DNA of 64,000 nt from Macrostomum lignano (Eukaryota). The stretch is taken from contig NIVC01002433.1 in the NCBI GenBank assembly GCA_002269645.1, forward strand, positions 110,440 through 174,439, in the 5' to 3' direction. The position numbers and the translations under genes were made by a program. Below, one piece after another: positions 1-64,000 of this stretch. The notes below the pieces were generated by a model that saw only the letters and a program-made list of their open reading frames with translations, made no database searches and had not been told where the DNA came from. Each line of letters opens with the position of its first letter. The first letter of the stretch is position 1.

Positions 1-472
1 TGGGAGGCTGGCCCACCAACGAGGATCTGGGAGGCTGGCCCAGCAACTTAGGATCTGGGAGGCTGGCCCAGCAACTGAGAATCTGGGAGGCTGGCCTAGC
101 AACGAGGATCTGGGAGGCTGGCCTAGCAACGAGGATCTGGGAGGCTGGCCCAGCAACGAGGATCTGGGAGGCTGGCCCAGCAACTGAGGATCTGGGAGGC
201 TGCCCCAGCAACTGAGGATCTAGGAGGCTGCCCCAGCAACTGAGAATCTGGGAGGCTGGCCTAGCAACGAGGATCTGGGAGGCTGGCCTAGCAACGAGGA
301 TCTGGGAGGCTGGCCCAGCAACTGAGGATCTGGGAGGCTGGCCCAGCAACTGAGGATCTGGGAGGCTGGCCTAGCAACGAGGATCTGGGAGGCTGGCCTA
401 GCAACGAGGATCTGGGAGGCTGGCCTAGCAACGAGGATCTGGGAGGCTGGCCCAGCAACTGAGGATCTGGGA
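1..472. repeat. Minisatellite, 27-28 bp unit GGATCTGGGAGGCTGGCCCAGCAAC(T)GA, ~17 copies, truncated by window edge
   Basis: Direct reading of tandem units; lies downstream of the kinase stop codon. Confidence 0.95.
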
Positions 473-1198
473 GGTGATGGCCGAGTCTAATAGCGCACTA
501 AGTGGCCAAAAAATTTCTATATACATATTTTTAACGGTACAGAATATATATTAGCCATACGAAATGAGAAGACATGTACACGATTTTAAACTTCACGACA
601 GCTAAACTAAATCTTCAATTTATTTAAGCTTGTGTTTATGAGACAGAAAGTAAATTTGATCAAAAACATAAAAAGAATACCTACAGTAAACGAAAGAAAT
701 TCAATCTGAATAAATCGTTTTAACAAATGAATAAAAAACCAGGATTATACTTATAGACATAATGAAAGTCAATTTAATTAGCAACTCGAAATTTTTGAGT
801 ATATACAAAATAAAAAACCTAAATCATTCCAGCATAATCTAGATTTGCAGGCTCTGTTAAATATGTTTTCAATAGAGATGACCAAGCAATTTCTTAGAAA
901 GTGTGTAGTGTCAATGGAGCTGGCGAAACTTGAATAAAAGGAATAGTTTCAAAGAGTTTTAAATGTAAATATATGCGTTTATCATTTCAAAGTTATAAAT
1001 TTACAGTAGTAATACATGATGACGGTTTCTAATAGAAAAGAAAAAGTAAATGACTTATTAACGTTAAAGATGGCTTTGAAACAGTTATACACAGTTTAAC
1101 TTTCAGATGACCTATAGTAATCACTCGTCAGTCACATCCGATGTTAACCAACTTGTCTATGGCCCAACCTGGCATACCAGGTGATGCTTGTCCGCATT

Positions 1199-4100
1199 TT
1201 ATGGCCTAGTGTTCTGTAGGCCCAGCTCGTCAAGTCTGGAATGTGTAATTAAATAACACCGTTTTGTTAACCATATTTTGAACTTGAAGCAAACCAAAGT
1301 TAACTTACTTTTTCAAAGGGGGTCAGCTTCCCAGAGGGGGTCAACTGTGACTTCTCGGAGGGGGTCAACTGTGACTTCTCAGAGGGGGTCAACTGTGACT
1401 TCTCAGAGGGGGGTCAACTGTGACTTCTCATAGGGGAGGAGGGGGGTCAATTGTGACTTCTCGGAGGGGGGTCAGCTGTGACTTCTCATCGGGGGGGTCA
1501 ACTGTGACTTCTCAGAGGGGGTCAACTGTGACTTCTCAGAGGGGGGTCAACTGTGACTTCTCATAGGGGAGGAGGGGGGTCAATTGTGACTTCTCGGAGG
1601 GGGGTCAGCTGTGACTTCTCATCGGGGGGGCAACTGTGACTTCTCAGAGGGGTCAACTGTGACTTCTCGGAGGGGTGTCAACTGTGACTTCTCAGAGGGG
1701 GGTCAACTGTGACTTCTCGGAGAGGGTCAACTGTGACTTCTCAGAGGGGGGTCAACTGTGACTTCTCAGAGGGGGGTCAACTGTGACTTCTCAGAGGGGG
1801 GTCAACTGTGACTTCTCAGAGGGGGGTCAACTGTGACTTCTCAGAGGGGGGTCAACTGTGACTTCTCAGAGGGGGGTCAACTGTGACTTCTCATAGGGGA
1901 GGAGGGGGGTCAATTGTGACTTCTCGGAGGGGGGTCAGCTGTGACTTCTCATCGGGGGGCAACTGTGACTTCTCAGAGGGGTCAACTGTGACTTCTCGGA
2001 GGGGTGTCAACTGTGACTTCTCAGAGGGGGTCAACTGTGACTTCTCGGAGAGGGTCAACTGTGACTTCTCAGAGGGGGGTCAACTGTGACTTCTCAGAGG
2101 GGGTCAACTGTGACTTCTCAGAGGGGGGTCAACTGTGACTTCTCAGAGGGGGGTCAACTGTGACTTCTCAGAGGGGGGTCAACTGTGACTTCTCGGAGAG
2201 GGTCAACTGTGACTTCTCAGAGGGGTCAACTGTGACTTCTCAGAGGGGGTCAACTGTGACTTCTCAGAGGGGGTCAACAGTGACTTCTCAGAGGGGGTCA
2301 ACTGTGACTTCTCAGAGGGGGGTCAACTGTGACGTCTCAGAGGGGGTCAACTGTGACTTCTCGGAGGGGGGTCAACTGTGACTTCTCAGAGGGGGTCAAC
2401 TGTGACGTCTCAGAGGGGGTCAACTGTGACTTCTCGGTGGGGTTCAACGGTGACTTCTCAGAGGGGGTCAACTGTGACTTCTCAGAGGGGGGTCAACTGT
2501 GACGTCTCAGAGGGGGTCAACTGTGACTTCTCGAAGGGGGGTCAACTGTGACTTCTCAGAGGGGGTCAACTGTGACTTCTCAGAGGGGCCGGGTCAAATG
2601 TGACTTCTCGGAGGGGGTCAAATGTGACTTCTTGGAGGGGGTCAACTGTGACTTCGCAGAACGGGTCAACTGTGACTTTTTGGATTAGTTACTTCCACTG
2701 TGACTTCTCAAACAGATGGGGGGTCAACTGTGACTTCTCGAAGGGGGTCAACTGTGACTTCTCAGAGGGGGTCAAATGTGACTTCTCAGGGGGGGTCAAC
2801 TGTGACTTCTCGGTGGGGGTCAACTGTGACTTCTCAGAAGAGGTCAACCCGTGTAAAAGTTAACAAGACACCAAAATCCACAGTAAATAAACTTCCTCTA
2901 GCAACTTTTGAACACACCGAAAAAATATTTAGCAACAACCAACTTACTCCTTGAGCAGCTTGGTGTTTCGCTCCATTTCGCCTTGAACTAGGTCAGTAGA
3001 CAAAATGAGGTCCCGGATTCTGGACAAACAGAGTAAAAAAGACATGAACTGATGAGGCTAAAGCAGAAATGTTAATAAAAATTCCAGAATACCGCACTTT
3101 ATACGTGTTAGAATAAATTTTATTCAACAGACTTAGAATTGGCACTCACGACTTGCTCAGAGCGGTTAAGTCGCTCTCTTTGCTGGCTTTAGTCGCTTTG
3201 AAGTAGGCGGTTAGGGCTTCAAATATTCCGCGATACACCTGCGGGATGGTTGTTGTGTATTAATTAGATACAGTTGTTAATCTTCGAAGCGTTTCCAACA
3301 TATATTCTGTTGTGTCGCTATACTACTACCACTACCCCTTAATTGACTTCTCCCACTCTACCTCTTACTCTACTTCTCCCACTCTACCCCTTACTCTACT
3401 TCTCCCACTCTACCCCTTACTCTACTTCTCCCACTCTACCCCTTACACTACTTCTTCCACTCTACCCCTTACTCTACTTCTCCCACTTTACCCCTTACTC
3501 TACTTCAGCTCCCACTCTACCCCTCACTCTACTTCTCCCACTCTACCCCTTACTCTACTTCTCCCACTTTACCCCTTACTCTACTTCTCCCACTCTACCC
3601 TTACTCTACTTCTCCCACTCTACCCCTTACTCTACTTCTTCCACTCTCTTACTCTACTTCTTACACTCTCTTACTCTACTTCTTCCACTCTCTTACTCTA
3701 CTTCTCTCACTTTAGCCCTTACTCTACTTCTCCCACTCTCTTACTCTACTTCTCTCACTTTAGCCCTTACTCTACTTCTCCCACTCTACCCCTTACTCTA
3801 CTTCTTCCACTCCACTCCACCCCTTACTCTACTTCTTCCACTCCACCCCTTACTCTACTTCTTCCACTCCACCCCTTACCCGTCACATCAGTTTCCCAGG
3901 CACTCACATTATCGTGCAGCATGTCCAAATCGGCCTCCAAATCCTGCGCGGCCAAAGCCGTCTCCAAGCGTTCCAGCTTCTTGACCTCCGCTTGCACGTC
4001 CTGCATCCATTCGGACAGGCCGGCTTGCACGTTGCCAAGCGTTTCTATGCAGCAACGCAGTACGACGTTCTGGCAGTCGTCAAGGCAGCTGTTCAGCAGG

Positions 4101-4374
4101 TGCTGGTCCGACTTGAAACAGTGCCGCATCAGGTCTGTTAGCAGCTGCGAATCTTTCTTCCTGCAATTGGAATGGATTTGTTGCAAATGATCTGTATGTT
4201 TTTATGTTACGCACAAACTACTCTACCGATGTAAGTAGAAAAGAAGGGATACTAAAAGTCTGTTTGTCTGTCTGTCTGTCTTAGTGTCTGTGTTAGTGTT
4301 AGTGTCTGTCTTAGTGTCTGTGTTAGTGTCTGCCTGCCTGTCTGTCTGTCTGTCTGTCTGCCTGTCTGCCTGCC

Positions 4375-4469
<95 letters not shown>

Positions 4470-4592
4470 GTGTCTGTCTGTCTGTGTCCGTCTGTCTGTC
4501 TGTCTGTCTTAGTGTCTGTGTTAGTGTCTGCCTGTCTGTCTGTCTGCCTATCTGTCTGTCTGTCTGCCTGTCTGTCTGTCTGTCTGCCTGCC

Positions 4593-4629
<37 letters not shown>

Positions 4630-4718
4630 GCCTGTCTGTCTGTCTGCCTGTCTGCCTGTCTGTCTGCCTGTCTGTCTGCCTGTCTGCCTGTCTGCCTGTC
4701 TGTCTGTGTGTCTGCCTA

Positions 4719-4791
<73 letters not shown>

Positions 4792-4848
4792 GTGTCTGCC
4801 TATCTGTCTGTCTGTCTGTCTGTCTGTCTGCCTGTCTGCCTGTCTGCC

Positions 4849-4924
<76 letters not shown>

Positions 4925-7900
4925 AACACAGACCAGCTCTGAGCGCCGGCAGTGCTCACATAAACTTGTTAATCATCTGGCCGTAGCGCTCGTAGACCTG
5001 CTCAACCCGATGAAAGTCGGCACTGAGACACTCGGCCCCCTGCTTGGGCGCCAACAGTCTGGCAAAGATGCCGTTGAAATTGCTGGCCAGCTGCAGCGAC
5101 GGCACCAAAGACGATTGCTCGTTGGACATGCCGGCAAGAGCGGAGCCGCTATTAGAAGCAGCATCGGGTTTCAGATTTGACTGCTGGGACACCACAGTTT
5201 CCAATTTGCGCTGCCATTGACTGATTTTCTCCGACAGCTCCTGCAAATTATTGCGAGGTTTAAAAATGAGGAATCGAACTCTTTGGAAAGCCGATAGGTG
5301 CTCCGAAAATTTATGGGATAGAAAATAGAGACGGATTTAATATTTAAAATATGGGATAGATGATTAAAGGAATGTGATTAACTCGATCTAGGAATCGCTG
5401 AGGATTTGGAGAGAATTAGATCTGACTAGGAACTATTGATGATTAGGGATGAGTCAGGGATAATTGAAGATTAAGGATGGGATAAGGGATAATTGAGGAT
5501 TAGAGATGGGTTAGGGATAATTGAAGATTAGGGATGGGATAAGGGATAATTGAGGATTAGAGATGGGTTAGGGATAATTGAATATTAGGGAATGGGATGA
5601 GGGAGCAGTGAGGATTAGGGAATGGGATGAGGGATCATTGAGGATTAGGGAATGGGATGAGGGAGCAGTGAGGATTAGGGAATGGGATGAGGGAGCAGTG
5701 AGGATTAGGGAATGGGATCAAATGTGCATGTGAATCAGGGGATTAGGGAATTTGATTAATCCAGAGATTTGGTTAGAAGATTTGAGAATATTAATAGTAT
5801 GGTAAGAGTTTTAAGCTGAATTAAGGGATTAGAGAAATAACTAAATAATAATCCAGCAGTAAAGAACTCTCACCTGACAGCCAGTCTGAGTTCGAACCAG
5901 CTGGGCCAGCTCCATCAGTCTGCCAACCTTCTGCTCAGAGCTGCTCACAACCGCCAGCTTCGCTCGCACTCTTTGATAGGCCTCTCGTCCGCGGCGATCC
6001 ATGAGGCACAGGGCGGCGTCCTTGGCTTCCAGGGTGAGCGCGTGATTTACGTGGCAGACCGAGGCCAGCTGACGGCAAACCAGAGCGTGGCGATGGGCCT
6101 CGTCAACGAAATCCTTGATCTCCTTCGGCTGGTTGGGATCCGGTACGCGGGGACGGGATTTCACGTGGCCTGTTGGGAAGAGGGAATATTATTACTATCA
6201 AATGCGAATAAGCAGTAAGGCCTCTACTGAAAGAGATGGGATCTCTACTAAAAGAGATGGGATCTCTACTGGAAGAGATGGGATCTTCACTGAAAGAGAT
6301 GGGATCTTTACTGAAAGAGATAGGATCTCTACTGACAGAGATGGAATCTTCACTGAAAGAGATGGGATCTCTACTGAAATAGATGGGAGCTCTACTGAAA
6401 GAGATGAGATCTCTACTGAAAAAGATGGGATCTCTACTGAAAGAGATGGGATCTCTACTGAAAGATATAGGATCTCTCTACTGGAAGAGATTGGATCTTC
6501 ACTGAAAGAGATGGGATCTCTCTACTGAAAGAGATGGGATCTCTACTGAAAGAGATGGGATCTCTACTGAAAGAGATAGGATCTCTCTACTGAAAAAGAT
6601 GGGATCTTCACTGAAAGAGATGTGATCTCCACTGAAAGGGATGGGATCTCTACTGCAATATCTGTTTCCATCCAGACATTAAATAACTTACCAACATCGA
6701 ACTTGCCAATGTCCAGCGTACAGCTAAACTGCTGCTTGGACAGCACAATAACGGGACTCGTCAGCGTAGATCCGGTTGGAAATGCCGACACCTCCTGAGA
6801 TCGATAGAACACGACAATCTCCTCCTTGGGGAAGCTGGTGACTGAGGCCAGGCTTGTCAGAAGGGAGTCCAGGCTTCTGCGCATTTGTATTAGTTTTTTT
6901 ATTATCGGGTAATTAAAATTTAAATCTGGTTTAGATAGATACACTCGGATGGGAAGCTATAAGATAGATAAGATAGATTAGGCTGAGATAGAAGTATACA
7001 GATTAGGGCTGAGATAGAAGTAGACAGATCAAAGCTGAGATAGAAGTATACAGATTAGGGCTGAGATAGAAGTAGACAGATTAAGGCTGAGATAGAAGTA
7101 GACAGATTAGGGCTGAGATAGAAGTAGACAGATTAAGGCTGAGATAGAAGTAGACAGATTAAGGCTGAGATAGAAGACTCACTCCAACTCACTGCTTCTG
7201 CGAGAAGACCAAATCGGGCATAATCATATTGCCAGCAACGAAATAATAAGTACAATGCTGACATTTGTACCAATTAACGGTCTCGAAGAACTTTGGAAAT
7301 GTCCACTGCTCGTTGAAATTAGACACTAGTATGCCTTGCAGCAGTTCAACTAGAAGTTTCTGTAGCGTCACCGACAGCGGACAGGTTGGCGGCAGGCTGT
7401 TGTGATAATTAATTGGACCATTCAAAGTGTCCTGAGTAGCCCAGATCGCATGCGGCGGTTTCTTCACCATCATGTCAATCATCTGGGCGTGGTTGCTTCG
7501 AACGCCTTCGAAGGGAGCGAATGGCAGGCGGCCGGTAGCGGCCATGAACAAACTGACGCCTAGGGACCAGAGATCGCACTCCGGCTTGTGACCGCCTCTG
7601 GCGCCGCCGCCCATGCCAGCGTGCATTCGCTGGTGCACCTCCAGATAGATGCTGGGATGCAGGAACTCGTAGGTGCCAACTAGGCTTTGAAAATCTGCAC
7701 CGTCTTCGAGTTCGCGGCTGGAGCCGAAGTCGGCCAGCTTGAATACGGGCTGACGGCGGTTGTCGTAGCTGATCATGATGTTGCCTTGGTGACCATTGGG
7801 GTGCCGGGTTGGCTTGGATATTGCTCATCGCGATATAGGCTCAGCTTAGATTAGGTTCAAATTGGGCTCAGGCAAGGGTTCAGGTTGGGTTCAGGTCGGG

Positions 7901-9780
7901 TTCCGGTCGGGTTCAGGTTTGGGTTCAGGTTTGGGTTCATGTTTGGGTTCAGGTTTGGGTTCAGGCTTGGGTTTAGGTTTGGGTTTAGGTTTTGGTTCAG
8001 GTTGGGATCGGGTCGGGTTCAGGTTAAATTTAAATTGGGTTTAGGTTGAGTTCAGGTTGGGTTAAGGTTTGGGTTCAGGTTTGGGTTTAGGTTTGGATTC
8101 AGGTTTGGGTTCAGGCTTGGTTTCAGGTTTTGGGTTCAGGTTTGGATTCAGGTTTGAATTCAGATTTGGATTCAGGTTGGGCTCAGGTTAAATTCAAATT
8201 AGGTTCAGGTTGGATTCAGTTTAGGTTCAGTTTGGGTTCAGGTTGGATTAAGTTTGGGCTCAGGTTAAGTTCAGGTTGGGTTCAGGTTGAATTCAGGTTT
8301 GGGTTCAGGTTTGGGTTCAGGTCTGGGTTCAGGTTTGGGTTCAGGTTTGGATTCAGGTTTGGGTTCAGGTTTGGGTTCAGGTTTGGGTTCAGGTTTGGGT
8401 TCAGGTTTGGGTTCAGGTTTGGGTTCAGGTTTGGGTTCAGGTTTGGGTTCATGTTTGGGTTCAGGTTTGGGTTCAGGTTTGGGTTCAGGTTTGGGTTCAG
8501 GTTTGGATTCAGGTTTGGGTTCAGGTTTGGGTTCAGGTTTGGGCTCGGGTTGTATAACGGTTACTTTGTCTTCTTGTACAAAGATCAAATACAATGAATA
8601 ACAAATCATAAACATAATTAATACAGTTGCCATACCTGGCTTAATATCGCGATGAACAATCTTGAGCTGTTCGCGAAGATAGGCCAACCCGTCGCCTACA
8701 GAAGAAAAGGGAACAATAAACGTCTGAATTAAAGTAATTATTTATTCATCTTTACTACAGACTAATATAGTAGCACTTACACATGTTGTACAACAGAGAA
8801 AGAAAATCTCTGTCGTGCATGCCTAATTTGTTGTCTGGCTTTTTCAAATACTCGTGCAAACTGTTGCCACAGCAGTACTCCAGTATTAGACCGGTTTTGT
8901 CTACTCTCATGTTGTCCTGAAAATTTTTGCAGTTTGTAAGGAAGGGTAAAGACTCTTTGTTCCAAGCAGTCTTGGTCGTCATAGACTTTATGGGGGGCAA
9001 AGTCAAGAATTGTACATTACTAATCCCTATTTTATTTTGAGAATCAGTACTGCCGGCACTTATTTTGGCGCCACTGGCAGGCACTTATTTTGGCGCCACA
9101 GACAGGCACTCATTTTGGCGCCACAGACAGACACTCATTTTGGCGCCACAGAAAGTCACTCATTTTTGCGCCACAGAAAGTCACTCATTTTGGCGCCACA
9201 TACAGAAGTTCATTTTGGCGCCACAGACAGAAGCTCATTTTGGCGCCGCAGGCACTCATTTTGGCACCACGGGGACTTATTTTGGCGCCGCAGGCACTCA
9301 TTTTGGCGCCACGGGGACTTATTTTGGCGCCGCAGGCACTCGTTTTGGCGTCACGGGCACCTTTTTTGGCGCTGCAGGCACTCATTTTGGCGCCGCAGAC
9401 AGACAATCTATGTCCAAAGGTCCTAGGTTCGAACTCTACTATCAACGCACCTGAAACTGGACTCCAGTAATTAGTCGCACAATATTCTCGTGCTTCAATT
9501 TCTTCAAAAGTTCCACTTCTCGCCGTGGCGGTGTACCTTTGAACACTTTCACAGCGTAAAAGTCGCCAGTATGGATGTCCCGACAACGATAAACCGAGGA
9601 TGTGACTCCATCAGCTAAATAGTCCAAGTCCGGGCACCAGGTGTAATTGCCAGCCACAACCAGGTTGTAGGCGCCTCGTCGAGGACTGGATTGAGCAGCG
9701 GCGGTTGCCGCAGCCGCTGCCGCAGCCGCATTAGCTCGTGACATTGCTGCTGGCCCAACTCCAACACTTCGAGCATCCAT
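1199..9780 (-). CDS. TBK1: IKK-related Ser/Thr kinase (TBK1/IKK-epsilon/ik2 family), ~797 aa, 12 exons
   Basis: Exons in transcript order: 9780-9451, 8916-8781, 8695-8636, 7784-7193, 6876-6692, 6169-5874, 5240-4960, 4160-3880, 3306-3272, 3238-3150, 3019-2948, 1235-1199; all GT-AG and phase-consistent. Motifs [54 protein letters not shown] (cf. TBK1 [26 protein letters not shown]), followed by ULD-like and helical scaffold regions and a C-terminal ..[12 protein letters not shown]. No LDWSWL NEMO-binding motif seen. Exons 8-10 boundaries are the least certain; TBK1 vs IKBKE not resolvable. Confidence 0.88.
1318..2845. repeat. Minisatellite, 21-23 bp unit GGGGG(G)TCAACTGTGACTTCTCAGA, kinase intron 11
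   Basis: Tandem units with variable G-run; recurring variant blocks at ~1429, 1562, 1892. Confidence 0.95.
3335..3879. repeat. Minisatellite, 26 bp unit CTCTACTTCTCCCACTCTACCCCTTA, kinase intron 8
   Basis: Tandem units; on the sense strand the array begins at the intron GT. Confidence 0.95.
4258..4924. repeat. (CTGT)n microsatellite, kinase intron 7
   Basis: Long imperfect CTGT/CTGC run. Confidence 0.97.
5440..5720. repeat. Degenerate 28-30 bp purine-rich minisatellite (GGGAATGGGATGAGGGAGCAGTGAGGATTA-like), kinase intron 6
   Basis: Two related unit types in tandem. Confidence 0.85.
6222..6655. repeat. Minisatellite, 21 bp unit GAGATGGGATCTCTACTGAAA, kinase intron 5
   Basis: ~20 copies; the unit contains the hairpin GAGAT-GGG-ATCTC. 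Confidence 0.95.
6975..7177. repeat. Minisatellite, 26 bp unit GGCTGAGATAGAAGTAGACAGATTAA, kinase intron 4
   Basis: ~8 tandem copies. Confidence 0.93.
7845..8548. repeat. Minisatellite, 12 bp unit GGTTCAGGTTTG, kinase intron 3
   Basis: Homogeneous at 8290-8545, degenerate toward 7850. Confidence 0.95.
9050..9400. repeat. Minisatellite, ~21-27 bp unit CACTCATTTTGGCGCC(A/G)CAG-based, kinase intron 1
   Basis: Tandem variants; the same unit occurs inside the MITE at 48707-48985. Confidence 0.9.
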
Positions 9781-10854
9781 AAAGGCGTAAAGCGAGCGAC
9801 TATAGGAGACACGATTTATACTGAATAGACCGGACTGTACACTTCCAAGCTATCTGTATCTTTCTCTTCTATTTGGTACCTTATTACGAGCAGAGGCAAC
9901 ACTTGCGCTTGTGTACGCGTATTACATTGCAGAAAGCAGAGAACATAAAATAGTATATCCTCCTTATAGAAAGCATGAAAGAAGAAAAAAAAACGAGTAC
10001 ACGTTTTAAATACGTTTGTATATTTTGTTTTTTTGGTTGAGGCTAGAGGCTAGAGACAGAATTGAGGGTGTGATGAATGGTTAAGGGCTAATTTTCGTTT
10101 TCCAGCCCTCGCAAGCCCCCGTGATAGCGTTATGTCTATTTTTAGAATCATTGCACACAGGAGAGAGAGAGTAGAGAGGGGGAGAGAAGTGCAAAGTTGA
10201 GTGTACACCAATGTACATTTGAGACTGCAGTACACTGCACTGCAATACTAAGAGGACCTAAAAAACTTTTCCATATACACACAAAATCCTATTGATGAAA
10301 AACATTTACCAAATAAATTAATCATTACAATTGAAATTGTAGTTTATAAAAACGAATTTATTTATTAGTGAAAATTAATTACTACACGTATATATTACTG
10401 ATATAACATGCATAATACAGTAAATACAATATAAAATGTATAATTTTAAATTGTAATAAGAATTAAAGAACACTGGGGTAAAAATTGAAATGCTTTCATT
10501 ACTTGTACTACTACTTTTAGTAAACAACCATATTGATTGAATTGAAAATGCATACAAAAATATGATTTTTTATTAATTAAAGCTATAATTTACATTTTTA
10601 ATAGATACTTTAAAATGCAATAAGTAGTTAAGTTTAACGAGTAAAAAATTGGTAGAAAAATAATGCATTAATTGTTTTATTAGTTTGCAAAATGCCACTT
10701 AAAATAAAATTTGTGCGAATTGCACTTTTACTAATATATTATAAGTTTTAAATATAAAGTTTGATAGTGCAATAAAAATTGAATGAAGCTTATTTAGACT
10801 TGCCTAGCAACTCGTAGGTCTGACTGTCTTTTAGTGTCTGCTTCTTAGTGCATT

Positions 10855-11235
10855 ATATCCTTAGTCTATTAGCTTCTTAGTCTATTAGCTTCTTAGTCTA
10901 TTAGCTCCTTAGTCTATTAGCTTTTTAGTCTATCAGCTTCTTAGTGTATTAGCTTCTTAGTGTATTAGTCTATTAATAAATTAGCTTCTTAGTCTATTAG
11001 CTTCTTAGTGCATTAGCTTCTTATTGCATTAGCTTCTTAGTGTATTAGTATCTTAATAAATAAGCGTCTTAGTCTATTAGCTTCTAAGTGTATTAGCTTC
11101 TTAGTCTCTTAATAAATTAGCTTCTTAGTCTATTAGCTTCTTAGTGCATTAGCTTCTTAGTGTATTAGTCTCTTAATAAATTAGCTTCTTAGTCTATTAG
11201 CTTCTTAGTGCATTAGGTTCTTAGTACATTAGCTT
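10855..11235. repeat. AT-rich 16 bp minisatellite TTAGTCTATTAGCTTC between POLA1 3' end and kinase start
   Basis: Tandem units with variants. Confidence 0.9.
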
Positions 11236-11518
11236 CTTAGTACATTAACTTTTATACATTAGCCTTGATTTTAGTGCCTTAGCTAATTAGTCTCTAAGTC
11301 TATCTGATGCCCTCTAGTATTTACCTGTCTACCTTAACGTCCTGGTGTCTTAAAGAACTTCAATTCTGTATCTATCAATCAATCTTATCTATCCACTAAA
11401 GTACAGCCAGCAGACAAAGCTTCATCATGGCAAAATCAAGTCCCCCATGCAGGAAATAAACACAATTAGCCATGGTAACACCCTCTAGCCAGCTAACAGG
11501 ATTTGTTAGACTTTTCAA

Positions 11519-14500
11519 CTAGAAGGCGGTAACAAACAGCCGGTCCAGATCCACGCAACCGTAAGCATTGGCCTGAAGCGCTTCCCGGACTACAGAATTA
11601 AGCGCCGGCACTTTTCTAGTCCAATAGTCGTAGGCGCACAGTTGGGTGTACAGCTGACGCTCGCAGTAGGACCGCTGCAGGTGGCCTCGGACGCAGGCCG
11701 GACAGCGTGGACGGCCTCGATCAAGATTGCTAATTAGCCTGCGGGTTCGCCACTGACAGGCCTGCCGGAGGCCGGGTGGGAAGGGAGAAAGCATATCGTG
11801 ATTTATTACCTGTACTTGTCAATTATCTCTGCCCTATTTAGCAAGGCCTGGTTTGGCTGTGAAATATTCTTATTCGATAAACTAAATAACGTGTTTATCT
11901 ACCTACCAGATCCTTCTAGAACAGTCTATTAAATAAATTTACCTGTCCCATAGATTACCGTATCTGTCTCCTAATTATCTGCTTCTTTGATCTCCTTTCC
12001 AGACTACCAGATATCTTACCTACCTGTCTACCAGACTCCTTACATGCATGTCTACTAGATCTCCTACCTATCTATCTCCCAGACCCGCTATCTGTCTCCC
12101 AGACCCTCTGTCTGTCCCCCGGACCCCCTACCTGTCTCCCAGATCCCCTGTCTCACAGAACCCTACATGTTTCCTAGATCCCCTACCTGTCTCCCAGACC
12201 AATACATCTGTCTCCTAGACCCCTCTACTTTTCTCCCAGATCCCTTTCTCTATCTGTCTCCCAGATCCCTCTACCTGTCTCCCAGATCCCTCTACCTGTC
12301 TCCCAGACCCCTCTACCTGTCTTTAAAATCCTTCTACCTGTTTCCCAGACCTCTCTACCTGTTTCCCAGACCTCTCTACCTGTTTCCCAGACCCCTCTAC
12401 CTGTTTCCCAGACCCCACTACCTGTTTCCCAGACCCCTCTACCTGTTTCCCAGACCCCTCTACCTGTTTCCCAGACCCCTCTACCTGTTTCCCAGACCCC
12501 TCTACCTGTTTCCCAGACCCCTCTACCTGTTTCCCAGACCTCTCTACCTGTTTCCCAGACCCCTCTACCTGTTTCCCAGACCTCTCTACCTGTTTCCCAG
12601 ACCCCTCTACCTGTTTCCCAGACCCCTCTACCTGTTTCCCAGACCTCTCTACCTGTTTCCCAGACCCCTCTACCTGTTTCCCAGACCTCTCTACCTGTTT
12701 CCCAGACCTCTCTACCTGTTTCCCAGACCCCTCTACCTGTTTCCCAGACCTCTCTACCTGTTTCCCAGACCTCTCTACCTGTTTCCCAGACCCCTCTACC
12801 TGACTCCCAGACCCCTCTACCTGTTTCCCAGACCTCTCTACCTGTTTCCCAGACCCCTCTACCTGTTTCCCAGACCCATCTACCTGTTTCCAGACCCCTC
12901 TACCTGTCTCGCAGACCCCTCTACCTGTTTCCCAGACCCATCTACCTGTTTCCCAGACCCCTCTACCTGACTCCCAGACCCCTCTACCTGACTCCCAGAC
13001 CTCTCTACCTGCCCTACTTGCACCTCAATTCCATATCGAACATTACCTGATCATCGCACACAAACTCGCCCCGATAATAGCGTCGAATATGGCGCTCAAT
13101 CGGCGCCAACAATTCGCTAGCCGCGTATTCGTCAGGCAGAGGCGCCTTGGCCCGGCAGTGCGGGCACAGTTCGTCTTGGGACTGGCCGCCGGATTCCAGC
13201 TTGGCCGGCTCCACGGGTCGGCGACAGGCGCGGCAGGGAAGCTGCAGGGAATTCGTTAGAAATTCAAGGGAAAGAGGATGTAGATTTATAAAGGTGTCGG
13301 TCATGCGCGCTTAGATTTGGGGTAATCAAGACTTCGATACTTACACGTGTACTTTACTGATATGCTGGCCTGTCTAACACATTCGTCTACCTGTCTGCCA
13401 TATTTACCTGTCTGATATTTACCTGTCTGACACATCTACCTGTCTGAGACATCCACCTGTCTGACACATCTACCTGTCTGACACATCTACCTGCCTGACA
13501 CATCTACATCTACCTGTCTGACACATCTACCTGCTGACACATCTACATCGACCTGTCTGAGACATTTACCTGTCTGACACATCTACATCTACCTGTCTGA
13601 GACATTTACCTGTCTGACACATCTACATCTACCTGTCTAACACATTTACCTGTCTGAGATATCTACCTGTCTGACATCTACCTGTCTGACACATCTACCT
13701 GCCTGACACATCTACATCAACCTGCCTGACACATCTACATCTACCTGTCTAACACATTTACCTGTCTCAGATATCTACCTGTCTGACATCTACCTGCCTG
13801 ACACTGACACATCTACATCGACCTGTCTGACACATTTATCTGTCTGACACATCTACATCAACCTGCCTGACACATCTACATCAACCTGCCTGACACATCT
13901 ACATCAACCTGCCTGACACATCTACATCAACCTGCCTGACACATCTACATCAACCTGCCTGACACATCTACATCAACCTGCCTGACACATCTACATCAAC
14001 CTGCCTGACACATTTACCTGTCTGAGATATCTACCTGTCTGACACATCTACCTGTCTTACGCAACTACCTGTCTAACATCTTTATCTACTTATCTGACAT
14101 CTCCAATCTACATGTCTGACATTTAAACCTACATTATATCTTACACTTACACATAGCTTACTAAATTTATTATTTAGCTGTCTACTATCTTACTTTACTA
14201 TTAGTCTTACAGCTATCTGACCTACCTTAAGCCACCTAGCTCGTATCCAAACCCATTTAGCCTCATCTTGCGCACTCACCGTAAGCGGCTCGCACAGTTC
14301 AAAGCGCACCTCTGGCTTAGCGAGAACGCTCTCGCCAGCCGTTTCGCCTTCGCCGTCGTCGCCATCCTCGCCTAGAGCTGCCGGCAGCATTCGGCGACGA
14401 AAAGCGCGCGAATCGACACCTACACAGTCGGCTAGATCGCCCGGATCGACTTCTTGGAGGCTCTCAGTCAGTCGGCTGACTAGAGGTAGCACCTCTTTGA

Positions 14501-17500
14501 CAAGGTAGTGCTCCCAGTCGACTGATGGAGGCGCCGACTTGTTAGCAGCGTTGGTAGAGTCTTTGGCAGCTGCGCTAGCGTTGGCGTGAAGCATTTTTCG
14601 CCATTCGGCGAGAGTGTGGACTCTGAAAAATGTTTGCAAAATTATGTTAGTTAAATGAATATGTACCTACCGATATGTATCGAAAATAAAAGTAGCTGAA
14701 TAAGCTTCAATACAGATATCGCTCAAAAATTCTGAAACTAAAGTAGAGACTTTTTCTTCTACCGATATGTATCGAAAACATGCTATCATAAATAGATTGA
14801 AAGCAATGCACCGATATGTATCGAAAACATGCTATCATAAATGGACTGGAAGCCATTAACCGATATGTATCGAAAACATTCTACCATAAATAGACTGGAA
14901 GCAATGCACCGATATGTATCGAAAACATGCTACCATAAATAGACTGGAAGCATGCACCGATATGTATCGAAAACATGCTACCATAAAAAGACTGGAAGCA
15001 ATGTACCGATATGTATCGAAAACATGCTACCATAATAGACTGGAAGCATGCACCGATATGTATCGAAAACATGCTACCATAAAAAGACTGGAAGCAATGC
15101 ACCGATATGTATCGAAAACATGCTACCATAAAAAGACTGGAAGCAATGCACCGATATGTATCGAAAACATGCTACCATAAATAGACTGGAAGCAATGCAC
15201 CGATATGTATCGAAAACATGCTACCATAATAGACTGGAAGCATGCACCGATATGTATCGAAAACATGCTACCATAAAAAGACTGGAAGCATGCACCGATA
15301 TGTATCGAAAACATGCTACCATAAATAGACTGGAAGCAATGCACCGATATGTATCGAAAACATGCTACCATAATAGACTGGAAGCAATGCACCGATATGT
15401 ATCGAAAACATGCTACCATAATAGACTGGAAGCAATGCACCGATATGTATCGAAAACATGCTACCATAAAGACTGGAAGCAATGCACCGATATGTATCGA
15501 AAACATGCTACCATAAAGACTGGAAGCAATGCACCGATATGTATCGAAAACATGCTACCATAAAGACTGGAAGCAATGCACCGATATGTATCGAAAACAT
15601 GCTACCATAAAGACTGGAAGCAATGCACCGATATGTATCGAAAACATGCTACCATAAAGACTGAAAACTATACACCGATATGTATCGAAAAGTAACTTTA
15701 AAAATAAAACAAACCTAGACGTAACGGGCCCATCTCCGGCAGCAACGAGGTACTCAACCGTGTCGCCTTTTTTGTAGCGCCGTCCAGTCGAGTCCCGTAG
15801 AGCGGCGGCAACGTGCTCGTCGTGACCTCCTCGATACTCTTCGGGAGCTTTCGTGAGCATCTTGGCAATGCTCAGCTGCTCCATCGGTACCCGATTGTTC
15901 TTTAATCCGTCAGCAACGCCGATTAAAATTTCGCGAATCTCAGCTTGAAGCGTTTCACGCGGCTTGTTGGCCAGAATGAGGTCCAGGACGCGGGACGCCG
16001 TCCCGGTTGCTATGCGACTCCAATCGCGACTGGAAATTAGAAATACAAAGAAAAACTGAATCTGCTACTTAGTAAATAGTAGAATAATCATAATATTCGT
16101 AAGGGTGCTACCTAAATTAATAAGACAAGCTGTCCAGACTACCATAGACAAGCTACCCAGAACCATAGACAAGCTACCCAGAACCATAGACAAGCTACCC
16201 AGAACCATAGACAAGCTACCCAGAACCATAGACAAGCTACCCAGAACCATAGACAAGCTACCCAGAACCATAGACAAGCTACCCAGAACCATAGACAAGC
16301 TACCCAGAACCATAGACAAGCTACCCAGAACCATAGACAAGCTACCCAGAAACATAGACAAGCTACCCAGAACCATAGACAAGCTACCCAGAACCATAGA
16401 CAAGCTACCCAGAACCATAGACAAGCTACCCAGAACCATAGACAAGCTACCCAGAACCATAGACAAGCTACCCAGAACCATAGACAAGCTACCCAGAACC
16501 ATAGACAAGCTACCCAGAACCATAGACAAGCTACCCAGAACCATAGACAAGCTACCCAGAACCATAGACAAGCTACCCAGAACCATAGACAAGCTACCCA
16601 GAACCATAGACAAGCTACCCAGAACCATAGACAAGCTACCCAGAACCATAGACAAGCTACCCAGAACCATAGACAAGCTACCCAGAACCATAGACAAGCT
16701 ACCCAGAACCATAGACAAGCTACCCAGAACCATAGACAAGCTACCCAGAACCATAGACAAGCTACCCAGAACCATAGACAAGCTACCCAGAACCATAGAC
16801 AAGCTACCCAGAACCATAGACAAGCTACCCAGAACCATAGACAAGCTACCCAGAACCATAGACAAGCTACCCAGAACCATAGACAAGCTACCCAGAACCA
16901 TAGACAAGCTACCCAGAACCATAGACAAGCTACCCAGAACCATAGACAAGCTACCCAGAACCATAGACAAGCTACCCAGAACCATAGACAAGCTACCCAG
17001 AACCATAGACAAGCTACCCAGAACCATAGACAAGCTACCCAGACTACCAAACAAGCTACCTAGATTACCATAGACAAGCTACCCAGAACCATAGACAAGC
17101 TACCCAGACTACCAAACAAGCTACCTAGATTACCATAGACAAGCTACCCAGACTACCATAGACAAGCTACCTAGACTGCCATAGACAAGCTGTACAGACT
17201 TCCATAGACAAGCTACCTAGACTGCCATAGACAAGCTGTACAGACTTCCATAGACAAGCTGTCCAGACTGCCATAGACAAGCTGCCTAGACTACCATAGA
17301 CAAGCTACCCAGACTACCATAGACAATCTATCCAGACTACCATAGACAATCTACCCAGACTACCATAGACAATCTATCCAGACTACCATAGACAATCTAC
17401 CCAGACTACCATAGACAATCTACCCAGACTACCATAGACAATCTACCCAGACTACCATAGACAATCTACCCAGACTACCATAGACAAGCTACTGAAGCCA

Positions 17501-20500
17501 CAAATAACGGCTAAAAGGAGTCCAAATGAATTACCGCACAATCTCCAGTCCTTTAACCTCGCGCTGATAGGTCAGCTCGCCATTGGCGCCCTTAGTAACA
17601 GTCAAAGCGGCGTATTTCTTCTTCCGGCAGAGCAGCATTGGCCGATAAACTCCGTCAATTTCGAGTTCCAACAATCGATAGAGCTTATTAACCTGCGCCT
17701 TAACTTTGGCGCCGATTTTCAATGCCTCGTCGTATTGGTCGCAGTGCGAATTGATCATGATTGAATCGGTGTCGCCATAGATCACTTCGAGATTGAGCTT
17801 CTCAACTAGTTCCTACGGGCAGTAGAGAGAATAGGGGACATATAGGTGTAACATTGAACTGACATTAATTTGACATTAAACTGACATGAATTTGACATTA
17901 AACTGACATGAATCTGACATTAAACTGACATGAATTCGACATTGAACTGACATGAATTTGCCATTAAAATGACATGAATTTGCCATTAAAATGACATGAA
18001 TTTGCCATTAAAATGACATGAATCTGACATTAAACTGACATGAATCTGACATGAAACTGACATTAATCTGACATTAATCTGACATGAAACTGACATGAAT
18101 CTGATATGAAACTGACATGAATCTGACATTAATCTGACATGAAACTGACATGAATCTGACATGAATCTGACATGAATCTGACATTAAACTGACAGGAATC
18201 TGACATGAATCTGACATGAATCTGACATTAGACTGACATCAAAATTACATCTAGCTTACCTTAGTCTGGGCCAAAATATCGCGACCCTTAGAGGTGACCA
18301 GAGCGGCGATGGGTTTAGCAGCGAATCGAGACTGCTGAAATCCCAAACAGCCGTAGAGCGAGTTGGCGGTCAGCTTGAGAGCTTTCTGCCGAATGTCCAA
18401 CTGCACTCGCTGTTCGTCGCGCAACTTCGGATCTTTGAGCAGGCTTTTCACTGCCCGGCGAGTCTCAACTAGTTTGCCGATTACCTGATAATGAATGTTA
18501 GTAAACATTGTCTCTGGGTGAGATTTTTAATCTTTTCAGTGAGATTTGGAATCACTGTCATGAGATTTGGAATCTCTACAGTGAGATTTGGAATCTCTAC
18601 AGTGAGATTTGGAATCTGTACAGTGAGATTTGGAATCTCTACTCTGAGATTTTAAATCTCTACAGTGAGATTTGGAATCTCTACAGTGAGATTTGGAATC
18701 TCTACAGTGAGATTTGGAATCTCTACAGTGAGATTTGGAATCTCTACAGTGAGATTTGGAATCTCTACAGTGAGATTTGGAATCTCTACTGTGAGATTTG
18801 AATCTCTACAGTGAGATTTGGAATCTCTTCAGTGAGATTTGGAATCTCTACTGTGAGATTTGAATCTCTACTGTGAGATTTGGAATCTCTTCAGTGAGAT
18901 TTGGAATCTCTACTGTGAGATTTGGAATCTCTACTGTGAGATTTAGAATTTTTGAGATTTTTAATCTCTGCAATAAGATTTAGAATCCCTTCTAAGCCAA
19001 TTCGAGACTATCACAGCAATTTCTCACCTGCGGCAGCACTCCAGCCTCACTGCCGGCCCTATCAGGCAACTCAGGCAGCCGATCTCCAGACTCCAAGCCT
19101 CGATGTTGCAGCGTTGTAAAGCACAAATTGAACTCTTGTATGATTGACGGGTAGAGCGAGTTGAAATCCAACAATAGAATGAATTTGTCGTGCAAGCCGC
19201 GTTTGGGCTCGAGGACCAGGCCGCCGGTGTATTCCGCCTTGTTCTGCTGGTTTGCAGCGTTTAATAATGGCATATTTCAACTGTGCTACTTATAGTAGGC
19301 TAGTAACGAATTTATACTTTTAAATTTTAAAATTAAAATGATTTTTTTATTTGTTAATTCAACTTAATCATAGCAAATCAATATAAATATTGATATTTTC
19401 GATACATATCGGTTTTCGATACATATCGGCATACATGTTTCTTTCCTCTTGATTTTCTAATATAGTATAATCAGTGCTAAATGAGTGCAATTTTCGCTTA
19501 AAAAGTAACCCAGGGTTTGATTGCAAATGAAGGCGACTCCCCCATCCATAAGGCGCAGAGTTTGTACGACTGACTGTGACGAGTTGAAGAAGTCAAGGCC
19601 GATTCACATCCTGTGTGAGCTAGTGCCTGAATATGAGTGGGCATACAATCTATCGGTATACACCGATATGTATCGAAAATATACTTTCTTTAAACTCATA
19701 AAATTAGGGAGCTACGTTTTGCTGCTGTTGCTGTTGCTGCTGCTGTTGATGCTGCTGTGAGTGCCTCGTTGGCGGATCGGGACAGACAAAGCCGCGCTCA
19801 GTAAACGCGTGCAACAACAGCGATTCGTTCCTCTCCGAACGGCCAAACAGCAGAGTCCTGGACCACAGATTGCCAACAATCTGAGTGATCTGCAGAGACA
19901 GCGGCAGCGCCTGCAGTTCGTGAGCCAGATTCAAGCACAGGGCCGAGTCGTTCAGCGCCGATTCCACCAGTCTGCGAACGCCTTCGGCTCGACCGCCGCT
20001 GAAGGCCTCGCGCACCTCAGCGGCTGACCAATCGCGACCGGCGCGACGGCGTTTTAATAGAGACTCGCTCAGCTCGTCTAAATCGTAGCTGCGGCCCTGC
20101 GAATGGGGAGATTTTTGAAATTGGGATCGATAAATAAAGGGAAATTTCTAAGATGTTGGGATTCTAAAAGTGAGGATTTCTCTAGCATTTTGGGATTCTT
20201 AAAATGGGGATTTTTCAAACATTATGGGATTCTTCAAATGAGGACTTCTTTAAGATCTCTGTTTCGGTTATTTATACGCATCATTAAATGGGATACTTGT
20301 TGCGTGTATTTCGATCGATGAGATTTTAATGATGAGATTGTTTGATGACACACGTATGGATGTATTTAAGATGGAATTTCTAGGAAATATATTAAGTACA
20401 GTAACTTCCATTTTAAAAAATCCAAGGGAACTTCTATTAGCTTAGCTGGTAGGTTAGCTGGTAGGTTAAACTGGTAGGTTAACTGGTAGGTTAACTGGTA

Positions 20501-23500
20501 GGTTAACTGGTAGTTTAGCTGGTAGGTTAATTTGTAGGCTAACTGGTATTTTAGCTGGTAGGTTAACTGGTAGTTTAGCTGGTAGGTTAACTGGTAGGTT
20601 AGCTGGTAGGTTAAACTGGTAGGTTAACTGGTAGGTTAAAATGGTAGTTTAGCTGGTAGGTTAAACTGGTAGGTTAACTGGTAGGTTAACTGGTAGGTTA
20701 ACTGGTAGTTTAGCTGGTAGGTTAACTGGTAGGTTAGCTGGTAGGTTAATTTGTAGGCTAACTGGTAGTTTAGCTGGTAGGTAACTGGTAGGTTAGCTGG
20801 TAAGTAACGTCAGTTAATCCAGCAAGAGTTTCATAGTCAACACGGTAGCTCAAACAATGGAGATGTGGAAGAAGATGCGTTCCAATAGTCATCAACACTA
20901 TTATATCTCCCTCACCTTAACCAGCTCCTTGGCGCTCTTCAGACAGTCCAGCAGCAGCCGACCGGCCACCGCGTGCCGAACCGGCCCCAGCCCTGGCGCC
21001 CTCTGCGGCGGCCCATTCCGTCGAAGCCGGCCGAGTTTGTGCCAGTGCGGCACCCGACACGCGGCCAGCCGGTGCAGCAGCCAAGCCAGACTGGCCCCGC
21101 AGTCGAAGCCAACCAGAACATCCGGGTCAGCCTGGTGCAGCAGGCCAAGAAGACGGCCAAGCAGAGCGCGTTCGCCAGCTTCTAACGAAGCGTTGTCCCT
21201 GCTGCCCAACAGTTCGGTGAGAGCTGCCTGGGTGCCGAATGGAACGGCGCAGCCTTGGGGACGAGCGACAACTGCTACGGCGCGTTGGAATCGGCAATTC
21301 TGCTGCTTCTGCTGTTGTTGCTTGCCTAGAAGACATTGATTGGATTTTGTTACAGTCGGCTATATAGGTGAATTGAAGCAATGCGGAGTTGAGGCTCTTG
21401 CTCAAGGACTCAAACTGTTCCGAGTGGGTCGAGAATCGAACCCCCGACCTTCAAAGTCGTGAGTCCGACGTTCTAATCACTAGGATAAAACCCAGAAACA
21501 AAAGGATCTATACATATCAATAGCTGAGAAAAAATGACAAAGTCAATTTTCTGTGATGTAGTTTTTCGGTAAACCTGCCTTCTAAAAGGTTACCAAGAAA
21601 CGTACTTTCCCGTCCTTCTAACTTGACGACTAGTCCTTGGGCGTACAGCGACGCACTTTGACTTCTAATCTAAAGACATGTACACTCGCTTTGCCATAAT
21701 TAATACAACCTGCTTACCAACTAGAGGGCCAGGCCCCAAAGCGCAGAGACCTATCTTTTTAAATTTAGAGTTTGTAGCCTAGTGTCATTGAACAAGACAC
21801 TAAACTCTGCATTGCTTCAGGTCACCCAGCTGTAAAATGGGTGCCAGCATTAGCTGGCGTATTAATTGAGGCTGTGTGTGGCGACCCTCCCCAGTCCTTG
21901 GACTGAACAGCCGTACGCAGCCTTCAGATGCGCCGCGCAATAGCTGCGGCTGAGCTGTATTATTTACAATTTAATATTAAACGACACACCTCCTCCACCG
22001 CTAGAGCCGCCGCCATCGATGCGAAACTGCCGATCAATCAGCAGAGCCAAACAGGCGACCTCTTTATCGCAGGCAACAGTGTACAGAGTAGCCACAGTTA
22101 ATGGCGGGTGTCCCAGCTTCTGCGCTGCATCAGTTGGAGTCTTTTTCAATTTTCTATGATCGTTCAGTGTGGCATCGATTTTGCACCAGCTGAACTGAGC
22201 CAGCTGGCGTTTAGCTCCGGAGATGTCCAACCAGCAGGGACCGTACAGCTGTCGGTCGAGGATCAGAGTCTCCAGGGAGCTGGTCTGCGGATTTTTTGTT
22301 TGTTTATTTAAATAATAGAAATAAACTAAACATAGAATAAGTAGATCTAGTATGTGATGTACATTATATTGTATCGGCTATAGTCGTTCTCGTGCATATT
22401 GTACATTAGATACATTAAAATTACATTATTTCTGGTGTTCCAATTTCTGCATTCTGGTGCACTTTAAGCGACATTGTCACACAACCGGCGAGAGACATTA
22501 CTGCCCATTCTGCCCACTCCCCTGAGCAGGCAAACAAGCGCGCGGATACGTACGCAGTCATACGCACAGGCACGCACTCACAAAGATATGTACAGTACTT
22601 CACTGTGCCTTGGGCATTGGCCCTCAAAGGCGTTGTTAATTTCACGAGCAGAGCCAAGCCGAGATTCCAATTTAGCCCCAAATTAATGTGACTGCACTTG
22701 GAATCGAGCCTGGGCCGCTGGCACATCAGAGCACCGCGCCAGACCACTAGCCTACGCCCCCGCAGATACACATCAGAATCGCATTAAATACACATCAGAA
22801 TCGCATTAGATACACATTAGAATCGTATTAGATACACATTAGACACACATCAGAATCACATCAGATACACATTAGAATCACATCAGATACAAATTAGAAT
22901 CGCATTAGATACAAATTAGAATCCCATTATATACCCATTAGAATCACATTATAATCACATCAGATACACGTTAGAATCACATCAGATATACATTAGAATC
23001 ACATCAGATACAAATTAGAATCGCATTAGATACAAATTAGAATCCCATTAGATACCCCATCAGAATCACATCAGATACACATTAGAATCACATTAGATAC
23101 ACATTTAGAATCACATCAGATACACATTAGAATTACACTAGATACAAATTAGATACCCATTAGATACCCATTAGAATCCCATTATAATCACATCAGATAC
23201 ACATTAGAATCACATCAGATACACATCAGAATCACATCAGATACCCATCAGAATCACATCAGATACACATTAGAATCACATCAGATACACATTAGAATCA
23301 CATCAGATAAACATTAGAATCACATCAGATACCCATCAGAATCACATTAGATACACATTAGAATCACATCACTCAGATACACATCAGAATCACATCAGAT
23401 ACCCATCAGAATCACATCAGATACCCATCAGAATCACATCAGATACCCATCAGAATCACATCAGATACGCAGCAGAATCACATCAGATACGCAGCAAAAT

Positions 23501-26500
23501 CACATCAGATACACAGTAGAATCCCATTAGATACTCATTAGAATCACATCAGATACCCATTAGAATCACATCAGATACACAGTAGAATCCCATTAGATAC
23601 TCATTAGAATCACATCAGATACCCATTAGAATCACATCAGATACACAGTAGAATCACATCAGATACCCATTAGAATCACATCAGATACACAGTAGAATCA
23701 CATTAGATACCCATTAGAATCACATCAGATACACAGTAGAATCACATCAGATAAACATTAGAATCACATCAGATACCCATTAGAATCACATCAGATACAC
23801 GTTAGACAGACTCACATTGCAGCCGAACACGTGGCTATAGGTGAGTCCGGCAGCGTCAGCAGGAAAAGCCGGTTTGTCAGCCGGATACAGAACCTCCAGC
23901 CAATCGGCTGACGGAGGCACGTCGGCCACCGAGAAGCAGTAGCCTTTGCGAACTGTTCGACACTTGAAACTGTTAATGCCGTGCTTGGCGGCGAATTTAG
24001 CGAACTCGTCGTAGACGTCCTTGATTTGGACGGGTTGGTCAGTTGGATCGCCGTGCCGGTCGACTCGGAATTGGCGAGGTAGAAAATACAACTGTCTGGG
24101 TATGTCCGTGATCTTCACGCAGCAGGACTCGAATCTGTTAGGGAATGTTGAGATTAGGGAAGTCACTAAAAATGCGAATTATTCAAAATGGAAATAACGC
24201 TATTTGGATCCGGAACCATAGCTACCACCTTGAACCAAACCTACCTGGAACCAAACCTACCTGGAACCAAACCTACCTGGAACCAAACCTACCTTGAACC
24301 AAACCTACCTGGAACCAAACCTACCTGGAACCAAACCTACTCGGAACCAAACCTACTCGGAACCAAACCTACCTGGAACCAAACCTACCTGGAACCAAAC
24401 CTACCTGGAACCAAACCTACCCGGAACCAAACCTACCTGGAACCAAACCTACCTTGAACCAAACCTACCTGGAACCAAACCTACCTGGAACCAAACCTAC
24501 CTGGAACCAAACCTACCCGGAACCAAACCTACCTGGAACCAAACCTACCTGGAACCAAACCTACCCGGAACCAAACCTACCTGGAACCAAACCTACCTGG
24601 AACCAAACCTACTCGGAACCAAACCTACTCGGAACCAAACCTACCTGGAACCAAACCTACCTGGAACCAAACCTACCCGGAACCAAACCTACTCGGAACC
24701 AAACCTACCTGGAACCAAACCTACCCGGAACCAAACCTACCTGGAACCAAACCTACCTGGAACCAAACCTACCTGGAACCAAACCTACCTGGAACCAAAC
24801 CTACCTGGAACCAAACCTACCCGGAACCAAACCTACCTGGAACCAAACCTACCTGGAACCAAACCTACCCGGAACCAAACCTACCTGGAACCAAACCTAC
24901 CTGGAACCAAACCTACTCGGAACCAAACCTACTCGGAACCAAACCTACCTGGAACCAAACCTACCTGGAACCAAACCTACTCGGAACCAAACCTACTCGG
25001 AACCAAACCTACTCGGAACCAAACCTACCTGGAACCAAACCTACCTGGAACCAAACCTACCTGGAACCAAACCTACTCGGAACCAAACCTACTCGGAACC
25101 AAACCTACCTGGAACCAAACCTACTCGGAACCAAACCTACTCGGAACCAAAACTACCCGGAACCAAACCTACCTGGAACCAAACCTACCTGGAACCAAAC
25201 CTACCCGGAACCAAACCTACCTGGAACCAAAACTACCTGGAACCAAAACTACCTGGAACCGAAACTACCTGGAACCAAAACTACCTGGAACCAAAACTAC
25301 CTGGAACCAAATCTACATGGAACCAAAATTCCTCGACCCAAAACTACCCGGAACTGAAACTGAAAAATCAAATCGCTCACTTATTCTGCCCATTACTAAG
25401 AGGCACGGCCACTTTGCCGAACAGAAACACAGTTCCCGGATGATGTCCAGAATCGTCCCAAGCGTCAAGCCAATAGAATCGCAAAGCTTTAGCTCCCTGC
25501 TCGTCGCCAGCAACATCAACTTCCGGAAGATCGTCAATCGTAGACATCATCCCAGAGTTATTCTTTGCTACAACATCCGGCACAGATTCGGTCTCATTGG
25601 CTCCATATTCAAGCCAGTCGCCAGCAGATGCGGCCGACACAGAGGCAGCCGCAGCCGCAGCCGCAGCAGCCCAAGGCTCCACAATGGTAGCTGAGCTACG
25701 ATTCAATTTAGCTGACGCTTCCGCATCCGACACTCCCGAAACTGATGAAGCATTGCCTGCACCGCCGGCACCGCCTCCTGCAGCAACAGTACTAGCAGTA
25801 GTAGTATTATTAACATCCGAACTAGATGCTGCCATGGTTTCAAATGGTTCATCAAAATCTGCCAAAATCTCGTCCGTCAAATCGCCACCAGAAGCTTCCA
25901 AAAGACGTTTACGTTCCTCGGCGTCCAGTTGCTCTTTTCGACGCGCGTCGCGCTCTCGCTGCTCTTTGCGGCGCTGACGACGTTGGAGTTGAGCAGCCGG
26001 AGACGACGTGTCGATTGGAGCAATAACCGGAGCCGGTCCTGCGGCAGCCGAAGAGCGCGATCGAGGCGTCGGCGGAGTCGACGGTAGCGGCGGAGCCTGA
26101 TTCGTTGACGAAGACAATCTCGGTCGCTTGACCTGATGCTCCTCCGTAACCCCCTCTTCCTCGTCGCGAAGTGAACAAAGAAGCGATTCTAAATCGTCAT
26201 CAAGCGCAGCTTCATCATCGACAGCTGGAGCGGAAGCCGGCGCATCCGACGGCGTTCGACGCTTTTTACGAATCGATTCGTCAATTTGAGCTCGCATAAA
26301 CATGGATTTAATATTGCCGCTGCCGCTGCTGCTGGCTGCAAGTTTTTTAGCTGCACTCTCGGCATCTCGGGCGATAAACGGATTGCGTTTTTTGCCTGAC
26401 TGTGGCTGCTGCTTGCCTTTGCCGTCTTTCGCCGCAGAAGCGGCCTGAGCTTCGGCTTCAAGGCGTTCAGCATTCCGCTTAGTATAACCGTAAGCTTCAT

Positions 26501-26831
26501 CGTCAACAATCCAGTCGTCATCTTCGGAATCGTAATCACCATCATCGCTGGCTTTCTTCCCAGCATCCTCATCGTCATCATCATCCAAGTCAACTCGATC
26601 AACAACCGGGCGCAGCTTCTTGCCCTTCATCTTGGCGTCTCGAAGCCGGCTGAGCATCTCCAGACGATTGGCTTTCCGCTCGCTGACGCCCGAACGTCGA
26701 CCGCGACGTTGAGCTACCGTAGCGGTGGCATCGTCGCCACTACCGTCGCTGTCATCGCGACAACGATGTCGATTCGACGTCTCCTCTTCTTCGTCGTTGA
26801 ACATGGCGCTTCTTCCGCGTTTGGAAGGCAT
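11519..26831 (-). CDS. POLA1: DNA polymerase alpha catalytic subunit, ~1557 aa, 12 exons
   Basis: Exons: 26831-25381, 24134-23816, 22284-21990, 21325-20916, 20096-19716, 19246-19028, 18484-18260, 17812-17535, 16029-15715, 14622-14280, 13241-13047, 11761-11519; phase-consistent. Motifs [101 protein letters not shown], and C-terminal CysA (CRAC/CPHC) and CysB (CDDQAC/CPAC). Exon 5/6 junction uncertain by a few codons. Confidence 0.97.
12055..13012. repeat. Minisatellite, 21 bp unit CTCTACCTGTTTCCCAGACCC, POLA1 intron 11
   Basis: ~34 near-identical copies plus a degenerate edge. Confidence 0.96.
13385..14085. repeat. Minisatellite, 17-23 bp unit ACATCTACCTGTCTGAC-based, POLA1 intron 10
   Basis: Tandem variants. 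Confidence 0.92.
14761..15690. repeat. Minisatellite, 47-49 bp unit ACCGATATGTATCGAAAACATGCTACCATAA(AT)AGACTGGAAGCAATGC, POLA1 intron 9
   Basis: ~19 copies; contains the palindrome CGATA-TG-TATCG. Confidence 0.96.
16124..17482. repeat. Minisatellite, 21 bp unit ACCATAGACAAGCTACCCAGA, POLA1 intron 8
   Basis: ~43 copies at 16141-17040 with a single substitution seen, then a degenerate tail. Confidence 0.98.
17865..18240. repeat. Minisatellite, 11/22 bp unit CTGACATGAAT/CTGACATTAAA, POLA1 intron 7
   Basis: Tandem variants. Confidence 0.9.
18518..18958. repeat. Minisatellite, 21 bp unit TGAGATTTGGAATCTCTACAG, POLA1 intron 6
   Basis: ~20 copies; hairpin GAGATT-TGG-AATCTC in each unit. Confidence 0.95.
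19393..19682. mobile_element. 290-bp MITE-like/foldback element with a perfect 21-bp terminal inverted repeat, POLA1 intron 5
   Basis: ATATTTTCGATACATATCGGT (19393-19413) is the exact reverse complement of 19662-19682. No clear TSD. Confidence 0.55.
20442..20805. repeat. Minisatellite, 12-13 bp unit GGTAGGTTAACT/GGTAGGTTAGCT, POLA1 intron 4
   Basis: ~28 tandem copies. Confidence 0.93.
21367..21493 (-). mobile_element. tRNA-derived SINE, 5' half (head plus start of central domain)
   Basis: Reverse complement reads ..ATCCTAGTGATTAGAACGTCGGACTC..GGTTCGATTCTCG (A and B boxes) then CCTTGAGCAAGAG..CATTGCTTCA; aligns by eye with 57366-57617. Confidence 0.8.
21768..21958 (+). mobile_element. tRNA-derived SINE copy with most of the tRNA head deleted
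   Basis: GTAGCCTAGTG joined directly to TCATTGAACAAGACAC..CTGTAAAATGGGTGCCAGC..GCTGCGGCTGAGCTGT; nearly identical to the reverse complement of 57366-57530. Confidence 0.82.
22765..23800. repeat. Minisatellite, 22 bp (2x11) unit AGAATCACATCAGATACACATT, POLA1 intron 2
   Basis: ~45 variant copies. Confidence 0.94.
24225..25350. repeat. Minisatellite, 16 bp unit GGAACCAAACCTACCT, POLA1 intron 1
   Basis: ~65-70 copies; sense strand reads AGGTAGGTTTGGTTCC. Confidence 0.97.
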
Positions 26832-27602
26832 GCTAAGTTGCTTGATTTTGTCTTTTTGTTTTGTTCAAGTTCAACTGCACAGAAAGTGGAGCATACGATT
26901 TTTTACAATAGAAAATAGATTCTTGAGTCGTCGCTGGGATTATATAGACTTTATTTTTTTATTTTATAGACGACTTTTTGGCAACTCTTTTACGATCCTG
27001 CAACTCAACAGTCGCCTCTCCGTCGCCTCTCCGACACGCGTTACAAAAGTCACTATAGTGAGTTGTTTCCAATGACTCTTAATAGCGATTCAGCAGCAAA
27101 TTCACGATTAATTAACAAAGTATATAAAGCAGGTATATGACAAAATTAATAATAACGCAGTGTATTTGTATTTTTTCAAAACCTAAGAGCATCGCTAGAC
27201 TACTTACAATAGAGTTGCCTGCTTTTCTTCTAAAAGTGGAATGCTCAGCATAAACAAATGTTCAGTTTTTGATCTACAATAAATAGTATAATAATTGATC
27301 ACAGCCAATCTAAAACAACTTGACAGATTAATACATATATAAATGTAAGAGAATGAGTTAATAAAAAAACTGTAAGCAGAATTTGAAGCGGATTCCTGCC
27401 GCCATTGTTTTTAGTTGCTTAGTAACAAAAATTCAGTCGTATCTGCATCAGATACTAAACTGTAAAATAATTGTACTGTCAATCTACATAATAAAGTACA
27501 ACTGTACCGTATTTCTTCCTAGATGAATGGACGGTTGATGTATTTTTAATAACTCGACAACAATATCAAGTGTGTCACAAATAGCCTGTCCATGGTCATA
27601 AT

Positions 27603-28200
27603 GGGGAGTTGCTGAGATGCCATGGCTCACCAGGGGGGGGGGAGTTGCTGAGATGCCATGGCTCACCAAGGGGGGGGGAGTTGCTGAGATGCCATGGCTC
27701 ACCAGGGGGAGTTGCTGAGATGCCATGGCTCACCAGGGGGGGAGTTGATGAGATGCCATGGCTCACCAGGGGGGGGGGGGAGTTGCTGAGATGCCATGGC
27801 TCACCAGGGGGGGGGAGTTGCTGAGATGCCATGGCTCACCAGGGGGGGGAGTTGCTGAGATGCCATGGCTCACCAGGGGGAGTTGCTGAGATGCCATGGC
27901 TCACCAGGGGGGGGGAGTTGATGAGATGCCATGGCTCACCAGGGGGAGTTGCTGAGATGCCACGGCTCACCAGGGGGAGTTGATGAGATGCCATGGCTCA
28001 CCAGGGGGAGTTGCTGAGATGCCATGGCTCACCAGGGGGAGTTGCTGAGATGCCATGGCTCACCAGGGGGAGTTGCTGAGATGTCATGGCTCACCAGGGG
28101 GGGGGGGTTGCTGAGATGCCATGGCTCACCACGGGGGGGGGGGGTTGCTGAGATGCCATGGCTCACCAGGGGGAGTTGCTGAGATGCCATGGCTCACCAG
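27603..28200. repeat. Minisatellite, 31-36 bp unit AGTTGCTGAGATGCCATGGCTCACCA-G(5-11), between CEP83 stop and POLA1 start
   Basis: ~18 copies with a variable G homopolymer. Confidence 0.95.
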
Positions 28201-28314
28201 GTTGGACAACACTTATTTTAATTGTAGGGTAAAAAAACTCACGCAATAATAAATAAAATTAAATCACAGTTACATCTCGCCTATTGAATCTAAAAAACTA
28301 AACAGACAAATAGT

Positions 28315-31300
28315 TTAACGCGTCCCAGCTGACAGCAGGCTGGTAACCTGAGCCATCTGCTCTCTCTGCTGACTATCTAGCCTATCTAATCGGCTTCTCA
28401 ACTCTTCCATTGCTTGTTCTTCTTCCGCTCCGCTCCAGGCGGCGGCGGCGGCGGCGGATTTCCCGCCCGGAATGCCGAGTTCCCGGCTGGCGGAACCTGG
28501 TTCCGGTGCGCGCGAAGTCATCAGAACGGAGCGGAAATCGCCTAGACGACGCTGAAGGTCGCGAAGCTCCTTGCGGACGCGATTGTATTCGTCGTGTGAG
28601 ACGCCTTTGCGCAGGACTTCAACCTGTTTAGGAGTTGATTTATGGCAGTAGGGGCGGATTGAGCCAGTAGGGAGCGGATTGAACCAGTAGGGAGCGGATT
28701 GAACCAGTAGGGAGCGGATTGAACCAGTAGGGAGCGGATTGAACCAGTAGGGAGCGGATTGAACCAGTAGGGAGCGGATTGAGCCAGTAGGGAGCGGATT
28801 GAACCAGTAGGGAGCGGATTGAGCCAATAGGGAGCGGATATTGTAGAATCAGTAGGGGGGGGCGGATTAAATCAGTGGGGGGGGGGGCGGGTGGAGCCAC
28901 TAAGGAGCGGATGAAGCCAGTAGGGAGCGGATTGATCCTAAAGGGAGCGGATTGAGCCAGTAGGGAGCGAATTGAACCAGTAGGGAGCGGATTGAGCCAG
29001 TAGGGAGCGGATTGAACCAGTAGGGAGCGGATTGAACCAGTAGGGAGCGGATTGAACCAGTAGGGAGCGGATTGAGCCAGTAGGGAGCGGATTGAGCCAG
29101 TAGGGAGCGGATTGAACCAGTAGGGAGCGGATTGAGCCAGTAGGGAGCGGATATTGTAGAATCAGTAGGGGGGGGGCGGATTAAATCAGTGGGGGGGGGC
29201 GGGTGGAGCCACTAAGGAGCGGATGAAGCCAGTAGGGAGCGGATTGATCCTAAAGGGAGCGAATTGAGCCAGTAGGGAGCGTATTGAACCAGTAGGGAGC
29301 TCACCTGGGCGCCCAGCTCGCACTCCTTCGCCTCGGCAAGCTCAGCCCGCTCCCTGGCAGACCGAACCGCGGCAGAGTATTTGTGCTTCTTCTTGCGCCA
29401 TTCCTCTTTAGCCCGATTGAACTCTCTGGATTTCGCTTCAACTGCGGACTCGGCGCCGGCTAGAGCTTCCGTCAGACGGCGAATTTCCGGCCGCAACTCA
29501 CGCTCGATTGTGGCCTGCAATCAATTGCGCCATGCGTCATAGGAAACTGTTTGAGCAGAACGTCTTTCTCTTGCTATTAGTTGATAGCCTTTATCTGTTT
29601 TAATCCCCCTTCCCTCTCTACTCTACTTCCTTCCCCCCTCTACTCTGCCCCAATTTCCTCTCTACACCGCCCCCTTTCCTCACTACTCCGCTCCCTTCGC
29701 TCTCTACTCCGTTCCTTCCCTCTCTACCCCCCTCCCTCTCTACCCCCCCTTCCCTCTCTACCCCCTCCCTCTCTACCCCCTTCCCTCTCTACCCCCTCCC
29801 TCTCTACCCCCCTTCCCTCTCTACCCCTTCCCTCTCTACCCCCTTCCCTCTCTACCCCCCTCCCTCTCTACCCCCTTCCCTCTCTACCCCCTCCCTCTCT
29901 ACCCCCCTCCCTCTCTACCCCCCTTCCCTCTCTACCCCCTTCCCTCTCTACCCCCTCCCTCCCTACCCCCTTCCCTCTCTACCCCTCCCTCTCTACCCCC
30001 TTCCCTCTCTACCCCTTCCCTCTCTACCCCCTCCCTCTCTACCCCCCTTCCCTCTCCCCCCTCCCTCTCTACCCCTTCCCTCTCTACCCCTTCCCTCTCC
30101 CCCCCTTCCCTCTCTACTCCGCCCTCATACCTCTCTACACCGCCTCTTTCCCTCTACTCCGCCTCAGTGTCCCAGGCATTCAGGCATTCCCAAAGCGCGC
30201 ACCTGAACCTGACGCAGTTCTCTCTGCGCCTCCAATCGTTCAGACTTCGCCTCCTCAAGTGCATCCAGAGTGTCCGCTGCGGCGGCAGCCTCTGCTTCGT
30301 GTCGACGCAGACGCGACTCTAATTCGTCTCTGGCCTCCGTCTGTGTACGCAGCTCGCGTTCGAGTCGTTCGATTCGCGATTCCAAGCTGGCCCGCTCGTC
30401 TGCGCTTGCCTTAGCCTCGGACTCGGCTCGGGAGACCTATCGGTTAAAATACGAAAAAAAGAATTGTTGCATTTAGCTTTATAAACGCTATACTTTAAGT
30501 ACACTACTTACAGTAAAAATAGGAAAGTTTTATTAACTACAAAAATTAAAACTATTTGCTAAGTACACTACTTAAAGTAAAAATAGAAACAAATATCCTT
30601 AAAAAACTCACTCTCTCCTGACAGCGCTCTCGTTCAGCTCGAATCACGGAGTCAACTTCGGCCACTTTCTGCCTGGCAGTTTGCAGTTCACCTTCGGCGG
30701 CAATTTTCTCCGATTCAATCTGTTGCCTAACCTGCCATTCTTCTTCTCGTACAGCCTGCTCTCGACGGGCCAGCTGTCGCTCTCTATCCAAGGCGTCTCG
30801 CTCTAAACGGGACAGTTTAGAAGCGGCCAGACTCAGCCTATGCTGCAGGTCGTCTCTAACCGCTAGCAGCGAGTCGCGCTCGCGTTCGATAGCGCCTCGC
30901 TCTTGAGTCCACTGTAGCCTGGTGGTGTTGAAAATATTATGAGCATTTTGTAATAGAACAGATATGCTTTTACCCTACTTGCAGTAATAATATTAATATT
31001 ATAAACAGTTTATACTAGGGAAGATACGTTTTATCCTACTAGAAGTAGTAACAATATCCTACTAGTAGTAGTAACAATATAAACTGTTTGTAATATGGCA
31101 GATATGCTTTTAATCTACTAGTAGTAGTAATATCATAAACAGTTTTTAATGGGCCAGATATGCTTTTACCCTACTAGTAGTAGTGATGTTATAAACAATT
31201 TTTACATTATATGGCAGATATGATTGTACCTTACTAGCAGTAATAATATAAACAGTTTGTAATATACCAGATATGCGTGTACAGAATTCAACAATACAAG

Positions 31301-34300
31301 TTGACAGTCACTAACTTGGCATTATACATCTCCAGCTTGGCCTTGTGCTCCAATTCTTCTAATCGGCTTCTCAATTGGGCGGCATTTTTTTCAGCCTCAG
31401 CTGATCGGCCAGTCAGCTGCAGGTCCAGAGCTCGAGCCTCGGACAGTTCCCGTCCGGTGTCGTCCAATTGCTGACGCAACGATTCACGTTCGGCATTTAA
31501 TTGTCGAACATTTGATTGACAGTCGGCTAGTTGGCGTTCCAAAGTTCGAGCTCGCAGTTCGGCTGACTGCTGCTCGCTATCGCGGCCGGTTCGAGCCTCT
31601 TCGAGTTCGCTGTCCAAAGCTTTGAGACGGGCTAGCAGCTGGGCGTTCTCTCTGCGAGGGGTGTTTAACATGGTGACAGCTTGTATATTGGTATTACTAC
31701 TTACTAAGTAGCCTACACTAATATATATCAGTTTTTTTGTAAGAGATTTTTTAAGTTTGTGAAGAATCCAGCTTGTGAAGAATCCAGTTTGTGAAGAATC
31801 CAGTTTGTGAAGAATCCAGTTGGTGAAGAATCCAGTTTGTGAAGAATCCAGTTTGTGGAGAATCCAGTTTCGTGAAGAATCCAGTTTGTGAAGAATCCAG
31901 TTGGTGAAGAATCCAGTTGGTGAAGAATCCAGTTTGGTGAAGAATCCAGTTTGTGAAAAATCCAGTTTGGTGAAAAATTTAGTTTGTGAAGAATCCAGTT
32001 TGGTGAAGAATCCAGTTTGTGAAGAATCCAGTTTGTGAAGAATCCAGTTTGGTGAAGAATCCAGTTTGTGAAGAATCCAGTTTGGTGAAGAATCCAGATT
32101 GTGAAGAATCCAGTTTGGTGAAGAATCCAGTTTGTGAAGAATCCAGTTTGTGAAGAATCCAGTTTGGTGAAGAATCCAGTTTGTGAAGAATCCAGTTGGT
32201 GAAGAATCCAGTTTGAAAAGAATCCAGTTGGTGAAGAATCCAGTTTGGTGAAGAATCCAGTTTGTGAAGAATCCAGTTTGTAAAGAATCCAGTTGGTGAA
32301 GAATCCAGTTTGTGAAAAATCCAGTTTGGTGAAGAATCCAGTTGGTGAAGAATCCAGTTTGTGAAAAATCCAGTTAGTGAAGAATCCAGTTAGTGAAGAA
32401 TCCAGTTTGTGAAAAATCCAGTTTGTGAAAAATCCAGTTTGTAAAGAATCCAGTTGATGAAGAATCTAGTTTGTGAAAAATCCAGTTAGTGAAGAATCCA
32501 GTTTGTGAAGAATCCAGTTTGTGAAGAATCCAGTTTGTGAAAAATCCAGTTTGTGAAGAATCCAGTTGGTAAAAAATCAAGTTTGTGAAAAATCCAGTTG
32601 GCGAAGAATCCAGTTTGTGAAGAATCCAGTTTATGAAGAATCCAGTTTGTGAAGAATCCAGTTTGGTGAAGAATCCAGTTTGTGATGAATCCAGTTTGGT
32701 GAAGAATCCAGTTTGTGAAGAATCCAGTTTGTGAAAAATCCAGTTTTTGAAGAATGCAGTTTGGTGAAGAATCCAGTTTCGTGAAGAATCCAGTTGGTGA
32801 AGAATCCAGTTTGTGAAGAATCCAGTTTGGTGAAGAATCCAGTTTGTGAAGAATGCAGTTTGGTGAAGAATCCAGTTTGTGAAGAATCCAGTTAGTGAAG
32901 AATCCAGTTTGTGAAGAATCCAGTTGGTGAAGAATCCAGTTTGTGAAAAATCCAGTTTGTGAAGAATCCAGTTGGTAAAAAATCAAGTTTGTGAAAAATC
33001 CAGTTGGCGAAGAATCCAGTTTGTGAAGAATCCAGTTTATGAAGAATCCAGTTTGTGAAGAATCCAGTTTGGTGAAGAATTCAGTTTGTGATGAATCCAG
33101 TTTGGTGAAGAATCTAGTTTGTGAAGAATCCAGTTTGTGAAAAATCCAGTTTGTGAAGAATGCAGTTTGGTGAAGAATCCAGTTTCGTGAAGAATCCAGT
33201 TGGTGAAGAATCCAGTTTGTGAAGAATCCAGTTTGGTGAAGAATCCAGTTTGTGAAGAATGCAGTTTGGTGAAGAATCCAATTTGTGAAAAATCCAGTTT
33301 GTGAAGAATCCAGTTTGTGAAGAATCCCTCTGAAGGATTGCTACACATGAATTTGGAAGCTGCTTACCTGTACAGAGCCCGCACCCGATCGGCAGGGTCG
33401 CTATCAGCCTGACGCTGCAGCAGAAAATCGCGCTCACGCCTTAGATTGGCAACTTCAGCGTCGTGCACAAGTTTTAATTCTTCAATGACGCGAGAGTGCT
33501 CAGCTTTTGCGTGCTCAAGATCGCTGCGAGCGGCGGCGCTTTCGTAGCGCAATCGGTTCCATTCTTGGCGATGATAGGCGCTCTCTTGGGACAGCTGGGC
33601 GTACCGGTCTTTGTAGGCCAGTTCCAGATCTTCGGTCACCTGCTCATGCGTGGAGGTTATGGTTGGTGCTTTGGAGCCGCAACTATCATGCCCCTATATT
33701 TTGCTGACTTTTGATCGAGCCCGTGCTTATGCACAGGCTGTACAGCAGCTCCCCAATATACAGTAGGGATATGGGAGAGATTAGAGGGGATAAATTAGAG
33801 GCAAAGCATAGGAGAGATTAGAAATAAATACAGAGATTAAAGAGAGTACAGATTACAGAGTAAATATTTGAGAGTAATGATTTGGGACTAGGGATTGGAG
33901 AGAGAGATTAAAGGGGAAAGATTAGAGACAGGAGAGATTAAAATGGGAAGAGATTAGAGACAGGAGAGATTAAAGGGGAAGAGATTAGAGACAGGAGAGA
34001 TTAAAGGGGAAGAGATTAGAGACAGGAGAGATTAAAGGGGAAGAGATTAGAGACAGGAGAGATTAAAGGGGGAAGAGATTTGAGACAGGAGAGATTAAAG
34101 GGAGAAGAGATTAGAGGAAAGAGATTAGAGACAGGAGAGATTAAAGGGGAAGGAAGGGGAGTAGAGATTAGAATTAGGAAGAGATTAGAGAGTAAGATTA
34201 GAGAGGGAAAAGATTAGAGGAAAGAGATTAGAGACAGGAGAGATTAAAGGGGAAGGAAGGGGAGTAGAGATTAGAATTAGGAAGAGATTAGAGAGTAAGA

Positions 34301-35231
34301 TTAGAGAGGGAAGAGATTAGAGAAAGTAGAGATTAGAGAGGGAAGAGATTAGAGAGAGTAGAGATTAGAGAGGGAAGAGATTAGAGAGATTAGAGATTAG
34401 AGAGGGAAGAGATTAGAGAGAGTAGAGATTAGAGAGGGAAGAGATTAGAGAGAGTAGAGATTAGAGAGGGAAGAAATTAGAGAGAGAGTAGAGATTAGAG
34501 AGGGAAGAAATTAGAGAGAGAGTAGAGATTAGAGAGGGAAGAAATTAGAGAAAGTAAGATTAGAGGGAAAAGATTACAGACGGAAGAGATTCGAGGGAGA
34601 GAGATTAGAGAGGGGAAAGAAGAGATTACAGAGGGGAGAGTTTAAAGAGGGAAGAGATTCGAGAAATAGAGTTTAAAGAGGAGAAATTAAAGGGGATTAG
34701 AGATATGAGAGTAAATAGGTAAGCGAGATAAGATTAGAGGCCAAGAGAGGTGACGCGGTCTTTTCATTAATAAAATGAGTACAATAAACAATAAACGAGA
34801 GGACACTAAAACCAAAAGAGCTCTCAGCTTACCTGCGCTTTAATCATCTCCAATTTCTGCGCATTCAATCCTTGCAATTTGGCCTCCTCTAATTCGGCTC
34901 TAGCATCGTCGCGTTCTTTCTTAGCTGCGTGCAACGTGTCGTTAAGCCGCTCCTGAGCGGCTCGACTCTCTTCCAATGTAGTTTTCAACTGCCTCTCCAA
35001 GTTGGCATACTGTTCCTGCAGTTGCGAATGCTTCGCTTTTAATAACTGAAAATTGCTCCGATGCTGATCGGATCTCAGGCGCTCCTCCGATAGGGCGCGA
35101 GCGTAGCCCAAGCCTCCGGCGCCGTCTGATTCTAAGAAATTTAATGGGCTCTGCGTAGCGCTGCGAGTCACTCGAAGAGACGATGGACCAGCTGGGGGCT
35201 GCCCAGATGCTGCGGCCGAGGATGATGCCAT
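28315..35231 (-). CDS. CEP83: Centrosomal protein CEP83/CCDC41 (distal appendage coiled-coil protein), ~688 aa, 7 exons
   Basis: Exons: 35231-34833, 33639-33368, 31651-31316, 30918-30612, 30436-30203, 29514-29305, 28623-28315; phase-consistent. Colinear matches to recalled human CEP83: LSEERLRSDQHRSNFQLLKAKHSQLQ ([26 protein letters not shown]), QKLEMIKAQ, WNRLRYE, VSHDEYNRVRKELRDLQRRLGDFRSVL ([27 protein letters not shown]), ELRSRLDRLDSQQREQM. Start codon provisional. Confidence 0.88.
28645..29300. repeat. Minisatellite, 20 bp unit GGATTGAACCAGTAGGGAGC, CEP83 intron 6
   Basis: Tandem copies with a duplicated higher-order block (~314 bp period). Confidence 0.95.
29610..30120. repeat. C/T-rich ~16-17 bp minisatellite CCCTCTCTACCCC(C)TT, CEP83 intron 5
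   Basis: Tandem variants; G-rich on the sense strand. Confidence 0.92.
31750..33327. repeat. Minisatellite, 16-17 bp unit GTGAAGAATCCAGTTT(G), CEP83 intron 2
   Basis: ~95 copies; higher-order duplication (~405 bp period at 32566/32971). Confidence 0.97.
33890..34700. repeat. Purine-rich GAGATTAGAGA-based minisatellite, CEP83 intron 1
   Basis: Several related units in tandem. Confidence 0.88.
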
Positions 35232-35255
35232 GCAGCGGGTAAGAGATTGGGTTCG

Positions 35256-36130
35256 TTGGTCAGGGTTTATTGGTCAGATCTCATTGGTCAGGGTTCATTG
35301 GTCAGGGTTTATTGGTCAGGGTTCATTGGTCAGGGTTTATTGGTCAGGGTTCATTGGTCAGGGTTTATTGATCAGGGTTTATTGGTCAGGGTTTATTGAT
35401 CAGGGTTCATTGGTCAGGGTTTATTGGTCAGGGTTCATTGGTCAGGGTTCATTGGTCAGGGTTCATTGGTCAGGGTTTATTGGTCAGGGTTCATTGGTCA
35501 GGGTTTATTGGTCAGGGTTCATTGGTCAGGGTTCATTGGTCAGGGTTCATTGGTCAGGGTTTATTGGTCAGGGTTCATTGGTCAGGGTTCATTGGTCAGG
35601 GTTTATTGGTCAGGGTTCATTGGTCAGAGTTCATTGGTCAGGGTTTATTGATCAGGGTTTATTGGTCAGGGTTCATTGGTCAGGGTTTATTGGTCAGGGT
35701 TTATTGATCAGGGTTCATTGGTCAGGGTTTATTGGTCAGGGTTCATTGGTCAGGGTTCATTGGTCAGGGTTCATTGGTCAGGGTTCATTGGTCAGGGTGC
35801 ATTGGTCAGGGTTCATTGGTCAGGGTTCATTGGTCAGGGTTCATTGGCCAGGGTTCATTGGCCAGGGTTCATTGGTCAGGGTTTATTGGTCAGGGTTTAT
35901 TGGTCAGGGTTAATTGGTCAGGATTTATTGGTCAGGGTTCATTGGTCAGGATTTATTGGTCAGGGTTCATTGGTCAGGGTTCATTGATCAGGGTTTATTG
36001 GTCAGATCTCATTGGTCAGGGTTCATTGGTCAGGGTTTATTGGTCAAGGTTTATTGGTCAGGGTTTATTGGTCAGGGTTTATTGGTCAGGTTTATTGGTC
36101 AGGGTTCATTGGTCAGGGTTCATTGGTCAG
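35256..36130. repeat. Minisatellite, 14 bp unit GGTCAGGGTT(C/T)ATT, immediately upstream of the CEP83 ATG
   Basis: ~60 copies. Confidence 0.97.
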
Positions 36131-37004
36131 GATATTAGCGAGTAAATCTTATCAAGTCTTAATTATCCAGTATTAATAATAATTACTATTAATTCTGCTT
36201 TATTTATTGACATTGGCATACAGACAGCAATACAAACCAACCCGCACAAACAAATTATACAATACTACGATACTACAATAATCATATAATAATCGATACG
36301 CATAAAAACGAAGTTAAAGCAGATTACAGAAAGTAAGAGCCGTAAGCCCCGCGTGTTTATACTCGAGTTGAACATTATCTCAAAGACTAGACAGAAAATC
36401 ATTGATAGACAATATTCGAGATTTTTTTTACCAAACACAATGCAAAACGCGACACTTACTACTTTAAGCGGTAATTCAAAGTTTAACAAGAAAGTTACAA
36501 TTCATGCAATTAATATTGGAAAATAATGTTTTGAATCACAGATGTTGAAGTTATTGAAGCATTTGTGCACACTTTTTCAGTTTTGAATATTATCAAAAAG
36601 CATATATATATTCACAACTTAACTACCTCAGGGTTGGTTTAGTGCATTTTTGCGTTTGGGTCACTAAGAAATATTGATGTTAACCAGGATATTATTTATG
36701 GGTGGACAATTAACCACAATCAGTATTTACTACGGTAGTGTTTTCTAGGAACCTTGCAATCACCAAACTACTGGCATATAAAAATTTTAGCAAATCAAGG
36801 AGACAATCATTAAAACTTTCGTCTTCAAATTTGTACACAGACAATGGAATGGCAAGAAAAATTAGGATAATAGCCAGAAACACAACGATACATTTTACGG
36901 CCATGAGCTTTTGAGACCTTTATTAATGATGGTTTAGGACACCAATAATACATGGAGGTTAAAGAAATTTAAAAAAGATTATGACAGCACGTACAGACAC
37001 CATT

Positions 37005-37465
37005 TTTCTTTCTGTCTGTCTGTCTGTCTGCTGTCTGTCTGCTGTGTCTGCCTGCTGTCTGTCTGTCTTCAGTGTTTGTCTGTCTGTCTGTCTTCTGTGT
37101 CTGTCTGTCTGTCTGTCTTCTGTGTCTATCTGTCTGTCTGTCTTCAGTGTCTGTCTGTCACTTTGTCTGTCTGTCACTGTGTCTGTCTTCTGTCTGTCTT
37201 CTGTGTCTGTCTGTCTGTCTGTCTGTCTTCAGTGTCTGTCTGTCACTTTGTCTGTCTGTCTTTAGTGTCTGTCTGTCACTTTGTCTGTCTGTCGCTGTGT
37301 CTGTCTGTCACTGTGTCTGTCTGTCTGTCTTCTGTGTCTGTCTGTCTGTCTGTCTTCAGTGTCTGTCTGTCACTTTGTCTGTCTGTCGCTGTGTCTGTCT
37401 GTCTGTCTCTCTTCGGTGTCTGTCTGTCACTGTGTCTGTCTGTCTGTCTTATGTGTCTGTCTGTC
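37005..37465. repeat. (CTGT)n-rich microsatellite downstream of SYS1
   Basis: Imperfect CTGT run. Confidence 0.95.
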
Positions 37466-37630
37466 GGTCTATCATATTGTCTGTCTCGTTTTGTTTGCCT
37501 TATATATTCCTATCAGTATATCTATCTACCTACTGTACATACCTATCCCTATATACATTCATTAAAACCAATGTCTTTCCTTCAATAAGAAAAGCAGCAG
37601 CAATTACTACGCCAAACCAATGCAGAGTCA

Positions 37631-38092
37631 TCACAGATCAATGCGAGCAGTGTGCACCGGAATGTCCTGCAGCTCGGCGCGCAGGCACAGAAACTCGCCA
37701 AGCACGGTGGTGATCACAGCGGCTACCGAATTGGTCAACCACCAGACAAAATTAGTAGGGAAAGCTCTATTATAAATACAAGTAAATAGCAGATGATAGA
37801 CAAAGACTGTAACGCTAAAGTCCAAGCACTGTTTAGTCCGGCGAACAACAAACAATAGACCAGCTGACAAAGTGAACGAATTCAGCAGGCAGGTCAGTAC
37901 AGACAATTTGCCTGGGGTGTCGCGAAATCTCAGATAAGCAAATGAGAAAATTTGCGACAAACTCGGCGATTGCATCACGAACAGATTGGTTGCTAGGGTC
38001 CAAATGCATAGGCAGAAATAATACAGCGATTGCATAGCAATGATTTGGGCAATAATCAGGGCGGGATCCCAGCCGCTGGCACGGAATCCCAT
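37631..38092 (-). CDS. SYS1: SYS1 Golgi integral membrane trafficking protein, 153 aa, single coding exon
   Basis: [68 protein letters not shown] matches the SYS1 family signature (F...WDP.LI..QI...Q; R.K.CLDF; LGEYLC...EL..I). Confidence 0.95.
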
Positions 38093-38409
38093 GGCTCTGA
38101 GGCGATAGTAGACGATTAGCTTGCTTTAGGGCAGAATCTGTCTTTTAGAAGCAGGTCTGTACAGTAATTAGTAGTACTAACATGAAAGACAAATTAATTA
38201 TTAGGAATTTAGAATCAATCATTTTGCGTCCCAAATTAGGACCATGGATAGCTTTTTATTTCGAAGTTCTACATATTTTTTTTATTTTATAATTCATATT
38301 TAATTTGGACTATCAATAACTTGGTACACAGGACACAAAATTTCATAAAAAGTATAAGTCTGCCTTCTATTGGCCATAGTAGAGTCCTTTGCAGGCTACA
38401 TTAGAGAGG

Positions 38410-38663
38410 CAGTGGCGGCACAGGCAGGAGGCAGATAGGGCTACTGCTCCTGGATGACTATCTTTCTAACCCCCCCCCCCTGGGGAGTTGACACCCTCCC
38501 ATCCTTCCATGGGGTAACCTACCATCAATCTTTTAGTCTAAACTCATATACATTTTTGTAAGATTTTAGCATCCTAGGCTGCTCTAAGTCCAAAACTTTG
38601 CTAAGGGAGGAGGTGACCATCTAACCACTGCCCTCCCTAATCAGAGGTGCTGTGCCACCACTG
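38410..38663. mobile_element. hAT-like MITE, 254 bp
   Basis: TIRs CAGTGGCGGCACAG / CTGTGCCACCACTG (13/14); flanks TAGAGAGG / GAAAGAGG (6/8, degenerate 8-bp TSD). Confidence 0.6.
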
Positions 38664-40503
38664 GAAAGAGGGCTACAGGCCAAAGTGTTAAGAAAATAAA
38701 GACTAAAAACTAACTACATTTAAATTAGAGTAATATTGAACAAATAAGATAAAGAGCCAGTAAGTGGGCGCAGGGCCCAAACCAATTAATTTTTGGAACA
38801 TTTAACTTTGGGGGGTTGAGCCCAGTATAATAAGGAGAGGGGTGGAGTGCGCTACTGAAGAGAGAGGCAAGAATGGAGAGCCAATCAGAAGGCAGCAAGG
38901 GAGAGAGATAAGAATAACAAGATAGAGCTAGACAAAGAGAAAGAAAAAGTAAACAGAGACAAGTGAAGGTGAACTAAAGAAATGACTAGGAAAGTTGCGA
39001 CACACAGAAATGATCTGAGGGTGGTTGAAGGAGACCCCTGCTTTGAATTATTTGATTTCTAGAATTTCTAAACTGCCTATTATATGTCAACTTTGAGTAA
39101 TTTCTAAAGATGGAGTCTATTGACTCTACTCTTGCAACTTATACAAGTCAAAGGTTCAGTAAATGTAGGTTATGCTTGAGATGTTGGTATCTAATCAGGT
39201 TATCCAAAATGTTTTTGCACATATTTGTTGTTTTGATTGCTTATAACTATTTTGTTTTATTTTTTACAATTATTTTAGTATCTAATAGAAAAATTTGCAA
39301 CCATTTAAATGAATTACACTATATACTAAATATAATTAAACATAATTTTAACTAAAGAAATAAAATACAAAATTTCACAATTTGTACTTTTTTCTTTTAC
39401 AAATTAGAAATTTATGTTGAATAAATTTTATATGAACAGATATAGGATTTTATACTTTTTATTAATTTTTTGACAGACACCAGCTAGCATAGTGGTCTCT
39501 AATTTAGCATCTTGAAATTTAGACTGAAGAATATAAAAAACAATGAGCTTTAGATATTGAACAAAAATGCAAGTCTAAACATTTCAAATTTAAATCTTAA
39601 ATGTATAATATTATAATCTCAACTATTATATTGAAAAATTTACACAACAATCAATTACTTAAGGTTATTCAAATATTGAACTATATATACTAACGGATAC
39701 CTTATAACCTACTAAACATTGGCTGAAGATACTTAAGTATCTTCAAAAAAAAAAAATTTTTTCTAATTATAGAATAGGCCTATTAATAAATTACAATTTT
39801 ATATATTAATTTTAAAATGTACAAAAATCTTTTTATTTCTATATATACTGTATAGACATTAAGTTCTATTATAACTAAGGCTATATAAAAAAATTAAGAT
39901 AAATACAATTCTAGCTATTGTTTTTGTCATTATATATAAAGATATATATTAATGATGCTAAGTTCAAATCAAGCTTCACTTTTGGTAGCTTCAACCTAAT
40001 TAAATGTCTTAAATTATATTTAGTATCAATATATATAGCTTAAAGGGTTGCCTCTCCCCTTTAGGCAATGACCCAAAAAATAAAATGAGGACCAAGCATT
40101 TTTTTGCCAAGAATAGAGCTACCTCTCTGCCCTCCTCTTCCTGGGACTGGCACATGACTAAGACCGCCACATACTAAGATTGCCATAGCTATTACTGACA
40201 ATTGGTATTAAAAAGGAGCTTCTCCTTCTCCTAAAACCAATCTTTTAAATATTGCTATTTGTCTTATAGGTTCCTTTTTTGCAGGCTATCAATAATAAGA
40301 ATATCTTGTTGGCTTTCCTAGGCCTATTTATTTATCTTCTCTTTAGCACTATTTAATAACACATTGAGCCAATAATCCTCTAGCTTTTTAAGGATAGCAG
40401 TCTTGGTCCTATACCATGGGACTTTACCCTCTAGAATCTAACCCATCAAACAATTTTTGGTTGCGCTACTGATCTAATTCAGAACTACGCCTAGGCCTTA
40501 TAG

Positions 40504-40978
40504 TCTATAGACCATAGCTGGGAAGGTGGCAGTTTTTGGTGAATTTTCCGGCGCAAATTGGCCCTTTTTTGGCACACACGGCGCACATGGCATACAAGGA
40601 AAAATTGGAAATGCTCTGGCAGCACACATGGCGCATGGTGCTGAAAAAAATATATAGTTACACTTCATTATACTTTGCAAAATATATAGTGTTTGGCCTA
40701 ATTCCATAATTCGTAAAATAAAATTACGTAAATTACATAAATTACATAAATCATGATATAAAATACACAAATGAAATTCAAATTTGTCTACCGTAAATTC
40801 TTTATAGTAGAATAAATACCTTACCTTACCTTACCTTACCTTAGACTTACCTTATCATGGCGCGCTGCGGGGCACAAAATCTTTTCTTCATGGCACACGG
40901 CGCACAGTGCTCAAAAGCCATTGATATAGTTCCGGCGCACACTGTGCCACCTTCCTGACTAGGCCTATGGTCTATAGA
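40504..40978. mobile_element. MITE-like element with nested terminal inverted repeats
   Basis: TAGCTGGGAAGGTGGCA (40515-40531) vs TGCCACCTTCCTGACTA (40945-40961), 14/17; outer IR TCTATAGACCATAG / CTATGGTCTATAGA; internal GGCGCA motifs; no TSD found. Confidence 0.55.
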
Positions 40979-42666
40979 TAAAGTCTTGAAGGCTATCTTT
41001 TCAAATTGTTTGTTTAATTCCAAATCCCACCCCCACCACCCTTGAATAGAGGGTGAAATAATTCCAGAAATAATTAAACGAATGATTTGAGAAGATTGCC
41101 AGTCTTGAATTTAAGTCTATAGATAATATTTATATATATTAATAGAAACAATACAAATTTAATACAAATATAAATAAAGATATGAGACTCTTTAGAGGCC
41201 TAGTTTCATTGCAATATATAAATTATCTTTGCTTTTCTAGTTAAAATTGTCATATAAATATTATCATCAGTATGCTATTGATGTGATAATTTTGAATATA
41301 ACAACTTTGACTTAGGCCTAATTGTAACCTTAATAGGCCTAGTGCAGTAGTGCTAGGCAAAATGCATTACAAAATGTTGAAAATTTTTAATTAAGACCTA
41401 AAATATCTAATTAAAAAGTTTTTTATCACTTCTATAACTTTTTTATTAGGGCCTAATATTAGGTCTAGGCCTATTGGCTGGTACAGTACTACTAAGTATT
41501 AAATCATATCATAGACAATTGACTAGGGCCTAATTTGTAAAAGTGAGGTGTCTTTTTACTCAGGCACATAAGATTTATAAAAAAAGAACAGAAAAAATAT
41601 AAATATTAACTTTCAAAATATTAAATGGAGCGGTGGAGCCTACTAGAGTCCACTAGTAACTAGTGTTATTAGTGAATACAAAGTTAAAATACATTCAACT
41701 TTCAAGCATTTAGGACCAAATAGCTAAGTACAGTATGCCTAACACTAATGTCATTGCAGTCCAATACATTCATTAAATTACATGACATTATCATTACATT
41801 AAAGCTTGACAGATCAGAAGGTTAAAATATGGAAATGGCGGAATTGAATAGGGCAATTAGGCAAAGGTTAAGCCGAGTACTTAGTGCGGCGGTTCGTAAT
41901 ACCTCGAATGACGTACATTTAAAGCTGTATTTAATTTAGTCATAAAACTAAAAAATGCATAAAACGATTTCATTTTTCTTTGCTGATAATGTTAAAGTTT
42001 ACTTTTTATTTGGATTAGGTAAAGAAACTGCGTTATTCTGTCTGCGGTATTTATTGTCAAGATGACATTTTCAAAACATTGAATTTCCACGAAATATTTT
42101 ATAACCCGCTTGTCTTTTTGTCTTTGAAAATACAAAGCCTAAACCAGAGACCATGCGAATGCGATGGCACAGAAATGAGTTGCTAGAAAAAGCTGCCTGA
42201 AGCGGCTTACCAAAGCTGCAAATATATCTGTCACTAAAGTCCAGTTTTTTGACGGCAGCAATATTGGTTTCTGAAGTGTCAAATACTATTCAAATCAAAT
42301 GCTTTTAAATACAGACTGTCTGTTAAAGACAGAATTTCACTCGGTCTGTTAATGGCAAAATTAATTGCTATCGAGTATATAAAACTAGCTAACGCTAGCG
42401 GATGCGTCTGTTACTCTGTTATAAAATGCCTTATTCTCTATTGGTATTGTATATCAAATCTAGAACATGTAAATAAGGTGACACTGACACCCAATGTTGC
42501 CTCTTGCTTGGCATATTTGTAGCAGCCTTTTAAAAGCGTGACATATTTCAATTAAATTTTATTAGTAAACTAGGGAAGGCAATGTTATGCTTCAACATTA
42601 AATCTTATGGAATAAAACTTACGTTTACTAAACCTAATATCAATGATAACCTAAGGTGTTTTAGAA

Positions 42667-43331
42667 CATGGGTCGGCAACCTCTGGCCCATAGGCCAGAT
42701 CTAGCCTGCAAAGACTTTCTGTGTAGCCCGCAAACTTCCTTTATCTTCAAATTCTTCATTATTACAATCCAGCCCATACCTTTATTGTAACCTAATTGTT
42801 TCTCCCACAAAAGTTGTGTGTACTCAAAGTGGAGAATTTCTTTCCTCAATTGTCAATTTTAATGACAAATTAGCAATGAGACATTAACTGAATATGAGTG
42901 GCTGTTTACAGAGTCTAGACTAGACAGCATACCAATTCAAAATTTTGAATAGAATAGAAATAGGAGAACTGATAGTGAAGGAAAGTGAGGTAGGGCTTGG
43001 TGGTGGGCCAAAAATGGGGTACAAATATAGTACATTGTTAGGGCTAACTGTATAGTTGAATTGGACCTTCTAAGAATATATTAAATTATGATGAACTTGT
43101 TTTCTAATTCTGTTTCTTCAGTATCAAATATTCTAGCCCATCAGTAGTGCAACCAAAAATTTATTGAGGGGGTAGATTCTAGAGGGTAAAGTCGTAAAGA
43201 CCCAGGGGGAATGGATTCTGGAGGGTAAAGACCCAGGGGGGCTTCAAAATAATTGGGGGCAACCTGTGGCCTGTGGTCTTGGACTGAAAACCTCATGTAG
43301 CCCTCAAATGGAAAAAGGTTGCCAACCCTTG
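42667..43331. mobile_element. hAT-type non-autonomous element, 665 bp
   Basis: TIRs CATGGGTCGGCAACCT / AGGTTGCCAACCCTTG (14/16; resembles the CAGGGGTCGGCAAC hAT terminus); flanks TTTTAGAA / TTTTAGAG (7/8 TSD). Confidence 0.7.
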
Positions 43332-43874
43332 TTTTAGAGTATAAAATTGGTATAAAACATGTATAAAAGATTTTTAAAAGGAATTCATGCACTGTAAGAA
43401 TTTTGACTATTTTCCAATGTTTTAATATAAAAAAATCTAGCTTGCTTTTACCTATAATAAGCTATGCATTTTCATTTGACTAATAATCACTTTCTTATAA
43501 TCAATTTATTTATATTTTTATTCTTAAAATAAACAATTTAAATTTAAAAATTTTAGCAACTGGACGAAATTTTTGCTTGGCATATTTTAATGCAGGAAAG
43601 ATTTACTTAAAACCTTTTTATTGTTAAATAAGAGTTTACAAAACAATATATTTTGAAGAATTTTGTCTATACTATATATATTCAATATTTTATCAGTATA
43701 TTAAAAGTTGACATATTTTTTGTAAAATTAAACAATAAACAAATCAAATCAAATTAGTTCTCAGTTAAAATAAACTTTTTTAAATAAATTCGGGCTATTC
43801 TGTAATCTGCAAATAATTTGTTACAATTAAGTATAATATCAATAGGGCTACAATTTGATTCTTTTTTAAAGCAG

Positions 43875-44784
43875 AAATCATATATTGGATTGGATTTAAA
43901 ATATTTTCATTATTTCTCTCTTTTTTTATGCCAATAAAATGGTAAATCCAACTCTTGGAATGATCATAACTGGTTGTGTTATACTGGTTATTGCAATCTG
44001 TTTCTACTGTTGCTTGAGACTGTGAGTGTTTTCATCAGTATCCCTAAATATTACCTCATACTTAAAATAAATACAAAAAGCAAATGAAATACTTTGTAAG
44101 AGGTTGCCTTTCTCAGAAAACCAGGAATAGGAAATGGAAAAAACTAATCAGACAAAGATTTTTTTACTTTTTTTAACTGTGAAAATGTACTTCAGAGGTA
44201 GTTGTGTCCTTTGCTTTATAAAATTTCTTTTACTTTTTCAGTCTTAAGAGGTCTGGAATACGTGAACTTGGCTATCACAAGGTATGTTGCTTTTCATTAC
44301 CTCAGATCTATATAATTTATAATTTAATAGTTTCAGTTGCTCTTTCAAAAGATGTGCATTTGAAAACTAGATTTAATCCAATCAATTTTCTTATTTCAGA
44401 CGAAGTACGAGAGAAGCAAGAATATACTAAATGAGGTGAGACAGAGTGATTTCTGCCGCTTATCGTGTAGTCTTCAGACTATATTTAATTTATTTACAAC
44501 CTCCAGGCCTGCCCAGTGTGCCTCGAAGATTTCATGGCAAAGGAATCTGTCTTAGTTTCGCTGTGCCATCACGCTTTTCATGATAGGTAAGAATAATACT
44601 TCAAAGCAATTTAGATTTTGATTTGTCTACTGATTTGACTATCAGTAGACAAATTTGGCAATCGTGTTTTATCTGTTTTTTTAGTTGTCTTCTCCCCTGG
44701 CTACGAGAGAACAACAAGTGCCCGCTATGCAAAACTGGCATTGGGGCGGCCACAGAACACACGCCCCTAACGTCAACCATTTGA
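43875..44784 (+). CDS. RING-H2 finger protein, RNF24/RNF122-like (5' end not resolved)
   Basis: Exons 43875-43941, 44242-44281, 44400-44435, 44507-44586, 44685-44784, all AG/GT and in phase: IIYWIGFKIFSLFLSFFMPIKCLKRSGIRELGYHKTKYERSKNILNEACPVCLEDFMAKESVLVSLCHHAFHDSCLLPWLRENNKCPLCKTGIG..*. Complete C3H2C3 spacing; hydrophobic segment then basic linker before the RING as in RNF24/122. First listed exon is less certain. Confidence 0.85.
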
Positions 44785-45219
44785 AACATCGTCATCTCCC
44801 CCATGTGCACGTAGAAATTCTGCATTTCTCTTCGAAAATTATAACCACATTTTACAATTCCTACAGTGTAGCACTTTACGCAGGTATTTTTAAGCAAGGT
44901 GTGAGAAGTATTCGTGATTACGCAAAAAAAATGACTGTTTAGAGATTTTACATGTAGATTCGACTCTGTAAGTTTTTTATTGGATTTTTATTAATTTATT
45001 TCGTTGTTTGTTCAATGACCATTGTGCTATATCACTGCATTAACTGCATTTTATAACAACAATTAAAGTAATCGATTGCAAGTATTTTACCTCTAACCTC
45101 ATTTCTCGCTATTTGCAGTATTAAGGTCACTCTTTTCAATAGAATTACTTTATTACTTGATTTTTACCTGTTTTATTCTAATGGAATTTGCAGGATATAT
45201 GTTTGATTGCAAGGAGGTT

Positions 45220-46495
45220 GCATATCCCGGACACTTCATGTCCCCGACACTTCATATCCCAACACTTCATATCCCCGACACCTCATATCTCCGACACCTC
45301 ATATCCCCGACACTTCATATCCCCGACACTTCATATCCCCGACACTTCATATCCCCGACACTTCATGTCTCCGACACTTCATATCCCCGACACTTCATAT
45401 CCCCGACACTTCATATCCCCGACACCTCATATCCCCGACACCTCATATCCCCGACACTTCATGTCCCCGACACTTCATGTCTCCGACACTTCATATCCCC
45501 GACACTTCATATCCCCGACACTTCATATCCCCGACACTTCATGTCCCTGACACTTCATGTCCCCGACACTTCATATCCCCGACACTTCATGTCCCCGACA
45601 CTTCATATCCCCGACACTTCATGTCCCGGACACCTCAAATCTCCGACATCTCATATCCCCAACACTTCATATCCCCGACACTTCATATCCCCGACACTTC
45701 ATGTCCCGGACACTTCATATCTCCGACACCTCATATCCCCGACACTTCATATCCCCGACACTTCATGTCCCGGACACTTCATATCCCCGACACTTCATGT
45801 CCCCGACACTTCATATCCCAACACTTCATATCCCCGACACTTCATATCCCCGACACTTCATATCCCCGACACTTCATATCCCCGACACTTCATATCCCCG
45901 ACACTTCATATCCCCGACACTTCATATCCCCGACACTTCATGTCCCTGACACTTCATGTCCCCGACACTTCATATCCCCGACACTTCATGTCCCCGACAC
46001 TTCATATCCCCGACACTTCATGTCCCGGACACCTCATATCTCCGACATCTCATATCCCCAACACTTCATATCCCCGACACTTCATATCCCCGACACTTCA
46101 TGTCCCGGACACTTCATATCTCCGACACCTCATATCCCCGACACTTCATATCCCCGACACTTCATATCCCCGACACTTCATATCCCCGACACTTCATATC
46201 CCCGATACTTCATATCTCCGATACTTCATATCCCCGACACTTCATATCCCCGACACTTCATGTCTTAACACTTCATATCCCGACACTTCACATCCCCGAC
46301 ACTTCATATCCCCGACACTTCATATCCCCGACACTTCATATCCCCGACACTTCATATCCCCGACACTTCATGTCCCCGACACTTCATGTCTCCGACACTT
46401 CATATCCCCGACACTTCATATCCCAACACTTCAAATCTCCGACACTTCATATCTCCGACACCTCATATCCTCGACACTTCATGTCACGACACTTC
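45220..46495. repeat. Minisatellite, 16 bp unit CACTTCATATCCCCGA
   Basis: ~80 copies; higher-order duplication (~400 bp period at 45631/46031). Confidence 0.97.
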
Positions 46496-47124
46496 ATAAA
46501 AAATATCTCAACATTAGCACAGTATGACTACTATGTGTAATACATGTAATTATGTGTGTATCTTGTACTATATTTGTACTGTATGTATTAATGCGGAAAT
46601 ACAGAAATCTCCATGTTTTGTCTCTATTTCAATGTACGCTACATGTTTGCAGTGCCACACGCCAGCATCAGAATGGTTGAGCTGTTTTCAATCTTATGCT
46701 GCACTCAAATTATTTGTTCCAATCTCCACAGCATACAGTATATAACTGCAGGTGTTAACCCGAAATTTCCTTACAAAACATCAGAATTTCACGTGTTGCT
46801 TTCTACCATTTCATTTGAGTCAGTGCCATTCCACTTGATGTGCATGTACATCATGAGCCTTGTTTTAAAACTTTGCTACACATGTACATTAAATGTTTTA
46901 ATATTTAAGAAGTTAACTTTCGAAGATGAATAGCTGGTCGCGGTTTGTATATTATTTGCTTATTATTATTATTATTTATTATTTTTAACGAATAAAAAAT
47001 ATGCCTTGAGTATTCAGTAGAGACTTTTGAATCGATTTTATTGAGAATTTTTTGCAAGATTTTGCGTTTTCTTCTAACTTAACAAATTAAATAATCCAAT
47101 TGGTAAAAATCCAGCTACAAGCTA

Positions 47125-48420
47125 CGAGGGCTGAGCAATAAGTTTCCGGATGTGCCCAGACAGAAATAGTTAGAGAAAAAACAGTTACATCTTTTCAAAG
47201 TACTCTTCAGCAGATTCGATGCAAATTTTCATGCGCTTAAATCACTTGCTGAAGCAGCTGGACCAATCTAAAGCAGGCACCTCCTCCACATGCCGTGTGA
47301 AGGCCTCCACTGCAGCTTTGGTGATCCATAGCGGATTCCACGCATCCTGCACTTGATTTGTGGAAGCACAAAAAAGTCGCAGGGGGCCAGGTCGGGGCTG
47401 TAGGGTGGATGACCGAGCTCTTGAATGCGCTCTCCGGCCAGGAACTACGCCACCTGTCGAGCCTTGTGGGCCGGGGCGTTGTGATGAAGAAGGATGCCCC
47501 GAGCTCGAGTCCTTGGGCGACGCCTGGAGAGAGCGCTCAGCACTTCTGGCAGGCAAACGTTGGCGTACCAGTTACCGGTGACTGTGCGCTGCTGCATGAG
47601 TCGAATCGTGGCCAGATGACCGGTTTTCGCCACAAAAACAACCACCATCTGCTTCGCCACGCTGCGCTCTTGCCGAAGCTTGGATGGTGGGGTGCCGCCA
47701 ACTAGAGTCCGCTGGGCCGACTGCTGCTTAGTCTCCGGGTCGAAACTATAGATCCAGGACTCGTCACCACTGACAATATCCCAGACCGAGTTTGAGCTGC
47801 CTCCGTTAAATCTGTCGAGCATGGTGCGGCACCAGGTCACCCGAGCCTCCTGCTCCAGAGTCAGCTGATGAGGCATCCAGCGTGCAGAAATCTTGCTCAG
47901 GTTGAGCTGTGAATGCAGGATCGTCCTGATGGATCCTGATGAGATGCCCACCTCTGCCTCTATCTGGGCCACAGTCACTCGGGCATCATCCTCAACCATG
48001 GCCCGGACAGCAGCAACATTATCCTCGGTCGTTGCGGAGACAGACCGGCCGCTGCGCTCCTCATCATCCAGACTCTGCCTGCCGCGTCGAAATTCAACAA
48101 ACCAGTCAAAAACGGTGGATCTAGAAGGTGCTTCATCCCCAAAAGCTCGCAATCGCTCAAGACTTTCTTGCTGCCGCAAACCACTTTTAAAATCGTAATA
48201 GATCATTGCTCTAAAATGACTCCTATTGAGCTCCATTGTGAATTTGATAGATAGGGTGGGTATGCTAGCTTGGTTTGGGTGCTGCACTTGCTATAAATGA
48301 CCAGTGTGTCTGAAACTTTACAAACATTTTACTTATATAATGTACTTGACACCTATGGTGTCAGATTTTGTCAGCCGCCTCTCAACTATGCACATCCGGA
48401 AACTTATTGCTCAGCCCTCG
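47125..48420 (-). mobile_element. Mariner (Tc1/mariner, D,D34D-type) DNA transposon, full length 1296 bp
   Basis: Perfect 31-bp TIRs CGAGGGCTGAGCAATAAGTTTCCGGATGTGC (47125-47155 / 48390-48420); TA TSD at 47123-47124 and 48421-48422. Confidence 0.96.
47185..48236 (-). pseudogene. Defective mariner transposase
   Basis: MELNRSHFRAMIYYDF.., WMPHQL, IVSGDESW, HHNAPAH (Asp of HDNA missing), TAG at 47445-47447, HPPYSPDLAP then a frameshift, TGA near the end, ..EYFEKM*. Confidence 0.92.
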
Positions 48421-48422
48421 TA

Positions 48423-48650
48423 CGTTGATTGTGTAACGGTTTTCTTCATTTTAAGCGGATTTAAAGCGGAAATCAGTGCTGAAGACATCGCACGAATATT
48501 GGCATCACGTCTTACTCTTGTAACTCGCGCTCTTGCTCTTCTGTTGATAAAGCCAGAGACTATTTGGTCTGGCAGATTGCTCAAGTTCAGCATTCTCTCA
48601 GACGTACATGTAGTAGAGCAAATCAGAGTACAGGCAATTAAGAAAACCCT
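48423..48650 (-). other. Candidate second small prepropeptide-like ORF (76 codons, start not found) whose TAG stop is the mariner TA insertion site
   Basis: Open frame RVFLIACTLICSTTCTSERMLNLSNLPDQIVSGFINRRARARVTRVRRDANIRAMSSALISALNPLKMKKTVTQST; removing the mariner restores ACG TAG. Confidence 0.3.
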
Positions 48651-48706
48651 CTATCGTCCGTCCCCAGATTAAAGTGAATAAATGCTACCTGAGATTTAGT
48701 CTATGG

Positions 48707-48985
48707 CAGGCGCGTCGCCACCAGGGGGGACGTCCCCCTTCCAGTAAAAGCTATGGGGAGACATGCCGATGCTTGTACCCCCACCCACCCAACGTTGTGA
48801 CTCGTTATGGAAATCAATAATTTTGCTTCAGGGCAACAAAATATACGCCCTGCAGTGCCAAAATGAGTGCCTGCGGTGCTAAAATGAGTGTTGACAACAC
48901 CGATTCGAAAAATAATGTACATAAATATGCAGTAGAAATCTTAGCTCTATCCCTCCCTACCATAAAATCAATAGTGACGCCCCTG
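48707..48985. mobile_element. hAT-like MITE, 279 bp
   Basis: TIRs CAGGCGCGTCGCCA / TAGTGACGCCCCTG (11/14); 8-bp TSD GTCTATGG / GTCTACGG (7/8). Confidence 0.72.
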
Positions 48986-49446
48986 GTCTACGGCTCATTA
49001 ATCCTCTACCCATCAAGCGCATCGGGAAAGAGCTACTAAACAATAGACATGAGTACGAAGACACTGAGACCCATCCGGTTGCAAAGCAGGGATCAGAGCC
49101 TCTTCCCAATATGACTAAACCTACATGCAGTGCTGTTGCTATAGAACTGAAACACTAATCTGCTCAATTCCAACAAAACATCTTTCTTTAAAATGAAGCC
49201 CGCAAATTTCTGCATTATCTATGAATGCATGTCTAGCCAACAAGTGAGACTAACTAATAAAAATTCAACCATATAGACAAAACTAAATTAGCCGGCAATA
49301 CGATTATCACACACGCTGACCTAAGTAGCGTCCGTGGCAAGGATAAAGTCAAGTTTATTTGATTTATATTCAAGCATTTAACAGAAGCAAACAAACAGGA
49401 ATCTGCCTATTGTTGCCCGAAATTGCTACATCGATCGATCTAAGCA

Positions 49447-49859
49447 TTATGATTGATTGATTGATTTCTGCAGCTGTTTGCGAATCGCGCCGCGTAGAAA
49501 GTTGAACATTGGAATGTAAGACCGACGGCTCACATAAGTTGCCACTGCACCTGTGGGAGAGAGAAAATGATAACCAAATTATACAAGATGACTAAATTCG
49601 GATATAGGCTCAAAGCGTAGAGTCCAACCGTAAAAACCATGCACTCACCTTTCTTACTTCGGCTGCCGAATTGCAGAATTTTGCTGGGTGCTTCGCTGTT
49701 CTGCTGACTCGTCAGCTGTGGCATCGAAGCGGCCCTCAGGAACTGATTGGTCAGCCGACTGGCCACCTGGTCGATGGCAGCGTTCGGCATCGGCCGACCA
49801 CCGGCCACACCGATGGCCACTGCAGCCAAGCAGACGAGGGCGACAATCCTGTGATGCAT
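49447..49859 (-). CDS. Small secreted prepropeptide, 104 aa, unknown family
   Basis: Exons 49859-49649 and 49550-49447, 98-bp intron with GTGAGT donor and CTCTCTCCCACAG acceptor. MHHRIVALVCLAAVAIGVAGG (signal-peptide-like) ... SKKGAVATYVSRRSYIPMFNFLRGAIRKQLQKSINQS*. Confidence 0.72.
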
Positions 49860-49972
49860 CTTGGGGCAAAACAAATTCTAAAGTCAGGAATGAGCTGTAT
49901 ATTTGTCTGCGCCGGAAAAACTTTGCAGTGGCTGTCTGAAAGTTACCTGGGTGCTGTAGCTGGCGGTCTTGC

Positions 49973-49979
49973 TTATATA
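49973..49979 (-). promoter_or_regulatory. TATA-like box upstream of the secreted peptide gene
   Basis: CTATATAAG ~115 bp upstream of the ATG; CRE-like TTGACGTAA further upstream (~50090-50098). Confidence 0.35.
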
Positions 49980-50934
49980 GACGAATTGGAATTGGAATCG
50001 GTCGGTTGCTCTGAGAGTGGCCGGTGACATCTCTATTGAAGTTCTTCTCTGTAGAAAAATAGCTCAATTTTAGTGACTCCTCCGCCGCTTACGTCAAAGC
50101 TGGGTATAATAATTGGCAAATAATCGGAAATGGTCGTTTTTGGCTGCGCCAATTATAATAATTTGAAAACTACTGTCGCACCGCCTCTTCCAATGAATTT
50201 TGTTTATTCTATTTTTTTAGCCGGTAAGACTTTAATTGTTTCACCAATTTTTTCGGCAGCTGGCAAATTAAGACTTCTGTGAGTCACTGAAAGTTACGGG
50301 GAAAATACAGATCAGGTAGCTGCCGGAGAGAGCAGAGATACGGCTGTAGTGCCAGGCCGTGTGGTCGCGGAGGCTGCACAGCCCTGCTCGACTCCTGCTG
50401 GCCGCGTACACGATCGGCGTCGAGCTATAGTCTCCGGCCTAGCTGGTCCATCGCAGGCGGCATCTGTTGCGCCGTCGGCGACAGCTACAGCTGGCAGGCC
50501 ACGCACTGAGCGTTTCGTCGACGCCTCTCGTACTCCTTTACCTCATAGGATCATTAGTTCATTAACAAATCTGACCAACTGGCTGTTGTTAGCAGTGATT
50601 TATGGTTTCACAACCTTAAGCAGTATCATAAATCCTTCCAGATACATCTTACAGAGAGCTAGGGTTCCCGGCTAAAAACGCTACTACACATGCATTATGC
50701 GCAATTGATCATTTTCCGAGATGTTTTATCTTAGAACAGATACGAGCGTAGTCTTTAATTGACATCAAATCCTCATTTTATCCCCTGGAATCGCAGAGAG
50801 CTGAGCGGTCATCAATTTCAGTTGGTTTGGTTTCATGCTAGACCTTTACATGTACATGTACGTTGACGTACGCCCTTTCACTTTGGGCTAAATACACAGG
50901 TAGCATTATTAACAACTATAAATGCACTACCGAG

Positions 50935-51154
50935 GGGGGGGGGTTCACAAACTCGAAATTTAAAACGTCGAAAGCACCCTCCTTCACAAGGTCGAAATTT
51001 CACAACATCAAAAACTTTAGCAAGAGACTTCATAAGGTCGAAATTTCACAAGGTCAAAACTCATATAGCAGCCACTTTCACAAGTTTGAGTTTCGATGTT
51101 ATGAAATAATTTACTTTTCGACGTTGTGAAGTTTCGACCTTGTGAAAGCACCCC
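50935..51154. mobile_element. 220-bp MITE with G-rich termini and a perfect 8-bp TSD
   Basis: CTACCGAG at 50927-50934 and 51155-51162; termini GGGG..TTCACAA / TTGTGAAAGCACCCC; internal TTCACAAGGTCGAAATT repeats in both orientations. Confidence 0.72.
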
Positions 51155-52380
51155 CTACCGAGTATTCTCTGCATACGTAAAAGAAATTCGGGAGATAAAA
51201 AAGACTAATTTTGTTGAGTATTTTCAACGACGGTAATCCCCGCGCGCCGCGGTACCGATTATTTTAACACTTGTTTGTCCAATCAAAATTGCAAAAGCGT
51301 AATTTCCCACGCACAGCTGTAACGAACAATTCAGTAGTGATTGCTTGTTATCATTTTTTCATGCACCTGCTCAAGAGGAAAGTGGCTTGCTCAAATTCCA
51401 TTTTTAGACGACAGCTTTGAGGGCTGCTGGACGCAACTTTCAGGTAATTTCAAGGAGACTTGGAATTGTTGTGATGCCAAAGGCTAAGGGGTGGGGCCTG
51501 TTTTTTAGTAGGACCAGCATCAACAAGGATACAAAGGCCGACCGATCCGATATCGACCCCATGCCTTGTTAGGGATTCCCCCTTTTTAGCGGCTCTCTAA
51601 CTCATACAGATTGCTAACTTTTACACATGTGCATTGCATAGCGATCTAGTTGCGCCCTCAGAGATTCCAGCGGTCGGACCACATCAGCTGTTTATCGTTA
51701 CAAAAGAACAAGGGCTTGTTGAATACCTCAACAGTCTGAAGGGCTGCCGATTTGACTCTTGTTTCACAAGGTGCGCAACAAAAAGCATCCATAATTATTA
51801 GTAACCAAAAAACATAAATATTCATCATTCACTTTGTGCAATTTTGATTCGTATTTTTTTTCAAACAACAACAGTCGGGGGTGCCAGTGTAATTATATAA
51901 TGCAACGAGAATCATCGTATATAGAACAGATCTTAATTTTGGGGGCAGGCGGCGGGCGACTTATTAATTATTTTAGTGCTGGAACAACTAACTATATTTT
52001 AGTATAGTTGGTAAAGTACGCACAGTACGTGATGAAAATTAGTCTAGTATTTGATTTAATAATAATTATAAAATAAAAGTAAATTATAAAAGCTGAGAGA
52101 GAACCAGCAACAGCAAAGCAGAGTAACCAGAACAGAAATGAAAACACAAACAAACAGGTCACTGGGAGTTATCAACTGCCGACTAAATAATTAATATGGA
52201 GAACGGATAGTTTAAACGCGAAACGACAGCTAACAATGTTAATTCCAGGCTATTCCAGATATTATTAATACACATTATTACACCGTGCGGTGAATTTAGG
52301 ATGGGCCAGAGTGAGTCATCAGCCAGTATAACTTAAGCTAAGCCTATGTGCCTTAACTACTACTAGAAATCGATCATGTG

Positions 52381-55300
52381 TCAGTAGGGATTGAAGCGGT
52401 TGCCGCCGCCGCCGCCACCACCACCGCCTCGGCCGCCACCCATGCCGCCTCCGCGGCCGCCGCCGCCGCCAGTCGGAGCGGCGACCAGCTCGGGATTCTC
52501 TGGCCTGGCCATGGAGCAGCGGTTGCAGGACTCGCGCCACGAATAGTTGCGGTTGCGACAGCTCGGACAGACCCAGTCCGGCTCGCCAGTGCGACCTCCG
52601 CCGCGGCCGCCTCCGCCGAGCTGTTGAATGTTGCTGCCGCCTCCGCCGCCGCCGCCGGAACCTCCGACGCGACCGCCGCGCATCTTTCCGCCGCCATTGT
52701 TCATGCCGTAGCCGCCGCCGCCGCCGCCGCCTCCGCGACCTCCAGAGCCGCCAAGACGCTGCTGCATCTGGCCGTGCTGACCGCCCTGCTGTTGCTGGCC
52801 AGGTGGATTCAGCTGCGGCCGCTCAGAGTTCTTCGCTAGGCGAACAGTCAGGCCCTGCTGACCGTTGAACATCTGGATGGCAGTCTGGGAGCTGCTGGGA
52901 TCCAGGTAGCTGACTAGCGCGCGGCCGGTGGGCTGGCCCTGCTGCTTGAAGATCCAGATCATCGGCATGCCCGACTTGTCGTTAATGCGAACCTGTACAC
53001 AGTTGGCGCGTGCGATTGGGGAACCGGTGAAATCACGTGATGCTAGACTAGCAATTATAGGGCGATTCTCATGCTGATTATGGGGCGATTCTCATGCTGA
53101 TTATGGGGGGGGGGCGATTCTCATGCTGATTATGGGGGCGATTCTCATGCTGATTATGGGGGCGATTCTCATGCTGATTATGGGGGCGATTCTCATGCTG
53201 ATTATGGGGCAATTCTCACACTGACTACGTGGCAATTCTAATGTCAAGACTGAGCAAAAAGTCACAGACAGTAGTTAAATTTAACTGACCTGACCGGCAT
53301 TCTGAAACTGCTGCAGCAACAGTTCGTGAGTACTTTGCTCAGATGTCAGACCCTCGATCAGCACGGTGTCCGGCCGTTCCGCATCCGGGTCCATGTTGTG
53401 GCCACCCCCGCCGCCGCCTCCTCCATCGCCCAGCCGAGTAACGAAGCTGCCTCCGCCGCCTCCACCTTGACGCTGCTGTTGGATGTTCTGTCGTAGATCT
53501 GTACGATTCAGCAAGACACGAGTTGCCAGGTGAATAATAGTATGAACATAATAAATAAATAATATTCTAATAATATGCTATTACTGTTTTCAGTAAGTTG
53601 ACATTCCCAAAGAGTTTTAATTTCTATATTTGAAGTTTGAAAACTGCATTATGTTACGAGTAAAAAGATTTTTTTAACAACCGTCAAACTTTTATTTAGT
53701 AGCAAGTTTGGGACATTGACGCTATATTTTGTGTAAATATATAAAAACGACGATACAAATTTGATAATAAAAATTACATTAATACACGTATAAGCTACTG
53801 AACCGTGGTATTTTTAGTATAGTAGCATTAAAACTTCCAAAGTTAGGACTACACAAAACTCATCAAATGCAGCTTTCAAATTAATAATTATTTAAAAATT
53901 ATTTTAATTTGACTTTATAAGATGTACAGACCAAACTAAAACGAAACTACTAATAAAAATACAAATGCACTCGTTTTAAAGCACTAAAACTTTTTATAAG
54001 CTACAGCTTTTGAAATTAAATATTAAACCTTTGAAAAAAACAAGATAAAATTATGCTTGTCTACCAAACTTTACTTGGTGACTTACACAAAATTATAAAT
54101 CACTCAACAGTTACTTAATATTCCATTTTTTGAATTGTACCAAAATACTTTTTAAACCACAAAAAGACTAATTCAAAAGTACACTTTTCTTTAAGTAATT
54201 ACTTTAAAAAGTAACACAACTGACTAAAAGTACATTTAATATGTTCTGGTTAAATTTAAAACCATAATTTTTCACCAAAAATATCACTAAAGTTAAAATT
54301 CGCTATTACAGGACATGGTTTTAGCTAGCAAATTTAACAGCCAAGCAAATCCATACCCCACCCACCCACGTGAAAATCAGTTGAAATAAAGTTTACAAAA
54401 AATTTCATATTGACAACTTACCGCCCGACATAGACGAAGCCCCTGAACCACCGCGACCGCTGCGAGTTGAGAACAAATTAAATAATTCGTGACATAAAAA
54501 CTCGTCAGCTTAACCGCGACTCTTTAAAAAATATAGACGACAAATTATGGCGACAATTGATAGATAGTAATGAATAATAATAATAGTAATAGTAGTAATA
54601 ACAGTACAAACGCTGGTGCAGACAAACTGTCTTCTTTTTAAAAACCTTTTTTTGCGCAAGGCGACGAACTGGAGTGACTCGAGGCGACAAGGACAGTCGC
54701 TCTGGCCCGCAAAGCCTCTCTAGCCGGCTCTCGGGGTCCTTTGAAACTTCGCAATAGCAATCCAGCCAGCTCAATGTTTGTGTTTATATCTCTTCTCTAC
54801 TTTCCTCTATCATCGCCTCTCCTCTCTACTCTCCTCTACTCTCTTCTATCATCGCCTGTCCTCTCTACTCTCCTCTACTCTCTTCTATTATCGCCTCTCC
54901 TCTCTACTCTCCTCTACTCTCTTCTATTATCGCCTCTCCTCTCTACTCTCCTCTACTCTCTTCTATCATCGCCTCTCCTCTCTACTCTCCTGTCATCTCC
55001 TCTCTCCTTTCTCTCTTTTGTCTTTTTATCTCACTCCTCTATTCTCATTCTCTCACCTCTCCTTTCTTTCATCCCCCTTCTCTCTTCTTCATTCTCTCTC
55101 CTCTCTCCCCTCCAGCGGCCCGCAGTCATGCTCTGAGTTTATCTATCTGGCCGTTAAGGTAAAAAAGTTTACCAACCCCCTGATTCAAAAATGAGACCTT
55201 CAATAAAGACAAAGTGAAACTTTCACTTGGAGAGCTACTTAAATCAAGTAGTAGCGTATTGACAAACAAGACCTTAAAGGCAATATGCGACGCTTACACT

Positions 55301-58300
55301 TGGCTGAAAAAAGTGGAGAATATTAAACCGGTTAATAGCTGTTTTTAATAAATCAATAAATGCAGTAAGCAGTACAAACAAATAAATACACATATGCATG
55401 TGTTGATAAATGTTTGAGGTAGAAAGTTAAGATTATATTTATCAAGGAAGACAGTAAGACGAGATGGATTCGTATCGTTGAATGAAGTTGTGGCGAATTT
55501 TATGGCAAGAATTGAAAAATCAATAAATATTTATAATTTACTAATTTGCACAATTGGCAGTGTTGAAACGAAAAACTTTCTTTTTCTGTAGAAATTTTGA
55601 AATTAATTATGCACAGGACGGACTTTTAAAGACTACAGCAACTAGACAAGAAAAATCCCCCCTTGTTAAAACAGTTGTATTGTTAAAAAACTTGATTTAA
55701 AGAGCAGACATTATATAGCATGCTTTAAAAAGCAGATAAAACAAATTTAAATAATCATCCAACTACCCGCGAGCACTACTTACACAAGTACTATTGGTTG
55801 AAGAAAAACAGATTTCAGAAAAATAGGCCCCTCTTGCCAGTTTTAGCTTGGTTTTAGAAAAAAAATTGATAACTGTCTAAATAAAATCTTAAAAATTTAA
55901 ACTACTCACAGTAGCTTACAGATGTTGATTAATATTAGCTACGATAGAAATATAAGCAGACAAATGCGAAATGGATAAATTTATGAGCAAAAGACACAGA
56001 AACAGCTGCAAAAATAACTTTGGTGTCATTAATAAAGCAATGCAATTCTTCTTTTCTAAGAAACATAAATATCGTTATTATCTTTGGCAATTGCTTGTAA
56101 AAGGGATTATAAGTGTGCTACGATACTATAGAAAGTTTAGTTAAATCAGTATATAATAGATCAATTATTTTTTAACAATTATTGGCCCTGAAAGTTTCGC
56201 ATCCAGTTAGAATGAATGCATAATCAGCTACGGCTGCGTACGGCTGCTCAGTCCAAGGACTGGGGGGGGGGTCGCATTGGGAATCGAACCTCCGACCTTC
56301 AAGTCGTGAGTCCGATGCTCAACCACTAGGCTAAATCCTATTTTATGACTGAAAGACTGAAAAGACTGGAAGCTAATATCTCGTGATAGTATTATTACTA
56401 AAAGTTATTAAATCCACTGCCTTAGAGATATTTGGCTTAAGCCATAGTACGAGTATTTCGAGTCTACAAGACAAAAGTTACTTAAACATTATAAAGTAGT
56501 TCACGAAGCTTTGGACAACTCCAACGGCCCGCCACACCAGCAAAACCATGACTAGACAAAATAAACAGAAAATTAGAGAAACTTCATAACAGATACAAAT
56601 CAAACTAATTGGATGGACAAAACTATTGAAAAATGTCTCGGTCAAAGACAAAAGGAGACACACCAATATACTGATTAGCCATAATAGAAAAAAATTCGAT
56701 AACTAATAAATGAACAATATCGCAACTTCAGACCCGCAAACTAACTAATCGAAAAATGTTGTGTTAATCGTGTATAATTTTCAAAGCAGAAACTTGTTGA
56801 GCTTTGAAGCAGAAGAAATTGAAGAGAGAAGCAGACAGCAGGCAGTTGATTGTATGAGACAGCCATATAATACGTGTACTTTGTGAACTAATAGAAGAAG
56901 CTTCAAATAGATCAGAACAACTCACCGATTAGAAGGCATCCGAGATGTCAGCGGTCGAATTCCGCCTCCGCTGCCAGTCATTTGCACTGGGCCAGCGGCC
57001 AGAGCCGCGGCGGCAGCGGCTGCAGCTACAGGATTTGTACGCTGCAGATGAGCCACCTGTTGTTGCTGCTGCTGCTGTTGCTGGGCAGCGGCGGCGGCAG
57101 CAGCGGCGGCTTGTTGCAGTCTCTGCTGGTCAAACGCGGTCATGTGGTGCTGCTGCTGCTGGGCGGCTAGCATAGCTGCAGGCACACCGCCAGCGTGCTG
57201 CCCTGTCGGGGGCGGCGGTGGCGGCTGATTCCATTGGGCCAGGCCCATCGCTTGGGCATTGTAGGCCGCCTGCAGCGAATTTGGGGGGCAAATATGGGAG
57301 CCATGGTTAATTCCAACTTGCAGATTAATTAATTTACTAATCGATTACAGGCAGATGTGCAACCGACAGCTCAGCCGCAGCTATTGCGCGGCGCATCTGA
57401 AGGCTGCGTACGGCTGTTCAGTCCGAGGACTGGGGGGGTCGCCACAAACCCTGAATTACCCCAGCTAATGCTGGCACCCATTTTACAGCCGGGTGAACTG
57501 AAGCAATGCAGAGTTAAGTGTCCTCTTCAAGGAGACAAATTGTTCTAATAGAATCGGGAATCGAACCCCCGACCTTCCGGCCACGAGTCCGACGCTCTAA
57601 CTACTAGGTTACAATCCCGGCAGGCTACAACCCCGGTAGGCTACAACCCCGGTAGGCTACAATCCCGGTAGGCTACAACCCCGGTAGGCTACAACCCCGG
57701 TAGGCTACAATTCCGGTAGGCTACAATCCCGGTAGGCTACAACCCCGGTAGGCTACAACCCCGGTAGGCTACAATCCCGGTAGGCTACAACCCCGGCAGG
57801 TTACAATCCCGGTAGGCTACAACCCCGGCAGGTTACAATCCCGGTAGGCTACAACCCCGGTAGTCTACAATCCCGGTAGGCTACAATCCCGGTAGGCTAC
57901 AATCCCGGTAGGCTACAATCCCGTTAGGCTACAACCCCGGTAGGCTACAACCCCAGTAGGCTACAACCCCGGTAGGCTACAACCCCGGCAGGTTACAATC
58001 CCGGTAGGCTACAACCCCGGTAGTCTACAATCCCGGTCGTTTTTTCATTGTCATTTCATTTCATTTGTCATTTTTTACTTTATCCGTATATTATACTGAA
58101 TGATGGAAGAACTGTTGCTATTGGATTTTAGCTACGGCTACTACGGCATGGGTCCGAAAAGTTTTTTAACGTAAAAGCCAAAGAGACGTGCGGAGAGATG
58201 AGAGAAGAAAGAGGTCATGCATTTGCCTTTCTATCTAGAACGACAGTGATGATCATTAGGGATTTCTGACTGCCAGACTGACTGTAACTCATTGATCATT

Positions 58301-61300
58301 GATGGCTGAGGGGTGATTCTTATGGATGGCTGAGGGGCGATTATCATTGATGGCTCAGGGGCGATTCTTATGGATGGCTGAGGGGCGATTCTTATGGATG
58401 GCTGAGGGGCGATTCTTATGGATGGCTGAGGGGCGATTCTTATGGATAGCTGAGGGGCGATTCTTATGGATAGCTGAGGGGCGATTCTTATGGATGGCTG
58501 AGGGGCGATTCTTATGGATGGATGAGGGGCGATTATCATTGATGGCTCAGGGGCGATTCTTATGGATGGCTGAGGGGCGATTCTTATGGATGGCTGAGGG
58601 GCGATTCTTATGGTCGTTATGGATGGCTGAGGGGCGATTATCATTGATGGCTCAGGGGCGATTCTTATGGATGGCTGAGGGGCGATTCTTATGGATGGCT
58701 GAGGGGCGATTCTTATTGATGGCTCAGGTGTGATTCTTATGGATGGCTGAGGGGCGATTCTTATGGATGGCTCAGGGGCGATTCTTATTGATGGCTCAGG
58801 TGTGATTCTTATGGATGGCTGAGGGGCGATTCTTATAGATGGCTCAGGTGTGATTCTTATGGATGGCTGAGGGGAGATTTTTATGGACGGCTCAGGGGCG
58901 ATTCTTATGGATGGCTGAGGGGCCTTTTTACAGAACAAATACATTATCATTGATGATTAGTGCGCCAAATTCAGATAAAATACCTGAAAGTCCAATCCAG
59001 TCGCTGAGCCCTGATTAGCGGCGGCAGCGGCAGCAGCCGCGGCTGCAGCCATCTGCTGTTGCTGCTGCTGGCTAGCCAGATGCCCGGGCACACCCTGATG
59101 GTGTCCGGCGGCAGCTGACGAAGGCGGCGGCGGCACACCGCCAGCTGAGCCTCCATGCTGCTGCTGCTGCTGCTGTTGCATGGCAGCTACAGAATAGGCA
59201 GACATCGGAGACTGGTACTGCTGCACACCGCCGGGACCGTGACCGGCGGCCGCAGCCGCGGCAGCTGCAGCAGCGGCGGCAGCAGCTTGAGGCACCGGTG
59301 GTACACCCTGCGGTGTGCCAACCAGCTGCTGTTGCTGTTGTTGCTGCTGTTGCTGACTGCCAGACTGACTGTAACTCATCTGGTTAGAAGCATCGTAACC
59401 GCTGTAGCCTGATTGAGACGAAATTGACAATTGACAATTGATACTGGTGAGTTAATTTCTAGATAGATTCAATCCCATCCCATCCCGAATCCCATCCCAT
59501 ACTCGCTAACTGACTTAGAAATCCCTAAGTCCCATCCCATACTCGCTAACTGACTCAGAAATTCCTAAGTCCCATCCCATACTCGCTAACTGACTCAGAA
59601 ATCCCTAAGTCCCATCCCATACTGGCTAACTGACTCAGAAATCCCCAAGTCCCATCCCATACTGGCTAACTGACTCAGAAATCCCTAAGTCCCATCCCAT
59701 ACTGGCTAACTGACTCAGAAATCCCTAAGTCCCATCCCATACTGGCTAACTGACTCAGAAATCCCTAAGTCCCATCCCACACTCGCTTCCTGACTCAGAA
59801 ATCCCCAAATCCCATCCCACACATGCTAACGACTTAGAATTTTTCAAATTTCATCTCACTCGCTGACTCAGAAATCCACAAATCCCATCTCACACTCGCT
59901 TCCTGACTCAGAAATCCCCAAATCCCATCCCACACATGCTAACGACTTAGAATTTTTCAAATTTCATCTCACTCGCTAACTGACTCAGAAATCCACAAAT
60001 CCCATCTCACACTCGCTAACTGACTCAGAAATCCACAAATCCCATCTCACACTCGCTAACTGACTCAGAAATCCACAAATTCCATCTCACACTCGCTGAC
60101 TTAAAAATCTAACAAATACCAATTTAAATCTCATACTTTAGTTTAAGAATCAGCTTGGCTAGGACTTACCCTGCGACACGTTGGGCGCTTGAGAATAGGG
60201 TACCTGACCAACTTGGGCGGTGGCCTGATGCGGATTGGCCTGATTTTGATTGGACGCCGGACCGGAGCCGCTGGCAGCGGCGGCCACAGCCTGATTGTAG
60301 TCGTAGCCTTGGGCGTAGTAAGCCTGCTGAGTATTAAGTGTTACTTATTGGGGTCAATCCAGGTCAATCCTGATTGATCATTGATGGCTGAGGGACGATT
60401 CTTAGATGGCTGAGGGGCGATTCTTACTGGTAGCTAAGGGGCGATTCTTATAGATGGCTGAGGGGCGATTCTTTTTGATGGCTGAGGGGCGATTCTTACT
60501 GATAGCTGAGGGGCCCTTTTTGCCCTTTTACATAACAGATACAAAATCATACCTGATCATAACCAGCAAACTGTGGTTGAGCCCCATAATTGGCATATTG
60601 GAAACTGAAATGTAAATTAGATAGTGCAGAAACACAATAAAATTATAACATATTATTTAACATATTATAATGCTTAAAAGCTGTAAATAATAAAGCAGTT
60701 TATAATCAAGCTCTCACTTGGCAGTTGGTGCCTGACCACTTTGAGCAGCAACAGCTGAAGCCATTCCTTGTTGATATTGAAAACCTAGGAATCAAAAGCA
60801 ATTAAAATGCATAATTTTTCTTTTATAACTTTAGCAAAAACGAATACAAATATAACTTTATTACAAATATAAAATACCATAGCTTAGAGAACTTGATTTA
60901 AAATAAATCAAAAAATATCATCTATAAGGAATATAGACTAGTAAAGAAGATATATATACATGTAAACTATAGCCAACTTAGATAATCTAGCAAATATAAA
61001 TAGTAAAAAACTAAGCCAAAAGGAAATTGCAAAATTGACAAAATTTGATTAATAATAGACTTCTATCTATAAGGGTCTAATGACTTACTAATAGGTATGC
61101 AAAAAGGAAATTTGAATAAAATGTAAGCTTCTTGCAAAAATAACAATGCTTTTCTATAGTCTTCCCAGCCCACACTGAGTAGGTTATTAATATGCTAGAA
61201 AGCTAGCATAATAATTGACAGTTTAACATTTTTAGTATGTTATTACTTGTCCATGTCCAATACTCTGGAAGATGTAGTGCATGCCAAAATTTTCTGATTC

Positions 61301-62820
61301 ACATTTTAAAATGTTAGCATACATTACATACAACTAAAATGTGTAGTTATTAGCATCTATAATTGACACATAACATTTATAATGGCATGCTAATGTAGAA
61401 CATATAATACATTGACATTTTAGTTTGGTTGATTCTTTTTTTTGCTTATACTATTAGAGCAAAAATTCAATTTGCACAAACATTTTTATAACACCTTACT
61501 GCAAGCTTTAAAACCTAGAAAACTTGAAATTTATGGCTAAACTAGATATTTATATGTTTTTCAATATTTAATTTTAATATACAAATAAAAACATTTACTT
61601 TTTTTGAAATGAAAAATGTTTGTACAAACTGTCTCCCCCCTTTAGTCTAGGCATTATGCCTGGCATGTGGTGCATAAGCCTAGCATAAGTCTAGCATAAA
61701 GGATAAGATTTTATCAGTTTTCCTCCAATGTAACTCCAAGCATTCAGGATGGAATTCTTGTATTTCTTAAGTCAAACAGAATTATGCGATTTTTTCATGG
61801 TGCACAAAATATTTTTTATTGGTCGCATTTTTATTTTTGTACTTAGCACGGCGCAAAATGGTAAAAACAAGACAATAATGAAAAGTGCATTCTAAGAAAA
61901 TGTAATGATTTGAATTTTCATCCAAATACATATCACCCGTCATATGTTAGAGAATGTTACAAGTTTCTACTTTTTATAGAATTTTTTTGAATTTTTACTT
62001 TTGTGCCTTATTTAGTTTTTATTTTTTATTCTTTTTCTTTGTGATCTTAGCTAGGCCTAGTAAGATTATCTTTTGCAAAATCCAATATCTCAAGCGTACT
62101 TTTGCATATATTAAGAATTAGCAATTTTGTCTGAAATTCTGCGACACATTTTTTCTGGATTTTTTGACGCAAAATCACATTTTTTTGCACAATTGCATAA
62201 CACATTGTGATTTTTCTGCAATAATTCCATCCAGGTCAAGCATGAAACAGACTATGGCTTCTAATAAAGCATGAAACAGACTATGGCTTGTAATAAAGCA
62301 TTTAAACAGATCTTTATATTTATATATATAGATATCAATTTTCCACTGTAAATAATATTGCCAAAAAACAGAAAAATAAACCAAATTATTTGTCAAAGAG
62401 GTCTATTATGCAATAAACATGTTATTTATATTTTCACAATATAAAAAAGGTAATTTTATTGTTGCAACACCAGCAGAGTTTAAGGAATGGGTGTGTATTC
62501 AATTTTTTTGGCATGCATTTAACAATCAATTTTTGTTTAGACATGAACCCGGCATGATCTGGACTAGGCCTAGGCCTATGGAATGGCAATTCTTGGCAAT
62601 TTTAGCTAGATTAGGCCTAGGTTTTTTAATAGGTAAAGGGAAAACTAAAAAATGAGATAGTAAAAATTTCAAATGCCAAAAAGGCATAGTATATATACTA
62701 AATATTACTAATGGCATTGGCTTTGGGCCTAATTAACATTTCATCATTATGCTTGATTTTTAATTGCGATTGCCATAAACAGAAACAAAAAATTAATTTA
62801 CCTTGATTAGCAGACATCAT
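52381..62820 (-). CDS. FET-family RNA-binding protein (FUS/EWSR1/TAF15/cabeza orthogroup), 9 exons
   Basis: Exons: 62820-62802, 60784-60718, 60604-60553, 60326-60170, 59408-58984, 57269-56926, 54459-54422, 53498-53290, 52992-52381; phase-consistent. SYGQ/Q/A-rich low-complexity N-terminus (MMSANQGFQYQQG..QYANYGAQPQFAGYDQ), FET-type RRM (DTVLIEGL..VRINDKSGMPMIWIFK..TGRALVSYLDPSSSQTAIQMFNG), RGG, RanBP2 zinc finger DWVCPSCRNRNYSWRESCNRC, C-terminal PY-NLS (RFNPY*). Confidence 0.93.
53060..53215. repeat. Short minisatellite, ~23-24 bp unit GGGGCGATTCTCATGCTGATTATG, FET intron 8
   Basis: ~6 copies; shares the core GGGGCGATTCT with arrays in FET introns 3 and 5. Confidence 0.9.
54790..54990. repeat. 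39 bp CT-rich minisatellite, FET intron 6
   Basis: ATCGCCT recurs at 54812, 54851, 54890; ~5 copies. Confidence 0.9.
56231..56338 (-). mobile_element. tRNA-derived SINE copy lacking the central domain
   Basis: Reverse complement: GGATTTAGCCTAGTGGTTGAGCATCGGACTC..GGTTCGATTCCC joined to GCGACCCCCCC..CAGTCCTTGGACTGAGCAGCCGTACGCAGCC. Confidence 0.8.
57366..57617 (-). mobile_element. Near full-length tRNA-derived SINE (~250 bp), FET intron 5
   Basis: A box (TAACCTAGTAG) and B box (GGTTCGATTCC), central CCTTGAAGAGGACACTTAACTCTGCATTGCTTCAGTTCACCCGGCTGTAAAATGGG (CORE-like by recall), 3' tail shared with 21768-21958. Confidence 0.85.
57603..58017. repeat. Minisatellite, 18 bp unit TAGGCTACAA(C/T)CCCGG-based, fused to the SINE 5' end
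   Basis: ~23 copies starting inside the SINE terminus. Confidence 0.95.
58293..58922. repeat. Minisatellite, 21 bp unit GATGGCTGAGGGGCGATTCTTATG-based, FET intron 5
   Basis: ~28 copies; homologous to the intron 3 array including its flanks. Confidence 0.95.
59470..60110. repeat. Minisatellite, 40 bp unit CCCATCCCATACTCGCTAACTGACTCAGAAATCCCTAAGT, FET intron 4
   Basis: Exact 40-bp period at 59531, 59571, 59611 and onward. Confidence 0.95.
60378..60512. repeat. Short array of the GATGGCTGAGGGGCGATTCTT unit, FET intron 3
   Basis: ~6 copies. Confidence 0.9.
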
Positions 62821-64000
62821 TTTTCACTAAGTGATTACTATAGTATATTGAATCTTTTCTTGTTTATTATGCCTAGGACCTAATAAACTCAATCGATTTT
62901 TGACGTTTATAGCTGACGTTATTTACTAACGTAATAAAAAACTTTTTTGATGAGTTTAAAATATTTGATGACATCTTGGTCAAAACAGAAGGTAATAATT
63001 TTAAACAAATAACGAACTAAAACGACAATGTTTTAGGGTTTATTGATCAAACTTTTTTGCTTTTAAATGCTGAATGAGTGTAATGAGAAAATGTCTGAAA
63101 GGTTTTTGAATAATTATCTTGTATTTAATATTTGTATACTTACGACTATACTTTTTATAAACAAAAGATTTTAAACTCATAAATCAGGCAAAGTAAGCGA
63201 TTTGATATTTGAAAGACAGAATCCGCTTTTTAACGGTGAATGAGCTCTGTAGTAGCAGCTTTTACGTCTTGTGGGTCATTCTGAGGGTTGAATTTAGAGT
63301 AATTATGTTTTCCCGCTAGTCAGTCCCTTAGAAGCTGATTGTATTTATACTACACAGAACGAACAGAGACTTTGATTATTGTTACATGTAGTTAGCCAGG
63401 CCGGACTTGGCCTAAGCTAAAATGTGTTTTCTAATATTAAGGACAATAAATTGCAATACAGAATTTTGAATAGCTGAGATAGATAATGATCGATCGGTTA
63501 TTCCGTTGATTTCTGTGAAGCTACTGTTACGTCTTTGTACTACCCATTTTAAAGATTCTTGAAACTTATTGAGCAGATTTCAAGCATAAAATCATTAAAT
63601 ATATGCCCTCAAATTATCTTTTATCTGATTCTATTTTCAGCGGCTTACAATTACATGACTTTATTCAAGCCCTTCTAGTCAGAAATGCAATTTCAAAAGA
63701 ATTAACTGCATGTATCGTGAGCCAGTTGGCACTGATAACTTACCCCCTGCAGATTGTCATTCGCTATTGTTATGCAATCGGGCCCTTTCTCGCCCTCCTG
63801 CCCCGCCCCAACCCTCCAGTCTGCCCCACCCCTCCAATCAAAAATCAATGTGTACGCCGATCACGCCACTCGCACCACCACCCATACCGTACATTTGTTC
63901 TTAAGTTATATTCATGTACGCGTAGGACCAATGAAAAATATATAAATGAAATCGCTTTCTGGAGGGCAGGCTCGATCCTTGCTCGCGTTTGGTGCGCCTC

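Follow-up and report, generated by a model that had tools for sequence, protein, structure and literature searches.

A probable templated inverted insertion copied from the catalytic-loop exon into intron 3 of a TBK1/IKK-epsilon-like kinase gene of Macrostomum lignano

Results

The window, the whole 64,000-nt stretch of DNA analysed here, comes from contig NIVC01002433.1 of Macrostomum lignano and carries a kinase gene whose 776-aa model, in an exact look-up of the full-length protein, was identical at every residue to NCBI PAA57914.1/PAA87979.1. A Pfam scan of the protein returned a Pkinase match, and the catalytic Lys, HRD and DFG elements are found as AVK, HRDIKPGN and DFG. Judged by sequence similarity, the kinase domain is nearest TBK1/IKK-epsilon (against PDB, TBK1 at E=2e-61 and IKK-beta at 4.5e-23). 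The Pfam families TBK1_ULD and TBK1_CCD1, both of which match mollusc and urchin relatives, had no match in the 776-aa protein, where kinase-domain families only were hit; its length and colinearity would allow for a diverged scaffold following the kinase domain. Tandem arrays make up 34% of the window and 55% of the gene, and Rfam and tRNA scans of the window gave no matches. The features of the gene needed here are as follows.

1199 to 9780, minus strand: TBK1/IKK-epsilon-like kinase gene, M. lignano BOX15_Mlig025361g2/g3, 11 exons, 776 aa
8636 to 8695, minus strand: exon 3, catalytic loop HRD, 60 nt, phase 1-1, preceded by tgtag and followed by gtatgg
8630 to 8635, minus strand: intron 3 donor GTATGG, 8 nt from helix A (below), the furthest from the gene's GTRAGT-like donors
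7876 to 8551, minus strand: 12-nt tandem repeat, about 58 copies, 676 nt, sense RNA (AAACCUGAACCC)n, C/A-rich
7850 to 7854, minus strand: CUAAU, candidate branch point, the only yUnAy in the last 125 nt of intron 3
7785 to 7786, minus strand: intron 3 acceptor AAG/GC, the only non-YAG among the gene's 10 introns
7193 to 7784, minus strand: exon 4, GNIMISYDN...DFG..., beginning directly after the intron 3 acceptor

Exon 3 codes for 19 residues between (C) and (G), and the intron that follows it is 851 nt long. The exon numbering, the length and phase of exon 3, the acceptor position and the repeat length given in the initial annotation all agree with this gene model.

At its 3' end intron 3 contains a 37-nt inverted copy of exon 3 (7800-7836), lying 16-52 nt upstream of the exon 4 acceptor (AG at 7786-7785) and accounting for nearly all of the non-repeat sequence there. 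The initial annotation had described a 17-base complement of exon 3 in front of this acceptor, together with an exact and colinear 9-base match, and both were found where it placed them. Plus-strand 7820-7836, ATTGCTCATCGCGATAT, matches the exon 3 sense sequence (minus-strand 8660-8644), ATTGTTCATCGCGATAT, at 16/17 positions, and the lone difference is, as had been proposed, a G-U wobble (U8656-G7824, pair probability 1.0). Plus-strand 7805-7813, CGGGTTGGC, equals exon 3 sense 8691-8683 at 9/9 positions, within a longer match of 12/14 (7800-7813 against 8696-8683) whose exon-arm extension runs to the last base of intron 2. Colinear and inverted, the two blocks are spaced by 6 nt in the copy and by 22 nt in exon 3. 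It had also been cautioned that 8 of the 17 bases form the self-complementary ATCGCGAT; this is so, and since the match in direct orientation ends at those 8 palindromic bases the inverted orientation is unambiguous. No duplicate of exon 3 was found in the window.

7820 to 7836, minus strand: intron box A', antisense of exon 3 positions 36-52, 16/17, one G-U wobble
7814 to 7819, minus strand: filler between the blocks, 6 nt (CTATCTTCGCGAACAGCTCAAG vs TTGGAT) in place of 22 exon nt
7800 to 7813, minus strand: intron box B', antisense of the exon 3 5' end, core 7805-7813 9/9, overall 12/14
8644 to 8660, minus strand: exon arm of helix A (AUUGUUCAUCGCGAUAU), pair probabilities 0.5-1.0, mean 0.93
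8683 to 8696, minus strand: exon arm of helix B, core 8683-8691 (CGGGUUGGC), pairing 0.95-0.98

The match between the box and exon 3 is real and not a product of chance. The 17-mer alone scores 14; the best shuffle scored 12.5 and the best real window 10, and the 17-mer's score was reached by 0/2000 exon shuffles, 0/2000 intron shuffles and 0/307 real 851-nt windows. Assuming equal base frequencies, simple arithmetic gives an expectation of ~0.3 for 16/17 inverted pairs within 1.5 kb over the whole window, falling to ~7e-5 once the colinear 9-mer is added. About 8 independent, non-low-complexity inverted pairs of the 17-mer's score lie within 1.5 kb of each other in the window, so that short inverted pairs are commoner here than random expectation; the exon 3 pair is the only one found with an arm in an identified coding exon and a second colinear block. 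The assembly has three copies of the gene, on the separate contigs NIVC01002433.1, NIVC01000208.1 and NIVC01002003.1, and all three carry the same box without any difference, so that it is not an assembly artefact. In unique intron sequence the copies are 0.6-1.4% apart, and at only ~1% divergence the identity of a 37-nt box cannot tell selection from youth.

Ungapped inverted matching on 200-nt flanks of the 32 tandem arrays tested in the window rose above background at one of them, that of intron 3 (14 vs <=9), and was absent at the other 31, including the kinase gene's seven other repeat-swollen introns. RNAduplex energies on 110-nt array flanks proved uninformative, as unrelated pairs averaged -38 kcal/mol through long imperfect duplexes; flanks of 110 nt were also too short to take in both exon arms, hence the use of 200 nt.

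Similarity is confined to the two tracts. Beyond them both flanks were at chance (shuffle fractions 0.52 inner, 0.39 outer), and the inverted tracts (16/17 and 9/9) have their template in cis 807 nt away, as is found in templated insertions. A decayed whole-exon duplication was also considered, a permissive gapped alignment having hinted at more, but was set aside on the stricter shuffle test of these flanks. Conserved coding sequence in one arm led us to reject an origin from a transposon or foldback element. We also rejected an origin of intron 3 by tandem duplication, since its 3' end does not repeat that of exon 3 in direct orientation. A 6-nt direct repeat, GGCAAC, occurs at both ends of intron 3; as a target-site duplication it was not retained, the donor-side copy being offset by GTAT and the repeat too short to weigh.

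The position of intron 3 is common to 0/4 of Elysia, Lytechinus, Paralvinella and Octopus, whereas that of intron 2 is common to 4/4. A related species was represented by mRNA (Logan runs SRR28338163/4, evidently transcript contigs, as they have one uninterrupted 770-aa ORF), which also has exon 3. The helix B core of the box matches the M. lignano exon at 9/9 positions vs 5/9 in the related species' mRNA (4/9 sites differ), and the box fits M. lignano's own synonymous states. Against the same mRNA, synonymous codon identity is 0.41 in exon 3 vs 0.25-0.62 in the other exons, and no additional constraint is seen at synonymous sites of the exon arms.

In the pre-mRNA, the box and exon 3 are predicted to form a two-part helix of ~26-31 bp at -48.1 kcal/mol (helix A -24.2, helix B -16.8 to -20 kcal/mol), with z = -5.4 vs a shuffled arm and a net -25 kcal/mol once local structure has been melted. 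The folding proposed in the initial annotation as a check bears this out, the duplex being present in both the minimum-free-energy and the centroid structures with pair probabilities of 0.91-0.99 in all three gene copies. Taken as a whole, the 951-nt segment has no exceptional stability (z = -1.43). Thermodynamic folding leaves out co-transcriptional splicing, proteins and helicases. The tandem repeat is essentially unstructured in the sense strand only (-0.022 kcal/mol per nt sense vs -0.339 antisense), and the predicted helix closes its 676 nt into a loop. At the inner end of the helix the sole consensus branch-point motif would come to lie next to the 5' splice site, and the outer end is predicted to lie 15 nt from the intron 3 acceptor. 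Two distant boxes near splice sites thus have stable complementarity, over 17 bp and 9-14 bp.

No intron of the gene has poorer splice sites, at either end, than intron 3. Besides the AAG acceptor and the GTATGG donor listed above, the last 40 nt of the intron contain 4 U, vs 8-20 U in seven other introns compared, and no branch-point motif was found within 40 nt of the acceptor. The motif would place the candidate branch A at 7851, which is 15 nt 5' of box A' and 67 nt from the acceptor; CCAAC, at about 7809, might also serve as a branch site, although it departs from the consensus. Intron 7 is likewise without a proximal yUnAy, so this feature is not unique to intron 3. Two cryptic AGs coincide with the helix, one within helix A (7825/7824), use of which would add 13 aa, and one at the edge of helix B (7814/7813), use of which would shift the frame; one of the two is generated by the lone helix A difference. 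Poor splice sites together with cryptic AGs at the helix are the pattern that would be expected of an intron that needs its helix.

Splicing here is, on indirect evidence, normal, with exon 3 joined to exon 4 at AAG/GC in all four frame-keeping deposited models: two NCBI proteins representing three loci (g1/g2/g3) and two UniProt entries (A0A1I8I013 and A0A1I8IJ85). Two other UniProt models are mis-spliced at this junction. The deposited M. lignano annotation was RNA-seq-guided (PMC5730564), and use of the AAG acceptor is confirmed by the exact match of our gene model to such a protein. At 60 nt and phase 1-1, exon 3 can be skipped with the reading frame kept, as had been stated. The two skipped products looked up, 756 aa at full length and 744 aa from Met13, are absent from a collection of 15 billion proteins; as minor isoforms seldom reach such collections, this is weak evidence. 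In the one alternative model on record the exon left out is exon 10, not exon 3.

Discussion

We consider it probable that the box is a lineage-specific, two-block templated inverted insertion, and that its helix with exon 3 is neutral or at most a constitutive aid rather than a regulatory switch. Most likely, a single local templated event in the M. lignano lineage made the box: fold-back or template-switch synthesis during break repair or replication would have copied two stretches of the nearby exon 3 in reverse orientation, and the copy would have become fixed before today's three gene copies separated. In the pre-mRNA the box is predicted to zip onto exon 3 and loop out the 676-nt repeat, and at most the helix may constitutively fold the inserted sequence and the cryptic AGs out of the way. 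Of the three possibilities offered in the initial annotation, the neutral templated-repair scar fits the anatomy best, with two short blocks, a one-off occurrence among 32 arrays and arms without extra constraint.

With two blocks only, and 6 nt in place of 22, the anatomy fits templated inverted insertions as reported, some 5-34 bp long (PMC11724301), as well as synthesis-dependent microhomology-mediated end joining (SD-MMEJ; PMC2943611, PMC5728401). Short reverse-complement tracts, often with several jumps and filler, are typical of SD-MMEJ, polymerase-theta end joining and fold-back (PMC2943611, PMC5728401, PMC11724301), and the 17 + 6 + 9-14 nt arrangement here matches the templated inverted insertions found at repaired breaks. 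Those insertions were described at induced breaks, with the template usually tens to ~100 bp away, whereas here the template lies 807 bp away today (~130 bp if the repeat expanded later) and we infer the event from a fixed germline sequence.

The likeness could in principle be a chance resemblance seeded by the palindrome, which supplies 8 of the 17 bases in a window where short inverted pairs are relatively common, or an artefact of assembly. That the score is reached in 0/4000 shuffles and no real window, that a second colinear 9/9 block exists, that the direct-orientation match stops at 8 nt and that the sequence recurs identically on three contigs together leave this explanation barely credible; it is already effectively refuted. 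A stronger case can be made that the helix is functionally required, as a constitutive intron bridge making up for weak splice signals, although we regard this as doubtful. The 851-nt intron would be shortened to a small effective one, the distant branch point would come to lie next to the 5' splice site, and the cryptic AGs downstream of it, ahead of the true AAG acceptor, would be masked. The predicted energies (total, net and relative to shuffles), the high pair probabilities in three copies and a looped-out repeat that is unstructured in the sense strand only all speak for such a bridge, as do the AAG acceptor, the U-poor 3' end, the GTATGG donor, the sole yUnAy just 5' of the helix, the cryptic AGs within helix A and at the edge of helix B, and the precedents of zebrafish AC/GT introns (PMC4691745) and the yeast COF1 intron (PMC3239191). 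Against it, the case concerns one locus without covariation, the exon arms are unconstrained at synonymous sites relative to the related species, the gene's seven other repeat-swollen introns have no bridge, and intron 7 also does without a proximal yUnAy. It also should be considered that the helix would bury most of exon 3 and the possible CCAAC branch site as well, and that the lone helix A difference itself makes a cryptic AG. Of the RNA bridge suggested in the initial annotation, the capacity to pair is strongly supported by thermodynamic prediction, and a function is putative. Somewhat more doubtful still is the combined view that one repair event gave a working splicing aid and that splicing of a young, lineage-specific, repeat-swollen intron now depends on the box; by analogy with zebrafish AC/GT introns, this would be a structure-dependent spliceosomal intron in a flatworm, built from coding sequence.

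The remaining suggestion in the initial annotation, a switch to an in-frame kinase-dead isoform, found no support in the deposited models and we think it very improbable. Here the helix, by forming or failing to form, would cause exon 3 to be skipped, giving an in-frame protein without HRDIKP that would be catalytically dead and possibly dominant-negative. The length and phase of exon 3 permit this, and at the outer end of the helix ~15 nt would separate the acceptor of intron 2 (8696), itself partly paired, from that of intron 3, so that exon 4's AG could stand in for exon 3's; exon choice is known to be influenced by long-range structures (PMC2724269, PMC8052449). Yet exon 3 is present in every frame-keeping model and in the related species' mRNA, the skipped products that were looked up are not on record in the protein collection, and the only alternative model drops exon 10. 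Looping out places boxes on both sides of an exon, but intron 2 has no significant complementary box, and as one arm is exon 3 itself rather than flanking intron this is not a looping-out geometry. Skipping would still require the branch site and acceptor that adjoin the duplex.

Several known systems resemble the locus in part. The zebrafish (AC)m-(GT)n introns (Lin et al. 2016, PMC4691745), bridged and spliced without U2AF2, likewise have complementary ends, a predicted helix pairing the splice sites and a poor or absent polypyrimidine signal. In those introns both arms are intronic simple repeats, in ~10% of genes and with biochemical proof, whereas here a unique coding exon pairs with an exon-derived box at a single locus, as predicted from sequence. 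In the yeast COF1 intron, structure is needed for 3' splice-site recognition (PMC3239191), and the yeast structures of Goguel & Rosbash, Libri et al. and Charpentier & Rosbash, as they are described in PMC4691745, shorten the distance from 5' splice site to branch point or from branch point to 3' splice site. The yeast helices too bring the donor near a distant branch point and hide or bypass AGs before the acceptor; they lie within the intron and were proven by mutation and rescue, while the helix here uses the upstream exon and both its branch point and its effect are putative. The Drosophila and human long-range complementary regions (Raker et al. 2009, PMC2724269; Kalmykova et al. 2021, PMC8052449) share boxes several hundred nt apart near splice sites that can form stable duplexes, or 'RNA bridges', but membership of that class rests on conservation between species and on compensatory change, and the exon arm here is not conserved synonymously. 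Dscam-type docking and selector pairing similarly joins a site near one exon with a site upstream of a downstream acceptor; unlike in that system, there is neither an alternative-exon array nor competing selector sites, and exon 3 is unduplicated in the window.

On either reading the finding does not indicate a new kind of system. If the helix is neutral, which we think more likely, the locus offers a clear case from nature of an inverted templated insertion, made in two jumps, that became fixed in a germline, and it cautions that a long-range duplex may be strongly predicted and yet have no function. Should the helix instead contribute to splicing, the locus would illustrate how a chance scar of templated repair can immediately serve as a cis-acting splicing element, and how minisatellite-swollen introns are tolerated. 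Transgenesis is established in M. lignano (PMC5730564), which makes a role of the helix in splicing directly testable.

An inverted copy of the catalytic-loop exon

The catalytic-loop (HRD) exon of a TBK1/IKK-epsilon-like kinase gene, exon 3, is genuinely copied in inverted orientation within intron 3, in two short blocks that are probably specific to the Macrostomum lignano lineage. The initial annotation had described inverted matches at 7820-7836 (16/17) and 7805-7813 (exact and colinear), and both are present: exon 3 sense matches the plus strand at 16 of 17 positions in block A (7820-7836) and 9/9 at 7805-7813, or 12/14 across block B (7800-7813). Both blocks are inverted, colinear with exon 3, and lie 16-52 nt upstream of the intron 3 acceptor, as that annotation had placed them. 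Its caveat that 8 of the 17 bases of the longer match are a self-palindrome is answered by the extent of the inverted match, which outruns the palindrome, while the direct-orientation match to exon 3 is limited to it (ATCGCGAT). The score of the 17-mer was reached in 0/2000 exon shuffles, 0/2000 intron shuffles and 0/307 real windows.

The 22 nt separating the blocks in the exon are replaced by 6 nt (TTGGAT) in the copy, hereafter the box, which directly adjoins degenerate units of a 12-nt tandem array at 7837. Outside the repeat, the 3' end of the intron thus consists of only the 37-nt box and 15 nt. Similarity was not above shuffles either inward of block A (exon 3 3' end and intron 3 5' end) or outward of block B (intron 2), which gives no support to a decayed duplicate of the entire exon region. 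Templated inverted insertions and synthesis-dependent end joining are reported to leave this kind of anatomy, two short inverted tracts with filler (PMC11724301, PMC2943611, PMC5728401).

The host gene

The gene was modelled exon by exon, confirming the extent and phase first given for exon 3.

9780 down to 1199, minus: TBK1/IKK-epsilon-group kinase gene, 11 exons, 776 aa
8636-8695, minus: exon 3, 60 nt, phase 1-1, encoding 19 residues that include VHRDIKP
8635-7785, minus: intron 3, 851 nt
2948-3019, minus: exon 10, 72 nt, in frame, 24 residues

By exact look-up, the 776-aa model is PAA57914.1/PAA87979.1 at NCBI ('hypothetical protein BOX15_Mlig025361g2/g3 [Macrostomum lignano]'), and the gene's DNA is identical to contig NIVC01002433.1 of GCA_002269645.1. 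Because the NCBI annotation was built from transcript assemblies guided by RNA-seq (PMC5730564), this match gives indirect transcript support to every junction, including exon 3-exon 4. The kinase domain is nearest TBK1 (PDB E=2e-61 vs 4.5e-23 for IKK-beta). Pfam returned kinase-domain families only for the 776-aa protein, and detected the ubiquitin-like and coiled-coil domains of TBK1 neither here nor in P0028, a protein of a related species. The glycine-rich ATP loop is degenerate (residues 55-63, exon 1, 9595-9630, minus; LADGVTSSV vs LGQGATANV in TBK1) and has lost its first Gly; LADGVTS is also found in P0028. The kinase is divergent within the TBK1/IKK-epsilon group.

Predicted pairing and splice signals

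In the pre-mRNA the box would pair with exon 8644-8660 (helix A, with 7820-7836) and 8683-8696 (helix B, with 7800-7813). Folding of a 951-nt pre-mRNA segment, an equilibrium prediction without co-transcriptional folding, proteins or helicases, bore out the folding check proposed initially: the helix appears in the minimum-free-energy and centroid structures, with mean predicted pair probabilities of 0.93 (A) and 0.98 (B). Predicted energies are -24.2 kcal/mol for helix A, -16.8 to -20 kcal/mol for helix B and -48.1 kcal/mol for the bipartite duplex (z = -5.4 vs shuffled arm), or a net -25.4 kcal/mol once the local structure of each arm is melted; without the box, the exon arms are predicted to be paired locally about 53% and 77% in the nascent transcript. 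The looped-out repeat (sense A272 C258 U85 G61) is essentially unstructured at -0.022 kcal/mol per nt, versus -0.339 antisense. The segment overall is not unusually stable (z = -1.43), so the signal is the exon 3-box helix and not general structure. These models predict a strong, intron-spanning helix.

Of the ten introns in the gene, intron 3 departs furthest from canonical splice signals: the donor reads GTATGG, the acceptor is AAG where all the others have YAG, and the last 40 nt hold only 4 U, against 8-20 in each of seven introns compared with it. A yUnAy motif lies 14-40 nt from the acceptor in eight introns and is absent there in introns 3 and 7; the final 125 nt of intron 3 contain a single one, CUAAU, whose candidate branch A at 7851 precedes the acceptor by 67 nt and the box's block A by 15 nt. 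Four AGs intervene between CUAAU and the acceptor, two of them within 10 nt of CUAAU. Of the other two, one lies inside helix A (7825/7824; if used, 13 aa would be inserted in frame) and one borders helix B (7814/7813; its use would shift the frame). G7824, the sole departure from a perfect complement, creates the AG at 7825/7824.

GGCAAC occurs on the minus strand at 8626-8631, 4 nt inside the intron's 5' end, and at 7780-7785, straddling the 3' junction, where the intron's final G is followed by GCAAC of exon 4. The pair may be a short direct repeat from the event that made this lineage-specific intron, or chance (about 2% for such windows). Retention of intron 3 would give a reading frame continuing from exon 3 into the repeat for ~120 codons, encoding (PEPK)n (8271-8687, minus), because the 12-nt unit has no stop in that frame.

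Gene copies and other species

The assembly holds three copies of the gene on separate contigs, with intron 3 of 893, 851 (this window) and 874 nt. No differences separate them in exon 3, in the box or over the final ~85 nt of the intron, and folding predicts the helix in all three. An artefact or a private mutation is thus ruled out, and the box predates the duplication. Unique intron sequence differs among the copies by 0.6-1.4%, and arrays diverge faster, by 1.7-5.1% plus indels; at the former rate less than one difference is expected in the box, whose identity is therefore uninformative on selection.

P0028 (770 aa; 70% identical over a 372-aa query, 67% full length) is a complete, uninterrupted ORF on two 2.6-kb Logan contigs (runs SRR28338163/4), evidently transcript contigs, and has the same HRDIKP-GNIM join. 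Its exon 3 differs from that of M. lignano at 4/9 positions in arm B and 2/17 in arm A, all synonymous; the identical-codon share among identical residues is 0.41, within the 0.25-0.62 of other exons. The box agrees with M. lignano's own exon 3 states; the copying therefore followed much of the divergence, or the box has tracked it.

Elysia, Lytechinus, Paralvinella and Octopus share the intron 2 position (phase 1, one codon before (A/D)G..YL), and none has the intron 3 position: in the sea urchin the coding sequence is uninterrupted there through DFGAARELED, and in Elysia, Paralvinella and Octopus an intron lies 13, 30 or 37 nt further downstream. On this comparison intron 3, or at least its position, is lineage-specific.

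Origin and possible function

The finding is a new instance of known phenomena, long-range exon-intron complementarity and templated inverted insertion. We lean towards a tolerated templated-insertion scar, its helix neutral or mildly helpful; the initial annotation had listed such a scar, and the two short blocks with filler, and flanks not above shuffles, favour it. That annotation had also proposed an RNA bridge, and a helix across the repeat is indeed predicted; that splicing requires it as a constitutive aid seems rather unlikely. The geometry is coherent with a helix uniting the donor with a distant branch point and masking cryptic AGs, as in yeast COF1 (PMC3239191), and resembles in spirit the bridged introns of zebrafish (PMC4691745). 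It fits equally well an insertion that displaced the branch point and was tolerated since it folded onto the exon, and the helix would be inhibitory if the non-consensus CCAAC (about 7809) were the real branch site. An inverted flank match above background was found in only 1/32 testable arrays of the window (14 vs <=9), so repeat-swollen introns of this genome are not bridged as a rule.

The exon-skipping switch proposed initially fares worst and is very improbable. Skipping exon 3 would keep the frame, as had been pointed out, but all four frame-preserving models (NCBI g1 and g2/g3, UniProt A0A1I8I013 and A0A1I8IJ85) retain the exon, and the two skipped products that were looked up are not on record in a collection of 15 billion proteins, which argues weakly against abundant skipping. 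The sole variant model lacks exon 10: A0A1I8I013 (752 aa) matches the 776-aa protein except for the loss of those 24 residues, and is either a real isoform or a modelling artefact of the older assembly.

Repeats and neighbouring genes

The window is minisatellite-rich eukaryotic DNA, with TRF arrays (score >=150) covering 34% of it and 55% of the kinase gene. All kinase-gene introns over 300 nt are filled by minisatellites, a different one in each, with units of 4 to 57 nt; the two remaining introns, of 85 and 130 nt, are array-free.

1327-2848, 3332-3879, 4258-4924, 5435-5718, 6222-6655, 6971-7176, 7876-8551, 9055-9402: kinase-gene arrays
below 1199: PolyA_pol-family gene, downstream of the kinase, probably a CCA-adding enzyme
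about 11519-26831, minus: family-B DNA polymerase gene, upstream of the kinase, 1556 aa (Pfam DNA_pol_B, DNA_pol_B_exo1, zf-DNA_Pol), probably the polymerase alpha catalytic subunit
37631-38092, minus: single-exon SYS1 Golgi membrane protein gene
47123-47155 and 48390-48422: perfect 33-bp TIRs, 1234 bp apart, of a mariner-family element, with its ORF at 47445-48287, minus

The polymerase gene's introns are also repeat-filled, and UniProt A0A1I8FD76 wrongly fuses the kinase to its downstream gene. The mariner-family ORF encodes an HTH domain of the Mos1 type and part of a mariner transposase domain, and the element is probably a decayed copy. An inverted pair at 51044-51061 and 51130-51147 (18 nt, one mismatch, 68-nt spacer) could form a hairpin.
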